Origin: Candidatus Woesearchaeota archaeon | GTDB lineage: Archaea; Nanobdellota; Nanobdellia; Woesearchaeales; UBA10216 | Direction: 5' to 3' | Assembly (NCBI GenBank): GCA_016188155.1 | Contig: JACPIH010000002.1 | Span: forward strand, 68,655 to 132,654 | DNA length: 64,000 bases | In this document: positions 1 through 64,000 of the stretch, in pieces | How the letters are laid out: the number at the start of each line of letters is the position of its first letter | How positions within the stretch are numbered: the stretch's first letter is position 1 | Notes under the pieces: model-generated | What the model was told of the DNA's origin: nothing | The model's input: the letters and a program-made list of their open reading frames with translations, nothing else | Databases searched by the model: none | Program-made: the position numbers and the translations under genes

Positions 1-288
1 ATAGCTGCTGCAGCGAGCGAAAGGGCAAACGGCGAAGCCTTCAACGTAGCAACAGGGAAAGGGACAAGCTTTCTTGAACTGGCAAAGGAAGTGATTAGGG
101 CAAACGGCGGAGGCAGCAGCAGATTCGTGCCATATCCCAAAGAAACAAAACAGCTCGAGCCTGGCGACTTTGTTGCAGACATCCGTAAGGTTAAGAAGCT
201 GCTGGAGTGGGAGCCAAAAACAGGGCTTGCAGAAGGCCTGAAGGCAACAATCAATTTTTATAGGAAAAATAAAAGCCGCTATTGGTGA
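1..288 (+). CDS. NAD-dependent epimerase/dehydratase family protein, C-terminal fragment (gene starts upstream of window)
   Basis: Open frame from window start; C-terminal region typical of extended SDR epimerases (…AEGLKATINFY…); followed by glycan genes. Confidence 0.5.
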   Translation: MAAAASERANGEAFNVATGKGTSFLELAKEVIRANGGGSSRFVPYPKETKQLEPGDFVADIRKVKKLLEWEPKTGLAEGLKATINFYRKNKSRYW

Positions 289-295
289 CCTGAAA

Positions 296-1384
296 ATGAA
301 AAGAATCCTGATAGGCAGCAGCGGAGGAGTGCCGTCAATAAATTTTGAACGCTCACTCAGAGACGCAAAAGAGCAGTACTACCTCATAGGAATGGACTCG
401 CATGAATACAACATATTCAGGGCAGAGGTTGACGAGTCCCACCTCATTACACTGGCCGCAGACCCCCTGTACATTCCCCTCCTGCAAGAACTGATCGAAC
501 GCGCAAAGCCTGACTTCCTGCACACGCAAAACGACTACTCAGAACTAAAAAAAATCTCTGACAACCGCCACAAGCTAAACACGCTGTTATTTATCCCCAG
601 CGATAGGACAATAAAAATCTGCATAGACAAAAACGCCTCTTACAGGGAGTGGAGCAAAGCTGGCCTGAACGTGCCCCACACAATCCTGGTCAAAACCGAG
701 GATGACCTGCTACAAGCGATAAAGCTCCATGGAACAGTCTGGCTCAGGTACAAAGAAGGCGGATTTGGGTATGGCTCACTGCACACGGGCGACTTCGAAT
801 TTGCGAAGAAATGGATAGACTACTTCAAAGGCTGGGGCAAGTTCACAGCGGCAGAATACCTGAGCGAGCACAGCGTAACATGGATGGCGCTGTACAAGGA
901 AGGCGAGCTGGTAGTTGCCCAAGGCAGGAAAAGGCTTTACTGGGAATTCGCAAGCAGAACAGTCTCAGGGGTAACCGGGGTAACAGGCACAGGCGTCACA
1001 GTAAGCGACCCTGTCCTGGACAAAATCGCGCAGGACGCAATCTACGCCATTGACAAGGAACCGCACGGGGTATTCAGCGTCGACCTGACATACAACTCAA
1101 AAGGCATCCCTACACCTACAGAGATAAACATAGGAAGGTTCTTCACAACGAGCTACTTCTACACCAAAGCAGGCCTGAACATGGCAGAGCTGTACGTCAA
1201 GCTCGCCTTCGGAGAGAAAATCCCACGGATAGAAAAGAAAATCAACCCCCTGCCGGAAGGGCTGGCATGGGTAAGGGGCATGGACGTTCTGCCCGTCCTA
1301 ACAACAGTAAAAGCCATAGAAGCGAAAAAGGCAGACCTGACGCGAAGGATACAAAATGCGCAAAGTCTCACCGGAAAAAAATAA
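296..1384 (+). CDS. ATP-grasp domain protein (carboxylate-amine ligase-like) within sugar-modification operon
   Basis: 362 aa; ATP-grasp-like layout (KTEDDLLQAIKLHG…WLRYKEGGFGYG…EYL…GELVV…, C-terminal …VDLTY…PTPTEINIGRF); internal GVTGVTGTGVTV repeat. Confidence 0.55.
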   Translation: MKRILIGSSGGVPSINFERSLRDAKEQYYLIGMDSHEYNIFRAEVDESHLITLAADPLYIPLLQELIERAKPDFLHTQNDYSELKKISDNRHKLNTLLFIPSDRTIKICIDKNASYREWSKAGLNVPHTILVKTEDDLLQAIKLHGTVWLRYKEGGFGYGSLHTGDFEFAKKWIDYFKGWGKFTAAEYLSEHSVTWMALYKEGELVVAQGRKRLYWEFASRTVSGVTGVTGTGVTVSDPVLDKIAQDAIYAIDKEPHGVFSVDLTYNSKGIPTPTEINIGRFFTTSYFYTKAGLNMAELYVKLAFGEKIPRIEKKINPLPEGLAWVRGMDVLPVLTTVKAIEAKKADLTRRIQNAQSLTGKK

Positions 1385-2309
1385 AGGGCTGATCCTCATC
1401 ACCGGAGGAACGGGCTTTATCGGAAAGCACCTGCTCAACCAGCTAGCAGCATCAGGGCGAAGAAGTATTTGCGTTCTCACAAGGCAGCATCGGCAGCAAG
1501 AATGTTACGAGGGCTTTTCATGCGTAAAAGGCGACCTCACCAAGCCGGAAACGCTTAAAAGCCTCTCTAAACTAAACATCCACACCGCAATTCATCTCGC
1601 AGCGCTAATACCAAACCAGGAAAACCGCAACAACGCGCAAGAGCACATGCGCCAAAACCTCGAAGGAACAATAAACCTGTTCCTTGCGCTCCCGCCAACA
1701 GTAAAGCACTTCATATTCATGAGCACAGCCGACGTTTATGGAACACCAGCCAAGCTTCCGGTAAGCGAAAGCCACCCCACCAAACCAATAAGCTACTATG
1801 CCGTAAGCAAGCTGGCAAGCGAACACTTCCTCAGAGCAGCGTGCCCAAAACGAAACATAACGCTCACCATACTCAGATTAAGCCACGTATATGGGCCAGG
1901 GGAGCCCGTCATCAAAGCAATACCCACGTTCATTTCCAGCTTCCTGGGAGGAAAGGCACCAACTCTCTACAGCAGCCCGAAAGAAGCCAGGGACTACGTG
2001 TACGTAGGCGATGTTGCCACGGCGATTAGGCTTGCAGCAGAATCGGAAAAAGGCGGCATATACAACATTGCAAGCGGAAAACCGCACAGAATAGGCAAGG
2101 TAATGGCAGAAATAAGGGCACAGATTAAAAGCCCGATAAACCCGGCAATAACTGGGCAGGGCAAAAGGCAGAAACCGCTTGTGCTTTACTTCAGCATCAG
2201 TGCGGCAAAACGCAAGCTCGGATACGAGCCGAAAACCCCTTTCGCCAAAGGCATAAGCCATGAAATAGAGTGGTTCAAAAATGCGAACAAGGCACACAAT
2301 CTACGCTGA
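1356..2309 (+). CDS. NAD-dependent epimerase/dehydratase (extended SDR, UDP-glucose 4-epimerase-like)
   Basis: GGTGFIGKHL Rossmann motif near N-terminus; YxxSK (YYAVSKLASE); 317 aa. Confidence 0.75.
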   Translation: MRKVSPEKNKGLILITGGTGFIGKHLLNQLAASGRRSICVLTRQHRQQECYEGFSCVKGDLTKPETLKSLSKLNIHTAIHLAALIPNQENRNNAQEHMRQNLEGTINLFLALPPTVKHFIFMSTADVYGTPAKLPVSESHPTKPISYYAVSKLASEHFLRAACPKRNITLTILRLSHVYGPGEPVIKAIPTFISSFLGGKAPTLYSSPKEARDYVYVGDVATAIRLAAESEKGGIYNIASGKPHRIGKVMAEIRAQIKSPINPAITGQGKRQKPLVLYFSISAAKRKLGYEPKTPFAKGISHEIEWFKNANKAHNLR

Positions 2310-2940
2310 CCTAGACGGAACAATACTGGACACGAAGAAGCGCCACTACACTGTTTACAGCAGCATTCTACGAAAACACGGCTACAAGCCCCTAAACATC
2401 TCTGATTACTGGCGGCTTAAAACAGCAGGCAGAAATAATAAAGAAATCCTGGGCAGGTCCAAAGCGCAGCGCCTCACAAACCGGTTCACGGCAGAGTGGC
2501 TGCATAACATAGAAAAAAAGGAATACCTTGCCCTTGACTTGCTGCAGCGCAGCGCAAAAAAAAGCCTTACAGCGCTCCTCTCTTTCAGGCTGGTACTGGT
2601 AACCCTCCGCCGAAAACGCAGAAACCTGATATGGCAACTAGAACGCTTAGGCATAAAGGAACACTTCAGCGCAATTCTCAGCGCACCACCTTCGCGGCAG
2701 CCGCATAAACAAAAGGCAAGCCTCATCAAAAAAGACAGCCAAAACAACCACAAGGGGATTTTTATTATGGGAGATACGGAAGCGGACATTGCAGCAGCAA
2801 AAGCGCTCAAAATACCTGCAATAGCGGTAACCAGCGGAATCCGCAACAGCAAACAGCTGCTGAAGCTCAAGCCTGAGTTCACAGCCCAGCAACTAAGCGA
2901 CGCTGTGCAAATCATCAAAAAGCAAAGCGCCAGAAGGTAA
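2281..2940 (+). CDS. HAD-superfamily hydrolase/phosphatase
   Basis: N-terminal DLDGTILDT (DxDGT) motif; C-terminal GDTEADIAAA motif IV-like. Confidence 0.55.
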   Translation: MRTRHTIYADLDGTILDTKKRHYTVYSSILRKHGYKPLNISDYWRLKTAGRNNKEILGRSKAQRLTNRFTAEWLHNIEKKEYLALDLLQRSAKKSLTALLSFRLVLVTLRRKRRNLIWQLERLGIKEHFSAILSAPPSRQPHKQKASLIKKDSQNNHKGIFIMGDTEADIAAAKALKIPAIAVTSGIRNSKQLLKLKPEFTAQQLSDAVQIIKKQSARR

Positions 2941-2943
2941 ACG

Positions 2944-3120
2944 ATGCCCATGATTTTTGGACTAACAAGACAGTGTAGGGGAATAAAAGCAGAAATAGAT
3001 GCTGCAATAAGCGATACATTGGAGAAAGGCAGGTTCATTCTTGGGGAAAAGGTTGGGCAGTTTGAAAGGGCATTTGCAAAATACTGCAGGGCAAAACGCA
3101 GTTTTCAGCCAGCTGATTGA
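2944..3120 (+). pseudogene. 5' fragment of a DegT/DnrJ/EryC1/StrS-family aminotransferase gene (first about 55 codons, then premature stop)
   Basis: MPMIFGLTRQCRGIKAEIDAAISDTLEKGRFILGEKVGQFERAFAKYCRAK matches conserved DegT N-terminus; frame ends at TGA 3118-3120 before the PLP-binding core; downstream sequence is unrelated. Confidence 0.6.
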
Positions 3121-3347
3121 CACGAACAACATAACAGGCCTTGATATTGGCTTTGACAAGGCCTACTATGAGCAGCAGGCCTGGCAGCACCTCTACACGT
3201 TCTACTATTCTGGAAACTACTATTACACTGTTTACGGCGGCGTTGAGATGACACTGTGAAAATTTTGAAATCACCGACGGAAAAACTACGGGATTTGACA
3301 GAAAGGTTTAAATAACATCAAATATCGGCACCGACTGGGGTTAAAAA

Positions 3348-4013
3348 GTGGGAAAAAGGGGTTCATTTGCTATTAAGAAGAACAAGGTAGTTGTCCTATT
3401 TTTAGTTTTGTTATTCACCTCCTCACTTAGTTACCTTATTTTTGCTAATGCTGCCGAAGTTCAAGAAATTGTCAAGAGTGTGATTAATGGCAATTCCGCA
3501 AGTGTAGAAGCCAGTCCAGCACATATAAATTATGAGGAGAGTATGAAAAATTTCAGAGGTGCTCTTCTATCTTTAAATGTAACAAGTTCACACAGCTTTG
3601 AAAAAACAGTTGATTCTGAAAAACACGAGCTTTCAGTAGAGCTTATCGAACCTGTAACAAGACAAGGGGCTCATTTGAAAGTAAACAACGAGAATGTTTT
3701 TCTTCCATCTGGCGGTACCAGTTATATAGATGGTTGGCTTATCAGGAACAGGGGAAATATCAAAGATCCAAATGGCATAATCAGTTCAAACATAGATTCT
3801 TTTTACATAGGCACCGATGGCGACTGCAGCCTTGCAGACCATTACGAATGCATTGATGGGAATTTGCACTGGTTTTATTGCAATGGCACGGACTATGGCA
3901 TGGTGGAAGAGTGCGATTCGTGCCAAGATAATGAATGTGTAAAAAAAGGAACTTTTGCCCGCTGGGAGCGAATAAAGGTACTTAGGCAAAATGTTAGTGT
4001 TGCAAGTGAATAA
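3348..4013 (+). CDS. secreted/membrane-anchored Cys-rich hypothetical protein (GTG start)
   Basis: N-terminal hydrophobic signal/anchor (VVVLFLVLLFTSSLSYLIFANA); Cys-rich C-terminus; 2-nt gap to next gene. Confidence 0.5.
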   Translation: MGKRGSFAIKKNKVVVLFLVLLFTSSLSYLIFANAAEVQEIVKSVINGNSASVEASPAHINYEESMKNFRGALLSLNVTSSHSFEKTVDSEKHELSVELIEPVTRQGAHLKVNNENVFLPSGGTSYIDGWLIRNRGNIKDPNGIISSNIDSFYIGTDGDCSLADHYECIDGNLHWFYCNGTDYGMVEECDSCQDNECVKKGTFARWERIKVLRQNVSVASE

Positions 4014-4015
4014 AT

Positions 4016-7000
4016 ATGAACAAGAATTTATTGGTAATTTTGGCAATCATTTTAGCTGCAGTTCTGTTACCGATATTGGTTGAAGCTTTGCCAGTGATAG
4101 ATTCTGATGAGAGTTGGAACGTTAATGGCGGGACTATATTTGACAATGTTATCTGGACTGATGATAACATAGACTTCGAAGTAAATGGGATTAATGATGG
4201 CTCAGCAGACTTTGTTTGTGTGGATTGGAACAACGATGGAACTTTCGATAATTGCTATTACGATTCTAATGGCTGTACTTCAAGTTGCGGGGTAAATGAT
4301 TGCGATTTTTTCCCTATTCCTCAAAACATGAATGATGCCAATAAGGAAAGTTGCGATATTGAAGGAAGCTGTAAGGAAGGAGTTGACGTTGCACAAAGAG
4401 TATGTGATGGGTGTAGTGCGGTAGACACGTCCAATATTCAGAACACATACGTCAATGCTACTGTATACTACGATTGTGATAACTCGCAGAGTAACAGGCA
4501 CTCAGATTCACTGGCTAAGGTTGGTTTTTGGGTCATCAATCCCCAAAAGTTTGATTGTGATGCTGACGGTACCGAGGAAGCCGACAATTATAAGGCTGGT
4601 ACAGCTTATTACGACCTTGAAGGAAAGAACGGTAGCGGCAGCACGGATTGGAAAAACGTAAAAAGCGATTTAGGGTGCCCAGCATACAGGATTTGTGATC
4701 CTACCAGCAGCCATACAAATCATGATGATGAAGAAGTTACAACGAGAACAGGGATAATTCTGTCACCTTGCTCGCTTGAAGATGGCTCGACACTAAATCA
4801 CGTCTGCACTCAAAACGCCGATTGCTATTCCGGAAACTGCGGCGGCTGGGCTACTGATGAGAAACATGTATGCGTAACGGATGGAAGCAACAATTACTAC
4901 CAACAGTTTAAGTATACCAACAGGACTTGCGGAGGAGCAGGCTATACTGATGGCATATTTTATACTAATGCCACGCTTTCGTGCGCTGTAAAGGCAGGAC
5001 CAAGCTACGTCTGTGACTCAGACCATGATGAAAATGTCACAACAAACCCAACCACTCCTGCTTTACCATGCAAAAAAGCAGTTGGCCAACCTTGCTCCCA
5101 AGACAGCGACTGCTGGAACGACGATGGTGGTGTCTTATGCACATCAGGTTATTGCAAAGGGCTGCCAACTTACTGCACTGGCTCGATAGAAGTTCTTACC
5201 GAGGACAGCAGCGGCGCGCCCCTTTCCGGCTTAAGCGTTTACTGGAACGCTACATACAACGGCACCACGGATAGTCTTGGGCAAAGGATACTAAACCTTA
5301 ACGTCACATGCGGCTCTGACCAGAACGTTACGGTAAAGTGCTCCAATAACAGCACTGTTTGCGATACCAAGCTGACACAGATTGACAGCAGCGGCGACAT
5401 AGACTTCCTGTACTTTGAGTGCACAAAGTGCAGCCCGAAGAAGGACCTTTACGTTACGCAAAGTGATGTTTACGTTAACATAACAAGTAAGAGTGTGAAC
5501 GTTACAGTTCATTCTTCCAGCATAACGTCTAATGTGCAAGTTACGGTTTATAGACTGGACGAAGAAGGTGTCACAAAGGAAAGCAGTTCAACAACTATAT
5601 CACTGACTGCGGGTTCAGAAAAGAATGCCTCATTCACTTTAAGCAGTATCGCATCAACTGATTTCCTGCACATATACGTGGACTCCAATAACGCAGTAAA
5701 AGAGGACGACGAGACAAACAACTACGTTTTCAGGGCGGCAGTAAAACCGATTAAGGCCTATATTGACGTTAAGCTTGACCCTTCTTTCTCCATTCTGAAC
5801 GAGCTGGTAAAGGAATACATTGGCACTTTCGTGGAACCTTCAAGTTCTTCCCAAGCAGATGTCATAATCATTGTCGGGCACCCAAAAGTGTCCAATTCTG
5901 AGCCGTTCAATATAACTGGCACAATTATTGGCGGCGGTAAATCCATGCAGAAAGCATACGCTGGAGTTGTTAAAAAGGCTCCGGATTTTGTGAATAGTTA
6001 TTCTGGGAAGCCTGAAATATTAGTGTACGGCAACCAAATCCAGGGCGATATCGCTGCTGTGAAGCGCTTAATCAGTGCCAGAAGCATCTTTTTGGATAAA
6101 GGAACAAGCAGCAAATCGTATACCGTTTTTATTGATGACTACGACTCGTTAGGTATTTCCGTGATGGACCTTATGAGTAGGAACGAGACTAAAAAGCACA
6201 TGAAAAACAACAACATTACGTTAGCTAACGATGTTAGGAAGATTCTTTATGATAACAATTTTGAGGTTGCCGTGAAGCCTGTGAAGACGCTGAGCACCAC
6301 TTCGTATGGTAATTCGAGCATATTACGGGTCAAGAATGTAAATACTGATTTTTCTGTAAGTTATAAAGATGCTGTTGGTATCAGTAACTTTCCAGTAGTT
6401 TTTAGCGGTGGACTTTTTAGCCATTTAACTGCATGGGAAGGCAATGGTAAAGGGTTAGCCAAACAGATGGCCGGGGAAGGTTGGGACGTATGGGAAATAG
6501 AAATGACAGGAGGTCCCGATACCGATTGTAGTGTTTCAGATGTTGACACTTGTCCTAATTACGCTTACAGCGATTTGACAACGTACTTTTGGCCTGCACT
6601 AATTGCTGGAATTCAAAAATACTCGGGAAAAGGTCAGGTTGATTATGTGGGGCATAGTAATGGCTGCTTGGCGGCGCTAAGTGCGTTGAATAATTATTCC
6701 TTGTCTGGTAAAAATAATACTGGCTACTACTTTAACTATAACACGGGACAGTACTTATTCGTGAATCTCTCCTCAAACCCTGTGAGGAAGTTTGTAGGAG
6801 TGGCATGCCCCTCAGTTTTAGACGACAGCACAGCATATACGACTCTGGCAAGATTAAACAGCAAGTTTGGTAGTGGAACAGCCGGCGATGTGGCTATGAA
6901 TAAACTCGCTGGCAAAAAGCACGTAACAATGGGACAATACGCACAATACCTCGTTCCTAGCACACCCACCAAACTTGACGACTACGCCAGTTTCATACTA

Positions 7001-7300
7001 GCATTTGCAGGCGGGAAAAAAATCTCCTACAACCTTATGGACTTCTACAATGATTTGGCGGTAAGTAATTCAGATTCTATAAATTTGAGCGGACTAAACG
7101 TAAGCAAACTTTACCTGTTGGCAACAAATCCGGACGATTTCATAGTGTCCTACGACGATCAGCTTGAAATAAATGGTAGCGCTACAGCTCTAACAGCACC
7201 TAATAAAGAGATAATAACCTATCAGGGCATAACATTTAATCATATAGCGATTAAAGATAGGCCGACAGTAAAAGAAAAAATAAAAGAGAAATTAAAATGA
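4016..7300 (+). CDS. giant secreted surface protein with Cys-rich N-terminal region, CARDB-like domain(s) and a C-terminal alpha/beta-hydrolase (lipase/esterase-like, GHSNG) module
   Basis: Signal peptide; numerous N-X-S/T sequons; E..DETNN CARDB-like motif (DDETNNYVF); GHSNGC nucleophile-elbow-like motif (VDYVGHSNGCLAAL), later DDFIV and FNHIA (candidate Asp/His). Confidence 0.6.
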   Translation: MNKNLLVILAIILAAVLLPILVEALPVIDSDESWNVNGGTIFDNVIWTDDNIDFEVNGINDGSADFVCVDWNNDGTFDNCYYDSNGCTSSCGVNDCDFFPIPQNMNDANKESCDIEGSCKEGVDVAQRVCDGCSAVDTSNIQNTYVNATVYYDCDNSQSNRHSDSLAKVGFWVINPQKFDCDADGTEEADNYKAGTAYYDLEGKNGSGSTDWKNVKSDLGCPAYRICDPTSSHTNHDDEEVTTRTGIILSPCSLEDGSTLNHVCTQNADCYSGNCGGWATDEKHVCVTDGSNNYYQQFKYTNRTCGGAGYTDGIFYTNATLSCAVKAGPSYVCDSDHDENVTTNPTTPALPCKKAVGQPCSQDSDCWNDDGGVLCTSGYCKGLPTYCTGSIEVLTEDSSGAPLSGLSVYWNATYNGTTDSLGQRILNLNVTCGSDQNVTVKCSNNSTVCDTKLTQIDSSGDIDFLYFECTKCSPKKDLYVTQSDVYVNITSKSVNVTVHSSSITSNVQVTVYRLDEEGVTKESSSTTISLTAGSEKNASFTLSSIASTDFLHIYVDSNNAVKEDDETNNYVFRAAVKPIKAYIDVKLDPSFSILNELVKEYIGTFVEPSSSSQADVIIIVGHPKVSNSEPFNITGTIIGGGKSMQKAYAGVVKKAPDFVNSYSGKPEILVYGNQIQGDIAAVKRLISARSIFLDKGTSSKSYTVFIDDYDSLGISVMDLMSRNETKKHMKNNNITLANDVRKILYDNNFEVAVKPVKTLSTTSYGNSSILRVKNVNTDFSVSYKDAVGISNFPVVFSGGLFSHLTAWEGNGKGLAKQMAGEGWDVWEIEMTGGPDTDCSVSDVDTCPNYAYSDLTTYFWPALIAGIQKYSGKGQVDYVGHSNGCLAALSALNNYSLSGKNNTGYYFNYNTGQYLFVNLSSNPVRKFVGVACPSVLDDSTAYTTLARLNSKFGSGTAGDVAMNKLAGKKHVTMGQYAQYLVPSTPTKLDDYASFILAFAGGKKISYNLMDFYNDLAVSNSDSINLSGLNVSKLYLLATNPDDFIVSYDDQLEINGSATALTAPNKEIITYQGITFNHIAIKDRPTVKEKIKEKLK

Positions 7301-7896
7301 AAATTACTAAAAATCATTTACTCACAGCATTACATCTGTTACTAGCTACGATAACTGGTGGCTTTTTTGCCGGACTGCAATCTATTATACACCCAAGTGA
7401 CGCAACAATTTTTGCTCCGATATATTTTATTGCACTAAATTCGTTATTGTTTACGCCAGCCATACTTTTTTCACTTTTTTATATTTTTATGGCAAGTAAA
7501 ATTTTAAAAAACGATTTTAAACCTTCACGTGGTTTGTGGACTGGAACGATTGCTGGATTACTGTTGGCAAGCGTATTATTGACGTATTTATTAAACGTTG
7601 AAATAACAGAATCCTATAAAGTTGAAGGTGGCGCTATAAATGAAGATTTTAAAGGTACGGCCACAGGATTAGAAAAATTGTCATTAACTTCATTCTATTC
7701 ATTTTTGATTTTATTTTCTATCCTTACTCCACTAATAGATTTTTTCGATTTTAAAAGAAGAAAAACAAGAATTGACACAAAAAATTTCTTTTTACTTTTA
7801 GGATTGTCTATTGGTTATTATGTTCTGATTTTCCTTTGGAGAATTGTATTATTTTATGCCGTTAACATATTTTTATTTTTCGCATTATGGAGCTAA
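7297..7896 (+). CDS. small polytopic membrane protein (candidate immunity/partner protein of upstream hydrolase module)
   Basis: 199 aa, 5-6 predicted TM helices, very AT-rich; start overlaps upstream stop (ATGA). Confidence 0.5.
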   Translation: MKITKNHLLTALHLLLATITGGFFAGLQSIIHPSDATIFAPIYFIALNSLLFTPAILFSLFYIFMASKILKNDFKPSRGLWTGTIAGLLLASVLLTYLLNVEITESYKVEGGAINEDFKGTATGLEKLSLTSFYSFLILFSILTPLIDFFDFKRRKTRIDTKNFFLLLGLSIGYYVLIFLWRIVLFYAVNIFLFFALWS

Positions 7897-9140
7897 AAAT
7901 GATTCGAAAACAATTAGCTGCTGTGAAGCGTTTAATCAGCGCACGAAATATCTTTTTGGATAAAGGGACTGGCAGTAAGTCGTACACGGTGTATATTGAT
8001 GATTTTGATTCTCTTGGTATTTCTGTGATGGATTTGATGAGTAGGAATGAGACTAAGCTGCATCTTAAAAACAACAACATTACATTAGCCAATGACGTTA
8101 GGAAAATCCTGTTTGACAACAACTTTGAAGTGGCTGTAAAGCCTGTGAAGACGCTGAGCACAACTTCTTATAACAATTATTCGATTTTAAGAGTAAAGAA
8201 TGTTAATTCTGATTTTTCTGTAAGTTATAAAGATGCTGTTGGTATCAGTAACTTTCCAGTCGTGTTTAGCGGTGGACTTTTTAGTAACTTGATTGCTTGG
8301 GAAGGTGATAATGGTAAGGGTTTAGCCAAGCAAATGGCTGGTGAGGGCTGGGATGTCTGGGAGATTGAAATTACTGGAGGGCCTGAAACTGATTGCAGTA
8401 GTTCAGAAATAGATACTTGTCCTAACTATACGTACAGCGACTTAACCGACTTCTACTGGCCAGCTTCGATTGCAGGGGTTCAAAAATATTCAGGAAAAAA
8501 TCAGATTGACTATGTGGGGCATAGTAATGGTTGTAGGGCAGCTTTAAGCTCACTAAATAGCTACTCTACTTCCGGTAAGAATAATTCAGGTTATTATTTT
8601 AATTACAACACGGGGCAGTATTTTCTCGTAAATCTGTCTACAAATCCCGTCAGGAAGTTTATCGGCGTCGCGTGCCCAACAACTTTAAATGACGTATCGG
8701 ATATCTCTGTGATAGCCAGAGAATTAAAGGGAGGGGTATCAAAAGGAGACCTAGCAATAAGAGCTCTTTATAATGATAAAATTCAGCATATAAAACGCCA
8801 ATCTTATGCTGGGAGGTTGGATGCAAAAGCCTGGTTTGTAGCAAGAAGTGATTACAAAATATCTACTGCTTTGATGAAGTTTTATAATGACATAAGCATC
8901 GAGACAAATACACAATTCGCTGTTTCACCAAATATTGCTAACAGAACATATTTATTTGCCGGAACAGAAGGCTATTTTGGTTTAAAACATTACGAAGGAG
9001 ATGGAGTTGTGCCTCTGAGTGATATGCTTATGCTCAACAATTCCTTAGATAATTCTGTTTTATATCTTATTAAAGAAAATCATGGCGGGATACTATCCAA
9101 TCCATTATTTATTGGCACTATCAAGGAGGCTGTAAAATGA
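7887..9140 (+). CDS. orphan alpha/beta-hydrolase (GHSNG) cassette, paralog of C-terminal module of 4016..7300, no signal peptide
   Basis: Roughly 80-85 percent nt identity to 6040..6800 with perfect tracts; GHSNGCRAAL, GDGVVP, ENHGG motifs (Ser-Asp-His order); overlaps upstream gene by 10 nt. Confidence 0.55.
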   Translation: MELKMIRKQLAAVKRLISARNIFLDKGTGSKSYTVYIDDFDSLGISVMDLMSRNETKLHLKNNNITLANDVRKILFDNNFEVAVKPVKTLSTTSYNNYSILRVKNVNSDFSVSYKDAVGISNFPVVFSGGLFSNLIAWEGDNGKGLAKQMAGEGWDVWEIEITGGPETDCSSSEIDTCPNYTYSDLTDFYWPASIAGVQKYSGKNQIDYVGHSNGCRAALSSLNSYSTSGKNNSGYYFNYNTGQYFLVNLSTNPVRKFIGVACPTTLNDVSDISVIARELKGGVSKGDLAIRALYNDKIQHIKRQSYAGRLDAKAWFVARSDYKISTALMKFYNDISIETNTQFAVSPNIANRTYLFAGTEGYFGLKHYEGDGVVPLSDMLMLNNSLDNSVLYLIKENHGGILSNPLFIGTIKEAVK

Positions 9141-9553
9141 ACAAGAAACTAATTTACAGAATACTGATAAATAACTTTTTGTTTATATTTTTTGAGATTA
9201 TCTTTTTGGGTTTGATATTGTTGGGTGTTTTTGATGGTTTGATGCCTTCAAATTATGGAGCCTGGATATCCTACGAGGGTTATGGAGTAGTAATCGCAGG
9301 AACTATGGCGGTTATAATCTGCTCCTACGTCTTAGCATATAAAAGATATAACAGTTCAGATACTACGCTTAAGTCTCTTATGAAATATTATAACCTATCC
9401 TTTATTTTAATGATGATCTTTTTGATAAAACTGTTAACTTTGCCTGCCTTTTCACCAGTCATGATTATTGCGTCGCTTTTTGCATTTTTCTTTTTGCTAA
9501 GTTTTTTTGCTTCAATACTGCATCGGATACAAAGCAGAGGTTCAGAAAAATGA
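9137..9553 (+). CDS. small polytopic membrane protein (second candidate immunity/partner protein)
   Basis: 138 aa, about 4 TM helices; ATGA overlap with upstream and downstream genes. Confidence 0.5.
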   Translation: MNKKLIYRILINNFLFIFFEIIFLGLILLGVFDGLMPSNYGAWISYEGYGVVIAGTMAVIICSYVLAYKRYNSSDTTLKSLMKYYNLSFILMMIFLIKLLTLPAFSPVMIIASLFAFFFLLSFFASILHRIQSRGSEK

Positions 9554-10284
9554 GCCAGAAACAATTTATTATAAAACAGATGGCAAAGTTTGTTCAAAAT
9601 AGCTTACTTAGAGCATCCAATGCTAACGTCATAATCATTGTCGGGCACCCAAGGGTATCTAACTCTGAGCCGTTCAATATCACAGGAACAATCCGTAGTG
9701 GAGTAAAATCAATGCTGAAGCCTTATGCTGGAGTTGTTAAAAAGGCCACAGATTTTGTGAACAGCTACTCAGGAAAACCAGAAATTTTAGCGTATGGTAA
9801 TGGTATTCAGGGTGATGTGGCTGCAGTTAAACGCCTTATTAACGCTCGCAGTATTTTCTTGGATAAGGGCACTAACAGCAAATCGTATACCGTTTTTATT
9901 GATGACTACGACTCGTTAGGTATTTCCGTGATGGACTTAATGACGAGGAATGAGACTAAGCTGCATTTGAAGAATAATAATATCACGCTCGCGAATGACG
10001 TTAGGAAGATTCTTTTTGACAACAACTTCGAAGTGGCGGTAAAGCCTGTAAAAACTCTTAGCACAACTTCTTATGGTAATTCAACCATTTTGAGAGTTAA
10101 GAATGTCAACAGTGACTTTAGCAGAGGCTATAGGGATGTTGCCGGTATAAGTGATAAGCCTGTAGTTTTGTCAAGAGGTATTCACAGTAATCTCTTCAGC
10201 TGGCAGGATTTTGCAAGAGAATTGACCGGCGAGGGTTTTGACGCGTGGCTCATTGAAAGTGCAGCAGGGGCAGAGAATGACTAA
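9550..10284 (+). CDS. truncated orphan cassette homologous to the region upstream of the hydrolase core (possible pseudogene/donor cassette)
   Basis: ANVIIIVGHPRVSNSEPFNITGTI… aligns with 5860..6500 of the large gene (61-nt perfect tract); diverges and stops before the GHSNG segment. Confidence 0.45.
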   Translation: MSQKQFIIKQMAKFVQNSLLRASNANVIIIVGHPRVSNSEPFNITGTIRSGVKSMLKPYAGVVKKATDFVNSYSGKPEILAYGNGIQGDVAAVKRLINARSIFLDKGTNSKSYTVFIDDYDSLGISVMDLMTRNETKLHLKNNNITLANDVRKILFDNNFEVAVKPVKTLSTTSYGNSTILRVKNVNSDFSRGYRDVAGISDKPVVLSRGIHSNLFSWQDFARELTGEGFDAWLIESAAGAEND

Positions 10285-12601
10285 GGAACTTATAGAAAAA
10301 ATGTTCGTGTACCTGATTTGCCTGCTTGCAGGCTCATCTGCCGTGTTAGCTGCGAATATGACAGTTGACAAGCTTATCGATTCTTACGACTACGATTTCG
10401 ATACGGGCGTTATTAATGTAACCACATTTAGCGATTATATGATAGACCAGAACAGCAACGGGTTGAACGATACGCTTGTAATCAACTTGACTACTAATGC
10501 CTTGAACAGTTCGACGTACCTATTCATAGTGAGTCTGAATGAGAAAACAGGCTTACTGAAAAATTATACAAATGCTACTGTTAATTCCACTAGCCAGAGT
10601 GCACTAGTACTTTTTGACACCAAACTATTGAACCTTAACCAGTACAATTATTCGGTTGAAGTGCGAGGCCAAGATTACGGGCTGGTTTTCACAAAATACA
10701 AGGTCCAGACAAACAGTTATCAAAGTTATGAAAAAGGAGTTAACATAACTTTAATATCAGATGCTGCTGTTAACAATAACCTGCTCAGGATTACATTGAG
10801 CTTGAACGTCACAGAAAATAAGACCACGAGCATTACGGTTTATTTGAAGTACAATAATCAGAGCATTTCTTCCACAAAGGAAGTTACTTTAACAACGCCA
10901 TCGCAAATGGTCGATGTTGACTTTGATAATGAAACGATTAAATCAATTCACTATGTTGGCAATTACAGCATAGGAGAAGTAAAGATTGGAGAGAAATTAC
11001 TCGCTGTTAGTTATAATACGTCCTCTTACAACTATGCTGATTTTGCTAAGAGTTCTTACATCAAAAGCGTCGTAAGCGGAGCTTTTGACAATAACTCAAA
11101 CAACCTTTCAGATGCGTTGCAGGTGAATTTCACATTGAATGTTACAGAGGCGGGGGATTTCACTTTAGAGGCGCCTCTTTACACAGCCGAAGGAGAGTAT
11201 GTGACGGCAATTGCCAAGAACGTCACACTGAGCGCTGGCTTGCAGACTGTAATCACAGAAGTAGCTGGAAAGAACATATATTTGACTTACTACAATGGAG
11301 TTTTTGAGCTTTCATTTGCAAAATTGTCTTCAGGAAATAACACGAGGGATATACTTTATGATGCGCATGCGACTAATTCGACTTTTTATACTGACTTTGA
11401 AAGGCCGTCATTGCCTGACCTGAAAGTCAATATCTCAATAAATTTTTCCTCGGTTACTAACGTTACAAATATTACTGTAAACCTTAGCAATATTGGAAAT
11501 GCTCCAGCATTCAACATAATGATTAATGTTTTGGACAATGTTAGTTATGAAAATGAGTCATCGCTTTCTTACTTGAATTTAAGCGATTCTCAAGTTTTTT
11601 ACTTCACAGCCCAAAATACAACGAATGACTCGCTTTTTATAGCCATAGCTGATTTTGAAAATCTTGTTGATGAGAGTAATGAATCAAATAATTTCATTGA
11701 TACATCTCCACCACCGCCACTGCCCGTAGTTTCGCTCAAAATTGTCAGTTTATCTCAGCTTTACTCCTTAGCAACCCACAAAGTGTTCGAATTTGTTATT
11801 GAGAATAACGGCTCATCTGCAGTTAACAATGTTACTTGGAAGCTCAACCTCGGGGATGGCACCGTTATAAACAGCACCCGGAATACAAGTCTGGCCATAA
11901 ATGAAACAATACGTGTACATTTCGAATACAATTACAGTTCCGAAAGCGATTACACCGTTACAGCTAACGCTACCGCTATTGCTGAGGGCGTAACGGCCAC
12001 TAAGACACTGGTTATTAGTTCGGCTGGCACGCTTTCCCTCAGCAACTTAAAAGTGCTTTATTCTAATTTATCGGAAAGAGTGTTCGAGTTTACCATTAAC
12101 AACAGCGGCGATAACAACCTTAGCGCTAATTGGACACTCAACTTGGGAGACGGCAATGTCGTAAGTAGCACGCAAAATGCTAACCTTAACTCCAGCAAAT
12201 CCTTGCTAGTGTACGTTCAGCATGATTATTCCGCCCAAGGCGACTACTCGGTTACCGCTACTGCGCAGGGCGGCGGTCTTACGGCATCTTCCAGTATTCC
12301 TGCAGAAGTTGAGTATCTTGGAGTTAGCAACTTTTCCGTTATTAACAGCAGCGGCTCTTTGAGAACATTTGAGGCTTACGTCAAGAACTACATGGCAGTC
12401 GCAATGTCTAACGTAAGCTGGAGCCTCAATACAGGCAATGGCATTGTGAGCAGCACATCGCCAATTACCCTACAGCCTCAGGAAACCGCTTTTGTTTTTG
12501 CAAAATACAACTATACAGCAACTGGCACTTTTGCTGCCAATTTCACAGCTGTCAACAGCTCATGGAATGATTTGGAAGCATTGAACGTCACAATCACGTA
12601 A
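10277..12601 (+). CDS. secreted CARDB-repeat surface protein, heavily N-glycosylation-sequon-rich
   Basis: Signal peptide MTKELIEKMFVYLICLLAGSSAVLA; FENLVDESNESNNF CARDB signature; about 4 internal roughly 90-aa repeats (…NLGDGTVINST…DYTVTA…); dozens of N-X-S/T. Confidence 0.55.
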   Translation: MTKELIEKMFVYLICLLAGSSAVLAANMTVDKLIDSYDYDFDTGVINVTTFSDYMIDQNSNGLNDTLVINLTTNALNSSTYLFIVSLNEKTGLLKNYTNATVNSTSQSALVLFDTKLLNLNQYNYSVEVRGQDYGLVFTKYKVQTNSYQSYEKGVNITLISDAAVNNNLLRITLSLNVTENKTTSITVYLKYNNQSISSTKEVTLTTPSQMVDVDFDNETIKSIHYVGNYSIGEVKIGEKLLAVSYNTSSYNYADFAKSSYIKSVVSGAFDNNSNNLSDALQVNFTLNVTEAGDFTLEAPLYTAEGEYVTAIAKNVTLSAGLQTVITEVAGKNIYLTYYNGVFELSFAKLSSGNNTRDILYDAHATNSTFYTDFERPSLPDLKVNISINFSSVTNVTNITVNLSNIGNAPAFNIMINVLDNVSYENESSLSYLNLSDSQVFYFTAQNTTNDSLFIAIADFENLVDESNESNNFIDTSPPPPLPVVSLKIVSLSQLYSLATHKVFEFVIENNGSSAVNNVTWKLNLGDGTVINSTRNTSLAINETIRVHFEYNYSSESDYTVTANATAIAEGVTATKTLVISSAGTLSLSNLKVLYSNLSERVFEFTINNSGDNNLSANWTLNLGDGNVVSSTQNANLNSSKSLLVYVQHDYSAQGDYSVTATAQGGGLTASSSIPAEVEYLGVSNFSVINSSGSLRTFEAYVKNYMAVAMSNVSWSLNTGNGIVSSTSPITLQPQETAFVFAKYNYTATGTFAANFTAVNSSWNDLEALNVTIT

Positions 12602-12638
12602 AAAGCTTTAAAACTGAACGATTGAGAGGTGGTTTGGA

Positions 12639-14705
12639 ATGAGAAAAATCAGGGAAGCGGCAAAAGCTGGTTTGAGAAGTAACTTAGGCACAAGAGCCCT
12701 TCTGATATTTACTGTATTGGTTATTTCACTATTGCTGCTGCAGGTTGGTAGCGTGAGCTCTGCAGAACCCCAGACAGGGGCTGCTCGCGGAGGAGTTAGC
12801 GTTTGGCACGAAGTCTCAGGGGTGGGGCTCCTCAACATAACTCCGGAAGTAGCTAAGGTTGGCGAAACCGTACTGTACAACTACACTGCTTACGCCCCTT
12901 TTAATCTCGGCTTAAACCTAACGATAAAGTTTGAAAACGACGAAGGATACTTGGATTACGTAGAAGTTTTCAAGAACGTCCAGAAGACAGCCACGCTGGC
13001 TAACGTTTCAACCGAGCAGCTTTTCAACCCCTCAAACGCTTCCTTCTACAACGTAACAACAGTAAACACCAGCATACTAACAACCTTCGTAAAAGAATGG
13101 GTCGCAACGCCAACAGTCAAATACGGCATAGGCAGCGATTATTACTACACTGCAAAATTCGTTACCGGAGAGCAAGTAAGGTACAAACCGAAAGCTAAGG
13201 TTTACGGAGGCATAATCAAGTACGACGCAATCCTTCACCCTTCCAACCTTAACGCAACTCAGCCAATAAGAATAGAAATAGACCCAGTACTTAACGCCAC
13301 GGCAGCCAACATAACAAGCAACTCAGACCTGAACCTGTCAGCATCAACGGCAAGGTTCGTCCCGCCAACAAACAACCTCATACTGGGGGCGGGCAATGGC
13401 AGCAACTTGACAGAATTTGACACTTTTTCCGACAGCAACTTTAACGGCTGGACAACTTTTAATAGAAGCGCTTCGGGAAATGGGTGCGGCTCAACAACAA
13501 GAGTCGGCGTGAACAAAGGAAGCTTAAACATAACAAGCGAACAAGTAGGAACTTCTAACTGTTTCGCAACAGCTTGGATACTCACCAACCACAGCATCAA
13601 TAAGCTCGGCGGAGTTGTGGTAACTGCAAAAATCAACACAAGCAACGTGCCTTCTACAGGTCAAGTGATGATGTGCTACGCTAACCAGTATGATAAGCTT
13701 GCCAACAGCACAAGTGGCAACCCTCCTTCTTGTTACGGCAGCGCAAACTCCGGATACGACGGATTAGTAGCGTATTTTGATGGAGACTCAACATACCATT
13801 TGGCTTCAATAGTGGACGCTGGTGTTGTTTCGGTAAGCGCATCTTACGGGACAAGCAGCAGGAACAGTGTTGAAACGTGGAGGGTGTATGTTGACTGCAT
13901 TACCCCTCAAGCGCAGCTTACGATTAACGAAGTTTCTGGCGAAGGCACAGCAATAGAAGGAGCAGTTTACACCCCAAACGCAGCTGCAGACCTTTGCTCC
14001 GGAGGAGCTTTCGGAATCCAAGCGGCAGACAACGGTGCTGGCGTAAACACGATATACGTGGATAATTACAGCATCGCTAACGCTTCCGTTTTCGGAAGCC
14101 CATTCAACCTTACGCCTGCAAGATTCCAAACCAACGTCCTGAACAGCACAATAACTACGACTTCTGTGAAGATAACCAACATCACAGCATCTTATGCTAA
14201 CACGGCAGCAAATTTTTACGTTTTTGATGCTAATCACGCTAATTTGCAAAGCGTCACGGAAGGCAGCTTCAACACCATAAACAGCATCACAGGCATCGGC
14301 ATTAACGCAACATTCGTACCAGCAGACATCAATACCGTAACAGAACTCACAAGCATACTTTTGGAGTGGTCAACGGCAGGAGGAGGCGGTCCTTCAAACG
14401 CGAACGAAGCAGAAGGCGACACAGCCATTGAGTTGGGCATCAACAGCTCACTCGCATCAGCTACAAAGTACAGCGAACAACAAGTATACGTCAGAAACCT
14501 AAGCAACAACCAAACCCTTGGCACGTTCGACCGGGTAGCAAGCTTCGGCAGCCAGAGGTGGCTGCTTAACTACGTCACAAGTGGAGAGAGCTACGTCAAC
14601 GCGCCGAATTTGACTACTGCGGTTTACGTGCTGGAAATCACGAATAAGACCTCTGCACAGATAACTGACGAAGTGAGCAGGCACATCAATGCTACGAAAA
14701 GCTGA
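12639..14705 (+). CDS. secreted surface (S-layer-like) glycoprotein candidate
   Basis: Signal peptide/TM (ALLIFTVLVISLLLLQVGSVSSA); 688 aa, Asn/Thr/Ser-rich with very many N-X-S/T sequons. Confidence 0.5.
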   Translation: MRKIREAAKAGLRSNLGTRALLIFTVLVISLLLLQVGSVSSAEPQTGAARGGVSVWHEVSGVGLLNITPEVAKVGETVLYNYTAYAPFNLGLNLTIKFENDEGYLDYVEVFKNVQKTATLANVSTEQLFNPSNASFYNVTTVNTSILTTFVKEWVATPTVKYGIGSDYYYTAKFVTGEQVRYKPKAKVYGGIIKYDAILHPSNLNATQPIRIEIDPVLNATAANITSNSDLNLSASTARFVPPTNNLILGAGNGSNLTEFDTFSDSNFNGWTTFNRSASGNGCGSTTRVGVNKGSLNITSEQVGTSNCFATAWILTNHSINKLGGVVVTAKINTSNVPSTGQVMMCYANQYDKLANSTSGNPPSCYGSANSGYDGLVAYFDGDSTYHLASIVDAGVVSVSASYGTSSRNSVETWRVYVDCITPQAQLTINEVSGEGTAIEGAVYTPNAAADLCSGGAFGIQAADNGAGVNTIYVDNYSIANASVFGSPFNLTPARFQTNVLNSTITTTSVKITNITASYANTAANFYVFDANHANLQSVTEGSFNTINSITGIGINATFVPADINTVTELTSILLEWSTAGGGGPSNANEAEGDTAIELGINSSLASATKYSEQQVYVRNLSNNQTLGTFDRVASFGSQRWLLNYVTSGESYVNAPNLTTAVYVLEITNKTSAQITDEVSRHINATKS

Positions 14706-14735
14706 AGGTTAAAAGCTAAAAGTTGAGACGGAAAA

Positions 14736-16205
14736 ATGACAACAACCAGAAACGCCGCATATGTCTTGTCAGCACAGGTTGTGCTGCTTTTATCAGGCAC
14801 AATAATAAGCCTGGGCCTTGGCAGGCTGCTCGGGCCCGAGCTTTACGGCAGATATGGCGTAGTATTCGCGATAGCCACAGTCATGAATATCCTGCTCGTG
14901 CCAGGAATGATGCAGGCAGTTTCTAAGTTCGTTGCCGAAAGAAAAGACAAGCCGGAAGCCGGGGCTGTTGCAAGGGCAGTTCTCAAAAAACAGCTTTTGA
15001 CAGGAGCAATCATCGCAGCTGCATACTTCTTCCTCGCGATACCATTGTCAGAAGCTTTGAGGGACAAGTCGCTGCTGCACCTTTTCCAAATAATAACGCC
15101 AATGGCAATCATATACGGCGTATCAGCCGTGTACGGAGGCTACCTCACGGGAACAGGCAGGTTCCTGGAGCAGTCAAAGCAGCTGATTCTCTACTCAACC
15201 AGCAGGCTTGTGCTGACATTCCTCCTTGCATACCTATTCTCACTGGCAGGAGCAATAATTGCGCTGCCGGTCTCAGCCATGATAGCCTTGGCCTACAATG
15301 CAAGAGTTGCAAGGCTCGGGCTAAAAAGTGAGGCACAACCAGCTGCAAGAACAGCTCAGGCAGCAGCTACAGCGGAAGTGTACAAGTTCGCACTGCCGCT
15401 GACGCTATTTTCGGTGCTAATCACGCTTTTTATGAACACAGACCTGCTGCTTGTCCAGGCGCTTCTCAACAATCCACAGGCAACAGGCTACTATACCGCC
15501 GCAAGCGCCACAGCAAGGATACCTTACTTCGTATTGACAGCACTAGCTGCACTGGTGCTTCCTGCAGTCGCTGGAAAGCTGATGGTTTCTGCCAAGGAAG
15601 CGCAGGGGTTTGTCAAGGAAACACTGAGGTACGTGCTCATCCTCCTGCTGCCGGCAACAGCTGTGTTTGCCGCAACAGCCAAGCCTTTGATGATGCTGCT
15701 CTACCGGTCAGAATACGCCCAGGCAGCAGAGCCGGCAGCCATACTGGCAATCGGGACAGCAGCGCTGACATTGGCTTATCTGCTTGCGACAGTGATAAAC
15801 GCTTCAGGAAAAACACGCGCAACAGTCGCTGTGGCGGCAGCTATGCTCATCATAAGCGTATTGGCAAATTTGGCAGTAATACCGAAGTACGGGCTTAAAG
15901 GCGCAGCCCTAGTCGTAATGTCAACATCATTAGTTGCGGTGGCTGTTTTAGCAGCTGTTGCTTACAAAAAAATAGGCAGCTTTGTCAGCTACAGGAGCCT
16001 AATCAAAATCTTGGCCTCAACTGCAGTGATTTTTGCAGTGGCAAATACTGTGCAGCTCCAAAACAAGTTCCTCCTGCCTGCAGAATACATATTCCTGGGA
16101 ATTGCTTACCTGATTCTGCTCGTACTGTTCAGGGAAATAAAAAAAGAGGACATCAAGAAAATAAAATCGCTGATACCGCTGGGAATTAAAGTGAATCAAG
16201 CTTAG
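14736..16205 (+). CDS. polysaccharide biosynthesis protein / oligosaccharide flippase (Wzx-like, MOP superfamily)
   Basis: 489 aa, about 12-14 TM helices, Wzx-like hydrophobicity pattern; located in glycan cluster. Confidence 0.65.
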   Translation: MTTTRNAAYVLSAQVVLLLSGTIISLGLGRLLGPELYGRYGVVFAIATVMNILLVPGMMQAVSKFVAERKDKPEAGAVARAVLKKQLLTGAIIAAAYFFLAIPLSEALRDKSLLHLFQIITPMAIIYGVSAVYGGYLTGTGRFLEQSKQLILYSTSRLVLTFLLAYLFSLAGAIIALPVSAMIALAYNARVARLGLKSEAQPAARTAQAAATAEVYKFALPLTLFSVLITLFMNTDLLLVQALLNNPQATGYYTAASATARIPYFVLTALAALVLPAVAGKLMVSAKEAQGFVKETLRYVLILLLPATAVFAATAKPLMMLLYRSEYAQAAEPAAILAIGTAALTLAYLLATVINASGKTRATVAVAAAMLIISVLANLAVIPKYGLKGAALVVMSTSLVAVAVLAAVAYKKIGSFVSYRSLIKILASTAVIFAVANTVQLQNKFLLPAEYIFLGIAYLILLVLFREIKKEDIKKIKSLIPLGIKVNQA

Positions 16206-16232
16206 CCATTTGCTATTATTTGTTATTATTTG

Positions 16233-16964
16233 CTATTTCTTGTTTTTTAGGCTGTTTTCCCTAACTATGGCGTTGGCCTCAAACCATGACTCCAGCGTTC
16301 CAGCGTCAGTCCAGTAGCCCTTAAGCATGCTCCAAGAAAGCCTGCCAGAGCTCAAGTAATGGGTAACCACGTCAACAATCTCCACCTCGCCACGCTTAGA
16401 TGGCTTCAACGCAGGAATCACGCCGAAAACAGTGCTGTCAAACATGTAAACGCCTGTCACGCAAAGGCTGCTTGGCGGATTAGCCGGCTTTTCGTGAATA
16501 GCAACAATTTTATCCCCTTTTAACTCAACAACGCCGTAGCGCTGCGGGTCATGGACTTCCTTAAGGAACAAGTGCGCACCGTGGCTGCTATCCTTTTCAA
16601 ACTTCACAGCATCCTCTTTCAGACTTTCCTCCATAACATTGTCACCAAGAACAACCATAACCTTGCTACCGTCAGCGAACTCCCGGGCAAGGGCAAGGGC
16701 TACTGGAATGCCCTCAGCGCCCTCTTGGCAACGATAAGTCAAATTAACGCCAAAATCCTCGCCGCTGCCAAGCAGCCTAAGAAAATCGCCAATGCTCTCG
16801 CCGCCAACAATAATAAGGATGTCCTTAATCCCAGCCGCTGCCAAGGTCCTGATAGGGTAGTAAATCATGGGCTCGTTGTAAATGGGAAGAAGGTGCTTGT
16901 TAGTGACCTTTGTCAAAGGCAGCATCCTTGTCCCCTTACCCCCAGCAAGAATCACGCCTTTCAT
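16233..16964 (-). CDS. rmlA: glucose-1-phosphate thymidylyltransferase-like sugar nucleotidyltransferase
   Basis: MKGVILAGGKGTRMLPLT signature; start ATG 16964 overlaps rmlB stop (ATGA). Confidence 0.7.
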   Translation of the reverse strand: MKGVILAGGKGTRMLPLTKVTNKHLLPIYNEPMIYYPIRTLAAAGIKDILIIVGGESIGDFLRLLGSGEDFGVNLTYRCQEGAEGIPVALALAREFADGSKVMVVLGDNVMEESLKEDAVKFEKDSSHGAHLFLKEVHDPQRYGVVELKGDKIVAIHEKPANPPSSLCVTGVYMFDSTVFGVIPALKPSKRGEVEIVDVVTHYLSSGRLSWSMLKGYWTDAGTLESWFEANAIVRENSLKNKK

Positions 16965-17929
16965 TTCTTTAACGGCCTCCACCACCACTCATTATCCTTA
17001 TACCATTCAACAGTTGCCTTAAGCGCATCCTCAAACCCGTGGCTGGGCTTCCAGCCAAGCTTTTTAATCTTTGCGCTCCCGATGGCATACCTGCGGTCAT
17101 GCCCTGGCCTGTCAGCAACGTGGGTTATGAGCGACTTCGGCTTCCTAAGCAGCGCAAGAACAGCATTAGTGACTTCAAGATTAGCCTTTTCATTGCCACC
17201 GCCAATATTGTAAATTTCACCAGGCTTCCCCTTCTCCATAACCAAAGCAATTGCCTCGCAGTTATCCTCAACAAAAAGCCAGTCGCGCCTGTAAAGCCCG
17301 TCACCGTAAACCGGCAGGGGCTTGTCCTCCAGCGCGTTGGTGATGAAAAGCGGGATGAGCTTTTCAGGATACTGGTAAGGCCCAAAATTGTTCGAGCTTC
17401 TGGCAACAGAAACAGGAAACCTGTGCGTCTTGAAATACGAAAGGGCAAGCAGGTCGGCTGCCGCTTTCGTTGCAGAATACGGGCTGCTGGGATTAAGCAT
17501 GGCGTCTTCCGTAAAATGGCCAGACCCGCGGCTGCCGTAAGCCTCATCAGTGCTTACTTGCACAAATTTCCTGATGCCAAGCTTTCTCGCAACTTCAATC
17601 ATCACATAAGTGCCTGTAAAATTTGTGCGGATAAAAGGCTGGGCGTCGGTGATGGACCTGTCAACATGGCTTTCTGCAGCGAAGTTAACAGCAGCATCGC
17701 AGCCGCTCATTGCTTTCTCAACAGCAAAAGCATCGCAAATATCGCCCTTTACGAATTTATAACGATTTTTGAAGCGGCTGCTGCCGGAAACGTCCCTAAG
17801 GCTGTTAAGGTTGCCGGCATAAGTCAGCTTATCAAAATTCACAACCTCAAAATCGCTGCCGCTTTCAAGCAGGCATCTGACAAAGTTGCTGCCTATGAAG
17901 CCCGCTCCCCCAGTGACCAAAACCCTCAT
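16961..17929 (-). CDS. rmlB: dTDP-glucose 4,6-dehydratase
   Basis: [17 protein letters not shown]…; YxxxK; length 322 aa typical RmlB. Confidence 0.8.
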   Translation of the reverse strand: MRVLVTGGAGFIGSNFVRCLLESGSDFEVVNFDKLTYAGNLNSLRDVSGSSRFKNRYKFVKGDICDAFAVEKAMSGCDAAVNFAAESHVDRSITDAQPFIRTNFTGTYVMIEVARKLGIRKFVQVSTDEAYGSRGSGHFTEDAMLNPSSPYSATKAAADLLALSYFKTHRFPVSVARSSNNFGPYQYPEKLIPLFITNALEDKPLPVYGDGLYRRDWLFVEDNCEAIALVMEKGKPGEIYNIGGGNEKANLEVTNAVLALLRKPKSLITHVADRPGHDRRYAIGSAKIKKLGWKPSHGFEDALKATVEWYKDNEWWWRPLKK

Positions 17930-17956
17930 AACAGCCAGGCATGTTAGGAAGACTTA

Positions 17957-19225
17957 TTAAAAGGTTTTGCTCTCCGAGGCAACAGTTGCAAAAAGCGCAT
18001 AAAACCTGTTCGCCAAGGCGTCCCAAGAAAAGCTCCTGGCAACATGGCTTTTTGCGGCTGCAGACAATTTTTTTCTCATTTGCGGATTTTTTAACAGCAG
18101 GGCAATCGCTGTTGCCAGCCGCTGGCGGTTTTTCTGCTCAACTAGCAAGCCTGTCTTGCCGTTAATGACTATGTCAGGTATCCCCCCGATATTGCTCGCA
18201 ACAACAGGGGTGCCTGCTGCAATTGCTTCAAGGAGCACTACGCCAAGCCCTTCAGTGTCGCCTTTCCTGTCAACGATGGAAGGCAAAACAAAAACGTCAG
18301 CAGCCCTGTAAAACGACGGCAGCGCATTGTTCGGAACGCTGCCTGCGAAAACAACATTTTCAGACAGCCCGAGCTGCTGCGATTGCCGAACCAACGCCGG
18401 TTTTTCAGGACCATCCCCAACAATAACGAGCTTGCAGCCCGGATTTTTTTTGATAATTTCAGCCATCGCCGCAATTAGATGGGTGACACCCTTCTTTTCA
18501 GCCAGTCTGCCAACAAAAAGAATCATTTTACCATCTCTTCCGCCGATGCCACATCTTTTCCTTACCGCCTCGGCCGCAGCAGGTGAAGACGAAGAAAATA
18601 GTTTCAAGTCAACGCCCATTGGAATTATGCTGATGTCCTTTCTGCCGGATATTTTCTCAACGGCAGCCCTAGTATAGATGCTATTGACGGTAACAGCAGC
18701 TGCTGACCTGACCGAAAACCTTGACAGGATTCGGAAAAAAGGTTTGTTAAGTGGAAAAACGTCACCGGCATGCGCCGTAACAACAACAGGAATCTTCAGC
18801 AGTTTGCCGATTACTGCCGCAACAAGACCCTGCGGAAGAATCCAGTGGGCATGAATAATGTCCGGGTGTTCCTTCTTTGCGGCTTTCCAGAGCGAAAAAA
18901 ACTCGGCAGCAACGAGAAAAGGCAGCTGCAGCCTTGCAAGAAAGCTTTTTTTCATATTCGGCAGGATTCCACCATCGTAGCAAAGCCTCTCAAGGCTGCT
19001 TGGCAGGAAGTAGCGGAAACGGTAAACACTCATTCCGCCAACTGTTTCATATGTTTTTGAGCCGGGATGATGCGGCATTAGGACTGAAACTTCAATGCCT
19101 TTGCTGCAAAGCCTTTTGGAAAGGTCATAAACAAAAACAGGAATGTTGTCGTTGGCCCACCTGGGAAAGGCGCTGCTGCCGGCAACGAGCACTTTCAGCC
19201 TGCTTCTCATTCTACCCTCCTCCAA
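17957..19225 (-). CDS. glycosyltransferase family 4 (GT1/GT4 fold)
   Basis: EGLGVVLLEAIAAGTPVVASNIGGIPDIV (E-x7-E region) typical of GT4. Confidence 0.75.
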   Translation of the reverse strand: MEEGRMRSRLKVLVAGSSAFPRWANDNIPVFVYDLSKRLCSKGIEVSVLMPHHPGSKTYETVGGMSVYRFRYFLPSSLERLCYDGGILPNMKKSFLARLQLPFLVAAEFFSLWKAAKKEHPDIIHAHWILPQGLVAAVIGKLLKIPVVVTAHAGDVFPLNKPFFRILSRFSVRSAAAVTVNSIYTRAAVEKISGRKDISIIPMGVDLKLFSSSSPAAAEAVRKRCGIGGRDGKMILFVGRLAEKKGVTHLIAAMAEIIKKNPGCKLVIVGDGPEKPALVRQSQQLGLSENVVFAGSVPNNALPSFYRAADVFVLPSIVDRKGDTEGLGVVLLEAIAAGTPVVASNIGGIPDIVINGKTGLLVEQKNRQRLATAIALLLKNPQMRKKLSAAAKSHVARSFSWDALANRFYALFATVASESKTF

Positions 19226-20136
19226 TAATCCAGCAGGTCAGAAAGTGTCTGGTCAAAGCCAATCACAGGCTTCCATCCTGTTGCGGCCATAAGCTTTGAG
19301 TTGTCACCGTGAAGGACAGGCACAGTCTTCCCCATAACCCTGGAAGAGTCCTGCTCAATTTTGACTTTTAAGCCGCTGATTTCAATCAGCTTGGCAAGAA
19401 CCTCGCCAATTGTGCAGGCCTTGCCGCTGCAGACGTTGTAAACATCGCCAAAAGAGCCCTTCATAAGCAGAAGAAGATAAGCATTAACAACATCCCTAAC
19501 ATCTGCAAAGTCCCTCTTCACAGTGAGGTCACCAACCTTCACAGCAGGCTGTTGCTTGCTTTTTTCTATATCAGCAAGCTGCTTCGCAAAGTTCGAGCAG
19601 ACGAGCTCCGAAGGCTGGCCAGGGCCGGTATGGTTGAAGCTTCTGGTAATTACTATCCGCACCCCCCTTCGGGAATGCTCCAGCGCAACTTTCTCCTGCT
19701 CCACTCTTGACTCGCCGTAAGGGCTGACTGGCTGCAAAGGGTGATTCTCGGCTGTCGGGAATTTCTTTGCAACGCCATACACCTCTGCAGATGAAACTAT
19801 CAGAATTTTCGGGTTAATCCCAGAGGCGGCAACGGCTTCGAGAAGGTTTTTCGTGCCGCCAACATTAACCTTCCTTGTGAGCTCAGGCTCCTTCCAGCTA
19901 AGCGCAACAGAGCTCTGGCCTGCAAGGTGAAAAACAAGGTCCGGCAGAACTTTTTCCACAGCTGAAGCAACAGCCGCAGCGCGGGTTATATCGCATTGAA
20001 TAACATCACAGCCATCAGCCTTGCTGCCTTTCCTGTCAAGACCGAAGACCTCAAAGCCGTTTTTTGCAAGATGCCGGCTTAGGTAAGGGCCGACAAAGCC
20101 GCCAACACCGGTAATAAGCGCTTTCATCAGCAGCAA
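19207..20136 (-). CDS. rmd: GDP-4-dehydro-6-deoxy-D-mannose reductase-like (Rmd-type extended SDR)
   Basis: MKALITGVGGFVGPYL…, about 310 aa, directly downstream of gmd; pattern resembles Rmd rather than Fcl. Confidence 0.6.
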   Translation of the reverse strand: MLLMKALITGVGGFVGPYLSRHLAKNGFEVFGLDRKGSKADGCDVIQCDITRAAAVASAVEKVLPDLVFHLAGQSSVALSWKEPELTRKVNVGGTKNLLEAVAASGINPKILIVSSAEVYGVAKKFPTAENHPLQPVSPYGESRVEQEKVALEHSRRGVRIVITRSFNHTGPGQPSELVCSNFAKQLADIEKSKQQPAVKVGDLTVKRDFADVRDVVNAYLLLLMKGSFGDVYNVCSGKACTIGEVLAKLIEISGLKVKIEQDSSRVMGKTVPVLHGDNSKLMAATGWKPVIGFDQTLSDLLDYWRRVE

Positions 20137-20153
20137 AGAGAAAGAAGGGCTAT

Positions 20154-21221
<1,068 letters not shown>

Positions 21222-21224
21222 TTA

Positions 21225-22286
21225 TCAAGAGAGAAAGCCAACTGCTGCGGGCACGCTGTGATGGACGCTGTACGGCCTCAGGGAGCTTAAGGCATTTATT
21301 GCTCCAACAGTTGTTCTTTGCATTCTGGCCAGTGGCACACTGTAAAGCCGTGTGTGTTCTTCTCTAGCTCCGGGGCTGGCAAGGCACTCCTTGGCAATGT
21401 TTTCAAAACTCCTTTTAGAGTTCACTGTAACGAAAAAGGCAGGCTGGCCGTTAGTCAGGTCCCTTACAAACCAGACTTTACCAATCTCATAGTCTGGTTG
21501 TGCCAACGTGAGTTCGTCCGAAAGCTCCTTTGCCACATCCTTTCTGATGACATTAGCTGTGTCTTCATCCCACCCTGGCGTGCTTCCCGGAAGGCAAATT
21601 GTTCCGCCAGCTACTGCAAGTCCCCTTCCCTTTTTCACAAGTAGTAATTCCTTGCTGTTGTTTAGCAGAACCATGTAGGCTATCCCGATGCGGTTTGCCA
21701 TCGCAGAATCGCGAGGATGCATCATTCTCCCGTTTTGTGTTTCATAGTCCCTTAGGGTTTTTTCCTCGCCAAAAGCAGGATCAAACTGGCTCAGACGGGC
21801 ATCCATTGCCAAGTTTGACCACATAAAATCGAAGTAGCCCGTTTTTCTTACGTCAAGGGTGAGCCTGCCTCTTTTACCAAACTCATAATCTGCAAGTCCT
21901 ATTCCTTGACCATTCCGCGCAGTTGGGCTTAACCGGGCGTTCAAATACTCTTTGGCGAATTGCTTAAACCGCTCAGGTATGGAATAAGGCTGGTCAAGTG
22001 CTTGCACAATAACCTGTTCAATGCCATCAACTCTTTCAATGGCAGCAACTGGAATAACGCTCCCGTTCACTCTAACAAGTCCTTCCTCATTCCGATAAAG
22101 CTGTCCGTAATTGACAGCCTTGCGCCTAATTACTGGCGCCTTGTTGCCGGCTCTGATTGTTTGTATCAATTCAGGAGAGTCTTCAGCCTGCAGGACAACC
22201 TCATCGATAGTTAGCCCATTCAGCTTTAAGTGATTGATCTCCATTTCATTTGGGGTTTCAGTTCCCGCTTTATAAATATTTCTCAT
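21225..22286 (-). CDS. hypothetical protein (no recognisable family by eye)
   Basis: 353-aa ORF, codon usage consistent with neighbours, sits between gmd and HAD/HIT genes. Confidence 0.4.
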   Translation of the reverse strand: MRNIYKAGTETPNEMEINHLKLNGLTIDEVVLQAEDSPELIQTIRAGNKAPVIRRKAVNYGQLYRNEEGLVRVNGSVIPVAAIERVDGIEQVIVQALDQPYSIPERFKQFAKEYLNARLSPTARNGQGIGLADYEFGKRGRLTLDVRKTGYFDFMWSNLAMDARLSQFDPAFGEEKTLRDYETQNGRMMHPRDSAMANRIGIAYMVLLNNSKELLLVKKGRGLAVAGGTICLPGSTPGWDEDTANVIRKDVAKELSDELTLAQPDYEIGKVWFVRDLTNGQPAFFVTVNSKRSFENIAKECLASPGAREEHTRLYSVPLARMQRTTVGAINALSSLRPYSVHHSVPAAVGFLS

Positions 22287-22344
22287 CTTTTACAACTTTA
22301 CGGGGATAACAATGTTTTAATACTGTGGTTGCTGCCGTGCCCGT

Positions 22345-22983
22345 ATGGATGAAATCAGGGTTATTTTATGGGACATTGGAGGCGTGATTCAGCCTGATGA
22401 CAGGCTTCCCCCAAAAATCCTTGGCATCTCACCAGAAAAGTATGCAAGGCTGGTGGATAAGGAAGAATACCAGCTCTACTTTAAGGGCCTTCGCAGCATT
22501 GAGGAAATGCCCCCTTTTGCACTCCGTTATCTTGGCAGTGAAATAACTCCAGCAAATATTCGGCAAGTAAAGGCTGCCATCTTGGCAACGTGGGAGCCTC
22601 CGAGGCCTGACGTGGTTGCCCTAATCAAGAAAATTCCAGACAGGTTCAGGAAGATGGTTCTTTCTACTGTACCTTATGACATGGAAATCTTTGCCAGGGA
22701 AGCCCATGAAAAAGGGCTTTACCCACCAGAACAGCAGTATCTCCAACTGTTCCGGGATGGTGACATGCTTTTTTCAAACCGGATACATGCGACTAAGAAG
22801 GAAAAAGCGGCATTTGCTGCTGTGTACGATGTTTGCCGCATAGACCCAAAGTATTGGTTATTTATAGATGACCGCCAGCCAAACCTGAGTGTTGCGAAAG
22901 AGTTCGGGGTTGGCCATGTCCTGCTTTACACAACAACCGCTAAGCTGGAAAAGGAGCTGACTATGCTTGGCGTATTGGCATAG
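22345..22983 (+). CDS. HAD-like hydrolase (variant motif I)
   Basis: ILWDIGGVI (DxGGV-type motif I variant), C-terminal FIDDRQ motif. Confidence 0.5.
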   Translation: MDEIRVILWDIGGVIQPDDRLPPKILGISPEKYARLVDKEEYQLYFKGLRSIEEMPPFALRYLGSEITPANIRQVKAAILATWEPPRPDVVALIKKIPDRFRKMVLSTVPYDMEIFAREAHEKGLYPPEQQYLQLFRDGDMLFSNRIHATKKEKAAFAAVYDVCRIDPKYWLFIDDRQPNLSVAKEFGVGHVLLYTTTAKLEKELTMLGVLA

Positions 22984-23043
22984 CCTTAAAAACCCCTAGT
23001 ATGTGTAGAAATTCTTTTATATGAGCTTAGCTGGTTTTGCGGC

Positions 23044-23481
23044 ATGCGCTGCATTTTTTGCGATTTCGTGTCAGGAAAAAGAAAGAGGCACAAAAACCGG
23101 TTTCCGTTCAAAAAGCTTCACGAAACAAGAAACGTTGTTGCGTTCTTGTCAGTCGATTTTCCAGCAACCGAAAACGGCCACACCATTGTTATCCCGAAGA
23201 GGCATTTTAAGCTGCTGGAGAGTGTTCCTGATGGGATTCTCGCTGAGCTAATCGGGGAAATAAAGCTGATTTCAAAGGTTCTTAGGAGAAGCAATGAGGG
23301 AACAAACGTATTGCTGAATAACGGCAGATGCGCCGGGCAGAAAGTGCCCCATGTGCACTTTCACGTGATACCGAGAAACCCCCGGGACCATATCGACGTT
23401 GAACACTTCAGGCGCAAGAAAATGTCTCTGGTTGACTTTGAAAGGCTGCATAAAGAGTTGAGAAAGAGATTTGTTAGCTGA
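23044..23481 (+). CDS. HIT-family (histidine triad) nucleotide hydrolase/transferase
   Basis: HVHFHVIPR histidine-triad motif. Confidence 0.75.
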   Translation: MRCIFCDFVSGKRKRHKNRFPFKKLHETRNVVAFLSVDFPATENGHTIVIPKRHFKLLESVPDGILAELIGEIKLISKVLRRSNEGTNVLLNNGRCAGQKVPHVHFHVIPRNPRDHIDVEHFRRKKMSLVDFERLHKELRKRFVS

Positions 23482-23500
23482 GGTGTTGCCTAGCCGCATC

Positions 23501-24607
23501 TTATTTAAGCTTTAGCTCCTGCATCAGCTTTATGTTATGGTATAATGGGTTGTTAAGCGGGTCTTTCAGAAGCCCTTTCTTGAACGCCTCCACAAGCGTT
23601 TCCACAGCCTCTTCTACTGTGTACTTTGCAGTGAAGCCAAGAACTCTTTTTATCTTGTCTGAGTTGATATGGTAGGACCTGTTGTCATTAGTTGGCACAA
23701 CCTCCAGGTCAACTTCTATTCCAATGCCCTTCTTGACTATCCTCTTTACAAGCATCGCTATCTCGCTGACTGTGAGGTTTTGGTAGCCTGCGTTGAAGGT
23801 TTGGTGCCTCAGCTTTTCCCAGGGCGCTGCCAGCAGCAGCTCGTATGCCCTTACCATATCCTTGATATTCAAGTTAGGCCTTAGCTGGTTCCCTCCGAAA
23901 ATCTTGATTTTCTTGTTCACGAGCGCGTTTATGGTTAGTATGTTCACAACAAGGTCCAGCCTGAGCCTTGGGGCGTAGCCGCACACAGTTGCCGGCCTTA
24001 TAGTGACCCATTCAATGCCTTCCCCTTCCTCTTTCAGAACCCGCTCGCATTCTGCCTTGTATTTTGAGTAGTCGGTCAGGGGCTCAAGCGTTGCCTCTTC
24101 CACGACGTTCTTTTCAGACTTAAGGCCATAAACGCTGGAAGTGCTTGCATAAATAAGCCGTTTTGCATTGTTTGCCCTTGCCGCTTCCATAACATTGTAG
24201 AATGCGTCGAAGTTGATTGACTTCCCAAGGCCTGGATCGAGTTCAAAGCTGGGGTCATTGGAGATGCACGCAAGGTGGATGATGGCATCGGAGCCTTTCG
24301 CTGCCGCCACTAGTTTTCCCCTGTCCCTTATGTCCCCTTTTATTTCTGTCAGCTTTGGGTTTTTTATGCCCTTGAAAACATCGCCGTAGATGTAGAGGTC
24401 GTAAACAACTACCTCATAGCCCCCCGCCAGCAGGCTTTGGACTAGTGCAGAGCCAACATAACCGGCGCCGCCTGTGATAAGGACTTTTTTTATGCCAACA
24501 GGATTAATTTTTATCACCTTTGCCTTTCCCGAGGTATTTGAACCATTTCTCGGTTGCCTGTCCGATTGATTTCTCATCCCAGAGAGGGGCGTCTTTCCAG
24601 TAATCAA
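23501..24607 (-). CDS. NAD-dependent epimerase/dehydratase (extended SDR); true start probably internal
   Basis: KKVLITGGAGYVGSAL; ORF N-terminus overlaps upstream gene by about 100 nt so a downstream start (for example GTG near 24535) is likely. Confidence 0.7.
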   Translation of the reverse strand: MITGKTPLSGMRNQSDRQPRNGSNTSGKAKVIKINPVGIKKVLITGGAGYVGSALVQSLLAGGYEVVVYDLYIYGDVFKGIKNPKLTEIKGDIRDRGKLVAAAKGSDAIIHLACISNDPSFELDPGLGKSINFDAFYNVMEAARANNAKRLIYASTSSVYGLKSEKNVVEEATLEPLTDYSKYKAECERVLKEEGEGIEWVTIRPATVCGYAPRLRLDLVVNILTINALVNKKIKIFGGNQLRPNLNIKDMVRAYELLLAAPWEKLRHQTFNAGYQNLTVSEIAMLVKRIVKKGIGIEVDLEVVPTNDNRSYHINSDKIKRVLGFTAKYTVEEAVETLVEAFKKGLLKDPLNNPLYHNIKLMQELKLK

Positions 24608-25526
24608 TGTTATCCAGCATAATTTTTACGCCTTCTTCAAACGACACTTCAGGTTCCCATTTAAGAAGCTTTCGAGCCTTTGTGATATCCGCGTGGGTGC
24701 TGTCAGGCTCACCAGGCCGTTTTGGAATGTGTAGTGTTTTGCCGCCTATTAATCTGGCGAGGTGGTTGACTGACTGCGGTTTTCCGGTGCCGATGTTGAT
24801 AATTTCGCCAACAACGTCAGATTCTGCAGCGATGAGGGTTGCTTTTGCAACATCGGTTACATAAGTGAAGTCTCTCGTTTGGGTTCCATCCCCAACAATG
24901 GTAAGCGGCCGATTATGCAATTTCTGTGCAAGGAAGACCTTGAAAACAGCTCCGTATGTGTCATTCGTTCTGGCTCGTGTTCCGTATGCGTTGAAGTACC
25001 TCAATGATACTACAGGAAGACCGTAGAGCTTGTGCCAGAACATCACGTAAAGCTCTCCAACGTACTTGGTGAAGGCGTACGGGTATTGCGGCCTTATCTC
25101 GGCAGTTTCAGGCGTGGGAAACTGGTCTGGTATGCCGTAGCAGGAGGAAGAGGCGCTGTAAACGAGTTTTTTAATGCCATATTTCCTGCACGCTTCCAGC
25201 ACTTTGATTGTGCCTGTTACGTTTACTTCGTGGTATCTTTGCGGCTGCTCAATGGATGGAACAATGTCGGCAAGGGCCGCCATGTGAAAGACGTAAGTTG
25301 CGCCCTTAAACAAGGAATCATCGAATTCCCCTGACAGGTCAATCCTGTGAAACTCATAGTTCTGGTTGCCTTTGAACAAGTCAATGTTGTCCTGCTGGCC
25401 GTTGGACATGTCATCAATGGCAACCACGCGGTAGCCTTTGCTGAGAAGCAGTTCAGTCAGGTGCGAGCCGATAAAGCCTGCGCCACCAGTTACAATGGCT
25501 TTTTTCCCGTCTTTCATGTATGCCAT
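24504..25526 (-). CDS. NAD-dependent epimerase/dehydratase (UDP-sugar 4-epimerase-like)
   Basis: [17 protein letters not shown]…; YxxxK. Confidence 0.75.
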   Translation of the reverse strand: MAYMKDGKKAIVTGGAGFIGSHLTELLLSKGYRVVAIDDMSNGQQDNIDLFKGNQNYEFHRIDLSGEFDDSLFKGATYVFHMAALADIVPSIEQPQRYHEVNVTGTIKVLEACRKYGIKKLVYSASSSCYGIPDQFPTPETAEIRPQYPYAFTKYVGELYVMFWHKLYGLPVVSLRYFNAYGTRARTNDTYGAVFKVFLAQKLHNRPLTIVGDGTQTRDFTYVTDVAKATLIAAESDVVGEIINIGTGKPQSVNHLARLIGGKTLHIPKRPGEPDSTHADITKARKLLKWEPEVSFEEGVKIMLDNIDYWKDAPLWDEKSIGQATEKWFKYLGKGKGDKN

Positions 25527-25591
25527 ATTATCAGAAGGGTTGACTGTGCGACTTCTTTAAATTTTCCATTTAATGGTATTCAATGGGGCAG

Positions 25592-26284
25592 TCAAATTGG
25601 TTGTTGCAGCTTTTCCGCTGCCACAGAATTTGCCGATTGGGGTTCGCTGACTTCTTTAATCCTCTCATGCAAATATGATGCTATGAGATGGTGCACCATG
25701 AGGTGGCAGCTCTCTACCCTGCCATAATGGTTTGATTTCACAAGGACCGTATGGTCTGCTATGTTCATTAACTTTCCGCCATCAAAGCCGAGCAAGGCAA
25801 TGGTCTTGGCCCCAAACTTCTTGGCAAGCTCAACTCCCTTAATTACGTTTGGGGAATTGCCGCTTCCGCTAATGGCAATGACAACATCACCCTTATTTAC
25901 ATAATGGTTGAGCTGCTGGGAAAACATGTCATCATACGAAAGGTCATTTGCAAAAGCCGTCATTAAGGCAACGTTATCGGTCAGGGATATGACGCGAAAG
26001 CGCTTTTCCGTGTGGTCATAGACCCTTTGCAAAGTGCCTTTTGCTATGTCACAGGCGAAATGGGAGGCTGTTGAGGCACTCCCGCCATTCCCGAAGATAA
26101 AGACCTGCTTGCCTTCTTTCCATGCGTCGAACAGTACATCTACAACGTGCTTTACATCTTCAGGACGTATCGAGTCCATGTCTTTTTTCTCTTGTTCGAT
26201 GTAGTTCCTTATGTATTGGACCATTTTTGTCAGGCAGCTGGCAGCAGGGGCATGTTTAAAAATTTTGTGATAGCCAAGCCGCAC
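25592..26284 (-). CDS. gmhA: SIS-domain sedoheptulose-7-phosphate isomerase-like (GmhA-type)
   Basis: VFIFGNGGSASTASHFACD…ISGSGNSPNV…LLGFDGG…CHLMVHH matches short GmhA pattern. Confidence 0.7.
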   Translation of the reverse strand: MRLGYHKIFKHAPAASCLTKMVQYIRNYIEQEKKDMDSIRPEDVKHVVDVLFDAWKEGKQVFIFGNGGSASTASHFACDIAKGTLQRVYDHTEKRFRVISLTDNVALMTAFANDLSYDDMFSQQLNHYVNKGDVVIAISGSGNSPNVIKGVELAKKFGAKTIALLGFDGGKLMNIADHTVLVKSNHYGRVESCHLMVHHLIASYLHERIKEVSEPQSANSVAAEKLQQPI

Positions 26285-26335
26285 CGCCGCATCCCTGAGC
26301 TATTAGTAACTTAATAGTGGTCAAATATGGAAAGG

Positions 26336-26343
26336 TTTATAAA
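26336..26343 (+). promoter_or_regulatory. archaeal-type TATA box (TTTATAAA) about 27 nt upstream of ATG 26367
   Basis: Sequence and spacing; implies leaderless transcript. Confidence 0.4.
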
Positions 26344-26366
26344 GCGTGGTTGATGCTTCAGTTTTG

Positions 26367-27563
26367 ATGGGTATGACTTTAGACTTGTGCGTTGTTGGAG
26401 CTGGGGAATGCTACGAAAAATATTTCTTGCCAGCCGACAGGCTTCTCAGGGAGCATGGTATCGCGGCCATCCGAACAGTTATTGACGTGAAAGACCCTGC
26501 AGGTGTCCGCCTCCCTACTGGCGCAGCTTATCTCAAACGCCGGGAACCGCAGCAGCCACTTGACCAATTATTAACAGGTACAAAAAACGATATTGTAGTT
26601 CTTGCACATTCAAATGATTTCCATACGCCTGACGCAGAAGAACTCGTCCGCCACGGTTACAAGGTTGTTGTCGAAAAGCCTTACTCAGTTAACTTAGGGG
26701 AATTATCAAGGTTGCAAGCTTTGGTACAAAGCGGAAATCTCGGTCTCATCGAATATTACTTGTTTGGAAAGACGCCACAGCTCCACATACTTTCAGGAAC
26801 AATCCCTCCAGATTCCTTTTTTCTTACCACGCCAGGCCTGTTGAAAGGCGATGTTGCAGAATTAAGACAAAATGCTGGGCGATTGCAGGACATAGTTGGC
26901 AAAGTAAACTATGTTCAAATACAGTTCTTGGAAGGCGCAAACGACACTGGCAGCCTAATGCATCGGCATGACAGCACAAGCATTGCAAGCTTAGGCGGCG
27001 GTACAATTAGCGATGATGCAATCCATTGCTTTGCAATTGTCACGTCACTGGAGCACGTAATGGGCAAGATAACAGAACTAAACTCTGTCAAGGCTGCCGT
27101 GTGCCAGGAGCATCAGCAGCATTTTATGGGAAAAGGTTACAAGGCCGTGGATGTTGCTGAAACATACGCGAGCATTCGGCTAAGCGCTGGCGATGTCCCC
27201 ATCAGCTTTACCGTCGGCAAATACGTCCTTGGGTGGCCTAACAATGGCAGGAACCATCGCAACCTCCTAATAGTTGGCACTAACGGGAAGATAGATGTTG
27301 ACCTTTCAAGTTGCACCATGGCAGTCTATGAAGGCGATTCGGTAGAGCCGCGATGGAAAGTTGGCGTTGAACGCGAGCAGTTCCCAAGATACTACGCTGT
27401 TGTCCGGGCGGCGATAGAAGGGTTTGATGGCAAATTCAAAAGCCTCACGCCAACAATTCTGGAAGCCCAGGCCCATGTGCTTGAATCAGTTGATGTTGCG
27501 AAGCGCCAATACGGCAATATGCCTGCATACCCGGCAGGCGCAGAAGCACACGAAATTCAATAA
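26367..27563 (+). CDS. Gfo/Idh/MocA-like NAD(P)-dependent oxidoreductase (possible sugar oxidoreductase)
   Basis: VVVEKPYSVNLGEL motif; ATG 26367 preferred over GTG 26346 because TATA box 26336-26343 lies about 27 nt upstream. Confidence 0.5.
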   Translation: MGMTLDLCVVGAGECYEKYFLPADRLLREHGIAAIRTVIDVKDPAGVRLPTGAAYLKRREPQQPLDQLLTGTKNDIVVLAHSNDFHTPDAEELVRHGYKVVVEKPYSVNLGELSRLQALVQSGNLGLIEYYLFGKTPQLHILSGTIPPDSFFLTTPGLLKGDVAELRQNAGRLQDIVGKVNYVQIQFLEGANDTGSLMHRHDSTSIASLGGGTISDDAIHCFAIVTSLEHVMGKITELNSVKAAVCQEHQQHFMGKGYKAVDVAETYASIRLSAGDVPISFTVGKYVLGWPNNGRNHRNLLIVGTNGKIDVDLSSCTMAVYEGDSVEPRWKVGVEREQFPRYYAVVRAAIEGFDGKFKSLTPTILEAQAHVLESVDVAKRQYGNMPAYPAGAEAHEIQ

Positions 27564-27668
27564 ACAGCGGAAGGCAGGGCTATAAGTTCTGGGTTATCGC
27601 GCAGAAAGCGAAATGAGAACAGTTTTGGAAGCGCAAACTTTATAAAATCCGGTGAAAATGGCTTTTTC

Positions 27669-28322
27669 ATGATGGAAGTAAATCTTTTGGATTTGTATCC
27701 AAAAACCAAGCGTAATCCGGACGAACGTGCCGAAACTATAAATGATGAAGACAAGAGAATTGCAAAACAGTTTGGCAAGGAATTTTTTGATGGCTCCAGA
27801 AATACGGGTTACGGGGGCTACAGGTATGATGGCCGGTGGGTTCCGGTAGTTGAGCGCTTTGCCCAGCACTACGGCTTAACCGCAGGCAGCTCAGTTCTTG
27901 ACGTTGGCTGCGCAAAGGGGTTTATGCTGCACGACTTTCAGAAGGCAGTCCCGGGCATTACCGTCGAGGGCATTGACATTTCCCAGTATGCGATTGACAA
28001 TGCTATGGAGGGCGTTAAGCCGTTTCTTCACGTTGGTAATGCAAAGGACCTTTCCAGCTATGGCGATAAGTCTTTTACCCTGGTGGTCTCAATTACCACG
28101 GTTCACAATCTCAGGCTTGCAGACTGCAAAATGGCCTTAAGGGAAATCCAGCGTGTTGGCAAGCATGCCTTCATAACCGTAGATGCGTGGCGCAATCCTG
28201 AAGAGGAAGCCAGGATGAAGAAGTGGAACATCACGGCAGAGACTTTCATGCATGTTGATGACTGGAAAAGGCTATTTGATGAGGTTGGCTATACGGGGGA
28301 TTACTACTGGTTTATTCCCTGA
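27669..28322 (+). CDS. class I SAM-dependent methyltransferase
   Basis: VLDVGCAKGFML…EGIDIS motif I/II. Confidence 0.7.
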   Translation: MMEVNLLDLYPKTKRNPDERAETINDEDKRIAKQFGKEFFDGSRNTGYGGYRYDGRWVPVVERFAQHYGLTAGSSVLDVGCAKGFMLHDFQKAVPGITVEGIDISQYAIDNAMEGVKPFLHVGNAKDLSSYGDKSFTLVVSITTVHNLRLADCKMALREIQRVGKHAFITVDAWRNPEEEARMKKWNITAETFMHVDDWKRLFDEVGYTGDYYWFIP

Positions 28323-28350
28323 ATAAATTCTTGAATAAACGTGAAGCAAG

Positions 28351-29412
28351 ATGAGATTTAAAGCAGCTGTTCTTTACGAACAAAACAAGCCTTTGGTAAT
28401 TGAGGAGCTTGAAACGCAAGCGCTTGGGCACGGCCAGGTACTGGTGAAAATTCTCTACAGCGGCATTTGCCAAACGCAGGTTAACGAAGTAAAGGGCATA
28501 AAGGGCCCTGACAAGTACATACCTCACTGCCTTGGCCACGAAGCGTCAGGCATAGTTCATGAAATCGGCCCCGGCGTAACCCGTATCAGGCCGGGTGATT
28601 ACGTTGTTCTGTCATGGATAAAGGGCCCGGGCCTTGAAGTCCCATCAATGCAATATTTGCGGGGCGCCTCTAAAATAAACGCTGGCGCAGTAACCACATT
28701 TAACACGTTTTCCGTGGTTTCGGAAAACCGCATTACTAAAATTCCAAAACAGGTTCCAGCTGACGTTGCTGCGCTGCTTGGCTGCGCTGTCCCTACCGGT
28801 GCGGGAATGGTGAAGAATACCCTAAAAGCAGAGCCTGGCAGCAGCATTGCAATTTTCGGGCTTGGCGGTGTTGGGCTGAGTGCCGTATTGTTCGCAAGTG
28901 CGGTTGGCTGTGCCAAAATTATTGCTGTTGATATTCACGACTCAAAACTGGAGCTTGCGAAAAAGCTTGGTGCGACACATGTCATAAACAGCGCCAATGA
29001 GCAGGCTCTGGAAAAAATAAGGGCACTCACCGGGGGACTTATTGGGTCCGGTGCCGATTATGCAATTGAATCTTCTGGAGTAAGAGAGGTAATGGAGCTG
29101 GCATTCGAAGCCGTAAGATTCGGCGGCACCGCTGTGCTTGCAGGCAATATACGAAAGGGAGACAAGATTGCCATTGACCCGTACGCCCTTATACACGGGA
29201 AAAAGATTATTGGGACATGGGGCGGCGAAACTCGTACCGATGAGGACATACCTTTCTATGCCGAACAGTACTTGCAGGGCAAATTGAAAATTGACCAGCT
29301 AATTACGCACCGCTACAAACTTGAGGATATTAATGCGGCATTTACAGAACTTAAAGATGGCACTATGGGCAGGGCGCTGATAAAGCTTGGCGAAAAGCCT
29401 GATGAAGCGTAG
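28351..29412 (+). CDS. zinc-dependent alcohol dehydrogenase-family (MDR) oxidoreductase
   Basis: CLGHEASGIVHEIGPGVT…; GLGGVGL Rossmann. Confidence 0.75.
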   Translation: MRFKAAVLYEQNKPLVIEELETQALGHGQVLVKILYSGICQTQVNEVKGIKGPDKYIPHCLGHEASGIVHEIGPGVTRIRPGDYVVLSWIKGPGLEVPSMQYLRGASKINAGAVTTFNTFSVVSENRITKIPKQVPADVAALLGCAVPTGAGMVKNTLKAEPGSSIAIFGLGGVGLSAVLFASAVGCAKIIAVDIHDSKLELAKKLGATHVINSANEQALEKIRALTGGLIGSGADYAIESSGVREVMELAFEAVRFGGTAVLAGNIRKGDKIAIDPYALIHGKKIIGTWGGETRTDEDIPFYAEQYLQGKLKIDQLITHRYKLEDINAAFTELKDGTMGRALIKLGEKPDEA

Positions 29413-29445
29413 CTAGCGTGGTTGCTTAGGAAGTATAACGAGAAT

Positions 29446-30291
29446 TTACGGTGCGTTCCTGTGCCTTCTCAACTTGTACATGTTGCTGTCGGACTTAAGC
29501 TCGGCAGCCAATAAGCTGCTTTCTGCGCCTTTCCACTTGTCGTGAACTACTGAAAAGTTCCTGCCGCTTGCTACGCCTCTCCCTTGGGCTTGCAGCCAAT
29601 TGATGCACCCGTAAATGTCATCCATACTTGTGCCTCCACCCTCCTGCTTCATAAACTCAACAGTTTTTTGGTAATTAATGGCACCAGCCCTTTCCTCGCC
29701 AGCCTCAAGCGTTTGGTAATGCGTTTTGCTCTTTGTCCAGCCAGGCCCCACAATGAATACGTTAAGGTCTTTTGCTTCATCATCCAACAGTTCGCACATT
29801 TTTATTAACATTATTTTTGAAGCCACATAAGCGGAGTAATTCGTGAATGGGTTATTAGCTCCAGGACCGGCAAAGAAGACAGCAGCGGCGCCTGTTTTAT
29901 TTCTATACGGGTAAAGGCCGTGCAGCACGCGCAGCTGTTCTATCGCGTTTACATGAACAGACTCGCTCCAATAGTCAAAATCAATGTCAAAGAATTTGCC
30001 TATCGGGTTTGGGGTGCCGGCACACGAAATAAAAATGTCCCAAGGAAGGTTCAGGGCAGCATACGCCTTCAAAAACGCTGATACCTGCTCTTTTTTGGCA
30101 ATATCACAAGGGAACAAACGGCAGTTCGGCAGCTTTTTAAGGCCATTGAGATGCTCTTCAGAGCGGTAAGTTCCTATTATCGCATACCCGTCTCTAGCGT
30201 ACCTAAATGCCAGTTCCCTGCCTATGTCACTGCTAATGGAGCTTAAAACTACAACCTTAATGGTAGACATGCTAGCCATGTTTGGAGACAA
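29446..30291 (-). CDS. short-chain dehydrogenase/reductase-like protein
   Basis: YSAYVASK (YxxxK) active-site motif; degenerate N-terminal Gly motif. Confidence 0.5.
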   Translation of the reverse strand: MSPNMASMSTIKVVVLSSISSDIGRELAFRYARDGYAIIGTYRSEEHLNGLKKLPNCRLFPCDIAKKEQVSAFLKAYAALNLPWDIFISCAGTPNPIGKFFDIDFDYWSESVHVNAIEQLRVLHGLYPYRNKTGAAAVFFAGPGANNPFTNYSAYVASKIMLIKMCELLDDEAKDLNVFIVGPGWTKSKTHYQTLEAGEERAGAINYQKTVEFMKQEGGGTSMDDIYGCINWLQAQGRGVASGRNFSVVHDKWKGAESSLLAAELKSDSNMYKLRRHRNAP

Positions 30292-30292
30292 T

Positions 30293-30973
30293 TTAAATCA
30301 GCCCTCCCCTTCTTGAAAGTTCTTGAAAGTCGTTAACATCTATTTTTGAAAGGCTGTCAACGATTTTGTCAGCAATGGAAACATCCTGGTTCTTTGTGTG
30401 CTCTGTGAGCAGGGCTATGCACACCATGCCAGCATTTTTCGCTGCCAAAATGCCTGTTTCGGAGTCTTCTACTACAACGCATTCGTCTGGCTTCAGCTTA
30501 AGCCTTCCCGCAACCTCGAGGTAGATGTCTGGCGCAGGCTTGGTTTTTGTTACGTCCGAGCCCGTGACTACAGTCACGAATGTGTTTCCCAGCTTCAGAA
30601 AGTTCAGGACATTCCACACCTTTGTTTTTGAGCTGCTTGAAGCCAGGGCAACAATGTAGTTGTTAGCTCTCAGCTTTGCAACGAGCTCGTGGAAGCCAGG
30701 GTTTGGCTTAAGGTTGAGTTCCTCTATGGCTTTTTTGATGTACTCCTCGCGTTTTGCCACGAGCGCTTCAAGGTCGGCTGTGACCCCGTGCTGTTTTAAA
30801 ATTTCGTCGTAAATCTGCCTTCCAGGCTTGCCTGTGTGCTTTAGGTATTCGCCTTTGCTGATGTTCAGACCAACGCTGTTCAGCACCTTTGAGTCAGCGA
30901 CGAAGTTGAGCTGCGCAGTGTCTACAACAACCCCATCCATGTCAAAGATTACGGTTTTTATCATGCTAATCAC
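30293..30973 (-). CDS. HAD-IA hydrolase (beta-phosphoglucomutase/phosphatase family)
   Basis: VIFDMDGVVVDT motif I; 226 aa. Confidence 0.8.
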   Translation of the reverse strand: MISMIKTVIFDMDGVVVDTAQLNFVADSKVLNSVGLNISKGEYLKHTGKPGRQIYDEILKQHGVTADLEALVAKREEYIKKAIEELNLKPNPGFHELVAKLRANNYIVALASSSSKTKVWNVLNFLKLGNTFVTVVTGSDVTKTKPAPDIYLEVAGRLKLKPDECVVVEDSETGILAAKNAGMVCIALLTEHTKNQDVSIADKIVDSLSKIDVNDFQELSRRGGLI

Positions 30974-31155
30974 TTCGGTTCCGGTTTCTGTGGCAGTATA
31001 TAAATTTTATTTTGTTTACATATTGGCCATGCGCTGTTTAAAGGCAGCTTAAGGGATATTTTGGGTGAAGGCGTCGCAACCGAAAACTTTAAGTATGATT
31101 GCTTAGGGCTCTTTATTAGCCATTTTTCGGATAATCATATATTGCGTTTTTGTAA

Positions 31156-32262
31156 GTGGTGGGTGAAGTCTGCGTGAGGAAACTGTTTATCCCTGGGCCT
31201 GTTCAGGTGAGCAGGCGAGTTCTGGAGGAAATGGCCAGGCCGATGATGCACCACAGGTCTGCAGAATGCATAGCAATCATCAAAGAAATTAAGGGGTTGC
31301 TGTCGGATTTCCTTTATACCAACAATGATATTTTTCTGCTGACGTGCTCTTCGACAGGTGCTATGGAAGCCAGTATGCGAAGCTGCGTGGTTGGGAGCGT
31401 GTTGTGCGTCGCGAATGGCGAATTCGGAAGAAGGTGGCATTCCATAGCTGTTTCAAACGGCAAAGAGGCAAAGCTTTTGGATTTCGGTGATGGTAAATTA
31501 ATTGATTACAGCTTGGTAGCCGAGGAGTTAAGGAAAGGCGGTTTTGACGCGGTTGCTTTTGTAGTCAATGAAACCTCTACAGGCATGGAAAACGATTCTA
31601 AAGCGCTCAAAAAGGCTGTTCAGTCTGTTTCGAAAGACATCATTATCTTGGCGGATGGCGTTTCAGCCGTGTTCGGAACTATGCTTGACATAGACGACTA
31701 CGATGTACTCCTGTTTGCAACTCAGAAGGCACTCGCATTGCCTCCTGGCATGGCTATCATAATCGCGAATGACAAGGCAATTGAGCGTTCGAAGGCTGTT
31801 AAGGACAGGGGGTATTACTTTGACTTTCTTAACCTGAAAAAGCGGAGCGACGAGAACATGACCATAACAACGCCAGCCCTGCCCATAATTTACGCCCTAA
31901 GGTATCGCCTGCAAGAGATAAAGAAGCACGGCATTAACAGCTACATTGAGAACCACAATGCCAAGGCTGAGCTTGTCCGCAAGGAAATTCGCAAAATGGG
32001 CTTCGGGCTTTTCGTGCCAAGCAGCTATTCAAACACAGTCACTGTTATTTCCAACAACCTTGGCATTGACGTTGAGAAACTGATCAGGCTTCTTGGCGAA
32101 AAAGGATTCGCTATAGAAAACGGCTATGGCCCGTTGAAGAACAAAACATTCCGCATAAGCCACATGGGCGATATCACTTCCGAAGATACTAAGCAGTTGT
32201 TAAAAGAAATGGGAAAAATAATCAAAACTCTAACGTCTGAGCATAAGCATGAAACAGGTTAA
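31156..32262 (+). CDS. class V (PLP) aminotransferase, serine-pyruvate/alanine-glyoxylate family
   Basis: LFIPGPVQVSRRVLEEMARPMMHHRS N-terminus typical of class V AT. Confidence 0.65.
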   Translation: MVGEVCVRKLFIPGPVQVSRRVLEEMARPMMHHRSAECIAIIKEIKGLLSDFLYTNNDIFLLTCSSTGAMEASMRSCVVGSVLCVANGEFGRRWHSIAVSNGKEAKLLDFGDGKLIDYSLVAEELRKGGFDAVAFVVNETSTGMENDSKALKKAVQSVSKDIIILADGVSAVFGTMLDIDDYDVLLFATQKALALPPGMAIIIANDKAIERSKAVKDRGYYFDFLNLKKRSDENMTITTPALPIIYALRYRLQEIKKHGINSYIENHNAKAELVRKEIRKMGFGLFVPSSYSNTVTVISNNLGIDVEKLIRLLGEKGFAIENGYGPLKNKTFRISHMGDITSEDTKQLLKEMGKIIKTLTSEHKHETG

Positions 32263-33316
32263 GGTTTTTGCACCTGCGACTATAGCAAATATTGGTCCAG
32301 GGTTTGACATATTTGGGGTCGCGCTTTATAATATCGGCGACGTTGTAGAAGCAAGGTTAACTGATTCTTTTAAAGGCGTTAGGCTGGCAGAGGTAACGGT
32401 TGCGTCTGACAGCGCAGGCGTTAAAGACATGCCTAAGGATGAAGGCAACCTTGTTTTTCCTGTTGCCAAGCTCATCTACGAGGCAATTGGCAATCATGAA
32501 GTTGGGGTTGAAATCAGGCTTGTCAAGAGGATGGGCATAGGAACAGGGCTTGGCAGCAGCGCCTCAAGCTCTGTTGCTTCTGCTGTTGCAGTTAACGAGG
32601 TGCTTGGCGGTATTTTAGCCCGTGATAGCGTGAAGATGCTGGCTGCTGTTATTGAGGGCGAGTACATTGCTTGCGGCTCAAGGCACGCTGATAATGTTTT
32701 TCCAAGCCTGCTCGGCGGTTTAGTCTTTGTTGAAGACGCTGCCTCTTTTAAGTTCAAAAAATTCGGGGTTGGAAAGGACGCGTTCTTTGTCATTGCCTCT
32801 CCCGACTTGGTTGTGAGCACTCGAGAAGCCAGGGAAGCCCTGAAGGCTTCGCCTTACAACATTAAGGAGCTTGTAAGGTTTTCAAGCTCAACTGTAAAGC
32901 GCTTCATTGAATCTGGTACAGGCAGCCGCTTTAATGCCCAGATACCGGATTCTGTAGTGGGCAGCGGCTCAAGAAGCGTTGTCAAGGCCTACATTGAGGG
33001 AACTCTGGATGTTTTAAGCGGGCTGCTTAATAATGATGTTGAAGCGCTAGGCAGGGGCACGCTGAAGGATGGCATTGTGACGCCTGTGCGTGCCAAACTG
33101 ATTCCGGGTTATGATGCAGTTAAGGAGGCTGCACTTGGGGTAGGTGCCAAGGGCTTCTCTATATCCGGCTCAGGCCCTTCTGTTTTCGCAGTTGCTTACA
33201 AGGAAGACTGTGAGAAAGTGAAAAATGCCATGTTGGGCGCTTTTGAAAGGCACAAGATAACGGCAAAAGGGCACATTTCTGCAGTGAACAACAACGGCGC
33301 CTTGGTTGTTGAGTAA
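32249..33316 (+). CDS. GHMP-family kinase (homoserine-kinase-like N-terminal motif)
   Basis: VFAPATIANIGPGFD and MGIGTGLGSSASS GHMP motifs. Confidence 0.6.
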   Translation: MKQVKVFAPATIANIGPGFDIFGVALYNIGDVVEARLTDSFKGVRLAEVTVASDSAGVKDMPKDEGNLVFPVAKLIYEAIGNHEVGVEIRLVKRMGIGTGLGSSASSSVASAVAVNEVLGGILARDSVKMLAAVIEGEYIACGSRHADNVFPSLLGGLVFVEDAASFKFKKFGVGKDAFFVIASPDLVVSTREAREALKASPYNIKELVRFSSSTVKRFIESGTGSRFNAQIPDSVVGSGSRSVVKAYIEGTLDVLSGLLNNDVEALGRGTLKDGIVTPVRAKLIPGYDAVKEAALGVGAKGFSISGSGPSVFAVAYKEDCEKVKNAMLGAFERHKITAKGHISAVNNNGALVVE

Positions 33317-33445
33317 AGGAATAACGTCTGCTTTGAAACTTTGAAATCTTGCTGTCCCTGTTTGTTGTTGCTGTTTTCATACGTAGAAATATATTTAAAG
33401 AAAGGCTTTTAGCTGCATTCTCAGCTGTAGATTATCAGGTTAAAA

Positions 33446-35218
33446 ATGAAGCTGTCTGACTATGTCATAGAGTTTTTGGTGCAGCGTGGCGTTAGGCACG
33501 TTTTTCTTATATCCGGAGGAGCGGTTGCGCACCTTGTTGATTCTGCTGCCAGGAACCCAAAAATTACGTATGTTTGCCCAGAGCACGAGCAGAATGCCGG
33601 AGCAGCTGCTGACGCTTATTCAAGAATTACGGAGAACTTAGGCGCCGTCCTTACCACGAGCGGGCCTGGTGCCACTAACCTTGTGACGAGCGTTTGCAAT
33701 TCCTATTTTGACTCAATTCCTGTTATTTTCATCACAGGCCAGGTTGCAACATTTCGCATAAGACCCAACGAGAGGCTTCGCCAGAAGGGTTTTCAGGAAA
33801 CTGATGTTATTTCAATATTTAAGTCAATCACTAAGTACGCAACACAGCTTAGGAAGGCAGAGGACATTAAATGTGTCCTTCAGGAAGCAGTCTATGCAGC
33901 CACGTCAGGGCGCATGGGCCCTGTCCTAGTTGATATTCCAGATGACATTCAACGCGCCGAGATTGACCCTGATAAGCTACGTGAATTTGTTCCCCCCTCT
34001 GCTCACGCTAACAGCGATTTTTCGGCTGTTAAGGACATTTTTGCGGCAATAAGGTCTGCAAAAAGGCCTGTCCTGATTCTCGGAGCCGGCGTGAGGCTTT
34101 CTGGAACAATCCTTGAAGCTTTGAAGTTTGCAGAATACTTCCGAATTCCTCTCCTGCTTACCTGGGGAGCGACGGACATCGCAGAATACAGCCATGAGCT
34201 CAACATGGGCGGTCTTGGGGTTTGCGGCCCAAGAGGGGGTAACTTTGCAGCCCAGACATCAGACCTTGTTGTTGCACTTGGAACAAGGCTTTCACAGATG
34301 ATCACAGGCGGTAAGCAGAACCTTTTTGCACCTAACGCTAAGAAAATCATGGCAGACATTGATCCTGAAGAGCTTAACAAGTTCGGTCCGAATGATGTTG
34401 TTCTCGACTTGAAGATTCAGTGTGACTTGAGGGAGTTCTTTGCGGAGTGTGAAAGGCTCTACACCCCTGGCGAGAAGGACAGATTTATGGAATGGAGGCA
34501 GCAGATTAATGAATGGCGGAGAATATACCCAACCTGTCCTCAATCAAACTATGAAAAGAAGGAAGGTGTTGACGCCTATGTCTTCGTAAAGGAGCTTTCT
34601 AAGGCCGCAAATGAGGGGGATATGATATTTACCGATGCGGGCGGCAACCTGAGCCAGACCATGCAGGCCTTTGAGGTCAAGAAAAGGCAGCGGCTCATCT
34701 CCGCCTGGAACCACTCACCCATGGGCTATTCACTTCCTGCATGCATCGGTGCCGCATTTGCCCTCAGCAAGGACAGCAGCAATAACATCCTTTGCATCAT
34801 TGGCGATGGCGGTCTGATGCTGTGCCTCGAGGAGCTTTCCGTAATTGTGAAGCACAAGCTGCCGATCAAGATATTTATTTTCAACAACCACGGCCACGGA
34901 ATCCAGAAGCAGACTCTTGACACGTGGCTGAACTCTCACTACGTGGCTGTAGACGAAGCTTCTGGCCTCGCCTTTGCTGATTTTGACAAAATAGGCCCAG
35001 CTTTCGGACTTCCGACCGTTATCATAAGAAACCACGAAGAACTTAAGGCAAAACTCGACCAGGTTCTTGACATGAGAGGGCCTGTTTTGTGCAACGTTAA
35101 AATTGCTGTTGACCAGAGGATTGTGCCCATGCTCAAGTTTGGCGCAGGGCTCGAGGACCTTGACCCGAAGTTGCCAAGGGAGGATATAGAGTCTATCATG
35201 GCGATTGTTAAGGGTTAA
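33446..35218 (+). CDS. thiamine-diphosphate-dependent enzyme, acetolactate-synthase-large-subunit-like
   Basis: 590 aa; N-terminal TPP_enzyme_N pattern (GGAVAHLVDSAA…TSGPGATNLVT…), C-terminal GDGG…NN TPP-binding. Confidence 0.75.
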   Translation: MKLSDYVIEFLVQRGVRHVFLISGGAVAHLVDSAARNPKITYVCPEHEQNAGAAADAYSRITENLGAVLTTSGPGATNLVTSVCNSYFDSIPVIFITGQVATFRIRPNERLRQKGFQETDVISIFKSITKYATQLRKAEDIKCVLQEAVYAATSGRMGPVLVDIPDDIQRAEIDPDKLREFVPPSAHANSDFSAVKDIFAAIRSAKRPVLILGAGVRLSGTILEALKFAEYFRIPLLLTWGATDIAEYSHELNMGGLGVCGPRGGNFAAQTSDLVVALGTRLSQMITGGKQNLFAPNAKKIMADIDPEELNKFGPNDVVLDLKIQCDLREFFAECERLYTPGEKDRFMEWRQQINEWRRIYPTCPQSNYEKKEGVDAYVFVKELSKAANEGDMIFTDAGGNLSQTMQAFEVKKRQRLISAWNHSPMGYSLPACIGAAFALSKDSSNNILCIIGDGGLMLCLEELSVIVKHKLPIKIFIFNNHGHGIQKQTLDTWLNSHYVAVDEASGLAFADFDKIGPAFGLPTVIIRNHEELKAKLDQVLDMRGPVLCNVKIAVDQRIVPMLKFGAGLEDLDPKLPREDIESIMAIVKG

Positions 35219-35330
35219 CTGGGCTTACCGCAAACAATATAAATTTATAAAGTCAGTTCAATGTGTAATTCAATGTGTAATGATAAGCTGATGCTGTAAG
35301 CTAAGGCTAAGTTGTGAATGGGCTGCTGGG

Positions 35331-36473
35331 ATGGATTTACTTGTTGCGAAGGGAAGGGACCTTAAGAAGGAGGAGTTTCATGACAAGCATGAGGCTTTTA
35401 CCGACAAGGCATACGCGGATGGCGACCTGCTGCCTGACAGGTATGTGTTTGTGCTCACCAACCTCTGCAACCTAAGGTGCAGTTTCTGCTTTCAGAAAAA
35501 GGACCCCAGGAAAGATGCCATGACTACCGAGGGCTGGATTAGCCTTGCAAAGCAGCTTCCTGAATACGCCAGGGTGACAATGACAGGCGGGGAGCCGTTG
35601 GCGTTTCGCGGCTTTAAAGAAGTGTTTTCCTACGTGGCTGAGCGTTTTGACTGCAACATGGTTTCAAACGGGTTGCTCTGGAAGGAGGAATTGGTTGATT
35701 TTGTCCTCTCGTATCCAAAATTCAGGGTGCTTTCCATTTCGATAGACAACATTGGCAACACGCTGAGGGACGTGAGCCCCAACCAGTGGAAGCGAGCTGA
35801 AGAGATGATGAGGTACTTTGTTAAAAAGCGGGATGAGCTCAATTCCGGCTGCGTGCTGGAGGCCAAAACAGTAGTGCTGGATGATAATGCCGAGGATTTG
35901 CTTGCAATTCACAAATACTGCATTGAAGAGCTTGGCTGCGACCACCACTCCTTCCAGTTTCTGAAGGGCTCGCCAATCCAGCACGCTGATTTTATGTTCC
36001 AATTTGAGGATATTTTGAAAGAGTCCCATGCCGTTACTTACAAAAAATTTGATATCATAAAGCAGCAGTTGGATCTGGTAAGAAAGTACAACCTTAAAAC
36101 AGGAAAGGTTGCCTTCTCGCACCCCATCATCGGCTCGTTGATGTCAGAAAATCCCCTTCCGAACATTTCATACCTGAATGAGAGCAGGCACATTAAGGGA
36201 AATTACATGCCCTGCAAATTTCCGTGGTCAAGCGTGCATATTAATGTTGACGGAAACCTTTTTCCGTGCATGGCAGTTTCAATGGGAAATGTTAAGGAAA
36301 CTCCCCTTCGTGACATAATATTTGGCGAGCAGTTTACGAGGTTTAAGCGGCTTATAAGGGACGAGGGCACTGTTGAGGGGTGTAACCGCTGTGGCTGGCT
36401 AAGGCCAATTCCGAACCTGCGGCAGCAGGAGCCGGAAAAGCAGGTGCAAGTGGCTGTGTCGGAAAGTGAATGA
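35331..36473 (+). CDS. radical SAM protein with SPASM/twitch-like C-terminal Cys cluster
   Basis: CNLRCSFC (CxxxCxxC); C-terminal CKFPW…CMAV…GCNRCGW. Confidence 0.75.
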   Translation: MDLLVAKGRDLKKEEFHDKHEAFTDKAYADGDLLPDRYVFVLTNLCNLRCSFCFQKKDPRKDAMTTEGWISLAKQLPEYARVTMTGGEPLAFRGFKEVFSYVAERFDCNMVSNGLLWKEELVDFVLSYPKFRVLSISIDNIGNTLRDVSPNQWKRAEEMMRYFVKKRDELNSGCVLEAKTVVLDDNAEDLLAIHKYCIEELGCDHHSFQFLKGSPIQHADFMFQFEDILKESHAVTYKKFDIIKQQLDLVRKYNLKTGKVAFSHPIIGSLMSENPLPNISYLNESRHIKGNYMPCKFPWSSVHINVDGNLFPCMAVSMGNVKETPLRDIIFGEQFTRFKRLIRDEGTVEGCNRCGWLRPIPNLRQQEPEKQVQVAVSESE

Positions 36474-36476
36474 TTT

Positions 36477-37379
36477 ATGCCAAAGAAAGTTGTTATTCTT
36501 GGCGCGTCTGGATTCGTCGGCGGCTGGCTGCTGAAGCGGTTCCTGTCAGATTCGCCGTATACGGCGGTTGGTTACTCATCTGCGGATTGCAACCTGCTCT
36601 CCCCGGGCTCGATTCGCAAAGCACTGTCATCTGTCACTTCAGAAGACGTTATCGTTATGCTGTCGTGCATTACACGCCTTAGGGAAAATTCGTTTGAGTC
36701 CATGCTTAAAAACATCAAGATGGCAGACAACATTGCCTGTTTTGTCGAGAGCCATCCTGTGTCCCATTTTATTTACTTTAACACTGTTGACGTTTATGGG
36801 CTGATTCCGGAGGGGACTGTTATAAGTGAGAGTCTTCCGCCAAATCCGCATGATTACTACTCAATTTCCAAGCTTACAAGCGAGTTTATTCTTAAAAAGG
36901 CGTTATCGGAGAAGAATATACCTTTCCTTTCGCTGAGGTTTTCCGGAATTTACTGCCCTGGCGATGAGGGAAAAAGTACTATCAACGCCTTGTTATATTC
37001 CCTTTTTGACACAGGAAAAATCACAATCTTCGGTGACGGGAAGAGTACCAGGGATTTTGTATACGTTGATGACGCTTACAGGATAGTGGAAGAGGCTGTC
37101 AAGCGGCCATTGAACGCAACTGTGAACGTAGCTACCGGGAAAAGTTATTCAATTCTTGAAGTAATAGAAACCATTAAGTCATTAATCGATAAAAAATTCA
37201 CTATCGAGTTCAAGCCAATAGACTCCAAAGCCGAGAAAAGGCAAGGGAATATGGTGCATGATATTTCCCTCTTTCAGAAGTTGTTTCCCAATTTCGTTTT
37301 TACAAGCCTTAAAGCAGGACTGTCCCGGAACATCAAGCACATTACAAGCATTACGAGCATTACAAGCAAAAAAGATTAA
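36477..37379 (+). CDS. NAD-dependent epimerase/dehydratase family protein
   Basis: KVVILGASGFVGGWL; YYSISK; C-terminal ITSITSITS encoded by 9-bp tandem repeat. Confidence 0.65.
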   Translation: MPKKVVILGASGFVGGWLLKRFLSDSPYTAVGYSSADCNLLSPGSIRKALSSVTSEDVIVMLSCITRLRENSFESMLKNIKMADNIACFVESHPVSHFIYFNTVDVYGLIPEGTVISESLPPNPHDYYSISKLTSEFILKKALSEKNIPFLSLRFSGIYCPGDEGKSTINALLYSLFDTGKITIFGDGKSTRDFVYVDDAYRIVEEAVKRPLNATVNVATGKSYSILEVIETIKSLIDKKFTIEFKPIDSKAEKRQGNMVHDISLFQKLFPNFVFTSLKAGLSRNIKHITSITSITSKKD

Positions 37380-38533
37380 ATCCTGTCAAATTCCTTTTTC
37401 AGTTCTGCGTAATTTTTGCATGTAACGTCAATGTATGCGGCACCAACATTTTTTGCAAACAACGCATCATCTTCGCTATCGCCTATTATGACGACCTTGT
37501 CAAAATCGCTGATGCTTATTCGCAACTCTTGAAGAGCATGGAGGAGCATACTAGGGCTGGGCTTCCTTCTCGTTTTTTTCTTTACAAAATCCGGATTGAA
37601 TTTAACTTCTTTTCGCAGGGCAGCATAGCTTGCATCAGCATCTGGGCAGTACTGCCAGCTGTCTATTGCAATCCCTTCTTCTTTCAATAACTTGCCTATG
37701 TGCCTGTTTACTTTTTCCACAGTTTCTGTGCCAAAATAGCCCCGCGCAACCCCTTGCTGGTTTGAAATTACCACCTTGACCGTGTCGTATTTTGTTTGTA
37801 CATAGCTGATAAGGTTGGTAACGTCTTTTTTTAGCCTTATCTGCTTTTCCCATAGCTTCTCTTTGCCGAGGAATGGCACATTTTCTATCAGGGTTCCGTC
37901 CCTGTCTATTCCCAACAGGAGCTTTTCCCGCTTTACTTTTTCCTGTATGTACCTGATTACATCTGTTGTCGACAGCTTCTCGTCATTTGTGTACCTGATT
38001 TCACCGCCTGCTGAGGTTATAGCCTCCCTCTCTGCGGTAATTCCTGGCGTTGTCTTGCCTATGAAATCTGGGCCTTTTATGTAATAAGACGGCTTCAGCT
38101 TTTCTATTACCTCAGTTGCACGCTCGAGGTCGCTGATAAACACGTAATCGACATACTCAATGCTTGCAACAGAGTAGGCCCGCAGTTTCTCTGAAAAGAT
38201 TGGCCTGCCGCTGCCTTTCCTTGCCGCCACGAATCTGTCCGAAGTCACAGATACGAAAAGACAGTCACACAGTTTTTTTGCTGACTCAAAGTGTTTAATG
38301 TGACCCGGATGCAAAAAGTCAAAGCCGCCGGCGCAAAGGCCTGCTTTTTTGTTTTGCCTCTTCAATTCAGAAATCCTCTTGGCCGCCGTGCCTATATCCA
38401 CTATTTTCTCAGACTTGAATTCATCAGTGTTTGCTTTCATAGTCTCCCAATCATCTTTCCTTGTCACTTTTGGCCGCCACCGCTTCAGCTTCCGAAATAA
38501 GCTCTGAAGAACATCTTCGGTATTGCTATGCAA
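37376..38533 (-). CDS. bifunctional protein: N-terminal cytidylyltransferase-like nucleotidyltransferase (RfaE/HldE domain II-like) fused to C-terminal HAD-IIIA GmhB-like heptose-bisphosphate phosphatase
   Basis: GGFDFLHPGHIKHFESAKKLCDCLFVSVTSD (HxGH nucleotidyltransferase); LLGIDRDGTLIEN, RKPSPSML, IGDSEDD (HAD-IIIA/GmhB); alternative start ATG at 38440 avoids overlap with upstream gene. Confidence 0.65.
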   Translation of the reverse strand: MHSNTEDVLQSLFRKLKRWRPKVTRKDDWETMKANTDEFKSEKIVDIGTAAKRISELKRQNKKAGLCAGGFDFLHPGHIKHFESAKKLCDCLFVSVTSDRFVAARKGSGRPIFSEKLRAYSVASIEYVDYVFISDLERATEVIEKLKPSYYIKGPDFIGKTTPGITAEREAITSAGGEIRYTNDEKLSTTDVIRYIQEKVKREKLLLGIDRDGTLIENVPFLGKEKLWEKQIRLKKDVTNLISYVQTKYDTVKVVISNQQGVARGYFGTETVEKVNRHIGKLLKEEGIAIDSWQYCPDADASYAALRKEVKFNPDFVKKKTRRKPSPSMLLHALQELRISISDFDKVVIIGDSEDDALFAKNVGAAYIDVTCKNYAELKKEFDRI

Positions 38534-39195
38534 ACCCCAATAATGTTCTTTACCCTGAAAATGTTTGTCGCCGAGCCCTCCTCCTCCTGAATCAGCACTG
38601 GCACCTCAAGGTAAGAATGCTTCTGCTTGCTCTTAAGCAACTGAAGTAATACCTCTGCATGAAAAGCAAAGCTGCTTGTTGTTATTTTAACCTGCCTGGC
38701 CAGGCTGAGCTTATAAAGTGCCAGGCCGTTATAGTACTTTACGTTCAGGCCAAATAGTAAATTCAGCATGGTTGTATAAAGGGTTGAAACAAGTCTCCTT
38801 ACAATTGGCCTTACTTCAGGATTCATAGTATAGGAATTCAGAATGTCGGCATCACCTATCCTTCCAAGCATCCGCGCAATAGATTCTGCCGGTATTCCGT
38901 TATCGCCTGTCAGCAACATAATGTATTCTTTAGTGGCAAGCCTTATGGCTTCCCTGTACACCGCACCCGGCCCGCGGTTCGTTTTAAAATGAACTACCCT
39001 TATTCTTGGGTTCCTTTTGGCAAAATCTTCTGCAATTGCGCCTGAACTGTCCCTGCTACCGTCGTCAATTACGATTAGCTCATAATCAGCAACAAAGCGT
39101 TTTACAGTGTCATTTATAGTTGTAATTGAGTTGCCTAAGTTACGCTCCTCGTTGTAGGCTGGTACTATCAGGGTTATTGATGCCGCTTTTTTCAT
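38485..39195 (-). CDS. glycosyltransferase family 2, dolichyl/polyprenyl-phosphate sugar synthase-like (Dpm1/ArnC-type)
   Basis: ITLIVPAYNEERNL…LIVIDDGSRD…; 236 aa; paralog of 47754..48536. Confidence 0.75.
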   Translation of the reverse strand: MKKAASITLIVPAYNEERNLGNSITTINDTVKRFVADYELIVIDDGSRDSSGAIAEDFAKRNPRIRVVHFKTNRGPGAVYREAIRLATKEYIMLLTGDNGIPAESIARMLGRIGDADILNSYTMNPEVRPIVRRLVSTLYTTMLNLLFGLNVKYYNGLALYKLSLARQVKITTSSFAFHAEVLLQLLKSKQKHSYLEVPVLIQEEEGSATNIFRVKNIIGVCIAIPKMFFRAYFGS

Positions 39196-39307
39196 GCTTG
39201 CCCAATCTCAGAATGATTTTGCGAAGCTTTAAAAACTTTTTTGTGGCATTTGCCACGTTAAAAAGGCCTTTCCAGCTTCTTATTATTATGCTGTCACATA
39301 GTCATAG

Positions 39308-41191
39308 TCATATTTTGTATATCCTTATTCTGTTCCTATGGTACAGCAGATTGGCTTGAGCTTCGTCCTCTGTCAGGTTGTGCACCAACGTAATGGCTTT
39401 GCTGCCATTAATGGTGTTTCTGTATATGTCAAATAAGTCATCATTAATTAGGATGTGACTGATGTTGAGATCCTTCAGCCGCCTTAATAAGTCTGTAGTA
39501 TTGCTCATGCTCCAGTAGTCGATGTAATTCTGGTGGGGTGAGCTTATAACGTATTCCCTGTTTAGGAAATAGCCCCTTGGCTCGTTAAACAGCAGCACTA
39601 CAGAATCTGGTGTTGTGTTGGCATTTATCCAGGAAGCTGCGCCGTGAGCGTTGTAGTCTTTAAGCTGGTCATAGTATTCACCTTCACTTTCTCCAGACAA
39701 AAAGTAGTTGACACTCTTCGCGTTTATACCATACCATATTGCGGCATTAAATGCTAGCGAAACTATAAGCATCAAGAAAATGGCTGCTTTTAGTATCCTA
39801 TACTTGGACATTGAATCAATAACCATGGCTGTGGCCGCGCTTAACAAGGCTATTCCTGGGAACATGTACCTCAGCACAGGGTGGACCCAGAACTGTACCA
39901 TAAGGATGGCCGTGGCCATTACAAAGATTATGCTCCACGCTCTTATGTCCTTAACACCCTTGTAAAAGAAAATCAGCAGGGGTATTATCATGATGAAGAA
40001 TGGCGTGAGACCGATAACGGTGCCAAACGGCTTGCTGTTGAAGGTTATGTTCCAGTGCACAAGCAGGACGTTGGCCATGTTTTTGCCAAGGCCGACATAC
40101 TTATGATACGCTTCGTACGCGATGTCGTGCGAGGGCAAAAGGTAGTTCCCGCCAAAGATGCTGTGGCCTAAGGGGTAAACAGGGTTGCCTGTGTGAATGT
40201 AGCTTCTTGCGAGCCAGGGCATAGTGAGAAGCAGCACAACAGCAGCCAGCAGGAAAATCTCGATGCACGCTTGTTTTACGTTGACCTCTTTCTTGTACAG
40301 CAGCCTCGACAGCACCATGCCTATTACAAAGGCAAAGGCAACAAAGACGCCTGTCAGCTTTACAGCCGTTGCTAATCCTATCAGAATTCCGCATAACAGC
40401 GTCAGCAAAATTCTTCGGCGGCTGTCACTTTCATGGGCGTACTTGAACAGGACCAGGACAGCTGCGAGGAAGAAGTAAGCCACGCTTATGTCAACCATTG
40501 TCTGCGGCAAGCGCTCAATCATCACAGGCGCTGTAAAAAAAAGCAGAACCCCTGTTATCGCTGCTGATTCTGAGCTTTTTTTCCTGATAAGCGCGTATAT
40601 CGCGAGGCTAGCGAGGATGCCGAACGAGTAAGCTATGAGGGGCGAAAGATTTGGCGTTGAGAAAAGCTCTGAGATTGTGTACAGCATCGTCATGCCTTGT
40701 GGCATCGTTGTGTACATCTGGCTTGGCTGGTAAACGAGGCTGTGGCTACCGGCGTACACTTTCGCAAACGCGAGATGGTAAACCATTGAGTCAAACTCGT
40801 ACACTGGCGAAAGGGCGGGGATAAAGTTGATAAGTACGAAAAATATGCACGCGAGGAGCAGCACGCCAGCCAGGGTTGGCTTTAGCGTTTGCCTAATGTA
40901 TTTGCCAAGCAACATGGCAAGCTGGCAGAAGCGCTTTACTTCTTTGAAAAAAAGCACAACAGCTACTACGGCCATTGCGATGTAAAATCCACTGTAAAGC
41001 AGCTTGAACGTGCCTAGCAGGATTGTCAGGTTCATTATAACGCCTGCCCCTAATGCAACGCTGATGAGAAATTCCTCAAGTTTGCCAAGGTCTGTTTTGA
41101 ATATTGCAAGTATTCTCCTGCCGATGCTAAAAGTAACCACTAAAAATATGAGCAGCATGGTAAGGCTTACAATGGAAATTAGCAAAGACAA
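39308..41191 (-). CDS. GT-C fold membrane glycosyltransferase (ArnT/PMT-like, GT39/GT83-type), TTG start in current frame
   Basis: 627 aa, about 12 TM helices then about 180-aa C-terminal soluble domain; no WWDYG (not STT3/AglB). Confidence 0.55.
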   Translation of the reverse strand: MSLLISIVSLTMLLIFLVVTFSIGRRILAIFKTDLGKLEEFLISVALGAGVIMNLTILLGTFKLLYSGFYIAMAVVAVVLFFKEVKRFCQLAMLLGKYIRQTLKPTLAGVLLLACIFFVLINFIPALSPVYEFDSMVYHLAFAKVYAGSHSLVYQPSQMYTTMPQGMTMLYTISELFSTPNLSPLIAYSFGILASLAIYALIRKKSSESAAITGVLLFFTAPVMIERLPQTMVDISVAYFFLAAVLVLFKYAHESDSRRRILLTLLCGILIGLATAVKLTGVFVAFAFVIGMVLSRLLYKKEVNVKQACIEIFLLAAVVLLLTMPWLARSYIHTGNPVYPLGHSIFGGNYLLPSHDIAYEAYHKYVGLGKNMANVLLVHWNITFNSKPFGTVIGLTPFFIMIIPLLIFFYKGVKDIRAWSIIFVMATAILMVQFWVHPVLRYMFPGIALLSAATAMVIDSMSKYRILKAAIFLMLIVSLAFNAAIWYGINAKSVNYFLSGESEGEYYDQLKDYNAHGAASWINANTTPDSVVLLFNEPRGYFLNREYVISSPHQNYIDYWSMSNTTDLLRRLKDLNISHILINDDLFDIYRNTINGSKAITLVHNLTEDEAQANLLYHRNRIRIYKI

Positions 41192-41197
41192 AGGCAG

Positions 41198-41302
41198 TCA
41201 CCTCAGGTAGTATGCAATTATTTCAAATGCCTTCACCCAGTAGTAGGCGAGAAAAACAATAACCATCCATAACAACGCAAGAACTAAGCCAGCCCTTTTC
41301 AT
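41198..41302 (-). CDS. 34-codon hydrophobic micro-ORF in frame with downstream GT-C gene (separated by single TGA)
   Basis: ATG 41302 … MKRAGLVLALLWMVIVFLAYYWVKAFEIIAYYLR, TGA 41200-41198, then CTG CCT TTG(start of GT-C); TATA box about 27 nt upstream. Confidence 0.3.
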   Translation of the reverse strand: MKRAGLVLALLWMVIVFLAYYWVKAFEIIAYYLR

Positions 41303-41323
41303 TTCGCCTTTGGCAAGAACGGG

Positions 41324-41333
41324 CTTATATAAA
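41324..41333 (-). promoter_or_regulatory. TATA box (TTTATATAAG on minus strand) about 27 nt upstream of micro-ORF ATG 41302
   Basis: Sequence and spacing. Confidence 0.4.
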
Positions 41334-41411
41334 CTTAATGCTCAACTTAACGCCTGCCCGCAAAGGCAAAGGCACAAATAACTCTTTCAAGCAAGCCGGC
41401 AAAATAAATAG

Positions 41412-41421
41412 CTTTAAAAAG
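41412..41421 (+). promoter_or_regulatory. TATA box (CTTTAAAAAG) about 29 nt upstream of PfkB kinase ATG 41445
   Basis: Sequence and spacing. Confidence 0.35.
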
Positions 41422-41444
41422 AAAAGTATTGTTCCTTTTTTGAA

Positions 41445-42494
41445 ATGGATAGGGCGAAAGCAGAAGCTATTGAAAGAATAAGGTCACAGTATTCACTCGA
41501 GCGTTTAAAACAAATGCTTGATAAATTTAGAAATTTGAAAATCCTGGTGATTGGCGATGCCATCATAGACGAGTATCATTTCACTACCCCGAAAGGCAGG
41601 GCAGTAAAGGACCCTATCCTTTCTGTCGACTACATTAAGCACGAGGCCTATGCAGGTGGAGTGTTTGCCATAGCAAACCACTTGAGTGATTTTGCAGATA
41701 GCGTTACTTTGCTTACAATGCTTGGAGACAGGGACGACAGGAAAGATTTTATTGCCAACGCACTCAACAAGAATATAGTTACTAAATTTTTTGTCAAACA
41801 AAATTCTCCTACGACAGTTAAAAAGCGGTATTTGAATGCCCTTCGAAATGAAAAGCTGTTCAAGGTCGAATACCTAAACGATGCCCCCATATCGGAGGAA
41901 CTTGAAAGAAGCATACTCAACTTCTTGATTGAGGAACTGCCTAAATTTGACTTGGTCGTGGTAGGTGATTTTGGCCACAGCCTCATTACAGAAAACATGA
42001 TAAACGTGTTGGAGGGAAAATCAAATTACATCACCGTAAACGTCCAATCCAATAGTGCAAATCTCGGTTTTAACTTTGTTACAAAGTATAAATCCCCAAA
42101 TTACGTCACTATGGACATACCTGAGCTTCAATATGCCGTGTCTGACAGATTCAACGAAGTGCCTGTGCTGGCTGCAAAGCTTTATGCCAAGACGCGTTTC
42201 AAAAAATTTTTGGTAACAATGGGCGGGGCCGGCGCTGGCTACTTCAATGCGGGCAGACCAACATTTTTCCCTGCATTTGCGAGCAGGCCGCTGGACGTTG
42301 TTGGCGCTGGCGATGCGGTTTTTTCCATTACCTCACTGCTCGCTTACTGCAATTACGATGAGCTAATACCATTTATTGCCAATTGTGTTGGCGGCATTGC
42401 CGTTTCCTACATGGGAAACAAGGAGTACATAACAAAAAAGAAGCTGCTTGACTTTATTGAGCAAGTTTACAACGGGGATGTTCATATGCAGTAA
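41445..42494 (+). CDS. PfkB-family carbohydrate kinase, RfaE/HldE domain I-like (candidate heptose-7-phosphate kinase)
   Basis: ILVIGDAIIDEYHF…AYAGGVFAIANHL…; C-terminal VVGAGDAVFS (GAGDA PfkB motif). Confidence 0.6.
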   Translation: MDRAKAEAIERIRSQYSLERLKQMLDKFRNLKILVIGDAIIDEYHFTTPKGRAVKDPILSVDYIKHEAYAGGVFAIANHLSDFADSVTLLTMLGDRDDRKDFIANALNKNIVTKFFVKQNSPTTVKKRYLNALRNEKLFKVEYLNDAPISEELERSILNFLIEELPKFDLVVVGDFGHSLITENMINVLEGKSNYITVNVQSNSANLGFNFVTKYKSPNYVTMDIPELQYAVSDRFNEVPVLAAKLYAKTRFKKFLVTMGGAGAGYFNAGRPTFFPAFASRPLDVVGAGDAVFSITSLLAYCNYDELIPFIANCVGGIAVSYMGNKEYITKKKLLDFIEQVYNGDVHMQ

Positions 42495-42531
42495 AATATG
42501 CAGTAAACAGAACGTTATCAACTGCTTGGTT

Positions 42532-43623
42532 TCAGAAAGGCCCTGTGAAGCTCGGGTCTGGCACGTCCAGATATTTTGGCTCTTTTTTCTCTTCTTCTTC
42601 AATAAGCTCCCCTGCTTTGTCGCGTTTTCCAACCATTTCGCAGGCTGTTTTTATGACATCGGTGTGCCTCGGATAATAGTAGTTGGCAAGTGCCGGCGTG
42701 GATGGCGTTGGTATGTCGGGGGATGTGATTCTGCGGGGAGCGACAATCATATGGTCAAACGCCTCTTCTGAAACTCGCGCTACGACATCTCCTGCAAGGC
42801 CTACAGAGTAATAGCCCGAGTCTGCAACTAGCAAGCGCCCTGTTTTTTTGACTGATTCAATGATTTTTCCGTAATCAAGCGGCTTTACAGTTCGGATGTC
42901 TATGACCTCTGCTGATATCCCTGCTTTTTCCAAAACGGTTGCAGCCCTCAAAGCCTCCACAGCCATGTAGGAGGTTGCCGCTATTGTAATGTCGGTTCCT
43001 TTTCGTATCACGCTTGCCGCACCAAGAGGGACTGTGTAGGGCTCCTGAGGCACATACCCTGTCATGCTGTGCAGCCACCTGTGCTCTATGAATATTACCG
43101 GGTTGTTGTCCTGTATGCTTGCCATTAATAGGCCTTTGGCATCGTGTGCCGTGCTTGGCATCACTACCTTTAATCCTGGTATGTGGGCCAGAATGGCTTG
43201 CAGGTTTTGCGAGTGCTGGGCTCCCTGTCCCCAGCCCCTTCCGATTACTGCCCTGATTACCAAGGGGACCTTCATTTGGCCGCCAAACATGTAGTGCCAC
43301 TTTGCAGCGTTATTGACAAGCTGGTCCATCGCCAGCAGCAAGAAGTCAATGCGCTGGTGCACCATTATGGGCCTCATGCCCTGAATTGCAGCTCCTATGC
43401 AAACGCCGGTGACTCCCCCTTCTGATAGCGGCATGTCCAGCACCCTCATTTTGCCGTACTTTTCGCGCAGGCCCTTGGTTGTGCCGAAAACGTGTTTCGG
43501 GTCGGGAACGCCCTCGCCGATAATGAAAACAGAAGGATCCTCTTCCATGCTTTGGTCTATTGCTTCCTGTATCGCTGCAGCATAAGTTATTTCTCTTGTC
43601 CGCTCAACGTCTCTTTCAGCCAT
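42532..43623 (-). CDS. TPP-dependent 2-oxoacid dehydrogenase E1 component beta subunit (transketolase-like C-terminal)
   Basis: E1-beta-like pattern (…MPLSEGGVTGVCIGAAIQGMRPI…); acidic C-terminal tail. Confidence 0.75.
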   Translation of the reverse strand: MAERDVERTREITYAAAIQEAIDQSMEEDPSVFIIGEGVPDPKHVFGTTKGLREKYGKMRVLDMPLSEGGVTGVCIGAAIQGMRPIMVHQRIDFLLLAMDQLVNNAAKWHYMFGGQMKVPLVIRAVIGRGWGQGAQHSQNLQAILAHIPGLKVVMPSTAHDAKGLLMASIQDNNPVIFIEHRWLHSMTGYVPQEPYTVPLGAASVIRKGTDITIAATSYMAVEALRAATVLEKAGISAEVIDIRTVKPLDYGKIIESVKKTGRLLVADSGYYSVGLAGDVVARVSEEAFDHMIVAPRRITSPDIPTPSTPALANYYYPRHTDVIKTACEMVGKRDKAGELIEEEEKKEPKYLDVPDPSFTGPF

Positions 43624-43662
43624 TTTCCAAAACTTTAATGTATGTTGCTTGTGGTTGTTTGC

Positions 43663-44640
43663 TCAATCGGCATAAAGGTACTCGTGAAGGGCGCGTTTTT
43701 CCGGGAAGGGGCTTTTTTTGGCGAATGCTACGGCCTCTTCAACCTCTCGCATGATTTCCAAGTCTAGCTTTTCTAGCTCTTCCCCTGTTGCTACCTTTTT
43801 CGTGAGCATGGCTTCTTTAAATCTTTTAATTGGGCATTTCTCCATCCACTCCAGAATTTCCCTTTCAGAGCGGTAACCAAGGTCTTTGTCTTCGTTTGGG
43901 CCACAATGCTCCAGCCACCTGTAAGTTGAGAATTCTATAAATGCCGGGCCGGTGCCTGATCTTATGTTTGCAATGGCTTTTTTTGTAGTTTCATATACCG
44001 CAATGACATCATTGCCGTCTGCCCGATAAGTTTGTATGGCGTGGGCCTCTGCCAGTTTGCCTATTTCCCTGTTAGGCTGCCTTTCTGGCAGGGAGGTTTG
44101 GCAGGCGTAGAGGTTATTTTCGCATACAAACAACACAGGCAGTTTGTGCAGCGAAGAAAAATTTAGGGCTTCGTGGAATACCCCCTCCTCCACTGCCGAG
44201 TCTCCAAAAAAGGCGACTGAAATGCCTGGCTTGTTTTGCGCTTTCAATGCGAAAGCAATTCCCACGGCAACTGGTATTGTGCCGGCAACCAATGGGGTCG
44301 CGGCTATGAAATTCACAGCCAGGTCTATCAGGTGCATTGAGCCTCCTCTTCCCTTTGAACAGCCTGTTGCTTTTCCGTAAAGTTCAGCAAGCATGCCTTT
44401 CAGGCTTCCCCCTTTTGCAAGGTAATGCCCATGGGCGCGGTGGTTCGAAAAGACACAGTCTTCCTTGACCAAGTTTAGGCATACCCCTGCGGAAACGGCT
44501 TCCTGCCCTATGCACAGGTGAGTTGGGCACCTCATCTCCTGTTCATGATAAAGCTCAACAATTTTCTCTTCTGCTCTTCTGATCAAAAGCATACTTTTGT
44601 AAAGTTCAATCAGAGTATCGTTGGAGAACTGATTTTCCAT
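43663..44640 (-). CDS. TPP-dependent dehydrogenase E1 component alpha subunit
   Basis: FFGDSAVEEGVFHEALNFSSLHKLPVLFVCENNLYA TPP-binding signature. Confidence 0.75.
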   Translation of the reverse strand: MENQFSNDTLIELYKSMLLIRRAEEKIVELYHEQEMRCPTHLCIGQEAVSAGVCLNLVKEDCVFSNHRAHGHYLAKGGSLKGMLAELYGKATGCSKGRGGSMHLIDLAVNFIAATPLVAGTIPVAVGIAFALKAQNKPGISVAFFGDSAVEEGVFHEALNFSSLHKLPVLFVCENNLYACQTSLPERQPNREIGKLAEAHAIQTYRADGNDVIAVYETTKKAIANIRSGTGPAFIEFSTYRWLEHCGPNEDKDLGYRSEREILEWMEKCPIKRFKEAMLTKKVATGEELEKLDLEIMREVEEAVAFAKKSPFPEKRALHEYLYAD

Positions 44641-44705
44641 TTTGCTGTCGGCACGGCATAGTCTTTAAAAATCTTGTGCTGGTGCAACAATGAGATTGGC
44701 AGGGC

Positions 44706-45098
44706 TTAAACAGTTGAATAAGCCAGGAGACTTACGCCCAGAATTATGCTTGAAATGCCAAGCCACTTGAACCTGTTCATCCTTTCCCTGAGGAACTTCA
44801 TTGAAAGCAGAGAGACCCAGATGTAAGTAAGGGAGGTAATCGGATAAACCAAGGAAAGGCTCGCATTCTTCAAGGCCCACAGGTAAACAGGGGTTGGAGC
44901 TGCGTAAAGGAACACGCCAACAAGAAGGTTTGTATTTTTTATAATGCCTCGCAGTTGCTTAAGAATATCAATGGAAAGCGAAAACTCTGAAGCGCCTTTC
45001 TTAAAGAACAAGGCCCCAAACGCTGCTGTAACCGTAAAGACAGCTACAATCCCCGCAACCACTATTGTTTCAACCATGCTCAGCACCGTAACCAACAA
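44706..45098 (-). CDS. small 4-TM SMR/EamA-like membrane protein (ArnE/ArnF-like half-transporter)
   Basis: 130 aa; …SLVYPITSLTYIWVSLLS…GISSIILGVSLLAY pattern; paired with similar neighbour. Confidence 0.5.
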   Translation of the reverse strand: MLVTVLSMVETIVVAGIVAVFTVTAAFGALFFKKGASEFSLSIDILKQLRGIIKNTNLLVGVFLYAAPTPVYLWALKNASLSLVYPITSLTYIWVSLLSMKFLRERMNRFKWLGISSIILGVSLLAYSTV

Positions 45099-45429
45099 GG
45101 CTCACTCCAAGAACTATAAAGCCAACTCCAGCCCAGCTTATCAGCGGCAGCCTCTCGCTAAAAAAGAAAAAAGCTACAAGAGCAACCCATATGTAGCTTA
45201 AACCAATGAAAGGGTAAACAACTGAAAGTTCTGCGCGCTTCAAGGCACACATGAGCAGGATTGCCGCTATGAGGTAAAAAAACAATCCAATAAGAACAGG
45301 ATAGTTTGTAATAAGAGCTAAAGGCTCAAGCCTCAGCGAACCAGCGCCAAGCTTGTACAGGTACTGCCCTGCTGTTGAAAAAACGGTGAACAGAACCATT
45401 AACACAATGGCAAAAGACCTTGTTTTCAT
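45070..45429 (-). CDS. small 4-TM SMR/EamA-like membrane protein (ArnE/ArnF-like partner)
   Basis: 119 aa; …SVVYPFIGLSYIWVALVAFFFFSERL…GFIVLGVSLVGYG. Confidence 0.5.
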   Translation of the reverse strand: MKTRSFAIVLMVLFTVFSTAGQYLYKLGAGSLRLEPLALITNYPVLIGLFFYLIAAILLMCALKRAELSVVYPFIGLSYIWVALVAFFFFSERLPLISWAGVGFIVLGVSLVGYGAEHG

Positions 45430-45441
45430 ATAGCACCAAAT

Positions 45442-46548
45442 TCATGTAAGGCCGGAATAGAAGCTCCTTACTGCGTCGCATACAACTTCAAGCTCCTCAT
45501 CCGACAATTCCGGATAAATGGGGAGGCTCAATATTCTCTTAGCCTGAGCTTCTGCTACGGGAAAATTCCCCTCCTTGTACCCCAGCAGAGAGGCAGCCTC
45601 CTGCAAGTGGATAGGAATAGGATAATGCACCTTAGTTTCAACACCCAGCTTTAACAGGTGCTGCATCATCTCATTCCGCCTTTCGCACTGCACAATAAAC
45701 GTGTGGTACACTGGCTCTTCACCTTGCGCATCAACAGGAACCTTCACAACACCGTGCAATCTTTCCCTATACATGGCCGCCATTTCCCTTTTTCTCCTAT
45801 TCCAGCCATCGAGGTACCTAAGTTTAACGTTGAGGATAGCAGCCTGCAGATTATCCAGCCTTGAATTATAACCCCACATCTCGCATTCATCCCTGTTTTT
45901 CAATCCGTGGTTCCTGATTTTCACCAACTTTTCATAAAGGGCTGTATCGTTTGTGGTTATAGCGCCTCCGTCCCCGTATGCGTTAAGCGTTTTCAGGGGA
46001 TGAAAACTGAAACATCCGGCAATCCCAAAAGAGCCTGCCTTTTTGCCATTATATGAAGCCCCTACTGACTGCGCCGCATCTTCGATGACGTAAAGGCCAT
46101 GCCGCTTTGCAATATCCAGTATGGCACTCATGTCTGCCGGCCTTCCGGTAAGGTGAACAGGCATTATTGCCTTCGTCCTTCCCGTAATAGCCTCTTCTAT
46201 TTTATTCGGATCTATATTGTAATCATCCCTGACGTCGGCAAAAACAGGCTTTGCACCAGCGGCAATTATTGCCCCAGCAGTTGCCAGAAAAGAATTAGGT
46301 GCGGTTATCACCTCATCACCGCGGCCAATGCCTAACGCCTTCATAACCAGAAACAAGGCATCTGTTCCGTTAGCAACGCCAACTGCGTATCTGCAGCCGC
46401 AGTAGCTGGCGAAATTTTGTTCGAACTCTTTCAGCTCATTCCCGAGAATAAAGCTTCCAGATTGACAAACGTCATCTATTTTTTTGAGAATTTCATCCCT
46501 CAGCGAGTTAAACTGGGCCGCTATATTTACAAATTTAACTGTTTTCAT
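45442..46548 (-). CDS. DegT/DnrJ/EryC1/StrS-family PLP sugar aminotransferase
   Basis: …GVANGTDAL…GCFSFHPLKTLNAYGDGGAITTND…. Confidence 0.85.
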   Translation of the reverse strand: MKTVKFVNIAAQFNSLRDEILKKIDDVCQSGSFILGNELKEFEQNFASYCGCRYAVGVANGTDALFLVMKALGIGRGDEVITAPNSFLATAGAIIAAGAKPVFADVRDDYNIDPNKIEEAITGRTKAIMPVHLTGRPADMSAILDIAKRHGLYVIEDAAQSVGASYNGKKAGSFGIAGCFSFHPLKTLNAYGDGGAITTNDTALYEKLVKIRNHGLKNRDECEMWGYNSRLDNLQAAILNVKLRYLDGWNRRKREMAAMYRERLHGVVKVPVDAQGEEPVYHTFIVQCERRNEMMQHLLKLGVETKVHYPIPIHLQEAASLLGYKEGNFPVAEAQAKRILSLPIYPELSDEELEVVCDAVRSFYSGLT

Positions 46549-47642
46549 CTGAAAAACTCCTTCACTTTTTGAATGACGTACTCCTTCTGTTCGCCAGTAA
46601 GATGCTGATGGACAGGCAGCGAAATAATGTGGTCTGCCTGGTATTCTGTTGCTGGAAAGTCTCCTTTGACATAACCGAGGTATTCGCTTGCTTTTTGCAA
46701 ATGAAGCGGAATTGGGTAATGAACCTTAGCATCTATTCCTTGTTCCATAAGAAATTTAAGCAGCTTATCCCTATTTTTCACCATAATCACGTAATTATGA
46801 AACACATTTTTGTAACCCTTCCTTCTTGGAGGAATGGTAATGTCCGGTATCTTTGAAAATTCGTCATCATATAGCTTGGCATTTTCAATCTTGGCATTTA
46901 TAATCCAGTCAACATGCCTGATAAGGTGGTTGCCAACAACAGCATGAAGGGTGTCCAGCCTGCTATTGTAGGCATAAAACTCGCATTCGTCACGGCTTAT
47001 CAGCCCGTGGTTTCTAAGAAGCAACAATTTACCCCTCATCTTTTCCGAGCTTGTTACGACCATACCTCCATCTCCCCAAACGTTTATCGGTTTAAGGGGA
47101 TGAAAACTGAAGCAGCCTGTCACTCCAAAAGAGCCAACCTTCTTGCCATTTACCTCGGCGCCAATTGCCTGACATGCATCCTCTACCACAGGAATGGCAT
47201 GCTTTTTAGAAAGCAGCATTATCTTTTCCATGTCTGCAGGGCACCCATTTAAATGCACCGGGATAATTGCCTTGGTTTCCCCAGTTATTGCCGCTTCAAT
47301 AAGGCCGGCATTTAGTGTGTAGTTATCATCTACATCAACAAAAACAGGTCTTGCACCAACAGTCGCGATTGCTCCAGCCGTAGCATAAAAAGAATTTGCA
47401 GCAGTAATAATCTCATCGCCTGAACCAACTCCCAACGCGATTAGCGAAAGCCTCAGCGCATCAGTGCCGCTACCAACACCAACGCCGTACTTTGTTTGAA
47501 TCACCGCAGAAAAATTTTCCTCGAATTTTTCAAGTTCCCTGCCAAGGGTAAAATCACCGCTTTTAACAAGTTTTCTTATGTCACTAAGTATCAAATCCGG
47601 ATTATTAAACTGCTCCTTAAGGTACGAATAGCCAACCTCCAT
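46545..47642 (-). CDS. DegT/DnrJ/EryC1/StrS-family PLP sugar aminotransferase (tandem paralog)
   Basis: …GVGSGTDAL…GCFSFHPLKPINVWGDGGMVVTS…; 4-nt overlap with downstream paralog. Confidence 0.85.
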   Translation of the reverse strand: MEVGYSYLKEQFNNPDLILSDIRKLVKSGDFTLGRELEKFEENFSAVIQTKYGVGVGSGTDALRLSLIALGVGSGDEIITAANSFYATAGAIATVGARPVFVDVDDNYTLNAGLIEAAITGETKAIIPVHLNGCPADMEKIMLLSKKHAIPVVEDACQAIGAEVNGKKVGSFGVTGCFSFHPLKPINVWGDGGMVVTSSEKMRGKLLLLRNHGLISRDECEFYAYNSRLDTLHAVVGNHLIRHVDWIINAKIENAKLYDDEFSKIPDITIPPRRKGYKNVFHNYVIMVKNRDKLLKFLMEQGIDAKVHYPIPLHLQKASEYLGYVKGDFPATEYQADHIISLPVHQHLTGEQKEYVIQKVKEFFR

Positions 47643-47753
47643 CGGTTACGGGCGATTACGCTTCGTATATTAATCTTTTGGTTAGCATTGGAAAAAACAA
47701 AAGCTTTTAATAAGATAATTTGGCGAACATGCCCAAATGGAAAGGGGGCATTT

Positions 47754-48536
47754 ATGAAGAAATCAAAAATAGCATCGGTAGCGACAGATGCGCGTAGAGG
47801 CAGCAAGGCTGCCTCTAAATCGTTGTCCGTCATTATCCCAGTATACAATGAAGAAAAAAACTTGGCAAATGCTGCTAAGACGATAAACTCAGCAGTGAAG
47901 AAGTTCTTCTATGATTACGAACTAATAATCCTCAATGACGCAAGCACAGATAAAACGGCAGCAATCGCAACCGCATTAGCCAAAAAGGATTCAAAAATAA
48001 GATTTGTTGATTTTAAAATAAATCGTGGATTCGGAGCAATGTATAGGGAAGGCGTTACACGGGCAAAAAAGGAGTACCTTATGATGGTTCCGGGTGATAA
48101 CGAGATTCTTGGCGAGTCGATAGAAAACATACTGTCACACACTGGAGAAGCCGACGTAGTGCTCTCCTACACGGTAAACAAGGAAGCAAGACCACTGTTA
48201 AGGCAGGTAGTGTCCACTTTTTTTACTAGCCTCCTAAATTTTTTATTCGGCTTCAAGCTTAAATACTACATAGGCATGGTCTTATATAAAACAGCCCTTG
48301 TACAAAATGTGAAAATGACAACGAACAGCTTTGCATTTCAGGCGGAGATCCTGATTCGCCTGCTTAAAAGCGGCTATTCGTACAAAGAGGTTCCCATGAT
48401 GATAAGGCAATATAAAGGTTCACTGAAAAACCTTTTTCGGATTAAGAACTTAATTGGCGTGTTAGTGACTGTATTGCGGCTGCTTTTTGACGTATACATC
48501 CGCAAGGAAACAACATTGGGAAAAACTCAGCTTTAA
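47754..48536 (+). CDS. glycosyltransferase family 2, polyprenyl-phosphate sugar synthase-like (Dpm1/ArnC-type)
   Basis: LSVIIPVYNEEKNL…LIILNDASTD…; paralog of 38485..39195; start 47754 chosen because upstream part of ORF-track frame overlaps DegT gene. Confidence 0.75.
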   Translation: MKKSKIASVATDARRGSKAASKSLSVIIPVYNEEKNLANAAKTINSAVKKFFYDYELIILNDASTDKTAAIATALAKKDSKIRFVDFKINRGFGAMYREGVTRAKKEYLMMVPGDNEILGESIENILSHTGEADVVLSYTVNKEARPLLRQVVSTFFTSLLNFLFGFKLKYYIGMVLYKTALVQNVKMTTNSFAFQAEILIRLLKSGYSYKEVPMMIRQYKGSLKNLFRIKNLIGVLVTVLRLLFDVYIRKETTLGKTQL

Positions 48537-48543
48537 ACTGAAT

Positions 48544-49476
48544 TTAATTATGCCTAAACCATTCAATCGTGCGCTTCAGGCCAGCGTCAACGCTTACCTT
48601 CGGCTGCCAGTTAAGCAGTTTCTTTGCCTTGGAAATGTCAGGGCATCTTGTCTTAGGGTCATCAACAGGCAAAGGCTTGAATGTTATCTTGCTGCCGCTG
48701 CCGGTAAGTTTCAAAATCTTCCCTGCAAACTCCAAAACAGTGTACTCATCAGGATTGCCAAGGTTAATAGGCTCACTAGCCTTTGACAGCATCAGCCGGT
48801 AAATACCCTCAACAAGATCGGTCACGTAACAAAAGCTTCTGGTCTGGGAGCCGTCACCAAAAACAGTAAGTGGCTTTCCTGAAAGGGCCTGCGTAATGAA
48901 AGCGGGAACAACACGGCCATCATTTTTGCGCATGCACTCACCATAAGTGTTGAAAATCCTGGCTATTTTCGTGTCCGTTTTATGAACGCGGTGGTAAGCC
49001 ATTGTGAGCGCCTCTGCAAACCTCTTTGCCTCATCGTAAACACCCCTGGGCCCGATAGGGTTAACATTGCCCCAGTAGCTTTCAGGCTGGGGATGAACAA
49101 GAGGATCACCGTAGACCTCTGAGGTTGAAGCAAGAAGAAAAACAGCCTTCTTAACCTTTGCCAAGCCAAGCATGTTATGAGTTCCCAAACTCCCAACTTT
49201 CAGCGTCTGGATAGGAAAAGCCGCATAATCAAAAGGCGATGCAGGACTAGCAAAATGAAGCACGTAATGAACAGGCTCTGGTATCTCAATGGGCTTCGTA
49301 ACATCATGGTTAATGAAAACAAAATCGCTGTTGCCCTTAAATTCAGTTATGTTCCTGCCGCTCCCGGTAAGGAAATTGTCAACGCAGACAACCCTGAAGC
49401 CCTTATCCAAAAGAAACCTGCACAAATGGCTGCCAATAAAACCGGCTCCGCCAGTAACGAGAACAGTTTTCTTCAT
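48544..49476 (-). CDS. UDP-glucuronate decarboxylase (UDP-xylose synthase / ArnA-C-terminal-like)
   Basis: [39 protein letters not shown]…YDEAKR typical UXS. Confidence 0.8.
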
Positions 49477-49529
49477 TTTTGTTTTATTTATTCGTATGTT
49501 TTTAACCTTTGCTACTGCAGCTTATTCTG

Positions 49530-50282
49530 CTAAGGCTCAAACTCCTTCCTCGCCGCTTCAAGCGCCTCAATCCAGCCTATGTCAAACCACTTTTCAGTGT
49601 AAACGTGGCCAAGGACCTTCTCAAGCTTCATAAGCCACACAAGGAAAAAGCCCATCTTGTCAGGGCTGTTCTTTTCCGCAATGTATTTTTTAACCAAGTT
49701 AAGCTTTTGCTGCGGAAAAAAATAAATGCCCAAAGAGATCAAAGTGGATTTTGGCATAGGAGATTTTTCCATAAACTCAACAAACTCGTTAGTCAGCTCA
49801 TCAATCACGACGCTTCCAGATTCTCTCGCAGCCTTGTAAGATTTTGACTCATACAGCGGATTCAATATCTGCTTCTGCCGCATGAAAACATTGTAAGCAG
49901 GAAGAAGAGAGAAATTGAACAAGTTGTCTCCAGCAACAACAAGAAGGCCATCATCGATACCTTCCCTTTCCATAACGAAATGTATGTCCCCAACCTGGCC
50001 AAGGCGGTCATCATTGGATGCTGTGCCATCATTAACCAGCTTGATTGGAACTGGAAAGTTCGCCTTTATCTCAACCAGCCAGTCCTCAAACAAGGGATAA
50101 AACTTTGCATTTGTGACAATAAAGATTTCATCAACCTCAGGAATCTCGGAAATCTTTCCAACAATGTGCTCAACAATTGGCTTCCCCTTAACCTCAAGAA
50201 GCGGCTTCGGGATGTCTTTGGTCAATGGCCACAAGCGGGAGGCATAACCGGCAGCTGTAATTATTGCTTTGATACAAATCAC
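49530..50282 (-). CDS. sugar-phosphate nucleotidyltransferase
   Basis: AIITAAGYASRLWPLT…LLVVAGDNLF. Confidence 0.6.
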   Translation of the reverse strand: MICIKAIITAAGYASRLWPLTKDIPKPLLEVKGKPIVEHIVGKISEIPEVDEIFIVTNAKFYPLFEDWLVEIKANFPVPIKLVNDGTASNDDRLGQVGDIHFVMEREGIDDGLLVVAGDNLFNFSLLPAYNVFMRQKQILNPLYESKSYKAARESGSVVIDELTNEFVEFMEKSPMPKSTLISLGIYFFPQQKLNLVKKYIAEKNSPDKMGFFLVWLMKLEKVLGHVYTEKWFDIGWIEALEAARKEFEP

Positions 50283-50289
50283 CCCTCAT

Positions 50290-51591
50290 TTAGCCCCGGC
50301 CAATCCCAGCATAATTGAAGCCCAGGCTCCGCATTTCCTCTGGCTCGTAAATGTTGCGGCCATCAACGACATTAGGCTCGGCCATAAGCTGCTTCATCCT
50401 GCCCTTATCCAGTTCGCGGAACAAATCCCACTCAGTAACAACAACAAGGCAGCTTGCACCTTCCAAGGCACCCAGAGGCGTATCAGCGTAATGAACTCCA
50501 TTGAGAACCTGCCGGGCATTCCTCTCCGAAACAGGGTCAAAGGCATACACCTCGGCGCCAAGCTTCTGCAGCTCCCTTATTATGACAATTGAAGGGGCTT
50601 CCCTCATGTCATCAGTCTTTGGCTTGAAAGAAAGGCCCCAGACAGTAACCTTCCTGCCCTTCAAATCAGGCACGAGCCTCTGGACTTTTTGAATGACAGA
50701 AGACTTCTGCAATTCATTAATGCCGTCCACAGACTCCAAAAGCCTTGAGTTGCAGCCATGCGCCTTCATCAATTGAATCAGGGCCCTCACATCCTTAGGG
50801 AAACAGCTTCCGCCGTAACCAATGCCTGCCTGAAGGAACCTTGGGCCTATCCTGCTATCAAGGCCGATGCCTTTAGCGATTGTCTTCACATCGGCACCGA
50901 CCTTCTCACACAAATAGGAAATCTCGTTCATAAAGGAGATTCTTGTGGCAAGCATCGCATTGCTTGCGTACTTGATAAGCTCAGAGCTCTTGACATCGGT
51001 AATCATAATAGGCCTTCCGGTTCGCTCAATAGGCCTGTAAATGGAAAGCATAACGTCTTTTGCCTTGCCATTGTCAACGCCAATGACAACCCTGTCCGGA
51101 ATCATAAAGTCGTTAACAGCCTCGCCCTCCCTAAGGAACTCGGGATTTGAGACAACATCAAACTCAACGGCCTTCCTAAGCTTCTCCCTTATCAATTCCC
51201 GGACCTTGTGGCAGGTTCCAACAGGAACCGTGCTTTTGACTATGATAACCTTGTAAGAGCCCATAAACCTGGCAATCTGCTCGGCAACAGCAAAAACAGA
51301 AGACATGTCAGCGCTGCCATCAGAGCTGGAAGGGGTGCCAACAGCAATAAAGACAACATCAGAATTCTTAATGGCAATCTCAGAGTCTGTCGTAAACATA
51401 AGGCGCTTCTGGGCAAGGTTCATCTCAACCATGTCCCTAAGGCCGGGCTCGAAAAACGGGATAACGCCCCTCCTGAGAGCAGAGACCTTCTCGTCATCAA
51501 TGTCAACGCAGATAACGTCATTGCCAAGGTTAGCAAGGCAGGCGCCTGTCACAAGGCCAACGTAGCCACAACCAATAACAGCAATCTTCAT
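50290..51591 (-). CDS. ugd: UDP-glucose 6-dehydrogenase
   Basis: MKIAVIGCGYVGLVTGACLA…; GGSCFPKD catalytic Cys motif; ATG 51591 with TATA about 26 nt upstream. Confidence 0.85.
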   Translation of the reverse strand: MKIAVIGCGYVGLVTGACLANLGNDVICVDIDDEKVSALRRGVIPFFEPGLRDMVEMNLAQKRLMFTTDSEIAIKNSDVVFIAVGTPSSSDGSADMSSVFAVAEQIARFMGSYKVIIVKSTVPVGTCHKVRELIREKLRKAVEFDVVSNPEFLREGEAVNDFMIPDRVVIGVDNGKAKDVMLSIYRPIERTGRPIMITDVKSSELIKYASNAMLATRISFMNEISYLCEKVGADVKTIAKGIGLDSRIGPRFLQAGIGYGGSCFPKDVRALIQLMKAHGCNSRLLESVDGINELQKSSVIQKVQRLVPDLKGRKVTVWGLSFKPKTDDMREAPSIVIIRELQKLGAEVYAFDPVSERNARQVLNGVHYADTPLGALEGASCLVVVTEWDLFRELDKGRMKQLMAEPNVVDGRNIYEPEEMRSLGFNYAGIGRG

Positions 51592-51612
51592 ACTGCTGCC
51601 GAACACCAAACA

Positions 51613-51620
51613 CATATAAA
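51613..51620 (-). promoter_or_regulatory. TATA box (TTTATATG on minus strand) about 26 nt upstream of ugd ATG 51591
   Basis: Sequence and spacing in divergent ugd / RHH-regulator intergenic region. Confidence 0.4.
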
Positions 51621-51652
51621 TATCTTACCATTATCCTACCTTATCCGATACA

Positions 51653-51660
51653 TTTATATA
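51653..51660 (+). promoter_or_regulatory. TATA box (TTTATATA) upstream of RHH-nucleotidyltransferase gene 51711
   Basis: Sequence; about 50 nt before ATG. Confidence 0.35.
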
Positions 51661-51710
51661 TTCAAACGGTTAAGTCACAACACAATCACAGCAGCAGCTG
51701 CTGAACGAAA

Positions 51711-52511
51711 ATGAAGCGCAAAATCAGCATAACCATTGAGGACAGCCTACTGAAGGGAATAGACTCCGTCGTCGATAACGTCTTCATCAGGAACAGGTCG
51801 CAGGCCATCGAGTTTCTGACAAAGACGGCCCTGGGTGAGCACAAGCAGGCAGTCATACTGGCAGGGGGGCCCGATGAGAAGCTGAAGATTTCCGAGGCAG
51901 AATACAGAATAACGGCGAGGGTTAAAAACACGACAGTCGTTGAGAAAGCGGTAAAAAAGCTCAGGGAGAACGGCTTCAAGGACATCTACATCGTAGCGAG
52001 GCACAACGTCCTCACAAAGGTGTTTGACATTATGAAAGACGGCAGCAGCCACAACGTCAAGGTCACCTACATTGAGGAAAAGGAAAGCGACGGAAGCGCA
52101 GACACCCTGCGGCTGCTTAAAGGGAAGATAAGCACCAACTTTCTGGCAGTTTATGGGCACATAATATTTGACAAGGTAAACATAGAGGAGCTGTGGAACC
52201 AACATATAAAACAAGGCACGGCAGTAGCAACCCTTATACTGACAACAGCACCAAACCCGAGCGAGAAAGGTACAGTAAAAGTGGAAGGCAACCGCATACT
52301 GGAATTCATACAGAAACCGAGGAAAACCGACGTTTACCTTGTTTTCTCACCCATCTTTGTCGCAACTCCTGAAATATTCAACACAGAAGGCAGCAGCCTA
52401 GAGTACGACGTTTTTCCTAAGCTGGCAGAGCAAGGGCTCCTCTTTGGACACACATCAGCAGAGAAAGAGCAGCACATACACACGGCCGCAGACGCGAAAA
52501 CAATCAGGTAG
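51711..52511 (+). CDS. ribbon-helix-helix (CopG/NikR-like) DNA-binding domain fused to a degenerate sugar-nucleotidyltransferase-like domain (candidate ligand-sensing regulator)
   Basis: KISITIEDSLLKGIDSVV…NRSQAIEFL RHH pattern; then AVILAGGPDEKL…GSADTL NTP-transferase-like but lacking the GxGTRL phosphate-binding residues. Confidence 0.55.
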   Translation: MKRKISITIEDSLLKGIDSVVDNVFIRNRSQAIEFLTKTALGEHKQAVILAGGPDEKLKISEAEYRITARVKNTTVVEKAVKKLRENGFKDIYIVARHNVLTKVFDIMKDGSSHNVKVTYIEEKESDGSADTLRLLKGKISTNFLAVYGHIIFDKVNIEELWNQHIKQGTAVATLILTTAPNPSEKGTVKVEGNRILEFIQKPRKTDVYLVFSPIFVATPEIFNTEGSSLEYDVFPKLAEQGLLFGHTSAEKEQHIHTAADAKTIR

Positions 52512-52535
52512 CTTGAGCCGCAAGCCGCAGCAAAC

Positions 52536-52543
52536 TTTATAAA
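52536..52543 (+). promoter_or_regulatory. TATA box (TTTATAAA) about 24 nt upstream of 5S rRNA 5' end
   Basis: Sequence and spacing. Confidence 0.45.
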
Positions 52544-52561
52544 CCACCACCTCATTCTAAG

Positions 52562-52684
52562 CGTCGTGAACGGCCATGGCCGCCCGGTAATACCTGATCC
52601 CATTTCGAACTCAGAAGTCAAGCGGGCGCACGTTCCTGCCAGTACTGCACGTCGTGCGGAAACGTAGGATCGCTGTTCACACTT
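52562..52684 (+). rRNA. rrf: 5S ribosomal RNA
   Basis: …CCCAUUUCGAACUCAGAAGUCAAGCGGGCGCACG… matches conserved 5S loop C/helix III core; 5' GUGAACGGC pairs with 3' GCUGUUCAC (helix I); TATA upstream, T5 tract downstream. Confidence 0.8.
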
Positions 52685-52688
52685 AACC

Positions 52689-52693
52689 TTTTT
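52689..52693 (+). terminator. T5 tract immediately after 5S rRNA 3' end (archaeal oligo-T terminator candidate)
   Basis: CACACTTAACCTTTTTG following helix I 3' strand. Confidence 0.3.
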
Positions 52694-52725
52694 GCGAAAA
52701 AGGTTAACCAAAAACGTTCACACTT

Positions 52726-53193
52726 TTATTTTTCTGAGTGGTTTAGGCAAGAAATAGTGTAGCTGTAACTAACCTGTCGCCTGGGCACAAGGCCAAGGAA
52801 CCTGTAGCGCTGATCAACAACGTCAGCCCTAACATAAAAGCGCAGCTGGCCGTTACGGTTATCCTTTTTAATGTGAAGCTGCCCGTCGAGTGATGCAATA
52901 GACACTTCGGTTGTTGAATTATCTTCAGAGTGCACAGCAACCCTCTGCTCCAGAAGCATAGCCGAAATTTCTGCGCCTGTTCCCTTTGCGTGAACAGAAG
53001 GCTTTTCCCTTTGCATTCTAGGAAAGACAGGAACGCCAGCATAGCTAAGAGTCACGCCTAACAGTTCTGCCTCAGGTAGCTCGGCAATTTGAGCGCATGC
53101 ATCTTGAAGACTAAGCTTTTGTAACATAAGGATACCAAAGAGCTGAAAAAAAGGCTTATTTAAAAAGGATTTGGCTGCACACGGCTTCAACAC
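52726..53193 (-). CDS. single-domain diaminopimelate-epimerase-fold (DapF/PhzF-like) protein, probably non-catalytic; start may be internal ATG near 53127
   Basis: Aligns by eye to DapF C-terminal domain (VTLSY…RMQRE…AKGTGAEISAML…LDGQLHI…) with catalytic Cys position occupied by Lys. Confidence 0.35.
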   Translation of the reverse strand: MLKPCAAKSFLNKPFFQLFGILMLQKLSLQDACAQIAELPEAELLGVTLSYAGVPVFPRMQREKPSVHAKGTGAEISAMLLEQRVAVHSEDNSTTEVSIASLDGQLHIKKDNRNGQLRFYVRADVVDQRYRFLGLVPRRQVSYSYTISCLNHSEK

Positions 53194-53259
53194 GCTTCAA
53201 TATACTGGTATATGATACCAAAACCTTTATGTATCACCTAGTGCCTAAACCGTATTGGC

Positions 53260-53817
53260 ATGGTTTTCATAAGAATCAAGCGGATTTCCGGGAAAGAGTA
53301 CGGCTACCTTGTTGCCAACAGCTGGACAGGCTCAGGACCGAGGCAGAAGGTGTCAAAATACCTTGGAAGGCTGATAAGGCCTGAAAAGGCAAAAAGTGAG
53401 CCCTTAGCGCAGTTCCTGGGGCTTGCAGGCGAGCCTGCCATTACTGAATGGGTAAAGAAGAGCAGTTTCAAGGAGATTGCTGCTGCGCTGATAAAATGGG
53501 AGCTTAACAATCACAACATTGCAGAGAGCAGCTACGGAATCAGTGCAGAAAAGGCCGAACTTCTCGACTGTAAAGGCAAGCCGGTTGCCATTGCGCTGAA
53601 TGACGGGTTCCTGTGCGGCCACACAGCCAAAAAGCTGCTGGAATACGACGCAGCAGCCGACTACTCAGGCTATAATCTGGCAGACGCCTTAACAGCTGCC
53701 GGGATAGCTATTGAGAAAGAAGTCTTCATAACACTGTTCGGGAAGATGCAGGCAATGACAGGAGCCGGAAAGCAGGAAGCTGCGGCAAAAGAGACATTGA
53801 AGGACTTCTACTACTGA
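53260..53817 (+). CDS. hypothetical protein
   Basis: 185-aa ORF, no recognisable motif. Confidence 0.4.
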   Translation: MVFIRIKRISGKEYGYLVANSWTGSGPRQKVSKYLGRLIRPEKAKSEPLAQFLGLAGEPAITEWVKKSSFKEIAAALIKWELNNHNIAESSYGISAEKAELLDCKGKPVAIALNDGFLCGHTAKKLLEYDAAADYSGYNLADALTAAGIAIEKEVFITLFGKMQAMTGAGKQEAAAKETLKDFYY

Positions 53818-54881
53818 GAATTGCCATTAATCTCAAGCGTAATTTGACCAGTTTTCTCGTCGATGGATCTGATAAGCTTGTTGCTGCCGAAGTACTCCCT
53901 AAGCTGGTCTGGCGTGAAGGTCTTCCTGAGCGTGTTATAGTCGTCAAGGATGCGCTTAACGTCCTGGTAATGCTCATAGATGAGCTTTGCAGCCTTGGTA
54001 GCTTCCTCAGCAACCCTTGCAAACTCCGCAACTGCCGAATTCTGCTGCCCAATAGCTATTTCAAGCTCATTTATTCGCATTGAAAAAGCGGCAGTTTTCG
54101 GCGACACGGAAGCTGCGGTAAGCTGTGCCGTGGCGTTTGCCTCTAAAGTTGCGTTTATTGGCTGCTTCCTAGACAGCAGCTGCTGCAGTGATGAGTAAAG
54201 CTTCTGAAGTTCTAGTTGGGATAGCTTGGATGGTTTCTTGGACTTATCAACAGCGGCAGCAGAACAGAGCTGTTCAGCATATGTGCCGGAAAGGCCAAGG
54301 TCAACAGCCAAAGCCTTTACCACAGAGTCCTTTTCCGACGACAAAACAGCTTTTTGGAACTGCCCTTCATTCATCGCTGCAAAATCGGCAGTTGCCGGGG
54401 GAAGCGCGTAAGCGAATCCAGGCCTTACTGTGCGGTCCCTCCATGCCTGATGCTCAGCACAGCCAAGAATAACCCCTTTCTCATCAACCAGGATTACGTT
54501 GCCCTTGCTGAACAACTCGATAATGAGCCTGAAATGCAGCTGCTGTCTCGACGAGAAAACAAGCTCAAGGATGCGCTCTGAACCAGGCTGCAAGACCGAA
54601 GCCAGCCTTGCATTGCCCAAATGGTGCCTCAGAAAGCTGCAAAAGCCGCCAGGCTTCTCTGCAGTTGCCGGTTTCTTAGACGAGAAAAACAGTGAGGAAG
54701 GCGCAAGGCAGACAAGAAACCTTTTACCCTCACTTGTGTTCAGCTGCAGCACAATCGACTTCCCCGGCTTCGCTGCGGCTGGCTGCTGAAGCTCATAAAC
54801 CTGGTCCAGCCAAGAGCCTTCAAGCTGCTTAAGCTCACTCACAAGCGTCCTAAGCTCTATTGCAGCAATCTGGTTTCTCAT
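53811..54881 (-). CDS. NFACT-N domain protein (Rqc2/NEMF/FbpA-like N-terminal domain plus coiled coil)
   Basis: …RILELVFSSRQQLHFRLIIELFSKGNVILVDEKGVILGC… resembles NFACT-N core; coiled-coil C-terminus; shorter (356 aa) than full NEMF homologs. Confidence 0.45.
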   Translation of the reverse strand: MRNQIAAIELRTLVSELKQLEGSWLDQVYELQQPAAAKPGKSIVLQLNTSEGKRFLVCLAPSSLFFSSKKPATAEKPGGFCSFLRHHLGNARLASVLQPGSERILELVFSSRQQLHFRLIIELFSKGNVILVDEKGVILGCAEHQAWRDRTVRPGFAYALPPATADFAAMNEGQFQKAVLSSEKDSVVKALAVDLGLSGTYAEQLCSAAAVDKSKKPSKLSQLELQKLYSSLQQLLSRKQPINATLEANATAQLTAASVSPKTAAFSMRINELEIAIGQQNSAVAEFARVAEEATKAAKLIYEHYQDVKRILDDYNTLRKTFTPDQLREYFGSNKLIRSIDEKTGQITLEINGNSQ

Positions 54882-54988
54882 AAATCCTCACTTTTGTAGT
54901 TTTATGCGAACTTTTTTAGCTAATTTTGGCTGTTTTCATTCATTGAGTAAAGTATTTAAATAGGTTTCCCATTAAAACGGTTTCAAAA

Positions 54989-55690
54989 ATGGGGTTTTTG
55001 GGCTTCTTATTCGGCAGCAGCACGAAACCCAAGTCGACGGCGGTCGACTGGGCACAGTCGCGGCAGCGACTTGTGAGTGAGAAGAGCGTGCGGCAGGTGC
55101 AGCCATCGGAAATCTCACTTTCACCCTTTGCAGTCATAGAAGGCAAGGTAATATCCGCGTTCTCCAAGGTAAAGCAGGACATCACACTCGTAAGCTCCTG
55201 GCTCAAGTACCTCAGGCACAAGGACCTGCTGCATGAGCAAAGGCACACAAAAACGCACAGGGAGCTGGGGGAGCACAAAGTAAGGATTGAAAGGCTGCAA
55301 GCAGAAATGGTAGAGCTCAAAGCAGCCCTAAATGAGGCCAAAACTGCTGCCCAAACAGGTTCGTTTCCGAACCTAGTCCGGACTAAATCCGAACCTAAAG
55401 CGGACCTAAAACGAACCCAGTTTGAAAACAGGGTTGTAAGCACGCTTAGGAGCAGAAGAAAGGACTATGTTTTGAAGCAAATCCTTGAATTGGCAGCGAA
55501 AGAAACGCACTCAACAAGCGAAATAGAGCAAATTGTCGTCGGAGAAAAGGCTTTGTGCGGAAGGACCGCATTCTACGATTACATTCGCGAGCTTAAGCAC
55601 AAAAGGATGATAAGACCCAGTGAAAAGGGCTCGAAAAAGGTTGTTGTTGCCGAAAAAGCTGGTTTGGAGCAGGTTCGTTTCCGAACCTAA
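54989..55690 (+). CDS. coiled-coil protein with C-terminal winged-helix-like domain (putative DNA-binding/regulatory protein)
   Basis: 233 aa; central heptad-rich segment; C-terminal …YDYIRELKHKRMIRPSEKGSKK… wHTH-like; contains duplicated 44-bp element. Confidence 0.4.
   Translation: MGFLGFLFGSSTKPKSTAVDWAQSRQRLVSEKSVRQVQPSEISLSPFAVIEGKVISAFSKVKQDITLVSSWLKYLRHKDLLHEQRHTKTHRELGEHKVRIERLQAEMVELKAALNEAKTAAQTGSFPNLVRTKSEPKADLKRTQFENRVVSTLRSRRKDYVLKQILELAAKETHSTSEIEQIVVGEKALCGRTAFYDYIRELKHKRMIRPSEKGSKKVVVAEKAGLEQVRFRT
55356..55417 (+). repeat. copy 1 of about 44-bp palindrome-containing element (CAGGTTCGTTTCCGAACCTAgTCCGGACTAAATCCGAACCTA…)
   Basis: Near-identical to 55670..55723 (1 mismatch over about 44 nt); contains GGTTCG-TTTC-CGAACC hairpin and AGTCCGGACT palindrome. 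Confidence 0.6.
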
Positions 55691-55723
55691 TCCGGACTAA
55701 ATCCGAACCTAGTCCGGACCTAC
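55670..55723 (+). repeat. copy 2 of about 44-bp palindrome-containing element, spanning stop codon of 54989..55690 and convergent intergenic region
   Basis: See copy 1. Confidence 0.6.
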
Positions 55724-56244
55724 GTCAGCAGCTTCCTGATTTTGGCCGCAAATGCCTTGACATCGGCTGTTTTTGCTGTTGTGGTGTCAAAGGCAACAAT
55801 CCTGTGACCCATTTCCTTGGCTTCAGAGAGGCAGGTGTCAAAGATCTCGGCATTGAGGTTTTCCCTTACCTTTGCCTGGCTGTAGCCTTTCCTTCTTAGC
55901 CGGTGCTGGAGGGTTTTTAAGCTGCAGCGGGCAACGAGGCACAAATCAGCGTACTTTTTGGGGAGATAGTGAGACATGTGTGAGTCGAGAATAATGCCTT
56001 TCCTGCCTCCTCTAAGGGCTTTTTGCCTCACTTTTATGCGTGAGCGGGCCAGTTTTGCCTCGTCTACAACGTAAGTATGCCTTTTCCGGTCGTAGCTGCT
56101 GTAAATGTGAGCATTCTTCACGAAAGAACCAACGTCAAAGTGCGTATAACTCAGCAAAAGTGAGAGCTTTTTGGCCAAGGTTGTCTTGCCAGTGCCCGGA
56201 GTGCCTGTGACAATCAGGGTTACGAAGCGAGTCGTCATCGCCAA
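55720..56244 (-). CDS. P-loop kinase of the adenylate-kinase-6/Fap7 family
   Basis: IVTGTPGTGKTTLAKKLS Walker A at N-terminus; about 170 aa. Confidence 0.6.
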   Translation of the reverse strand: MAMTTRFVTLIVTGTPGTGKTTLAKKLSLLLSYTHFDVGSFVKNAHIYSSYDRKRHTYVVDEAKLARSRIKVRQKALRGGRKGIILDSHMSHYLPKKYADLCLVARCSLKTLQHRLRRKGYSQAKVRENLNAEIFDTCLSEAKEMGHRIVAFDTTTAKTADVKAFAAKIRKLLT

Positions 56245-56427
56245 ACCACCTGTCTTTTAGGCACTAGGCTGAAAAGTGAGCTTAAGACGCTTAGTTTCAG
56301 TGCTAGGATAGAATAAAACAGGGATTTGCGCATTGCTGAAGCAGTTACCAATGGCAGTATAAAAGGATAACTGAAGTTTACAGCGAACTGCAAAAGAATT
56401 TTAAACCTGAATTCCCTGACCAAGGCC

Positions 56428-56772
56428 ATGAAGGTGGGTTTCTTTTTCATCATTGTGGCAGTTTTAGCTGCGGTAGTCATGTTTGCAGGGTGTAAAACGC
56501 AAACTGACGGCAAACAACCACCGCTGCAGCCGCAGCCGCCAAAAGAAAACGTAACAGTGGAGTGCTCCTCTGACTCTGACTGCGGCGTTGGAGGCTGCTC
56601 AGGGCAGGTATGCACAGCAGCCTCTGAGGCTGCTGGGGTAATAACGACGTGTGAGTACCGGGCAGAGTATGACTGCCTGAAGCTGACGAGCTGCGGCTGC
56701 GTGGAAGGCAAATGCGCTTGGAAAGAAACAGCAGGGTATATGGGTTGTTTGGATAAGCTTAACTCGCAATAG
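56428..56772 (+). CDS. small secreted Cys-rich protein/lipoprotein
   Basis: Signal peptide with Cys after hydrophobic core (VVMFAGC); 10 Cys in mature part. Confidence 0.45.
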   Translation: MKVGFFFIIVAVLAAVVMFAGCKTQTDGKQPPLQPQPPKENVTVECSSDSDCGVGGCSGQVCTAASEAAGVITTCEYRAEYDCLKLTSCGCVEGKCAWKETAGYMGCLDKLNSQ

Positions 56773-56844
56773 CGGCAGTAGCAGCGATAAAAATAAAAAG
56801 CCGCTGCATAAAGGAAAACAGGGTCTAAAAAAGGTAGTTCTGGA

Positions 56845-57324
56845 ATGGATTGTGACATGTGCGGGAGGGAGCAGGCCACCCTTAAGGCAGCTGTGGAAGG
56901 CAGCGTGCTGAGCCTGTGCGACGGCTGCAGCAAATTTGGGAAGGTTGTTGGCAGGGTGGCTACAGCTGCGGCTGCTGCTAAGAAAAAAGAGGGGAAAACT
57001 GCGGCTATTGCCGAAGACGATACCGAACTCATTGTTGCCAACTTTGGCCAGCTCCTAAAGCAGAAGAGGGAAGAGCTTGGCAGGAAGCAGGAAGACGGGT
57101 TCATGAAACTGGAGGACTTTGCCAAGATGATTAACGTGAAGGAGTCTGTGCTTCACAAGATGGAAACCGGGGCTTTAAAGCCGAGCGTTGAGGAAGCGAA
57201 AAGGATAGGGAAGGCCCTGGGAATAAAGCTTGTGGAAAAAGCTGAGGCTGTGGAAGATATAGTGCCGCAGCCGAAAAAGGACCAGCTCACGCTGGGAGAT
57301 TTGATAAAGATTAAGAAGAAGTAG
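56845..57324 (+). CDS. mbf1: MBF1-type transcription cofactor (N-terminal Zn-ribbon plus C-terminal HTH_XRE)
   Basis: CDMCGRE…CDGC zinc ribbon; …DFAKMINVKESVLHKMETGALKPSVEEAKRIGKALGIKL HTH cro/C1-type. Confidence 0.65.
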   Translation: MDCDMCGREQATLKAAVEGSVLSLCDGCSKFGKVVGRVATAAAAAKKKEGKTAAIAEDDTELIVANFGQLLKQKREELGRKQEDGFMKLEDFAKMINVKESVLHKMETGALKPSVEEAKRIGKALGIKLVEKAEAVEDIVPQPKKDQLTLGDLIKIKKK

Positions 57325-58864
57325 CCTGGCTGTTAAAAGACTCGTTAACAAAGAGGTAGTAGCTTATCCCGCCTTCATATGTCTCGTTGAACAGCAGCTT
57401 ATACGAGGAGTTTATGGTCGTGAACAACTCTTCCTTATCAGAATAGCATTCCAAATCGCCGTAAGGGCAAAAGAAATTCTCAGGCGAATAAATCACTGCC
57501 TCAAATGGCTTATTCCTCTCCCAATCGTTTGATGGCTTTGGCTCTTTCGGGATGCCTATTGAAGAGTCATAGTAGTGGAAGAAGCGGTTGTCATTGTAAG
57601 CTGCAAAAACAGGATCAGATGTGAGTACCGGACCCGAGATTCCAAACCTGGAGAGAGAGCCGTAAAGCCCGTCAGCTGCGGCTTTGCCGGAATCGCTGTT
57701 CCACAGGTAAAAATGGTAATCCACAAATGCGGCAACAGCAAATGACAGAAGCAGCAGGGAAAAGGCAGCAACCAGTGCAAACCGGCAGGCTAACCGGTAA
57801 GCCGTTGCTGAGCGTGATGCGGCAATGAAACCGAAAAGGTAATTCGCAGACTCGAAAAAAGCAGCCGCTGCAAAAATGCATATTACGGGCAGGAAAATAA
57901 GCAGGAAGCGCTCATCCTTGTTTGGAATATAGGAGAAGTGAATGAGAAAGACTGCAAGAACCGTGCCAAGCAGCAGCTTCCTGCTGTCGGCGAACCACCT
58001 GTTCTTCCAAAAGAAAAATGCCGCAACAAGGGCAAACACAAAGGCAAAATGCTGCCTGAATGCCTGAATGAGGTAAAAGGCATAGTTGGAAACCAGCCCT
58101 TCTATTGCCTTTGCAGGGTTAAACTGGTGCCAGGAGGCAAGCACGAAAGGGCGGAAAGCTGCAGCAAGGTAGCTGGTTGCGTATTGCCTGTAAGAAAGCC
58201 AGTTGGCAAAAAGAAAAGGAAAAACGGGAATGGCGAATGACGCGGCAACCTTAAGCAACGGCTTGATTAAGGATGCCAAGGACACAAAGTTTCCTTTCCT
58301 GGATTTCTCTGCAAGGTAATGAATCACCATTGTTGCCGCTATCGCCGCAAGAATGAGGCCGCTTGTAAACTTGAAAAGCAAGGCAATGGCTGCTGCCACG
58401 CCACAAAGGAAGTATCTCCTGCTAATGAAAAAATAAATTGAGGCCAGCACAAAAAAAGCCGAGGGAATGTCTGAAAGAGCAAAAGAGGAGTAGCGAAAAA
58501 ACACCGGTGCTGAAGCCAGAAGCGCTGCCGAAAGTAAAGCAGCCCCTTTCCCAAAAACCTTGTTCGCAATGGCGAAAGTCAGCAGGATGCTGCCAATGCC
58601 AAACAAAACCGAAATGACCTTGGAAAAAAGCACAAAAGGAAGCCCAGCCTTCCAGACCCAGCCAATAAGCAAAGGAAGCCCTGGAGGCCTTATCATCTCC
58701 CACAAGCCTGAACCACCAAGGGAGTAAAGGTACTTGCCAATGCCAAGATAGACTGCCTCATCCCAGAAAAGCTGCCGCTGGCCCAATATAAAAGGCAGCT
58801 GAAGCAGCGCAAACAATATTGCAATTGCAAATAGCATCTTATGATGAATTGAGGGCTTCAGCAT
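57311..58864 (-). CDS. GT-C fold membrane glycosyltransferase, ArnT/PMT-like (GT39/GT83 family)
   Basis: LFWDEAVYLGIGKYL… motif near first loop (DE motif), SAFFVLASIYFF; about 12 TM helices. Confidence 0.7.
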   Translation of the reverse strand: MLKPSIHHKMLFAIAILFALLQLPFILGQRQLFWDEAVYLGIGKYLYSLGGSGLWEMIRPPGLPLLIGWVWKAGLPFVLFSKVISVLFGIGSILLTFAIANKVFGKGAALLSAALLASAPVFFRYSSFALSDIPSAFFVLASIYFFISRRYFLCGVAAAIALLFKFTSGLILAAIAATMVIHYLAEKSRKGNFVSLASLIKPLLKVAASFAIPVFPFLFANWLSYRQYATSYLAAAFRPFVLASWHQFNPAKAIEGLVSNYAFYLIQAFRQHFAFVFALVAAFFFWKNRWFADSRKLLLGTVLAVFLIHFSYIPNKDERFLLIFLPVICIFAAAAFFESANYLFGFIAASRSATAYRLACRFALVAAFSLLLLSFAVAAFVDYHFYLWNSDSGKAAADGLYGSLSRFGISGPVLTSDPVFAAYNDNRFFHYYDSSIGIPKEPKPSNDWERNKPFEAVIYSPENFFCPYGDLECYSDKEELFTTINSSYKLLFNETYEGGISYYLFVNESFNSQATSS

Positions 58865-58881
58865 ATCCTGTCAACACCATT

Positions 58882-59226
58882 TCACAGAAGCCTGTAACGC
58901 TTCATGACCAAAAAGAGCAACAGCAGCATTGTAGTCGGCACGAAAATGATTGCATTAGCCAGCAGCGTTTTGGAAACATGCAATACGTTGCTTAGCAAGT
59001 TAATAATGCCAAAGTAGTAGGGAACCAAGCCAAGGACAATCCCGCTTAGGGCAAAAAACCTGCCTGGGCGTTTACCATTTGCATCCCTGATGTCCATCAA
59101 TGCCTTAAAGCCAAAATAGACTGCCCCAAGGCAGATGAAATAATTAAGCAAAGGCATCCAGAAGGATAAGGAGAGGATAAAAGAAAGAACTGCAGTGCCG
59201 CTCCTGGATTTTTGGCCATCAGGCAT
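58882..59226 (-). CDS. small membrane protein
   Basis: 114 aa, 3 hydrophobic helices; immediately downstream of GT2 synthases. Confidence 0.4.
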   Translation of the reverse strand: MPDGQKSRSGTAVLSFILSLSFWMPLLNYFICLGAVYFGFKALMDIRDANGKRPGRFFALSGIVLGLVPYYFGIINLLSNVLHVSKTLLANAIIFVPTTMLLLLFLVMKRYRLL

Positions 59227-59261
59227 TTAACACACCCAACACACATGCCATGCTAACCATG

Positions 59262-60623
59262 CTAATTGCGGCTGTTGCCCTGCTTGTTAAGCAAAAACCA
59301 CTCCATCGGCTTCCCTGCCAAAACCTTGAAGATTCCAACATTAACATAGTAAGTGACGATGAGCCCGTAGCTGACTGACGAAACCAGCATCTGGCCAATC
59401 TTTCTCGCGTTGCCGCTTTTCACCATGGCATACACGCCAGTAAGGAGCAAACCACTAGTCACAAGGATATTCCGCCCTGTCTCAAAAAAGAACCTTGCAA
59501 AGTCCACAGGCTCAGGTTTGTGTGTGATAATGCTGGCAACGCCCAGCAGAAGAACTGCAAGAAGAGCCAAACTGAAAAGATAACCGGAAAAAACGTAGCC
59601 AAGCAGGAACTTGTCCTCTGCAGTAAGCTTTTTGCTTGAGACAAGGTCCTTTAAGTGGACTTTCACTGCAGAAATAACTCCGTAAGCCCAGCGCATCTGC
59701 TGCCTGTATAAATCCCGGGGCCTGAAAGGCACCTCGCTGGCACACTCAAGCTCAGACAGGTACTGTATCCTGTGGCCGTTTTTCAAAAGGCGAAGGGTGT
59801 ACTCAATATCCTCGGTAAGGCTGCCATGCTGCCAGCCTCCCATACCCTCAAGCACGCTCTTCCTGACAGCCTCAGCTGAGCCGCAAAGGATGGACAATCT
59901 TCTCCTCTTGTTGAAAAAAGGAAGGGCAACGTGATGGACAGAAGCCACAATTGCAGCGCCAAGCACAGAAACCATGTTCTGCTCTGCATTGAAAAACTTC
60001 CAGCGCGCCTGCACTCCGGCTATATTTTGGTCGTGAACCATTGGAGCGATGATGCGCCTGAGGAAATCAGGCTTGGGGATGAAATCAGAGTCAAACAGCA
60101 CAAGAAACTCGCCCTTTGAATGGGGAAGCATGTTGTTAAGGTTGCCAGCCTTATAACCTGAGTTGCTTTGCCTTTTCAGGACCTTAACCATTGCACTGTT
60201 CTCAGCAGCAAAAGCTGCTATCCTGCCTGAAAAAACAGGATTATCACTGTCATCGCCTATCAGAATCTCATACTTGTCCTTGGGGTAATCAAAAGCCAGG
60301 CAATGCTCAGCGCACCTTAGGGCGGCAAGCTCGTTCCTTGTAGGAATCTGCACTGTAACAAGGGGAAGCTCAGAACCAGAAAGTGGCTTCTCAAGATAAG
60401 GCTCCTTTTTCCTGAACATAACATATAAGGTGGCGATTATGTAGACTAAAGAAACAAGGCTTAGAAGGAACAGCGCTGCATAGAAGAGATTCTGGAAGAT
60501 TACGTGCATAAAGTCAAGGAAGGGCCTGCCAAGCTCATTGTACTTCTGGAAGAAAAAATCGCCTTTCTCAGCCAAACCGTTCACTAGTGCTTGCGGTACA
60601 ATGCTCATGCCCATTTTGGTCAC
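59262..60623 (-). CDS. membrane-embedded processive GT2 glycosyltransferase (cellulose/chitin/hyaluronan-synthase-like)
   Basis: N- and C-terminal TM segments; DDS/DSD motifs; Q-x-x-R-W (YRQQMRWAYG). Confidence 0.7.
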   Translation of the reverse strand: MTKMGMSIVPQALVNGLAEKGDFFFQKYNELGRPFLDFMHVIFQNLFYAALFLLSLVSLVYIIATLYVMFRKKEPYLEKPLSGSELPLVTVQIPTRNELAALRCAEHCLAFDYPKDKYEILIGDDSDNPVFSGRIAAFAAENSAMVKVLKRQSNSGYKAGNLNNMLPHSKGEFLVLFDSDFIPKPDFLRRIIAPMVHDQNIAGVQARWKFFNAEQNMVSVLGAAIVASVHHVALPFFNKRRRLSILCGSAEAVRKSVLEGMGGWQHGSLTEDIEYTLRLLKNGHRIQYLSELECASEVPFRPRDLYRQQMRWAYGVISAVKVHLKDLVSSKKLTAEDKFLLGYVFSGYLFSLALLAVLLLGVASIITHKPEPVDFARFFFETGRNILVTSGLLLTGVYAMVKSGNARKIGQMLVSSVSYGLIVTYYVNVGIFKVLAGKPMEWFLLNKQGNSRN

Positions 60624-61864
60624 TACTTAATGAAAAACCTTGTTCGTAAGCTTCTGAAACGCAGCAAACTTATAAATGTTACCAAATTGATGACTATGGT
60701 GTAAGGGAAATAAAAGAACAGGGCAAAAAGGTTCCTAATGTGCAACTTATCCTTAAAAAGCCTTATACTGGAAAGGATCATGAAGGCGCTGATAAGCCCG
60801 CCCAGAACTCCAAAGAAGCTGTAATAAGAAAGGCCCCACTGCGGAACCTTGTAAACAACATAAGTAGGCCCGGCAAGGCTGAACCACCTGAAAAGGTAGC
60901 CGAAAACGCTTGCGATGCTTTGGGAGTTGTAGGGCAGCCAGTAAAAAACCTGATATATGATCAGGGGAAGGGAGACGAAGGAATAGAAAGACCACCAGAA
61001 CTGGTTAATGTAAAGGAAAAGGACTGAAGGGGAGGACTTAAGCGAGAAAAGCTGCCTGTTCCTGACAAGTGCCTGCAAAGTGCCAAGCCACCACCTGCTC
61101 CTCTGGCTGTAAAAGCCCAAGATAGTATCGGGCACAATGGTGAATGAAACAGCATCCTTAACGCTATAAGTCCTGTAGCCCTCTTTTCTAAGCTCAAGGA
61201 CAATATCCATGTCCTCGGCAAGGGTGTGAGGCTTAAAATAGCCAACCTTGGCAAGGGCTGCCTTGCGGTAACAGGCCAAAGCGCCAAAAAACCAGATGCC
61301 GTTGTTGAACACAACGGAAAAGCTGTTCTTAATCAGGTTATTATAGTGGTACTCGATGTTCTGAAACATGCCAAGAAGCGATGAGCGGTTTTTCACCTTG
61401 CACATTCCGGTAACAGCGCCAATGTACTGGTCAGTAAGGGGCTTAATAAGATGCCTGATGCATTCCTTCTCCAAAAAAGTATCGGCATCAATTGTAAGCA
61501 CAAAGCCATGCCTTGCGGCCTTTGCCCCGACAGTAAGGGCAACTGCTTTCCCGCTGTGCGGCGCCGAAACGCACTTCACAGACTTGTATGATTTGGCAAT
61601 TTTCACTGTGGAATCTGTTGAGCCGTCATCAACAACAATGACCTCAATCTTGTCCGGAGCATAGTCGCTGGCGAAAACAGAATCAAGGCATGCCGCAATG
61701 TTCTTTTCCTCATTAAAAGCAGGGATAACAACGCTAATGCCGGGCTCAAAATCAGGAAAACTCCTCCTGACAAACAAGGAAACAGCGTAAACTACAAAAA
61801 CGAACATAAGGAAAACGAACAAAACAAAAAACATCACTCCGCCAGCAACCATTACAACATCCAT
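60623..61864 (-). CDS. membrane-embedded processive GT2 glycosyltransferase (second synthase-type)
   Basis: ISVVIPAFNEEKNI…VVDDGSTD…; Q-x-x-R-W (SQRSRWWLG); multiple TM helices. Confidence 0.7.
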   Translation of the reverse strand: MDVVMVAGGVMFFVLFVFLMFVFVVYAVSLFVRRSFPDFEPGISVVIPAFNEEKNIAACLDSVFASDYAPDKIEVIVVDDGSTDSTVKIAKSYKSVKCVSAPHSGKAVALTVGAKAARHGFVLTIDADTFLEKECIRHLIKPLTDQYIGAVTGMCKVKNRSSLLGMFQNIEYHYNNLIKNSFSVVFNNGIWFFGALACYRKAALAKVGYFKPHTLAEDMDIVLELRKEGYRTYSVKDAVSFTIVPDTILGFYSQRSRWWLGTLQALVRNRQLFSLKSSPSVLFLYINQFWWSFYSFVSLPLIIYQVFYWLPYNSQSIASVFGYLFRWFSLAGPTYVVYKVPQWGLSYYSFFGVLGGLISAFMILSSIRLFKDKLHIRNLFALFFYFPYTIVINLVTFISLLRFRSLRTRFFIK

Positions 61865-61914
61865 GCACTCTTTAAGCGCTGGGGGCTACTTAAACTTTTG
61901 CATGAACACGGGAC

Positions 61915-62880
61915 TCACCTGGAAAAGGACACCAGCTCAAGCTCTTGGCTGCCAAGCCAGAATTTCCTGAGCACTTTTGGCTTGAACTTGTAATTTGAAG
62001 CTGCAGCGGCAACATTATTCCAGCCTTTCTTAAGCAGCAGCACCACCTCACCACTGTCTTTGAGGAAGAGATCAGCCTGGTAGAAAAAATTCTTGTACAT
62101 TTTCTGCAGCTTTTCATTTTCAGCAACTGCAAAATCGTCATTGCCACCCCTGAATTGCGGAGGGTAGCTCACAACCAAATCAACAGACTGCTCATCAAGC
62201 TTTGCATCAAGCCACTCAATGTCCAGGCGGCTGAACCTTATGAGCTTGTTGACCCCTGCTATTTTGGCGTTTTTCTCTGCAAAGCGCACGTTCTGCATTG
62301 ACTGCGAAGATGAAAGTATTTGCGGTTTTGCTCCTTTAATCCTCCTTTTCGCGGCAGCTGCGGCTTCTTTTTCTGCTGTGGCAAAAAAATCGCTAAAATC
62401 GGATTTTGAAAATGGTTGCTGCTTAGAAAAAGCCGAAGCCAAAGAATCCTTCCGGTAATGGTTGACCGGAAATCCTGAGCTGAAAAGGGCTGCTTCAATT
62501 ACGATTGCCCCAGAACGGGTGAAAGGGTCAAAAAGGAATTCCCTGCCGGTGTAGCCAGAGGCTCTCAACATAAGGTAGGAAAGGCTTCCGCTGATTCCGC
62601 CATTGTCGCCAAAGACTTCGTATTCCCTTTTACTCATTTCAAACGGGTTAATAGGGGCTTTTTGCGGCAAAAGAAAAACAGAATTCGAAGACTGCGACAA
62701 GTAGCAGAGCTTGCACAAGTCAAGCGGGTTCCGGGCTCGGAACTTAACAATGCCTGCTTCAGCTGTTGTTGCTTTTGCGCCGATAAGCTCACTGACCTCT
62801 AAAGCCGCGATGTCCTCAAAGCCAGGATAAGTTACAACTGCAGCTTCAAGCTGGGGCTTCGCTGCCACCATTGCCACCAC
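61915..62880 (-). CDS. THUMP-domain class I SAM-dependent RNA methyltransferase (tRNA m2G Trm14/TrmN-like)
   Basis: N-terminal THUMP-like region; LFDPFTRSGAIVIEAAL; VSYPPQF (N/D/S-PP-Y/F-like) motif. Confidence 0.6.
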   Translation of the reverse strand: MVAMVAAKPQLEAAVVTYPGFEDIAALEVSELIGAKATTAEAGIVKFRARNPLDLCKLCYLSQSSNSVFLLPQKAPINPFEMSKREYEVFGDNGGISGSLSYLMLRASGYTGREFLFDPFTRSGAIVIEAALFSSGFPVNHYRKDSLASAFSKQQPFSKSDFSDFFATAEKEAAAAAKRRIKGAKPQILSSSQSMQNVRFAEKNAKIAGVNKLIRFSRLDIEWLDAKLDEQSVDLVVSYPPQFRGGNDDFAVAENEKLQKMYKNFFYQADLFLKDSGEVVLLLKKGWNNVAAAASNYKFKPKVLRKFWLGSQELELVSFSR

Positions 62881-64000
62881 CGTTAGTGCTGTCCCGGGGA
62901 ACCTTGGCTATTGACACAACCTCATCACCAGCGTCAAGCCTCATAAGCCTTACTCCTTGCGTGTTCCTGCTTATTATGGAGATGTCCTTTGCTGCCATGC
63001 GTATTATGTTTCCCTTGCTGCTGACAACTATCATGTCATCATTATCGGTTGCCGAAGCGATTGCAGCCACAGGGCCATTTCGGTCATTAGCCTGGATGTT
63101 TATGACGCCAGAGCCTCCCCTGGAGATAAGCCTGTAGTCGCTTACCGGGCTGCGCTTTCCATAGCCATTGGCGGTTATTGTGAAAAGTGCCTCCTGCTCG
63201 TTAGCAACGACCATGCCAACAACGGCATCTTTCTCCCTGAGCCTAATTGCCCTAACGCCCTTGGCAGACCTTCCAACAGCTCTGACGTCCTGCTCGTTAA
63301 ACCTGACTGCCAAGCCATTCTTGGTAGCAACGATGAGCTGCTGGTTCCCTGATGTCAAGGCAACAGTGATAAGCTCATCATTATCCTCAAGGGTAATGCC
63401 TATAATGCCGCCCCTCCTCGGATTGGAGTACTCTGAAAGCCCGGTCTTTTTTATGGTGCCGCCCCTTGTAACCATAACGAGGTTGCCAGCGAATTCATTA
63501 ACTGGAATGAATGCGTTAATCTTCTCGTTATCGCGGAGATGCAGCAGGTTAACAATTGCCTTTCCGGAAGCATACCTTGATGCCTCAGGAACCCCATAAA
63601 CCTTCAGCCAGTGAACAATGCCAAGGTTTGTAAAGAAAAGAAGGTAGGAATGCGTGTTGGCAACAAATATGCTTTCAACAAAGTCCCCTTCCCTGGTTGT
63701 TGCAGCAATAACGCCCTTACCCCCCCTTCTCTGCTGCCTGTACGCATCAACTGATATGCGCTTGATATAACCGGCATGGGTTACTGTGACAACAACATCT
63801 TCGGGCTTTATTGTGTCCTCGGCAACAAACTCCTCGCCAGACTCAACAATCTCTGTCCTCCTGCCGTCGCCAAACTTCTGTGAAATCTCGGAGATTTCTG
63901 AAATTATAATCTTAGACACCCTGGACTCTGAAGCCAGGATGCCCCGGTAATCGGCAATGTCCTTAAGCAGCCCAGCATGCTCATCCCTGATGCCCTGCTG
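62846..64000 (-). CDS. gyrA: DNA gyrase subunit A, C-terminal portion (N-terminal part lies beyond window end)
   Basis: Repeated GyrA-CTD beta-pinwheel blades (…GGKGV…, …RGGIIGI…, …SAKGVRAI…, …GGSGVINI…, …NTQGVRLM…); acidic/Gly-rich tail; frame open to position 64000. Confidence 0.8.
   Translation of the reverse strand, partial: QQGIRDEHAGLLKDIADYRGILASESRVSKIIISEISEISQKFGDGRRTEIVESGEEFVAEDTIKPEDVVVTVTHAGYIKRISVDAYRQQRRGGKGVIAATTREGDFVESIFVANTHSYLLFFTNLGIVHWLKVYGVPEASRYASGKAIVNLLHLRDNEKINAFIPVNEFAGNLVMVTRGGTIKKTGLSEYSNPRRGGIIGITLEDNDELITVALTSGNQQLIVATKNGLAVRFNEQDVRAVGRSAKGVRAIRLREKDAVVGMVVANEQEALFTITANGYGKRSPVSDYRLISRGGSGVINIQANDRNGPVAAIASATDNDDMIVVSSKGNIIRMAAKDISIISRNTQGVRLMRLDAGDEVVSIAKVPRDSTNGGGNGGSEAPA

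What the first reader, a model, noticed from the sequence alone, without database searches (positions are those of the whole stretch)
44706..51591. Arn-like aminopentose lipid-carrier module (Ugd, UDP-GlcA decarboxylase, DegT aminotransferases, Dpm1/ArnC-like GT2, paired ArnE/F-like SMR proteins, ArnT-like GT-C)
Contiguous genes encode the following:
- UDP-glucose 6-dehydrogenase;
- a UXS/ArnA-C-like UDP-glucuronate decarboxylase;
- two tandem DegT aminotransferases (ArnB-like);
- a polyprenyl-phosphate GT2 (ArnC-like), with a second copy at 38485..39195;
- two adjacent 119- and 130-aa four-TM SMR/EamA-like proteins, arranged like the ArnE/ArnF flippase pair;
- ArnT/PMT-like GT-C transferases (39308..41191, 57311..58864).

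Taken together this is the gene content of the bacterial 4-amino-4-deoxy-L-arabinose (polymyxin-resistance) pathway. It may have been repurposed to decorate archaeal lipids or surface proteins with an aminopentose. Each component has alternative readings: UXS could make UDP-xylose, and DegT could aminate dTDP-4-keto-6-deoxyglucose from RmlB. The strength of the call lies in the combination.
Basis: partly seen in the sequence, partly recalled or inferred. Interest (0 to 1): 0.7.

Follow-up and report, generated by a model that had tools for sequence, protein, structure and literature searches.

The report
Archaeal lipid-linked sugar transfer module
The genes are real, but they do not encode the bacterial aminoarabinose (polymyxin-resistance) pathway; they most likely form a lipid-carrier sugar-transfer system, inside a large surface-sugar island of a tiny DPANN archaeon, that probably delivers an unusual heptose-derived sugar.

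Summary
All the listed genes exist, with three corrections. The GT2 lies on the opposite strand (47754-48536). An unlisted nucleotidyltransferase sits between Ugd and the decarboxylase. The DegT-DegT-SMR-SMR run continues into a PDH-E1-like TPP enzyme pair (42532-44640).

The aminoarabinose reading fails on the sugar chemistry:
- The decarboxylase is UXS-type (364 bits to human UXS1, 67 to ArnA).
- Both DegTs sit with sugar C3-aminotransferases (QdtB, DesV, WbpE), not ArnB.
- No formyltransferase, ArnD or ArnT homologue is in the window.

The "lipid-carrier module" half holds:
- The GT2 model's top 22 PDB fold matches are all ArnC, GtrB or DPMS.
- Both small membrane proteins match ArnE at 98% hhalign probability, against 41-64% for EmrE.
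- In seven relatives' loci the pair sits beside a GT2 or GT-C gene.

In relatives (DPANN, Methanocellales) the GT2, GT-C, DegT pair and E1αβ travel with heptose-nucleotide genes, not with UXS. The best model is a three-component glycosylation system (polyprenyl-P-sugar synthase, SMR flippase, GT-C). Its cargo is probably a C-branched or aminated heptose derivative. Ugd-NTP-UXS is a separate UDP-GlcA/UDP-Xyl supply. I rate it a new variant of a known kind.

The parts
50290..51615 (-). UDP-glucose 6-dehydrogenase (Ugd/AglM-like). First gene of the Ugd-NTP-UXS operon.
   Evidence: Three UDPG_MGDP_dh domains. NCBIfam TuaD 530 bits, AglM 412 bits, NDP-sugar dehydrogenase subfamily 468 bits against a cutoff of 190. 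Catalytic motif GGSCFPKD present. An 80% ortholog lies next to the NTP ortholog in L062.
49530..50282 (-). Sugar-1-phosphate nucleotidylyltransferase, probably the UDP-glucose-forming enzyme (AglF/GalU-like).
   Evidence: Pfam NTP_transferase 83 bits. Best NCBIfam matches are the archaeal GlmU N-domain (81 bits) and AglF (70 bits), all below cutoffs. Lies 7 nt downstream of Ugd.
48544..49476 (-). UDP-glucuronate decarboxylase of the UXS (UDP-xylose synthase) type.
   Evidence: Human UXS1 structures score 362-364 bits (E about 1e-108). The next best hit is 126 bits; ArnA scores 65-67 bits. Identity to the E. coli ArnA C-domain is 24%. GGAGFIG and YDEAK motifs present. An 81% ortholog exists in L055; the gene is absent at the syntenic site in L062.
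47754..48536 (+). GT2 of the polyprenyl-phosphate glycosyltransferase class (ArnC/GtrB/DPMS-like), 260 aa. It has no transmembrane hairpin and a C-terminal amphipathic helix.
   Evidence: Pfam Glycos_transf_2 83 bits. Start confirmed by the 100%-identical protein P0133. AlphaFold2 model has pLDDT 88.5. The top 22 Foldseek PDB matches are all ArnC, GtrB or DPMS, E down to 2.5e-15, best TM 0.70-0.74. Orthologs sit in E1a-E1b-GT2 operons in L005, L056 and L063.
46545..47642 (-). DegT-family PLP sugar aminotransferase 2. First gene of the DegT-DegT-SMR-SMR-E1a-E1b operon.
   Evidence: Pfam 352 bits. Best PDB match is 3uwc at 387 bits; QdtB 249 bits, ArnB 152 bits. SFHPLK lysine motif present. Orthologs of 74-81% occur in tandem in L055 and L062.
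45442..46548 (-). DegT-family PLP sugar aminotransferase 1.
   Evidence: Pfam 414 bits. PDB matches: 7b0d 373, QdtB 349, DesV (2oga) 326, WbpE 265, ArnB 175-178 bits. SFHPLK motif present. Overlaps DegT2 by 4 nt.
45070..45429 (-). SMR-A: small four-helix EamA/SMR-like membrane protein, ArnE-like. Proposed flippase subunit.
   Evidence: Best NCBIfam match is ArnE at 37.8 bits against a cutoff of 92. hhalign of the family against E. coli ArnE gives 96-98% probability over the full length, ArnF 59-92%, EmrE 50-64%. TM1 carries Gln (AGQ) aligned to the ArnE AGQ rather than a Glu.
44706..45098 (-). SMR-B: paralogous small membrane protein, 38% identical to SMR-A. Proposed partner subunit.
   Evidence: Pfam EamA 35 bits against a cutoff of 28. 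Best NCBIfam matches are ArnE and ArnF. hhalign of the family gives ArnE 97.9%, ArnF 89.4%, EmrE 41%. Ten of eleven Lys/Arg residues lie in loops 1 and 3, a bias opposite to the weak bias of SMR-A (my reading of the sequence; residue counts). Overlaps SMR-A by 29 nt.
43663..44640 (-). E1 alpha subunit of a PDH/acetoin-dehydrogenase-like TPP enzyme. Proposed two-carbon branching enzyme acting on a keto sugar nucleotide.
   Evidence: Pfam E1_dh 235 bits. Human PDH E1alpha scores 204 bits. GDS-x26-NN TPP motif present. No E2 or E3 gene in the window or in six related loci. Always embedded in sugar genes.
42532..43623 (-). E1 beta subunit, partner of E1 alpha.
   Evidence: Transket_pyr and Transketolase_C domains. 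NCBIfam PDH E1beta subfamily 330 bits against a cutoff of 321. Orthologs of 61-86% lie next to E1alpha in L005, L055, L056, L057, L062 and L063.
41445..42494 (+). PfkB-family kinase, HldE domain-I-like (heptose-7-phosphate kinase candidate).
   Evidence: Best NCBIfam match is rfaE_dom_I at 121 bits, below the cutoff of 345. In L062 the 68% ortholog lies on the same strand 39 nt downstream of the DegT pair, apparently one operon.
39308..41191 (-). GT-C glycosyltransferase (PMT_2 family), 627 aa, about 12 hydrophobic segments. Proposed extracytoplasmic transferase.
   Evidence: Pfam PMT_2 34 bits against a cutoff of 26. No sequence-level PDB match. Orthologs of 57-64% lie directly beside the SMR pair in L005, L008 and L010, and upstream of E1a-E1b in L062.
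38485..39195 (-). Second GT2 of the same class (236 aa), 50% identical to the 47754 gene.
   Evidence: Pfam 90 bits. Weak matches to AglJ, ArnC, PpgS and the dolichyl-phosphate hexose transferase model. PDB matches to ArnC, DPMS and GtrB at 29-35 bits. Paralogy shown.
37376..38533 (-). Fusion of a cytidylyl/adenylyltransferase-like domain with an HAD phosphatase (HldE domain II plus GmhB-like).
   Evidence: Pfam CTP_transf_like plus HAD. NCBIfam rfaE_dom_II 105 bits, GmhB 61 bits, HAD-IIIA 72 bits against a cutoff of 45. Orthologs follow E1a-E1b in L055 and L062.
35331..37379 (+). Radical SAM/SPASM enzyme (35331-36473) plus an SDR epimerase/reductase (36477-37379).
   Evidence: Pfam matches. 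Orthologous adjacent pairs occur in L056 (56% and 44%) and L057 (64% and 55%), in both cases beside the E1ab-heptose genes.
23044..26284 (.). HIT protein (23044-23481, +), two SDRs (23501-24607 and 24504-25526, -) and a GmhA-like SIS isomerase (25592-26284, -). This is the heptose-modification block, which in relatives lies next to the SMR pair or E1ab.
   Evidence: Pfam matches. NCBIfam gmhA 120 bits, below cutoff. Orthologs of 76-85% flank the SMR pair in L001 and L008, and flank E1ab in L055, L057 and L063. Best PDB match for 23501-24607 is 6vo6 at 135 bits.
57311..58864 (-). Second, unrelated PMT_2 GT-C protein. Its link to the module is unproven.
   Evidence: Pfam PMT_2 38 bits. Weak match to the Agl23 family at 28 bits, below cutoff. 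No ortholog found in the SMR-pair loci.

Best explanation
The finding is part of a surface-glycan island of at least 40 kb in a DPANN (Woesearchaeota-like) archaeon. Its functional core is a three-component, lipid-carrier glycosylation system.

Proposed mechanism:
1. A soluble or peripheral GT2 of the ArnC/GtrB/DPMS class (47754-48536; paralog at 38485-39195) charges dolichyl or polyprenyl phosphate with one sugar on the cytoplasmic face.
2. A heterodimer of two ArnE/F-like four-helix SMR proteins (45070-45429 and 44706-45098) moves the lipid-P-sugar to the outer leaflet.
3. A PMT_2-type GT-C enzyme (39308-41191) transfers the sugar to a surface protein, glycan or lipid.

The cargo is probably not an aminopentose. 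It is more likely a modified heptose made from a nucleotide-heptose by:
- GmhA-, HldE- and GmhB-like enzymes;
- SDR oxidoreductases;
- the PDH-E1-like TPP enzyme pair, proposed to add a two-carbon branch from pyruvate to a keto sugar;
- in this genome, the two C3-aminotransferase-like DegT enzymes.

Ugd, the nucleotidyltransferase and UXS form a separate three-gene operon that makes UDP-glucuronate and UDP-xylose for the same glycans.

Shown here: the family or fold assignment of each part, and the conserved gene linkage. Inferred: flipping, the lipid acceptor, the identity of the cargo, and the role of the E1 pair.
For: GT2:
- The AlphaFold2 model has pLDDT 88.5.
- The top 22 Foldseek PDB hits are all polyprenyl-phosphate GTs: ArnC, GtrB and P. 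furiosus DPMS.
- Distant homologs are fused to GtrA domains, and some are named dolichol-phosphate mannosyltransferase by JGI.

SMR pair:
- The best NCBIfam models are ArnE and ArnF.
- hhalign gives 98% to ArnE and 89-92% to ArnF, against 41-64% to EmrE.
- TM1 carries Gln in place of the proton- and cation-binding Glu. This fits the lipid subtype described in PMC9574504.
- The two genes are adjacent, overlapping paralogs, like arnE/arnF.

Linkage:
- Seven of seven relatives' loci that carry the pair (L001/L009 counted as one genome, L005, L008, L010, L011, L056, L060) have a GT2 or GT-C gene next to it.
- GT2 orthologs sit in E1a-E1b-GT2 operons in L005, L056 and L063.
- In L062 the order is GT-C, E1a, E1b, HldC.

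Cargo:
- E1ab, two SDRs and GmhA-, PfkB- and CTP-transferase/HAD-like genes are co-located in DPANN loci (L055, L056, L062, L063).
- The same set is co-located in a Methanocellales genome (L057). There a split transketolase and a transaldolase, which could supply sedoheptulose-7-P, lie alongside.
- The best NCBIfam hits of these genes are gmhA, rfaE domain I, rfaE domain II and GmhB.
- In L062 the DegT pair and the heptose-kinase-like PfkB gene lie on one strand, 39 nt apart.
- There is precedent for PDH-E1alpha/beta pairs that add two-carbon branches to 4-keto sugars: Plm8/Plm9 and AviB1/B2 (PMC4802897).
- Three-component systems with an EmrE/ArnE-like four-helix flippase are established in bacteria (PMC11127046).
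Against: - No step has been tested biochemically.
- All heptose-pathway matches fall below NCBIfam trusted cutoffs.
- The GT2 lacks the transmembrane hairpin of ArnC and GtrB.
- The GT-C has no detectable similarity to ArnT or to any solved structure at sequence level.
- More distant SMR-pair homologs (48% identity or less) have unrelated neighbours: AA_kinase plus ABC1 kinase, a GH63-like protein, SecDF and a peptidase. The flippase role therefore cannot be generalised across the family.
- Some E1ab-GT2-GT-C loci (L062, L063) show no SMR pair in the stretch fetched.
- Ugd and the nucleotidyltransferase also keep their position beside the GT2 ortholog in L062. UDP-GlcA-derived cargo is therefore not excluded.
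- Which nucleotide carries the heptose is unknown.
- No 3,4-ketoisomerase or C3-oxidase has been identified for the C3-type DegTs.
Confidence: 0.6

Rival explanations
1. One reading: an Ara4N-like pathway. UDP-GlcA is oxidatively decarboxylated to UDP-4-keto-pentose. An ArnB-like DegT aminates it at C4. The aminopentose is loaded on a polyprenyl phosphate, flipped by the ArnE/F-like pair and transferred by an ArnT-like GT-C.
For: - Ugd, a UDP-GlcA decarboxylase-family SDR, DegT enzymes, an ArnC-fold GT2, ArnE/F-like proteins and PMT_2 GT-C enzymes are all present within 13 kb.
- The DegT genes are co-transcribed with the SMR pair.
Against: - The decarboxylase is UXS-type, which reduces the 4-keto intermediate to UDP-xylose rather than releasing it. 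It scores 364 bits to human UXS1, 67 to ArnA, and 79 bits (cutoff 294) to the bifunctional 4-keto-pentose/xylose synthase model.
- The DegTs group with C3-aminotransferases. The ArnB model gives 218 and 186 bits against a cutoff of 631.
- There is no formyltransferase, ArnD or ArnT homologue.
- Orthologs of the DegT pair lie with heptose genes. UXS is missing from the syntenic site in L062, although the DegTs, GT2, Ugd and NTP are all kept.
Confidence: 0.06
2. The same three-component machine, but the cargo comes from the neighbouring Ugd-NTP-UXS operon. The GT2 at 47754 would make dolichyl-P-xylose or dolichyl-P-glucuronate. The heptose, E1 and DegT genes would serve other steps of glycan assembly.
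For: - The GT2 is convergent with UXS, with only 7 nt between the stop codons.
- In L062 the GT2 ortholog keeps the same convergent position beside the NTP and Ugd orthologs, which are 77% and 80% identical.
- There are two GT2 paralogs, so two different lipid-P-sugars are possible.
Against: - In L005, L056 and L063 the single GT2 ortholog is inside an E1a-E1b-GT2 operon with no Ugd or UXS in the stretch fetched (at most 10 kb on each side; L005 is a 5.6-kb contig).
- UXS is dispensable at the syntenic site in L062.
- Convergent genes are not co-transcribed.
Confidence: 0.17
3. There is no dedicated module. This would be a generic glycosylation island in which neighbouring genes are only loosely related. 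The small membrane pair would be a metabolite, drug or nucleotide-sugar transporter of the DMT/SMR superfamily. The E1 pair would be a remnant of central 2-oxoacid metabolism.
For: - Gene order is heavily shuffled between relatives.
- Distant homologs of the pair have unrelated neighbours.
- Pfam places the pair in EamA, a broad transporter family.
- E1alpha is closest to human PDH E1alpha among solved structures.
Against: - Despite the shuffling, the same gene set stays together across DPANN lineages and Methanocellales.
- The pair lacks the TM1 Glu needed for cation or drug antiport.
- The pair is specifically closer to ArnE/F than to EmrE.
- No E2 or E3 genes accompany E1ab in seven loci.
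- E1ab shares operons with GT2, GT-C or HldC-like genes.
Confidence: 0.15

Closest known systems
E. coli/Salmonella Arn (PmrHFIJKLM) pathway: ArnC, ArnE/ArnF and ArnT acting on undecaprenyl-phosphate-L-Ara4N
   Same: - A GT2 with the ArnC fold (top Foldseek hits).
- Two adjacent paralogous four-helix SMR-like genes that match ArnE/ArnF at 89-98% hhalign probability.
- A PMT_2-superfamily GT-C.
- The overall logic: charge a lipid phosphate, flip it, then transfer outside the cell.
   Different: - The sugar branch differs: UXS instead of the ArnA C-domain, no formyltransferase or deformylase, and C3-type rather than ArnB-type aminotransferases.
- The GT2 has no transmembrane hairpin.
- The GT-C has no detectable sequence similarity to ArnT.
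- All NCBIfam Arn equivalog cutoffs are missed by a wide margin.
- The host is an archaeon with no lipid A.
Bacterial three-component glycosylation systems: GtrA/GtrB/Gtr*, CsbB/GtcA/YfhO, and the Citrobacter youngae pentofuranose system with an EmrE/ArnE-like four-helix flippase (PMC11127046)
   Same: - Lipid-monophosphate sugar donor, small flippase and GT-C transferase encoded together.
- GtrB is among the closest structural matches of the GT2.
- A four-helix EmrE/ArnE-like flippase is used in the C. youngae system.
   Different: - The flippase here is a two-gene heteromeric SMR pair, not GtrA or a single SMR.
- The system is archaeal.
- It is embedded in heptose, E1 and DegT sugar-modification genes rather than in an O-antigen or teichoic acid locus.
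Archaeal dolichyl-phosphate sugar steps of N-glycosylation: Haloferax AglJ/AglD dolichyl-P-hexose synthases, the AglS GT-C and the AglR flippase (recalled from my own knowledge), and P. furiosus DPMS
   Same: - Weak NCBIfam matches of both GT2s to AglJ and to the haloarchaeal dolichyl-phosphate hexose transferase model.
- The DPMS structure is among the top fold matches.
- Ugd and the nucleotidyltransferase resemble AglM and AglF.
   Different: - All Agl equivalog cutoffs are missed.
- The proposed flippase is SMR-type, not Wzx-like AglR.
- A Wzx-like gene does exist elsewhere in the window, at 14736-16205.
PDH-E1alpha/beta-like sugar-branching enzymes of actinomycete deoxysugar pathways: Plm8/Plm9 (paulomycose) and AviB1/AviB2 (eurekanate)
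   Same: - An E1alpha/E1beta pair without E2 or E3, encoded inside a sugar-nucleotide cluster next to SDR oxidoreductases that could make a keto sugar.
- The TPP motif is intact.
- The role of the precedents is described in PMC4802897.
   Different: - No direct sequence comparison with Plm8/9 or AviB1/2 was possible.
- The substrate here would be a heptose-type nucleotide sugar in an archaeon.
- No activity has been tested.
Campylobacter jejuni GDP-heptose modification pathways: Cj1427 C4-dehydrogenase, epimerases and reductases (PMC10680097)
   Same: - GmhA-like, kinase, phosphatase and nucleotidyltransferase genes, plus several SDRs, are clustered.
- The SDR at 23501-24607 has 6vo6 as its best solved relative, at 135 bits. 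I recall 6vo6 as Cj1427, but I could not verify this.
   Different: - The kinase and nucleotidyltransferase are of the HldE (PfkB/cytidylyltransferase-like) type, not HddA/HddC.
- E1ab, radical SAM/SPASM and DegT steps are additional.
- The sugar would be delivered through a lipid-monophosphate and GT-C route, not by cytoplasmic GTs.

Membership tests
Arn (L-Ara4N lipid A modification) pathway | ArnA C-terminal-type UDP-GlcA oxidative decarboxylase that releases UDP-4-keto-pentose | tested here: not met
   The SDR at 48544-49476 scores 364 bits to human UXS1 and 65-67 bits to ArnA. NCBIfam ArnA gives 80 bits against a cutoff of 777. Identity to the ArnA C-domain is 24%.
Arn (L-Ara4N lipid A modification) pathway | ArnA N-terminal formyltransferase and ArnD deformylase | tested here: not met
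   tblastn of E. coli ArnA residues 1-305 and of ArnD against the whole window gave no hit better than E = 0.2. phmmer gave none either.
Arn (L-Ara4N lipid A modification) pathway | ArnB-type UDP-4-keto-pentose C4 aminotransferase | tested here: not met
   NCBIfam ArnB gives 218 and 186 bits against a cutoff of 631. PDB ArnB entries score 150-178 bits, against 249-387 bits for QdtB, DesV, 3uwc and 7b0d.
Arn (L-Ara4N lipid A modification) pathway | ArnC: undecaprenyl-phosphate GT2 with a C-terminal transmembrane hairpin | tested here: inconclusive
   The fold matches ArnC best (E 2.5e-15, TM about 0.7). However, NCBIfam ArnC gives 47 and 41 bits against a cutoff of 529. No transmembrane hairpin is present, whereas ArnC has two such helices.
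Arn (L-Ara4N lipid A modification) pathway | ArnE/ArnF heteromeric SMR flippase encoded by adjacent genes | tested here: inconclusive
   Homology is clear: hhalign gives ArnE 98% and ArnF 89-92%, against EmrE 41-64%. The two genes are adjacent and overlapping. NCBIfam equivalog cutoffs are not reached: 38 and 29 bits against 92 and 99. Flippase activity cannot be tested here.
Arn (L-Ara4N lipid A modification) pathway | ArnT (GT83) lipid A aminoarabinosyltransferase | tested here: not met
   Neither phmmer nor tblastn finds similarity between E. coli ArnT and either GT-C. The only link is the shared Pfam PMT_2 superfamily. Archaea have no lipid A (general knowledge).
Three-component polyprenyl-phosphate-sugar glycosylation systems (synthase + small flippase + GT-C) | GT-A-fold polyprenyl-phosphate glycosyltransferase of the DPMS/GtrB/ArnC class | tested here: met
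   The top 22 Foldseek PDB matches of a high-confidence model are ArnC, GtrB and DPMS. Activity was not tested.
Three-component polyprenyl-phosphate-sugar glycosylation systems (synthase + small flippase + GT-C) | Small multi-helix membrane protein(s) of a known lipid-P-sugar flippase family, encoded with the synthase | tested here: met
   An ArnE/F-like pair. It lies next to a GT2 or GT-C gene in the window and in seven of seven relatives' loci.
Three-component polyprenyl-phosphate-sugar glycosylation systems (synthase + small flippase + GT-C) | GT-C-fold transferase encoded with them | tested here: met
   Pfam PMT_2 is above its gathering cutoff for 39308-41191. Orthologs of 57-64% abut the SMR pair in L005, L008 and L010. 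The fold itself was not modelled.
Three-component polyprenyl-phosphate-sugar glycosylation systems (synthase + small flippase + GT-C) | A lipid-monophosphate-linked monosaccharide intermediate that is translocated and used outside the membrane | not testable with these tools
   This needs lipid extraction with LC-MS, in vitro reconstitution, or genetics.
UDP-xylose synthase (UXS) | High full-length similarity to characterised UXS, with the SDR catalytic motifs | tested here: met
   362-364 bits over residues 2-309 to four human UXS1 entries, with a gap of about 240 bits to the next family. GGAGFIG and YDEAK motifs present. The product was not assayed.
Sugar-nucleotide C3 aminotransferases (QdtB/DesV/WbpE clade of DegT) | Closest characterised relatives are C3 aminotransferases; PLP lysine present | tested here: met
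   QdtB 349 and 249 bits, DesV 326 and 232 bits, WbpE 265 and 205 bits. C4 enzymes score lower: ArnB, PseC, PglE and perosamine synthase at 108-195 bits. SFHPLK motif present. Regiospecificity and substrate cannot be tested here.
PDH-E1-like two-carbon sugar-branching enzymes (Plm8/9, AviB1/B2 type) | E1alpha/E1beta pair without E2/E3, encoded in a sugar-nucleotide cluster with keto-sugar-forming enzymes | tested here: met
   Context in seven loci. TPP motif intact.
PDH-E1-like two-carbon sugar-branching enzymes (Plm8/9, AviB1/B2 type) | Specific sequence relationship to Plm8/9 or AviB1/B2, and transfer of a pyruvate-derived C2 unit to a keto sugar | not tested
The activity needs biochemistry.
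Nucleotide-heptose biosynthesis (GmhA, HldE/HldA kinase, GmhB, HldE/HldC nucleotidyltransferase) | Matches to each of the four enzyme families | tested here: inconclusive
   The best NCBIfam hit of each gene is the expected heptose enzyme: gmhA 120 bits, rfaE domain I 121, rfaE domain II 105, GmhB 61. All are below the equivalog cutoffs of 209, 345, 182 and 178. The four genes co-occur in L055, L056, L057 and L063.

The most novel reading that the evidence does not exclude
DPANN archaea and some Methanocellales share an undescribed pathway.
1. A nucleotide-heptose is oxidised to a keto sugar.
2. A PDH-E1-like TPP enzyme gives it a two-carbon branch.
3. In some genomes C3-type DegT enzymes aminate it.
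4. An ArnC/DPMS-fold GT2 loads it as a single sugar onto dolichyl phosphate.
5. An ArnE/F-like SMR heterodimer flips it.
6. A GT-C attaches it to the cell surface.

As far as I could find, this would be the first SMR-type glycolipid flippase assigned in Archaea and the first lipid-monophosphate-linked heptose-derived donor.
Probability: 0.3. Interest if true: 0.7.

Novelty: new variant of a known kind. Interest (0 to 1): 0.5.

Why it matters
- Lipid-type SMR proteins (ArnE/F) are described as rare and mainly proteobacterial, and archaea were left out of the survey in PMC9574504. A conserved ArnE/F-like pair tied to GT2 and GT-C genes in DPANN archaea would extend this flippase class to another domain of life.
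- It would also offer a candidate for how archaea flip dolichyl-phosphate monosaccharides.
- The recurrent linkage of PDH-E1-like enzymes with heptose-nucleotide genes points to an uncharacterised branched, higher-carbon sugar on the surface of host-dependent nanoarchaea, where surface glycans probably mediate contact with the host.
- For annotation: co-occurrence of Ugd, an SDR decarboxylase, DegT, a GT2, SMR proteins and a GT-C should not be read as an aminoarabinose pathway without subfamily checks.

Tried and rejected
Dead ends:
- The exact-sequence look-up of the UXS protein found no contig.
- The sequence search of the 627-aa GT-C against the PDB found nothing.
- There are no tRNA genes, and only a 5S rRNA, so there was no RNA-based taxonomic handle.
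- Paper searches for PDB codes 7B0D, 3UWC and 6VO6 returned nothing. PMC7509852 is not held. The identity of 6vo6 as Cj1427 therefore rests on my memory. The substrates of 7b0d and 3uwc remain unknown to me.
- The literature search for PDH-E1 enzymes in branched-sugar synthesis gave mostly noise. One useful paper emerged, PMC4802897.
- A search for heptose pathways in DPANN found nothing specific.

A test that limited the claim:
- I tested whether the link between the SMR pair and GT2/GT-C genes extends to distant homologs in Bryobacterales, Ignavibacteria and Methanosarcinales. It mostly does not. The neighbours there are AA_kinase plus ABC1 kinase, a GH63-like protein, SecDF and a peptidase. 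Only the Ignavibacteria locus L024 has a weak PMT_2 match (25.6 bits, just under the 26.1 cutoff). I therefore restrict the claim to the closer family.

Ideas considered and rejected:
- The E1 pair as a split transketolase that makes sedoheptulose-7-P. The alpha subunit is E1_dh/PDH-type, not Transketolase_N, and L056 and L057 carry separate true split transketolases.
- The 47496 start for the GT2. The upstream 86 codons overlap DegT2 and are absent from the database protein.

Full report
**1. What is in the sequence**

The span 44706-51615 and its surroundings are densely coding. Pfam and NCBIfam scans give the following map.

Operon A (minus strand):
- Ugd, 50290-51615.
- A sugar-1-phosphate nucleotidyltransferase, 49530-50282, starting 7 nt after Ugd ends.
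- An extended SDR, 48544-49476.

Convergent with operon A, with stop codons 7 nt apart, is a GT2 on the plus strand. Its real start is ATG 47754 (260 aa). A 100%-identical NCBI protein from a Candidatus Woesearchaeota archaeon and independent gene calls on identical contigs agree with this start.

Operon B is divergent from the GT2, across a 111-nt spacer. It runs on the minus strand with overlaps or short gaps:
- DegT2, 46545-47642.
- DegT1, 45442-46548.
- SMR-A, 45070-45429.
- SMR-B, 44706-45098.
- E1alpha, 43663-44640.
- E1beta, 42532-43623.

Further downstream:
- A PfkB kinase, 41445-42494 (+).
- A PMT_2 GT-C, 39308-41191 (-).
- A second GT2, 38485-39195 (-), 50% identical to the first.
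- A cytidylyltransferase-like/HAD fusion, 37376-38533 (-).
- An SDR and a radical SAM/SPASM enzyme, 35331-37379 (+).

It missed the strand of the GT2, the nucleotidyltransferase and the E1 pair.

Almost the whole 64-kb window is a glycan and surface island. It carries RmlA/RmlB-like genes, a GMD, a GT4, a Wzx-like flippase, a GmhA-like SIS protein, more SDRs, a methyltransferase, a GHMP kinase, an acetolactate-synthase-like TPP enzyme, further GT2s and PKD/CARDB surface proteins. The closest database proteins come from Woesearchaeota/Nanoarchaeota (DPANN) genomes assembled from metagenomes.

**2. Testing the aminoarabinose reading**

I fetched the E. coli K-12 arn operon and compared each component.

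- *Decarboxylase.* Four human UXS1 entries score 362-364 bits over the full length. The next family scores 126 bits and ArnA 65-67 bits. Identity to the ArnA C-domain is 24%. The NCBIfam ArnA model and the bifunctional 4-keto-pentose/xylose synthase model are far below cutoff. This is a UXS, expected to make UDP-xylose.
- *DegTs.* Both retain the PLP lysine. Their closest solved relatives are QdtB, DesV, WbpE and the uncharacterised 3uwc and 7b0d entries, at 205-387 bits. ArnB reaches 150-178 bits and the other C4 enzymes less. The NCBIfam ArnB model gives 218 and 186 bits against a cutoff of 631.
- *Missing parts.* No formyltransferase domain, ArnD or ArnT homologue exists anywhere in the window.

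**3. Testing the lipid-carrier reading**

- *GT2.* Sequence matches are weak but point to polyprenyl-phosphate sugar synthases: ArnC, AglJ, PpgS, PgfS and the haloarchaeal dolichyl-P-hexose transferase model. An AlphaFold2 model built on 35 homologs is confident, with pLDDT 88.5. Its 22 best Foldseek matches in the PDB are all ArnC, GtrB or P. furiosus DPMS, with E down to 2.5e-15 and best TM 0.70-0.74. Unlike ArnC it has no transmembrane hairpin, only a C-terminal amphipathic helix.
- *SMR pair.* The best NCBIfam models for both proteins are ArnE and ArnF, but well below the equivalog cutoffs. Profile comparison of a 12-sequence family alignment against single E. coli sequences gave ArnE 96.4% over the full length, ArnF 58.6% and EmrE 50%.
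- *SMR pair, larger alignments.* With larger alignments taken from the fetched loci, SMR-A gave ArnE 98.0%, ArnF 91.9% and EmrE 64%. SMR-B gave 97.9%, 89.4% and 41%.
- *SMR pair, sequence features.* TM1 of SMR-A carries Gln (AGQ), aligned with the same ArnE motif, where drug and guanidinium SMRs have the essential Glu. [quoted passage not shown] It also notes that this subtype is found mainly in Proteobacteria, and that archaea were excluded from its survey. In SMR-B, ten of eleven Lys/Arg residues lie in loops 1 and 3, while SMR-A has a weak bias the other way. This is consistent with an antiparallel heterodimer, but it is my inference from the sequence.
- *GT-C.* 39308-41191 passes the Pfam PMT_2 cutoff. 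It has no sequence-level match in the PDB.

**4. Comparative genomics**

I collected 47 genome loci carrying relatives of SMR-A, and loci around homologs of SMR-A, E1alpha and the GT2. I mapped the window's proteins onto them by tblastn.

In the closer family, the pair is always next to a GT2 or GT-C gene:

| Locus | Gene order around the pair |
|---|---|
| L008 | GT-C (64%), SMR-A, SMR-B, then two SDRs and a GmhA-like gene |
| L001/L009 | two GT-C genes, divergent from the pair |
| L005 | GT2, E1b, E1a, divergent from the pair; GT-C downstream |
| L010 | GT-C adjacent |
| L011 | HldC/GmhB-like, PfkB, SMR-A, SMR-B, GT2 |
| L056 | two SDRs, the pair, then divergent E1a, E1b, GT2 |

The E1 pair is never accompanied by E2 or E3 genes. 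It always sits among the same sugar genes:

| Locus | Gene order around E1ab |
|---|---|
| L055 | GmhA-like, SDR, SDR, SDR, E1a, E1b, HldC/GmhB-like, PfkB ... DegT1, DegT2, methyltransferase, ADH |
| L062 | GT-C, E1a, E1b, HldC-like on one strand; DegT2, DegT1, PfkB on the other strand, 39 nt between DegT1 and PfkB |
| L063 | E1a, E1b, GT2, HldC-like, then HIT, HAD, GmhA-like, PfkB, SDR, SDR, GT-C |
| L057 (Methanocellales) | split transketolase, transaldolase, HAD, HldE-like fusion, SDR, SDR, E1a, E1b ... DegT, radical SAM/SPASM, SDR |

The best NCBIfam hits of the SIS, PfkB and cytidylyltransferase/HAD genes are GmhA, HldE domain I, HldE domain II and GmhB. All are below trusted cutoffs.

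By contrast, UXS is not linked to the pair in relatives. In L062 the GT2, NTP and Ugd orthologs keep their relative positions but UXS is absent.

More distant homologs of the pair (48% identity or less, in bacteria and Methanosarcinales) have unrelated neighbours. I therefore limit the functional inference to the closer family.

**5. Most likely mechanism**

The conserved unit is a three-component glycosylation system of the kind established in bacteria: Gtr, Arn, and the C. youngae pentofuranose system, which uses an EmrE/ArnE-like four-helix flippase (PMC11127046). Here the parts would be:
1. A peripheral GT2 that charges dolichyl or polyprenyl phosphate.
2. The SMR heterodimer that flips the product.
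3. A GT-C that transfers the sugar outside the cell.

The cargo is inferred from linkage. It is probably a nucleotide-heptose derivative that is oxidised by the SDRs. The SDR at 23501-24607 has 6vo6 as its best solved relative. I recall 6vo6 as the GDP-heptose C4-dehydrogenase Cj1427, whose function is described in PMC10680097, but I could not verify the PDB code.

The keto sugar would then receive a two-carbon branch from the E1 pair. The precedents are Plm8/Plm9 and AviB1/B2, which add a pyruvate-derived C2 unit to 4-keto sugars (PMC4802897). The TPP motif GDS-x26-NN is intact. In this genome the two DegTs would also aminate the sugar.

Operon A would be a self-contained UDP-Glc to UDP-GlcA to UDP-Xyl supply line for other residues of the glycan. 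Heptose has been reported in an archaeal N-glycan, in Thermoplasma (PMC11407970).

Shown here: family and fold assignments, and gene linkage. Inferred: lipid acceptor, flipping, cargo identity, E1 chemistry and DegT regiochemistry.

**6. Rivals**

- A variant in which the GT2 at 47754 makes dolichyl-P-xylose or dolichyl-P-glucuronate is not excluded. The GT2, NTP and Ugd genes stay adjacent in L062 (about 0.17).
- A null model of loosely related island genes, with the pair acting as a generic transporter, is weakened by the recurrent linkage, the missing TM1 Glu and the ArnE/F-specific similarity (about 0.15).

**7. Novelty and verdict**

Each part belongs to a known family, and the architecture is a known kind. 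New, as far as I could find, are:
- an ArnE/F-like SMR pair tied to GT2 and GT-C genes in Archaea;
- the recurrent coupling of PDH-E1-like enzymes with heptose-nucleotide genes;
- the implied lipid-monophosphate donor of a heptose-derived sugar.

I rate it a new variant of a known kind, with interest about 0.5.

Noticed in passing
window 42532-44640; L005, L055, L056, L057, L062, L063: A PDH-E1alpha/beta-like TPP enzyme pair without E2 or E3 genes recurs next to heptose-nucleotide-like genes and SDRs. It is found in DPANN archaea and in a Methanocellales genome. This may mark an undescribed branched or chain-extended heptose pathway.
   Followed up: partly
window 33446-35218, with 31156-33316 and 30293-30973: An acetolactate-synthase/YerE-like three-domain TPP enzyme (590 aa) sits beside a class-V aminotransferase, a GHMP kinase and a HAD phosphatase. 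This is a second TPP-dependent step in the same island. Its function is unknown.
   Followed up: no
window 35331-37379; L056 12798-14779; L057 17281-19289: A radical SAM/SPASM enzyme paired with a short SDR 'epimerase' is conserved as an adjacent pair in two other lineages, beside the E1/heptose genes. L055 and L057 additionally carry B12-binding radical SAM enzymes next to DegT genes.
   Followed up: partly
L062 10001-12901, compared with window 47754-51615: In a relative, the orthologs of the GT2, nucleotidyltransferase and Ugd keep the same arrangement, but the UXS gene is absent between them. UXS therefore looks like an accessory insertion.
   Followed up: partly
L012 10688-13272; L015 10658-12984; L017 10694-13090 (L017 by ORF size only): More distant homologs of the SMR pair, in loci labelled Methanosarcinales and Woesearchaeota, are followed by an AA_kinase-family protein and an ABC1/UbiB-like kinase instead of glycosyltransferases. 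The AA_kinase could be an isopentenyl-phosphate kinase, which is my guess. This hints at a different, possibly isoprenoid-lipid-related, role.
   Followed up: no
window 4016-12601: A low-GC stretch (37-39%, against about 47% elsewhere) encodes several large ORFs with no Pfam match, including one of 1094 aa. It ends in a 787-aa PKD/CARDB surface protein. These may be surface proteins, which could be glycosylation targets, or acquired DNA.
   Followed up: no
window 52566-52681: A stand-alone 5S rRNA gene (66.6 bits) lies immediately downstream of the sugar island. No tRNA or other rRNA gene is in the 64 kb.
   Followed up: no
window 14736-22286: A classical Wzx-like flippase (Polysacc_synt), RmlA- and RmlB-like genes, a GT4, an SDR and a GDP-mannose 4,6-dehydratase form another block. 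The island thus also encodes a lipid-pyrophosphate-oligosaccharide-type route and 6-deoxyhexose supply.
   Followed up: no
window 1-2000: AT skew is strongly positive (0.33) at the left end of the window, well above the rest of the sequence. I have no explanation.
   Followed up: no
P0218 and P0225: Distant homologs of the GT2 are fused to a GtrA-like domain (PF04138). This is a synthase-flippase fusion, and it supports a lipid-P-sugar role for this GT2 family.
   Followed up: no

What the first reader, a model, noticed from the sequence alone, without database searches (positions are those of the whole stretch)
51711..52511. Ribbon-helix-helix DNA-binding domain fused to a degenerate sugar-nucleotidyltransferase domain, divergently arranged with ugd
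The first roughly 45 residues (KISITIEDSLLKGIDSVV…NRSQAIEFL) fit the CopG/NikR/Arc RHH fold. The remaining roughly 220 residues resemble sugar-phosphate nucleotidyltransferases (AVILAGG…, GSADTL) but lack the G-x-G-T-R-L phosphate-binding residues, so the domain looks like a ligand-binding rather than a catalytic module. The gene shares a 95-bp divergent promoter region with ugd. That region holds two TATA boxes, and the gene sits at the edge of the nucleotide-sugar cluster. This is the expected arrangement for a regulator that senses a nucleotide sugar or sugar phosphate.
Basis: partly seen in the sequence, partly recalled or inferred. Interest (0 to 1): 0.6.

Follow-up and report, generated by a model that had tools for sequence, protein, structure and literature searches.

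The report
DNA-binding regulator with dead sugar-enzyme sensor
This archaeal gene most likely encodes a transcription factor made of a small DNA-binding domain fused to a catalytically degenerate sugar-nucleotide enzyme domain, and it sits beside a near-invariant DNA site in the promoter of the UDP-xylose pathway genes, an undescribed but directly testable regulator design.

Summary
ORF 51711-52511 (+, 266 aa) has an N-terminal ribbon-helix-helix (RHH) domain; the family profile hits the E. coli NikR RHH at E=2.5e-12. Its C-terminal domain has the NTP_transferase fold (Pfam E=2e-16; AlphaFold2 pLDDT 94; best structural matches RmlA, UDP-glucose, GDP-mannose and ADP-glucose pyrophosphorylases).

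Across the whole orthologous clade, all from Woesearchaeota/Nanoarchaeota genomes assembled from metagenomes (MAGs), four enzyme motifs are replaced:
- G-x-G-T-R-L becomes G-G-x-E-x-x-L
- the P-K lysine becomes Arg
- E-K-P becomes Q-K-P
- W-x-D-x-G becomes E-x-H-x-H

The gene is divergent from a ugd-nucleotidyltransferase-UXS (UDP-xylose) operon in 59 of 70 species loci.

New finding: the intergenic DNA holds a near-invariant ~35-bp block, a TATA box followed by three 10-11-bp-phased repeats (ATCTTACC / ATCCTACY / ATvCkAy; window 51615-51650). It is present once in 65 of 70 loci. An independent motif-first metagenome scan recovered the same gene pair (89/96 and 72/83).

Distant DPANN-archaeal family members (about 35% identity) also lie divergent from nucleotide-sugar operons. 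About 10 of 123 distant cluster representatives keep a signature-like motif, and several of these keep the full motif set.

Best reading: a one-component regulator of UDP-sugar synthesis that also regulates itself. Ligand and sign of regulation are inferred, not shown. It is a new variant of a known kind.

The parts
51711..52511 (+). CDS of the RHH-NTase-like protein (266 aa, stop included)
   Evidence: ORF. It is 100% identical to HYV83_00695, a Candidatus Woesearchaeota archaeon 'hypothetical protein'. There are 593 homologues, and the best 120 are all full length at 63-100% identity.
51711..51845 (+). Ribbon-helix-helix DNA-binding domain (res 1-45). The strand is KISITI with K4/S6/T8, helix 1 is res 11-20, and helix 2 is res 29-40 behind an invariant N-R-S cap.
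   Evidence: NikR RHH E=2.5e-12; Pfam RHH_1 in 37/48 members; for secondary structure; for invariant residues.
51846..52508 (+). NTP_transferase-fold (sugar-1-phosphate nucleotidyltransferase-like) domain, proposed to be the ligand sensor
   Evidence: Pfam PF00483 at res 47-226, E=2e-16. AlphaFold2 pLDDT 94.2, pTM 0.86. Foldseek top hits are RmlA 4ecm/3hl3, UDP-glucose pyrophosphorylase 8x7s, GDP-mannose pyrophosphorylases 7x8j/7d72 and ADP-glucose pyrophosphorylase 5l6v, with TM 0.70-0.76 and E about 1e-18.
51864..51884 (+). Degenerate signature G52-G53-P-D-E-K-L58, in place of G-G-x-G-T-R-L
   Evidence: PDB alignments; clade-wide column counts.
52449..52481 (+). Clade-invariant H247...E253-x-H255-x-H257, in place of the canonical (Y/F)..G-x-W-x-D-x-G motif
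51615..51622 (.). TATA1 (TATAAATA). Its centre is 27.5 nt from the ugd ATG at 51591, so ugd is predicted to be leaderless.
   Evidence: Sequence. Positions -7..0 of the conserved block are 75-77/77 invariant, and these positions were not used to select the sequences.
51622..51650 (+). Putative operator of three phased direct repeats: R1 ATCTTACC (51622-51629), R2 ATCCTACC (51633-51640), R3 ATCCGATA (51643-51650)
   Evidence: It occurs once in the 64-kb window, with 0 expected by chance. It occurs once per locus in ~76/85 loci. A motif-first metagenome scan recovered the same gene pair.
51653..51660 (.). TATA2 (TTTATATA), an inverted copy of TATA1. It is the likely promoter of the RHH-NTase gene, with a predicted 5'UTR of about 27 nt.
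   Evidence: I1.
50290..51591 (-). ugd (UDP-glucose 6-dehydrogenase-type NDP-sugar dehydrogenase), first gene of the divergent operon
   Evidence: TIGR03026 E=2.8e-140; TuaD and AglM are the closest models. Synteny.
49530..50282 (-). Sugar-1-phosphate nucleotidyltransferase with an intact ...SRL...PKPLL motif, second gene of the operon
   Evidence: It has no detectable BLASTP similarity to the RHH-NTase protein.
48544..49476 (-). UDP-glucuronate decarboxylase (UXS), third gene of the operon
   Evidence: E=5e-108 over the full length to human UXS1 (4gll, 2b69); the next family scores 1e-35.

Best explanation
The gene encodes a one-component transcription factor. Its N-terminal RHH domain (NikR/CopG type, an obligate dimer) binds the three 10-11-bp-phased repeats that abut the TATA box shared with the divergent ugd-NTase-UXS operon. 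Its C-terminal domain is a sugar-nucleotidyltransferase fold that has lost the residues holding the NTP triphosphate, but keeps a strongly conserved pocket. That domain serves as the sensor, and probably the oligomerisation module, for a nucleotide sugar or a precursor of the UDP-glucose to UDP-glucuronate to UDP-xylose pathway. Ligand occupancy changes operator binding and so sets transcription of both the operon and the regulator's own gene. The most likely mode is product-dependent repression. R1 abuts the ugd TATA box, where the TFB-recognition element (BRE) of the ugd promoter would lie, and in many genomes the repeats lie between the TATA box and the regulator's own start codon. Shown here: the domain identities, the motif losses, the synteny and the conserved DNA block. 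Inferred: DNA binding, the identity of the ligand, the sign of regulation and the absence of catalysis.
For: RHH. The positions that align with NikR R3/T5/T7 are K/R4, S/T/A6 and T/S8, plus an (N/S)-R-S helix cap, and these are held across 147 family members. NTase fold. Motif degeneration is clade-wide: GG-x-E-x-x-L with the Arg position variable (K/H/R), R66 for the P-K lysine, Q201-K-P, H/D150, and E253-x-H255-x-H257. Synteny: 59 of 70 GTDB (Genome Taxonomy Database) species loci have a divergent NDP-sugar dehydrogenase within 600 bp, while downstream genes vary. Operator: the block from -7 to +27 is near-invariant and flanked by ~0-bit sequence, and 65 of 70 loci carry it. It is a single copy per locus and per 64-kb window. 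The motif-first scan gives RHH-NT on the repeat side in 89/96 stretches and a dehydrogenase on the TATA side in 72/83. When ugd is displaced the block stays with one partner or the other. Covariation hint: the Micrarchaeota member P0135 has the same K/S/T strand and the same TTACC-TTATCCTAC motif, while P0147 has an R/S/F strand and different GTATTAC repeats at an 11-bp period; both are divergent from nucleotide-sugar operons.
Against: There is no biochemical evidence of any kind. The protein is as conserved as the enzymes it would regulate, or more so (57-69% against 48-60% for ugd). That is unusual for a transcription factor and could point to an enzymatic or structural role. K202, G128 and, in about half of the clade, D150 are retained, so some residual or altered catalysis is not excluded. 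Part of R1 could owe its conservation to BRE function. The ligand is not constrained: the sensor domain is not a recent copy of the neighbouring enzyme. Three to five loci have the operator and ugd but no adjacent regulator gene, which fits action in trans but is not proof of it.
Confidence: 0.62

Rival explanations
1. It is a bifunctional enzyme-repressor of the BirA, NadR or PutA type. The NTase domain is still catalytically active, perhaps on an unusual sugar phosphate or with unusual metal chemistry through the His cluster, and the RHH domain lets the enzyme also repress the pathway promoter.
For: Distant RHH-NTase relatives keep the full set G-x-G-x-R-L, P-K, G-D, E-K-P and W-x-D-x-G. Sequence conservation is very high and enzyme-like. 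K202, G128 and D150 (in half the clade) are retained.
Against: In none of the aligned orthologues is the signature intact. The Arg position is variable (K/H/R/N/G) and so is not under catalytic constraint. An acidic residue (E55) sits where Thr normally contacts phosphate. The second metal-binding Asp is His. The operon already encodes a canonical NTase.
Confidence: 0.14
2. It is a transcription factor, but its signal is not a nucleotide sugar. One option is a divalent metal bound by the invariant H165/H247/H255/H257 set, echoing NikR, whose RHH is its closest relative. Another is that it acts mainly through protein-protein contact with the pathway NTase, as GalF and GMPPA do.
For: The RHH is closest to NikR. 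The invariant His residues replace canonical NTase motif residues. Non-catalytic NTase paralogues that regulate catalytic partners are known (GMPPA in 7d72 is among the fold hits; a GalF model is among the NCBIfam hits for the neighbouring enzyme).
Against: NikR full-length models score 19 bits against a cut-off of 175, and the C-terminal domain is not the NikR metal-binding fold. The genomic partner is consistently a nucleotide-sugar operon, and no metal transporter is conserved nearby.
Confidence: 0.14
3. It is not a regulator of this promoter. The conserved block would be basal promoter sequence (BRE, TATA, initiator) of highly expressed leaderless genes, or the site of another factor, and the RHH domain would have another role.
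For: R1 abuts the TATA box and could double as the ugd BRE. Leaderless geometry constrains spacing.
Against: About 28 bp beyond the TATA box are near-invariant, far more than a 6-7-bp BRE would explain. The block has internal 10-11-bp periodicity. It follows the RHH-NT gene when ugd is absent. It changes where the RHH strand residues change. The motif-first scan recovers the RHH-NT gene in 89/96 stretches.
Confidence: 0.05

Closest known systems
NikR (nickel-responsive RHH repressor)
   Same: It has the closest RHH sequence (E=2.5e-12 to 1q5v). It has the same strand pattern (basic-x-S/T-x-T) and the same N-R-S-x-A-I helix cap. The logic is also the same: an N-terminal RHH plus a C-terminal ligand-binding and oligomerisation domain. 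From memory, untested here: the NikR half-site GTATGA resembles the reverse complement of the repeat, GTA(G/A)GAT.
   Different: The C-terminal domain is an NTP_transferase fold, not the ACT-like nickel-binding domain. NikR models score far below cut-off (19 against 175 bits). The operator is three direct repeats at 10-11 bp, not a 6-16-6 inverted repeat. The target is a nucleotide-sugar operon.
Enzyme-repressor fusions: BirA, NadR, PutA
   Same: A DNA-binding domain is fused to a pathway enzyme fold and controls the pathway's own genes. PutA uses an RHH. NadR and BirA carry adenylyl-transfer domains, and in BirA the reaction intermediate acts as co-repressor (established knowledge).
   Different: Those enzyme domains are active. 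Here the catalytic signature is lost in the whole clade. The fold is different (GT-A-like sugar NTase). The lineage is archaeal (DPANN) and the promoter is TATA/BRE-type.
Non-catalytic NTase paralogues that act as regulators: GMPPA, GalF, ADP-glucose pyrophosphorylase large subunit
   Same: The sugar-nucleotidyltransferase fold is re-used as a ligand-sensing, non-catalytic regulator of nucleotide-sugar supply. GMPPA/GMPPB (7d72) is among the best fold matches.
   Different: Those act after translation, inside hetero-oligomers with the catalytic paralogue, and have no DNA-binding domain. Here the domain is fused to an RHH and paired with a conserved operator.
Canonical sugar-1-phosphate nucleotidyltransferases (RmlA, GalU/UGPase, archaeal GlmU N-domain, AglF)
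   Same: The fold is the same, and G128, K202-P203 and an F/Y-G-D/H motif are retained. Database annotation files the protein here ('sugar phosphate nucleotidyltransferase', 'AglF').
   Different: It lacks G-x-G-T-R-L, the P-K lysine, the E of E-K-P and W-x-D-x-G. All equivalog models score far below cut-off. It has an RHH extension.

Membership tests
Ribbon-helix-helix (CopG/NikR/Arc/MetJ) DNA-binding superfamily | A beta-alpha-alpha module of ~45 residues, detectable by sequence profile | tested here: met
   The family N-terminal profile hits NikR at 2.5e-12, NikR (P. horikoshii) at 1.7e-7 and CopG at 5e-4. Pfam RHH_1 matches 37/48 members, best 7.7e-11. The AlphaFold2 model has helices 11-20 and 29-40 after an extended N-terminal segment, with pLDDT 88-92.
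Ribbon-helix-helix (CopG/NikR/Arc/MetJ) DNA-binding superfamily | Alternating polar or basic residues on the strand, and a phosphate-contacting cap at the N-terminus of helix 2 | tested here: met
   K/R4, S/T/A6 and T/S8 are conserved, and (N/S)28-R29-S30 is nearly invariant across 147 sequences. They align to NikR R3/T5/T7 and N-R-S.
Ribbon-helix-helix (CopG/NikR/Arc/MetJ) DNA-binding superfamily | Intertwined dimer that binds repeated DNA sites | not testable with these tools
   Only a monomer could be modelled. The indirect evidence is three conserved repeats at 10-11-bp spacing next to the gene.
NikR family | C-terminal ACT-like tetramerisation and nickel-binding domain; full-length model above cut-off | tested here: not met
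   TIGR02793 scores 19.3 bits against a cut-off of 175 and matches res 4-44 only. The C-terminal domain is NTP_transferase.
Sugar-1-phosphate nucleotidyltransferases (PF00483 enzymes) | The NTP_transferase fold | tested here: met
   Pfam 60.8 bits against a cut-off of 21.2. Foldseek TM 0.70-0.76 to RmlA, UGPase, GMPP and AGPase.
Sugar-1-phosphate nucleotidyltransferases (PF00483 enzymes) | N-terminal G-x-G-T-R-L signature that binds the NTP phosphates | tested here: not met
   The window protein has GGPDEKL. The clade consensus is GG-x-E-x-x-L, with the Arg position K/H/R and variable.
Sugar-1-phosphate nucleotidyltransferases (PF00483 enzymes) | Catalytic Lys of the P-K motif, E-K-P, G-D, and the W-x-D-x-G metal-binding Asp (roles taken from established RmlA/GlmU literature, from memory) | tested here: not met
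   The clade has R66, Q201-K202-P203, G149-(H/D)150 and E253-x-H255-x-H257. Distant canonical relatives such as P0184 keep all of these motifs.
Sugar-1-phosphate nucleotidyltransferases (PF00483 enzymes) | Pyrophosphorylase activity | not testable with these tools
   This needs an enzyme assay.
Pseudo-NTase regulatory subunits (GMPPA, GalF type) | Non-catalytic paralogue that binds the nucleotide-sugar product and forms a complex with the catalytic paralogue | not testable with these tools
   The fold resemblance includes 7d72. No complex prediction was possible. There is no sequence similarity to the neighbouring NTase.
Enzyme-repressor fusions (BirA/NadR/PutA type) | DNA-binding domain fused to a catalytically competent pathway enzyme | tested here: inconclusive
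   The fusion is present. The catalytic motifs are lost in this clade but kept in about 10 of 123 distant family clusters. Activity was not tested.

The most novel reading that the evidence does not exclude
RHH-NTase proteins form a family of one-component regulators, so far found only in DPANN archaea, in which a sugar-nucleotidyltransferase fold has been turned into the sensor domain of a transcription factor. The family would have evolved from bifunctional enzyme-repressors that still exist in it. In Woesearchaeota the family, together with an operator conserved almost base for base across an order and recognisable in Micrarchaeota, provides feedback control of UDP-xylose/UDP-glucuronate supply for the cell surface. 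It would be one of very few regulatory circuits in these uncultured symbionts that can be reconstituted from sequence alone.
Probability: 0.5. Interest if true: 0.72.

Novelty: new variant of a known kind. Interest (0 to 1): 0.64.

Why it matters
Almost nothing is known about gene regulation in DPANN archaea, which are uncultured and have very few recognisable transcription factors. This work gives a complete and testable circuit: a defined protein, a defined 35-bp operator, a defined target operon (UDP-glucose to UDP-glucuronate to UDP-xylose) and a short list of candidate ligands. It also adds a new sensor-domain type, the NTP_transferase fold, to transcription-factor architectures. The family contains both motif-intact and degenerate members, so it documents an enzyme-to-sensor transition. 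Public databases name these proteins 'hypothetical' or 'sugar phosphate nucleotidyltransferase / AglF'. The enzyme names are probably misannotations, and they inflate the inferred metabolic capacity of these genomes.

Tried and rejected
- The first AlphaFold2 run, on 21 close homologues, gave pLDDT 56 and was discarded. It was redone with 147 diverse family members and reached pLDDT 94.
- The afdb50 fold library was unavailable.
- The repeat finder reported no direct repeats in the spacer, because the units are imperfect 8-mers. The repeat structure was instead derived from the 77-sequence conservation table.
- I searched for further operator copies, to detect a wider regulon. There were none in the 64-kb window at up to 3 mismatches, and none beyond the ugd/regulator spacer in about 200 loci. 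This suggests a dedicated local regulator, but whole genomes were not searched.
- I tested whether the sensor domain is a recent duplicate of the neighbouring NTase, which would have suggested the ligand. There is no BLASTP similarity.
- The contexts of motif-intact relatives P0241 and P0184 were short and uninformative. P0179, a very degenerate member, lies in a non-sugar context.
- Five full-text literature searches found no description of this fusion.
- Linkage to the 5S rRNA gene was rejected as incidental, because it is not conserved.
- NikR membership was rejected.

Full report
**1. The observation**

The ORF at 51711..52511 (+) is real and encodes 266 aa. Its exact product is deposited as 'hypothetical protein HYV83_00695 [Candidatus Woesearchaeota archaeon]'.

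- Pfam places NTP_transferase at residues 47-226 (E=2e-16).
- NCBIfam gives only sub-threshold matches. These are to the archaeal GlmU N-domain, RmlA, AglF and ManC for the body, and to NikR for residues 4-44.
- PDB sequence matches are a UDP-glucose pyrophosphorylase (8x7s) and RmlA (3hl3, 1lvw). In those alignments the enzymes' GGxGTRL lines up with GGPDEKL, and the P-K lysine lines up with R66.
- The window also contains a stand-alone 5S rRNA gene 54 bp downstream.

**2. The two domains**

A profile of 48 diverse family N-termini hits the RHH domains of solved structures:
- E. coli NikR, E=2.5e-12
- P. horikoshii NikR, E=1.7e-7
- a mycobacterial RHH antitoxin, E=2.4e-6
- CopG, E=5e-4

Pfam RHH_1 matches 37 of the 48 members individually. 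The residues aligned to NikR R3/T5/T7 are K4/S6/T8. Across 147 family sequences these positions stay K/R, S/T/A and T/S, and the helix-2 cap (N/S)-R-S is nearly invariant.

A first AlphaFold2 run on 21 close homologues was poor (pLDDT 56). With 147 diverse members the model reached pLDDT 94.2 and pTM 0.86. The N-terminal module has an extended segment followed by helices 11-20 and 29-40, as expected for one half of an RHH dimer. The rest of the model matches RmlA, UGPase, GDP-mannose pyrophosphorylases (including the GMPPA/GMPPB complex) and ADP-glucose pyrophosphorylase, with TM 0.70-0.76 and E about 1e-18.

**3. Degeneration of the enzyme motifs**

In the orthologous clade (63-90% identity to the window protein) the following hold:
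- The signature is G-G-x-E-x-x-L. The position of the catalytic Arg varies (K/H/R).
- The P-K lysine is Arg.
- G-D is G-H or G-D, in about equal numbers.
- E-K-P is Q-K-P.
- (Y/F)..G-x-W-x-D-x-G is H..E-K-E-x-H-x-H, with all three His invariant.

The roles of these motifs in catalysis are taken from the RmlA/GlmU literature, from memory. Other pocket positions (E122-E123-K124, G128, K202, T178-T179, K186-G-T-V) are invariant. This fits a conserved binding site without the triphosphate-handling residues.

**4. Family breadth**

A profile search of 1.84 billion cluster representatives found 110 clusters at E<=1e-30. Nearly all of the top 150 cover the profile from position 1-2 to about 250-264, which means RHH plus NTase. 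Named members come from Woesearchaeota and from the Micrarchaeota Ca. Tiddalikarchaeum and Ca. Gugararchaeum.

Seven of 123 full-length representatives match a strict G-x-G-(T/S)-(R/K)-L pattern, and about ten match a looser one. Several of these, such as P0184, P0190 and P0210, also keep P-K, G-D, E-K-P and W-x-D-x-G. So the family spans apparently competent enzymes fused to an RHH and a majority of degenerate forms. This suggests an enzyme-repressor ancestor.

**5. Genomic context**

The three genes divergent from the regulator are:
- a UDP-glucose 6-dehydrogenase-type enzyme (TIGR03026, E=2.8e-140)
- a sugar-1-phosphate nucleotidyltransferase with intact motifs
- a UDP-glucuronate decarboxylase (E=5e-108 to human UXS1)

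Together they form a UDP-xylose pathway. Further upstream lies a glycan cluster.

172 GTDB (Genome Taxonomy Database) species genomes encode a relative, and 80 loci were kept. Of the 70 loci with at least 1.6 kb of upstream sequence, 59 have a divergent NDP-sugar dehydrogenase within 600 bp. This gene is usually followed by the NTase and UXS, while the genes downstream of the regulator differ from locus to locus. In the same loci the regulator is as conserved as ugd and the NTase, or more so.

**6. The new element**

The spacers share a block with sharp edges: T-w-T-A-A-A-T | ATCTTACC n TT ATCCTACy TT ATvCkAy. Positions -7..-1 and +26 were not used for selecting the sequences, and they are 75-77/77 identical. 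The flanks carry about 0 bits.

In the window the block is laid out as follows:
- TATA1 at 51615-51622
- R1 at 51622-51629
- R2 at 51633-51640
- R3 at 51643-51650
- an inverted TATA2 at 51653-51660

The 23-bp core occurs once in the window, with 0 expected by chance, and once per locus in about 76 of 85 loci. It lies within 600 bp upstream of the regulator in 65 of 70 loci.

The regulator lies on the repeat side in 89/96 stretches and a dehydrogenase on the TATA side in 72/83. Where ugd is displaced, the block stays with the regulator (for example L021, L057, L079). Where an insert separates the two genes, it stays with ugd (L015, L039, L041). In L099, L171 and L175 it is with ugd alone, and in L083 it is inverted.

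Two architectures exist. Short spacers (54-70 bp) have a single palindromic TATA about 25 nt from the ugd ATG and about 29 nt from the regulator's ATG. That geometry implies two leaderless transcripts, with the repeats lying between the TATA box and the regulator's start. The window type adds a second TATA after R3.

**7. Distant members**

The Ca. Tiddalikarchaeum protein is 35% identical and has the same K/S/T strand. It is divergent from a UXS-like-NTase-NTase-GT2 operon, and its spacer reads TTATAAATATATTACCTTTATCCTAC-TTG-GTAGGATAA. That is the same motif plus an inverted copy.

The Ca. Gugararchaeum protein has an R/S/F strand. It is divergent from an epimerase-epimerase-DegT-AglB operon, and its spacer has GTATTAC-type repeats at an 11-bp period. 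This is a two-point hint that reading head and operator covary.

**8. Mechanism and alternatives**

The best-supported model is an RHH regulator that binds the phased repeats at the shared promoter and is modulated by a pathway nucleotide sugar bound in the degenerate NTase pocket. Product-dependent repression is the most likely mode, because the repeats abut the TATA box and the region where a BRE would lie.

The alternatives are scored in the structured fields:
- an active bifunctional enzyme-repressor
- a different signal, either a metal bound by the His residues or a protein partner
- a block that is only basal promoter sequence

Nothing biochemical is shown here.

**9. Comparison with known systems and novelty**

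The protein works like NikR, MetJ or BirA-type feedback regulators, and like the GMPPA/GalF pseudo-enzyme sensors. It is a member of the RHH superfamily and of the NTP_transferase fold family. It fails the membership tests for NikR and for catalytic sugar nucleotidyltransferases.

Five full-text literature searches found no description of the fusion. I rate it a new variant of a known kind, with moderately high interest because the circuit is complete and can be tested directly.

Noticed in passing
window 52566-52681 (+): A stand-alone 5S rRNA gene (Rfam 66.6 bits) lies 54 bp after the regulator's stop codon. No 16S or 23S rRNA was found in the 64-kb window, and the linkage is not conserved in related loci.
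   Followed up: partly
L055, L059, L016, L002, L033 and other short-spacer loci (spacers listed): A single palindromic TATA box (TATTTAAATA) sits about 25 nt from the ugd ATG and about 29 nt from the regulator's ATG. One TATA element therefore appears to drive two divergent leaderless genes only 54-70 bp apart.
   Followed up: partly
window 51689-51703: A perfect palindrome, CAGCAGC-n-GCTGCTG, lies in the predicted 5'UTR just upstream of the regulator's ATG (I3). CTGCTGC at 51593-51599 is complementary to part of it (I2). Its significance is unknown.
   Followed up: no
L024, L026, L034, L038, L041, L070 (between the operator and the regulator gene): These loci carry 150-400-bp hairpin-rich inserts that resemble each other between species (for example L024/L041, 74 bp at 90% identity, with inverted matches). 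They look like miniature inverted-repeat transposable elements (MITEs) inserted into the spacer, and they leave the operator on the ugd side.
   Followed up: partly
window 51613-51615 against 51589-51591: The longest ugd ORF starts at an ATG that overlaps TATA1. Homologue alignments and promoter geometry indicate that the true start is MKIAVIG at 51591.
   Followed up: yes
L008, L010, L019-L021, L028, L030 and others: Many third-party-annotated MAG records carrying this Woesearchaeota-type locus are titled 'uncultured Methanosarcinales archaeon'. Two family proteins are filed under 'bacterium' and 'Omnitrophica'. These are probably taxonomic mislabels or mis-binning.
   Followed up: no
window 53811-54881 (-) and 55720-56244 (-): A 356-aa ORF and a 174-aa P-loop ORF lie downstream of the regulator. 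Loci L001 and L004 carry an NFACT_N gene and an AAA_18 kinase-like gene at a similar relative position downstream, with variable genes in between, which would be a looser second layer of synteny. The two window ORFs were not themselves scanned against Pfam.
   Followed up: no
P0047 (alignment columns 157-193): One homologue carries an internal 37-residue tandem duplication within the NTase-like domain. This could be an assembly artefact or a real variant.
   Followed up: no
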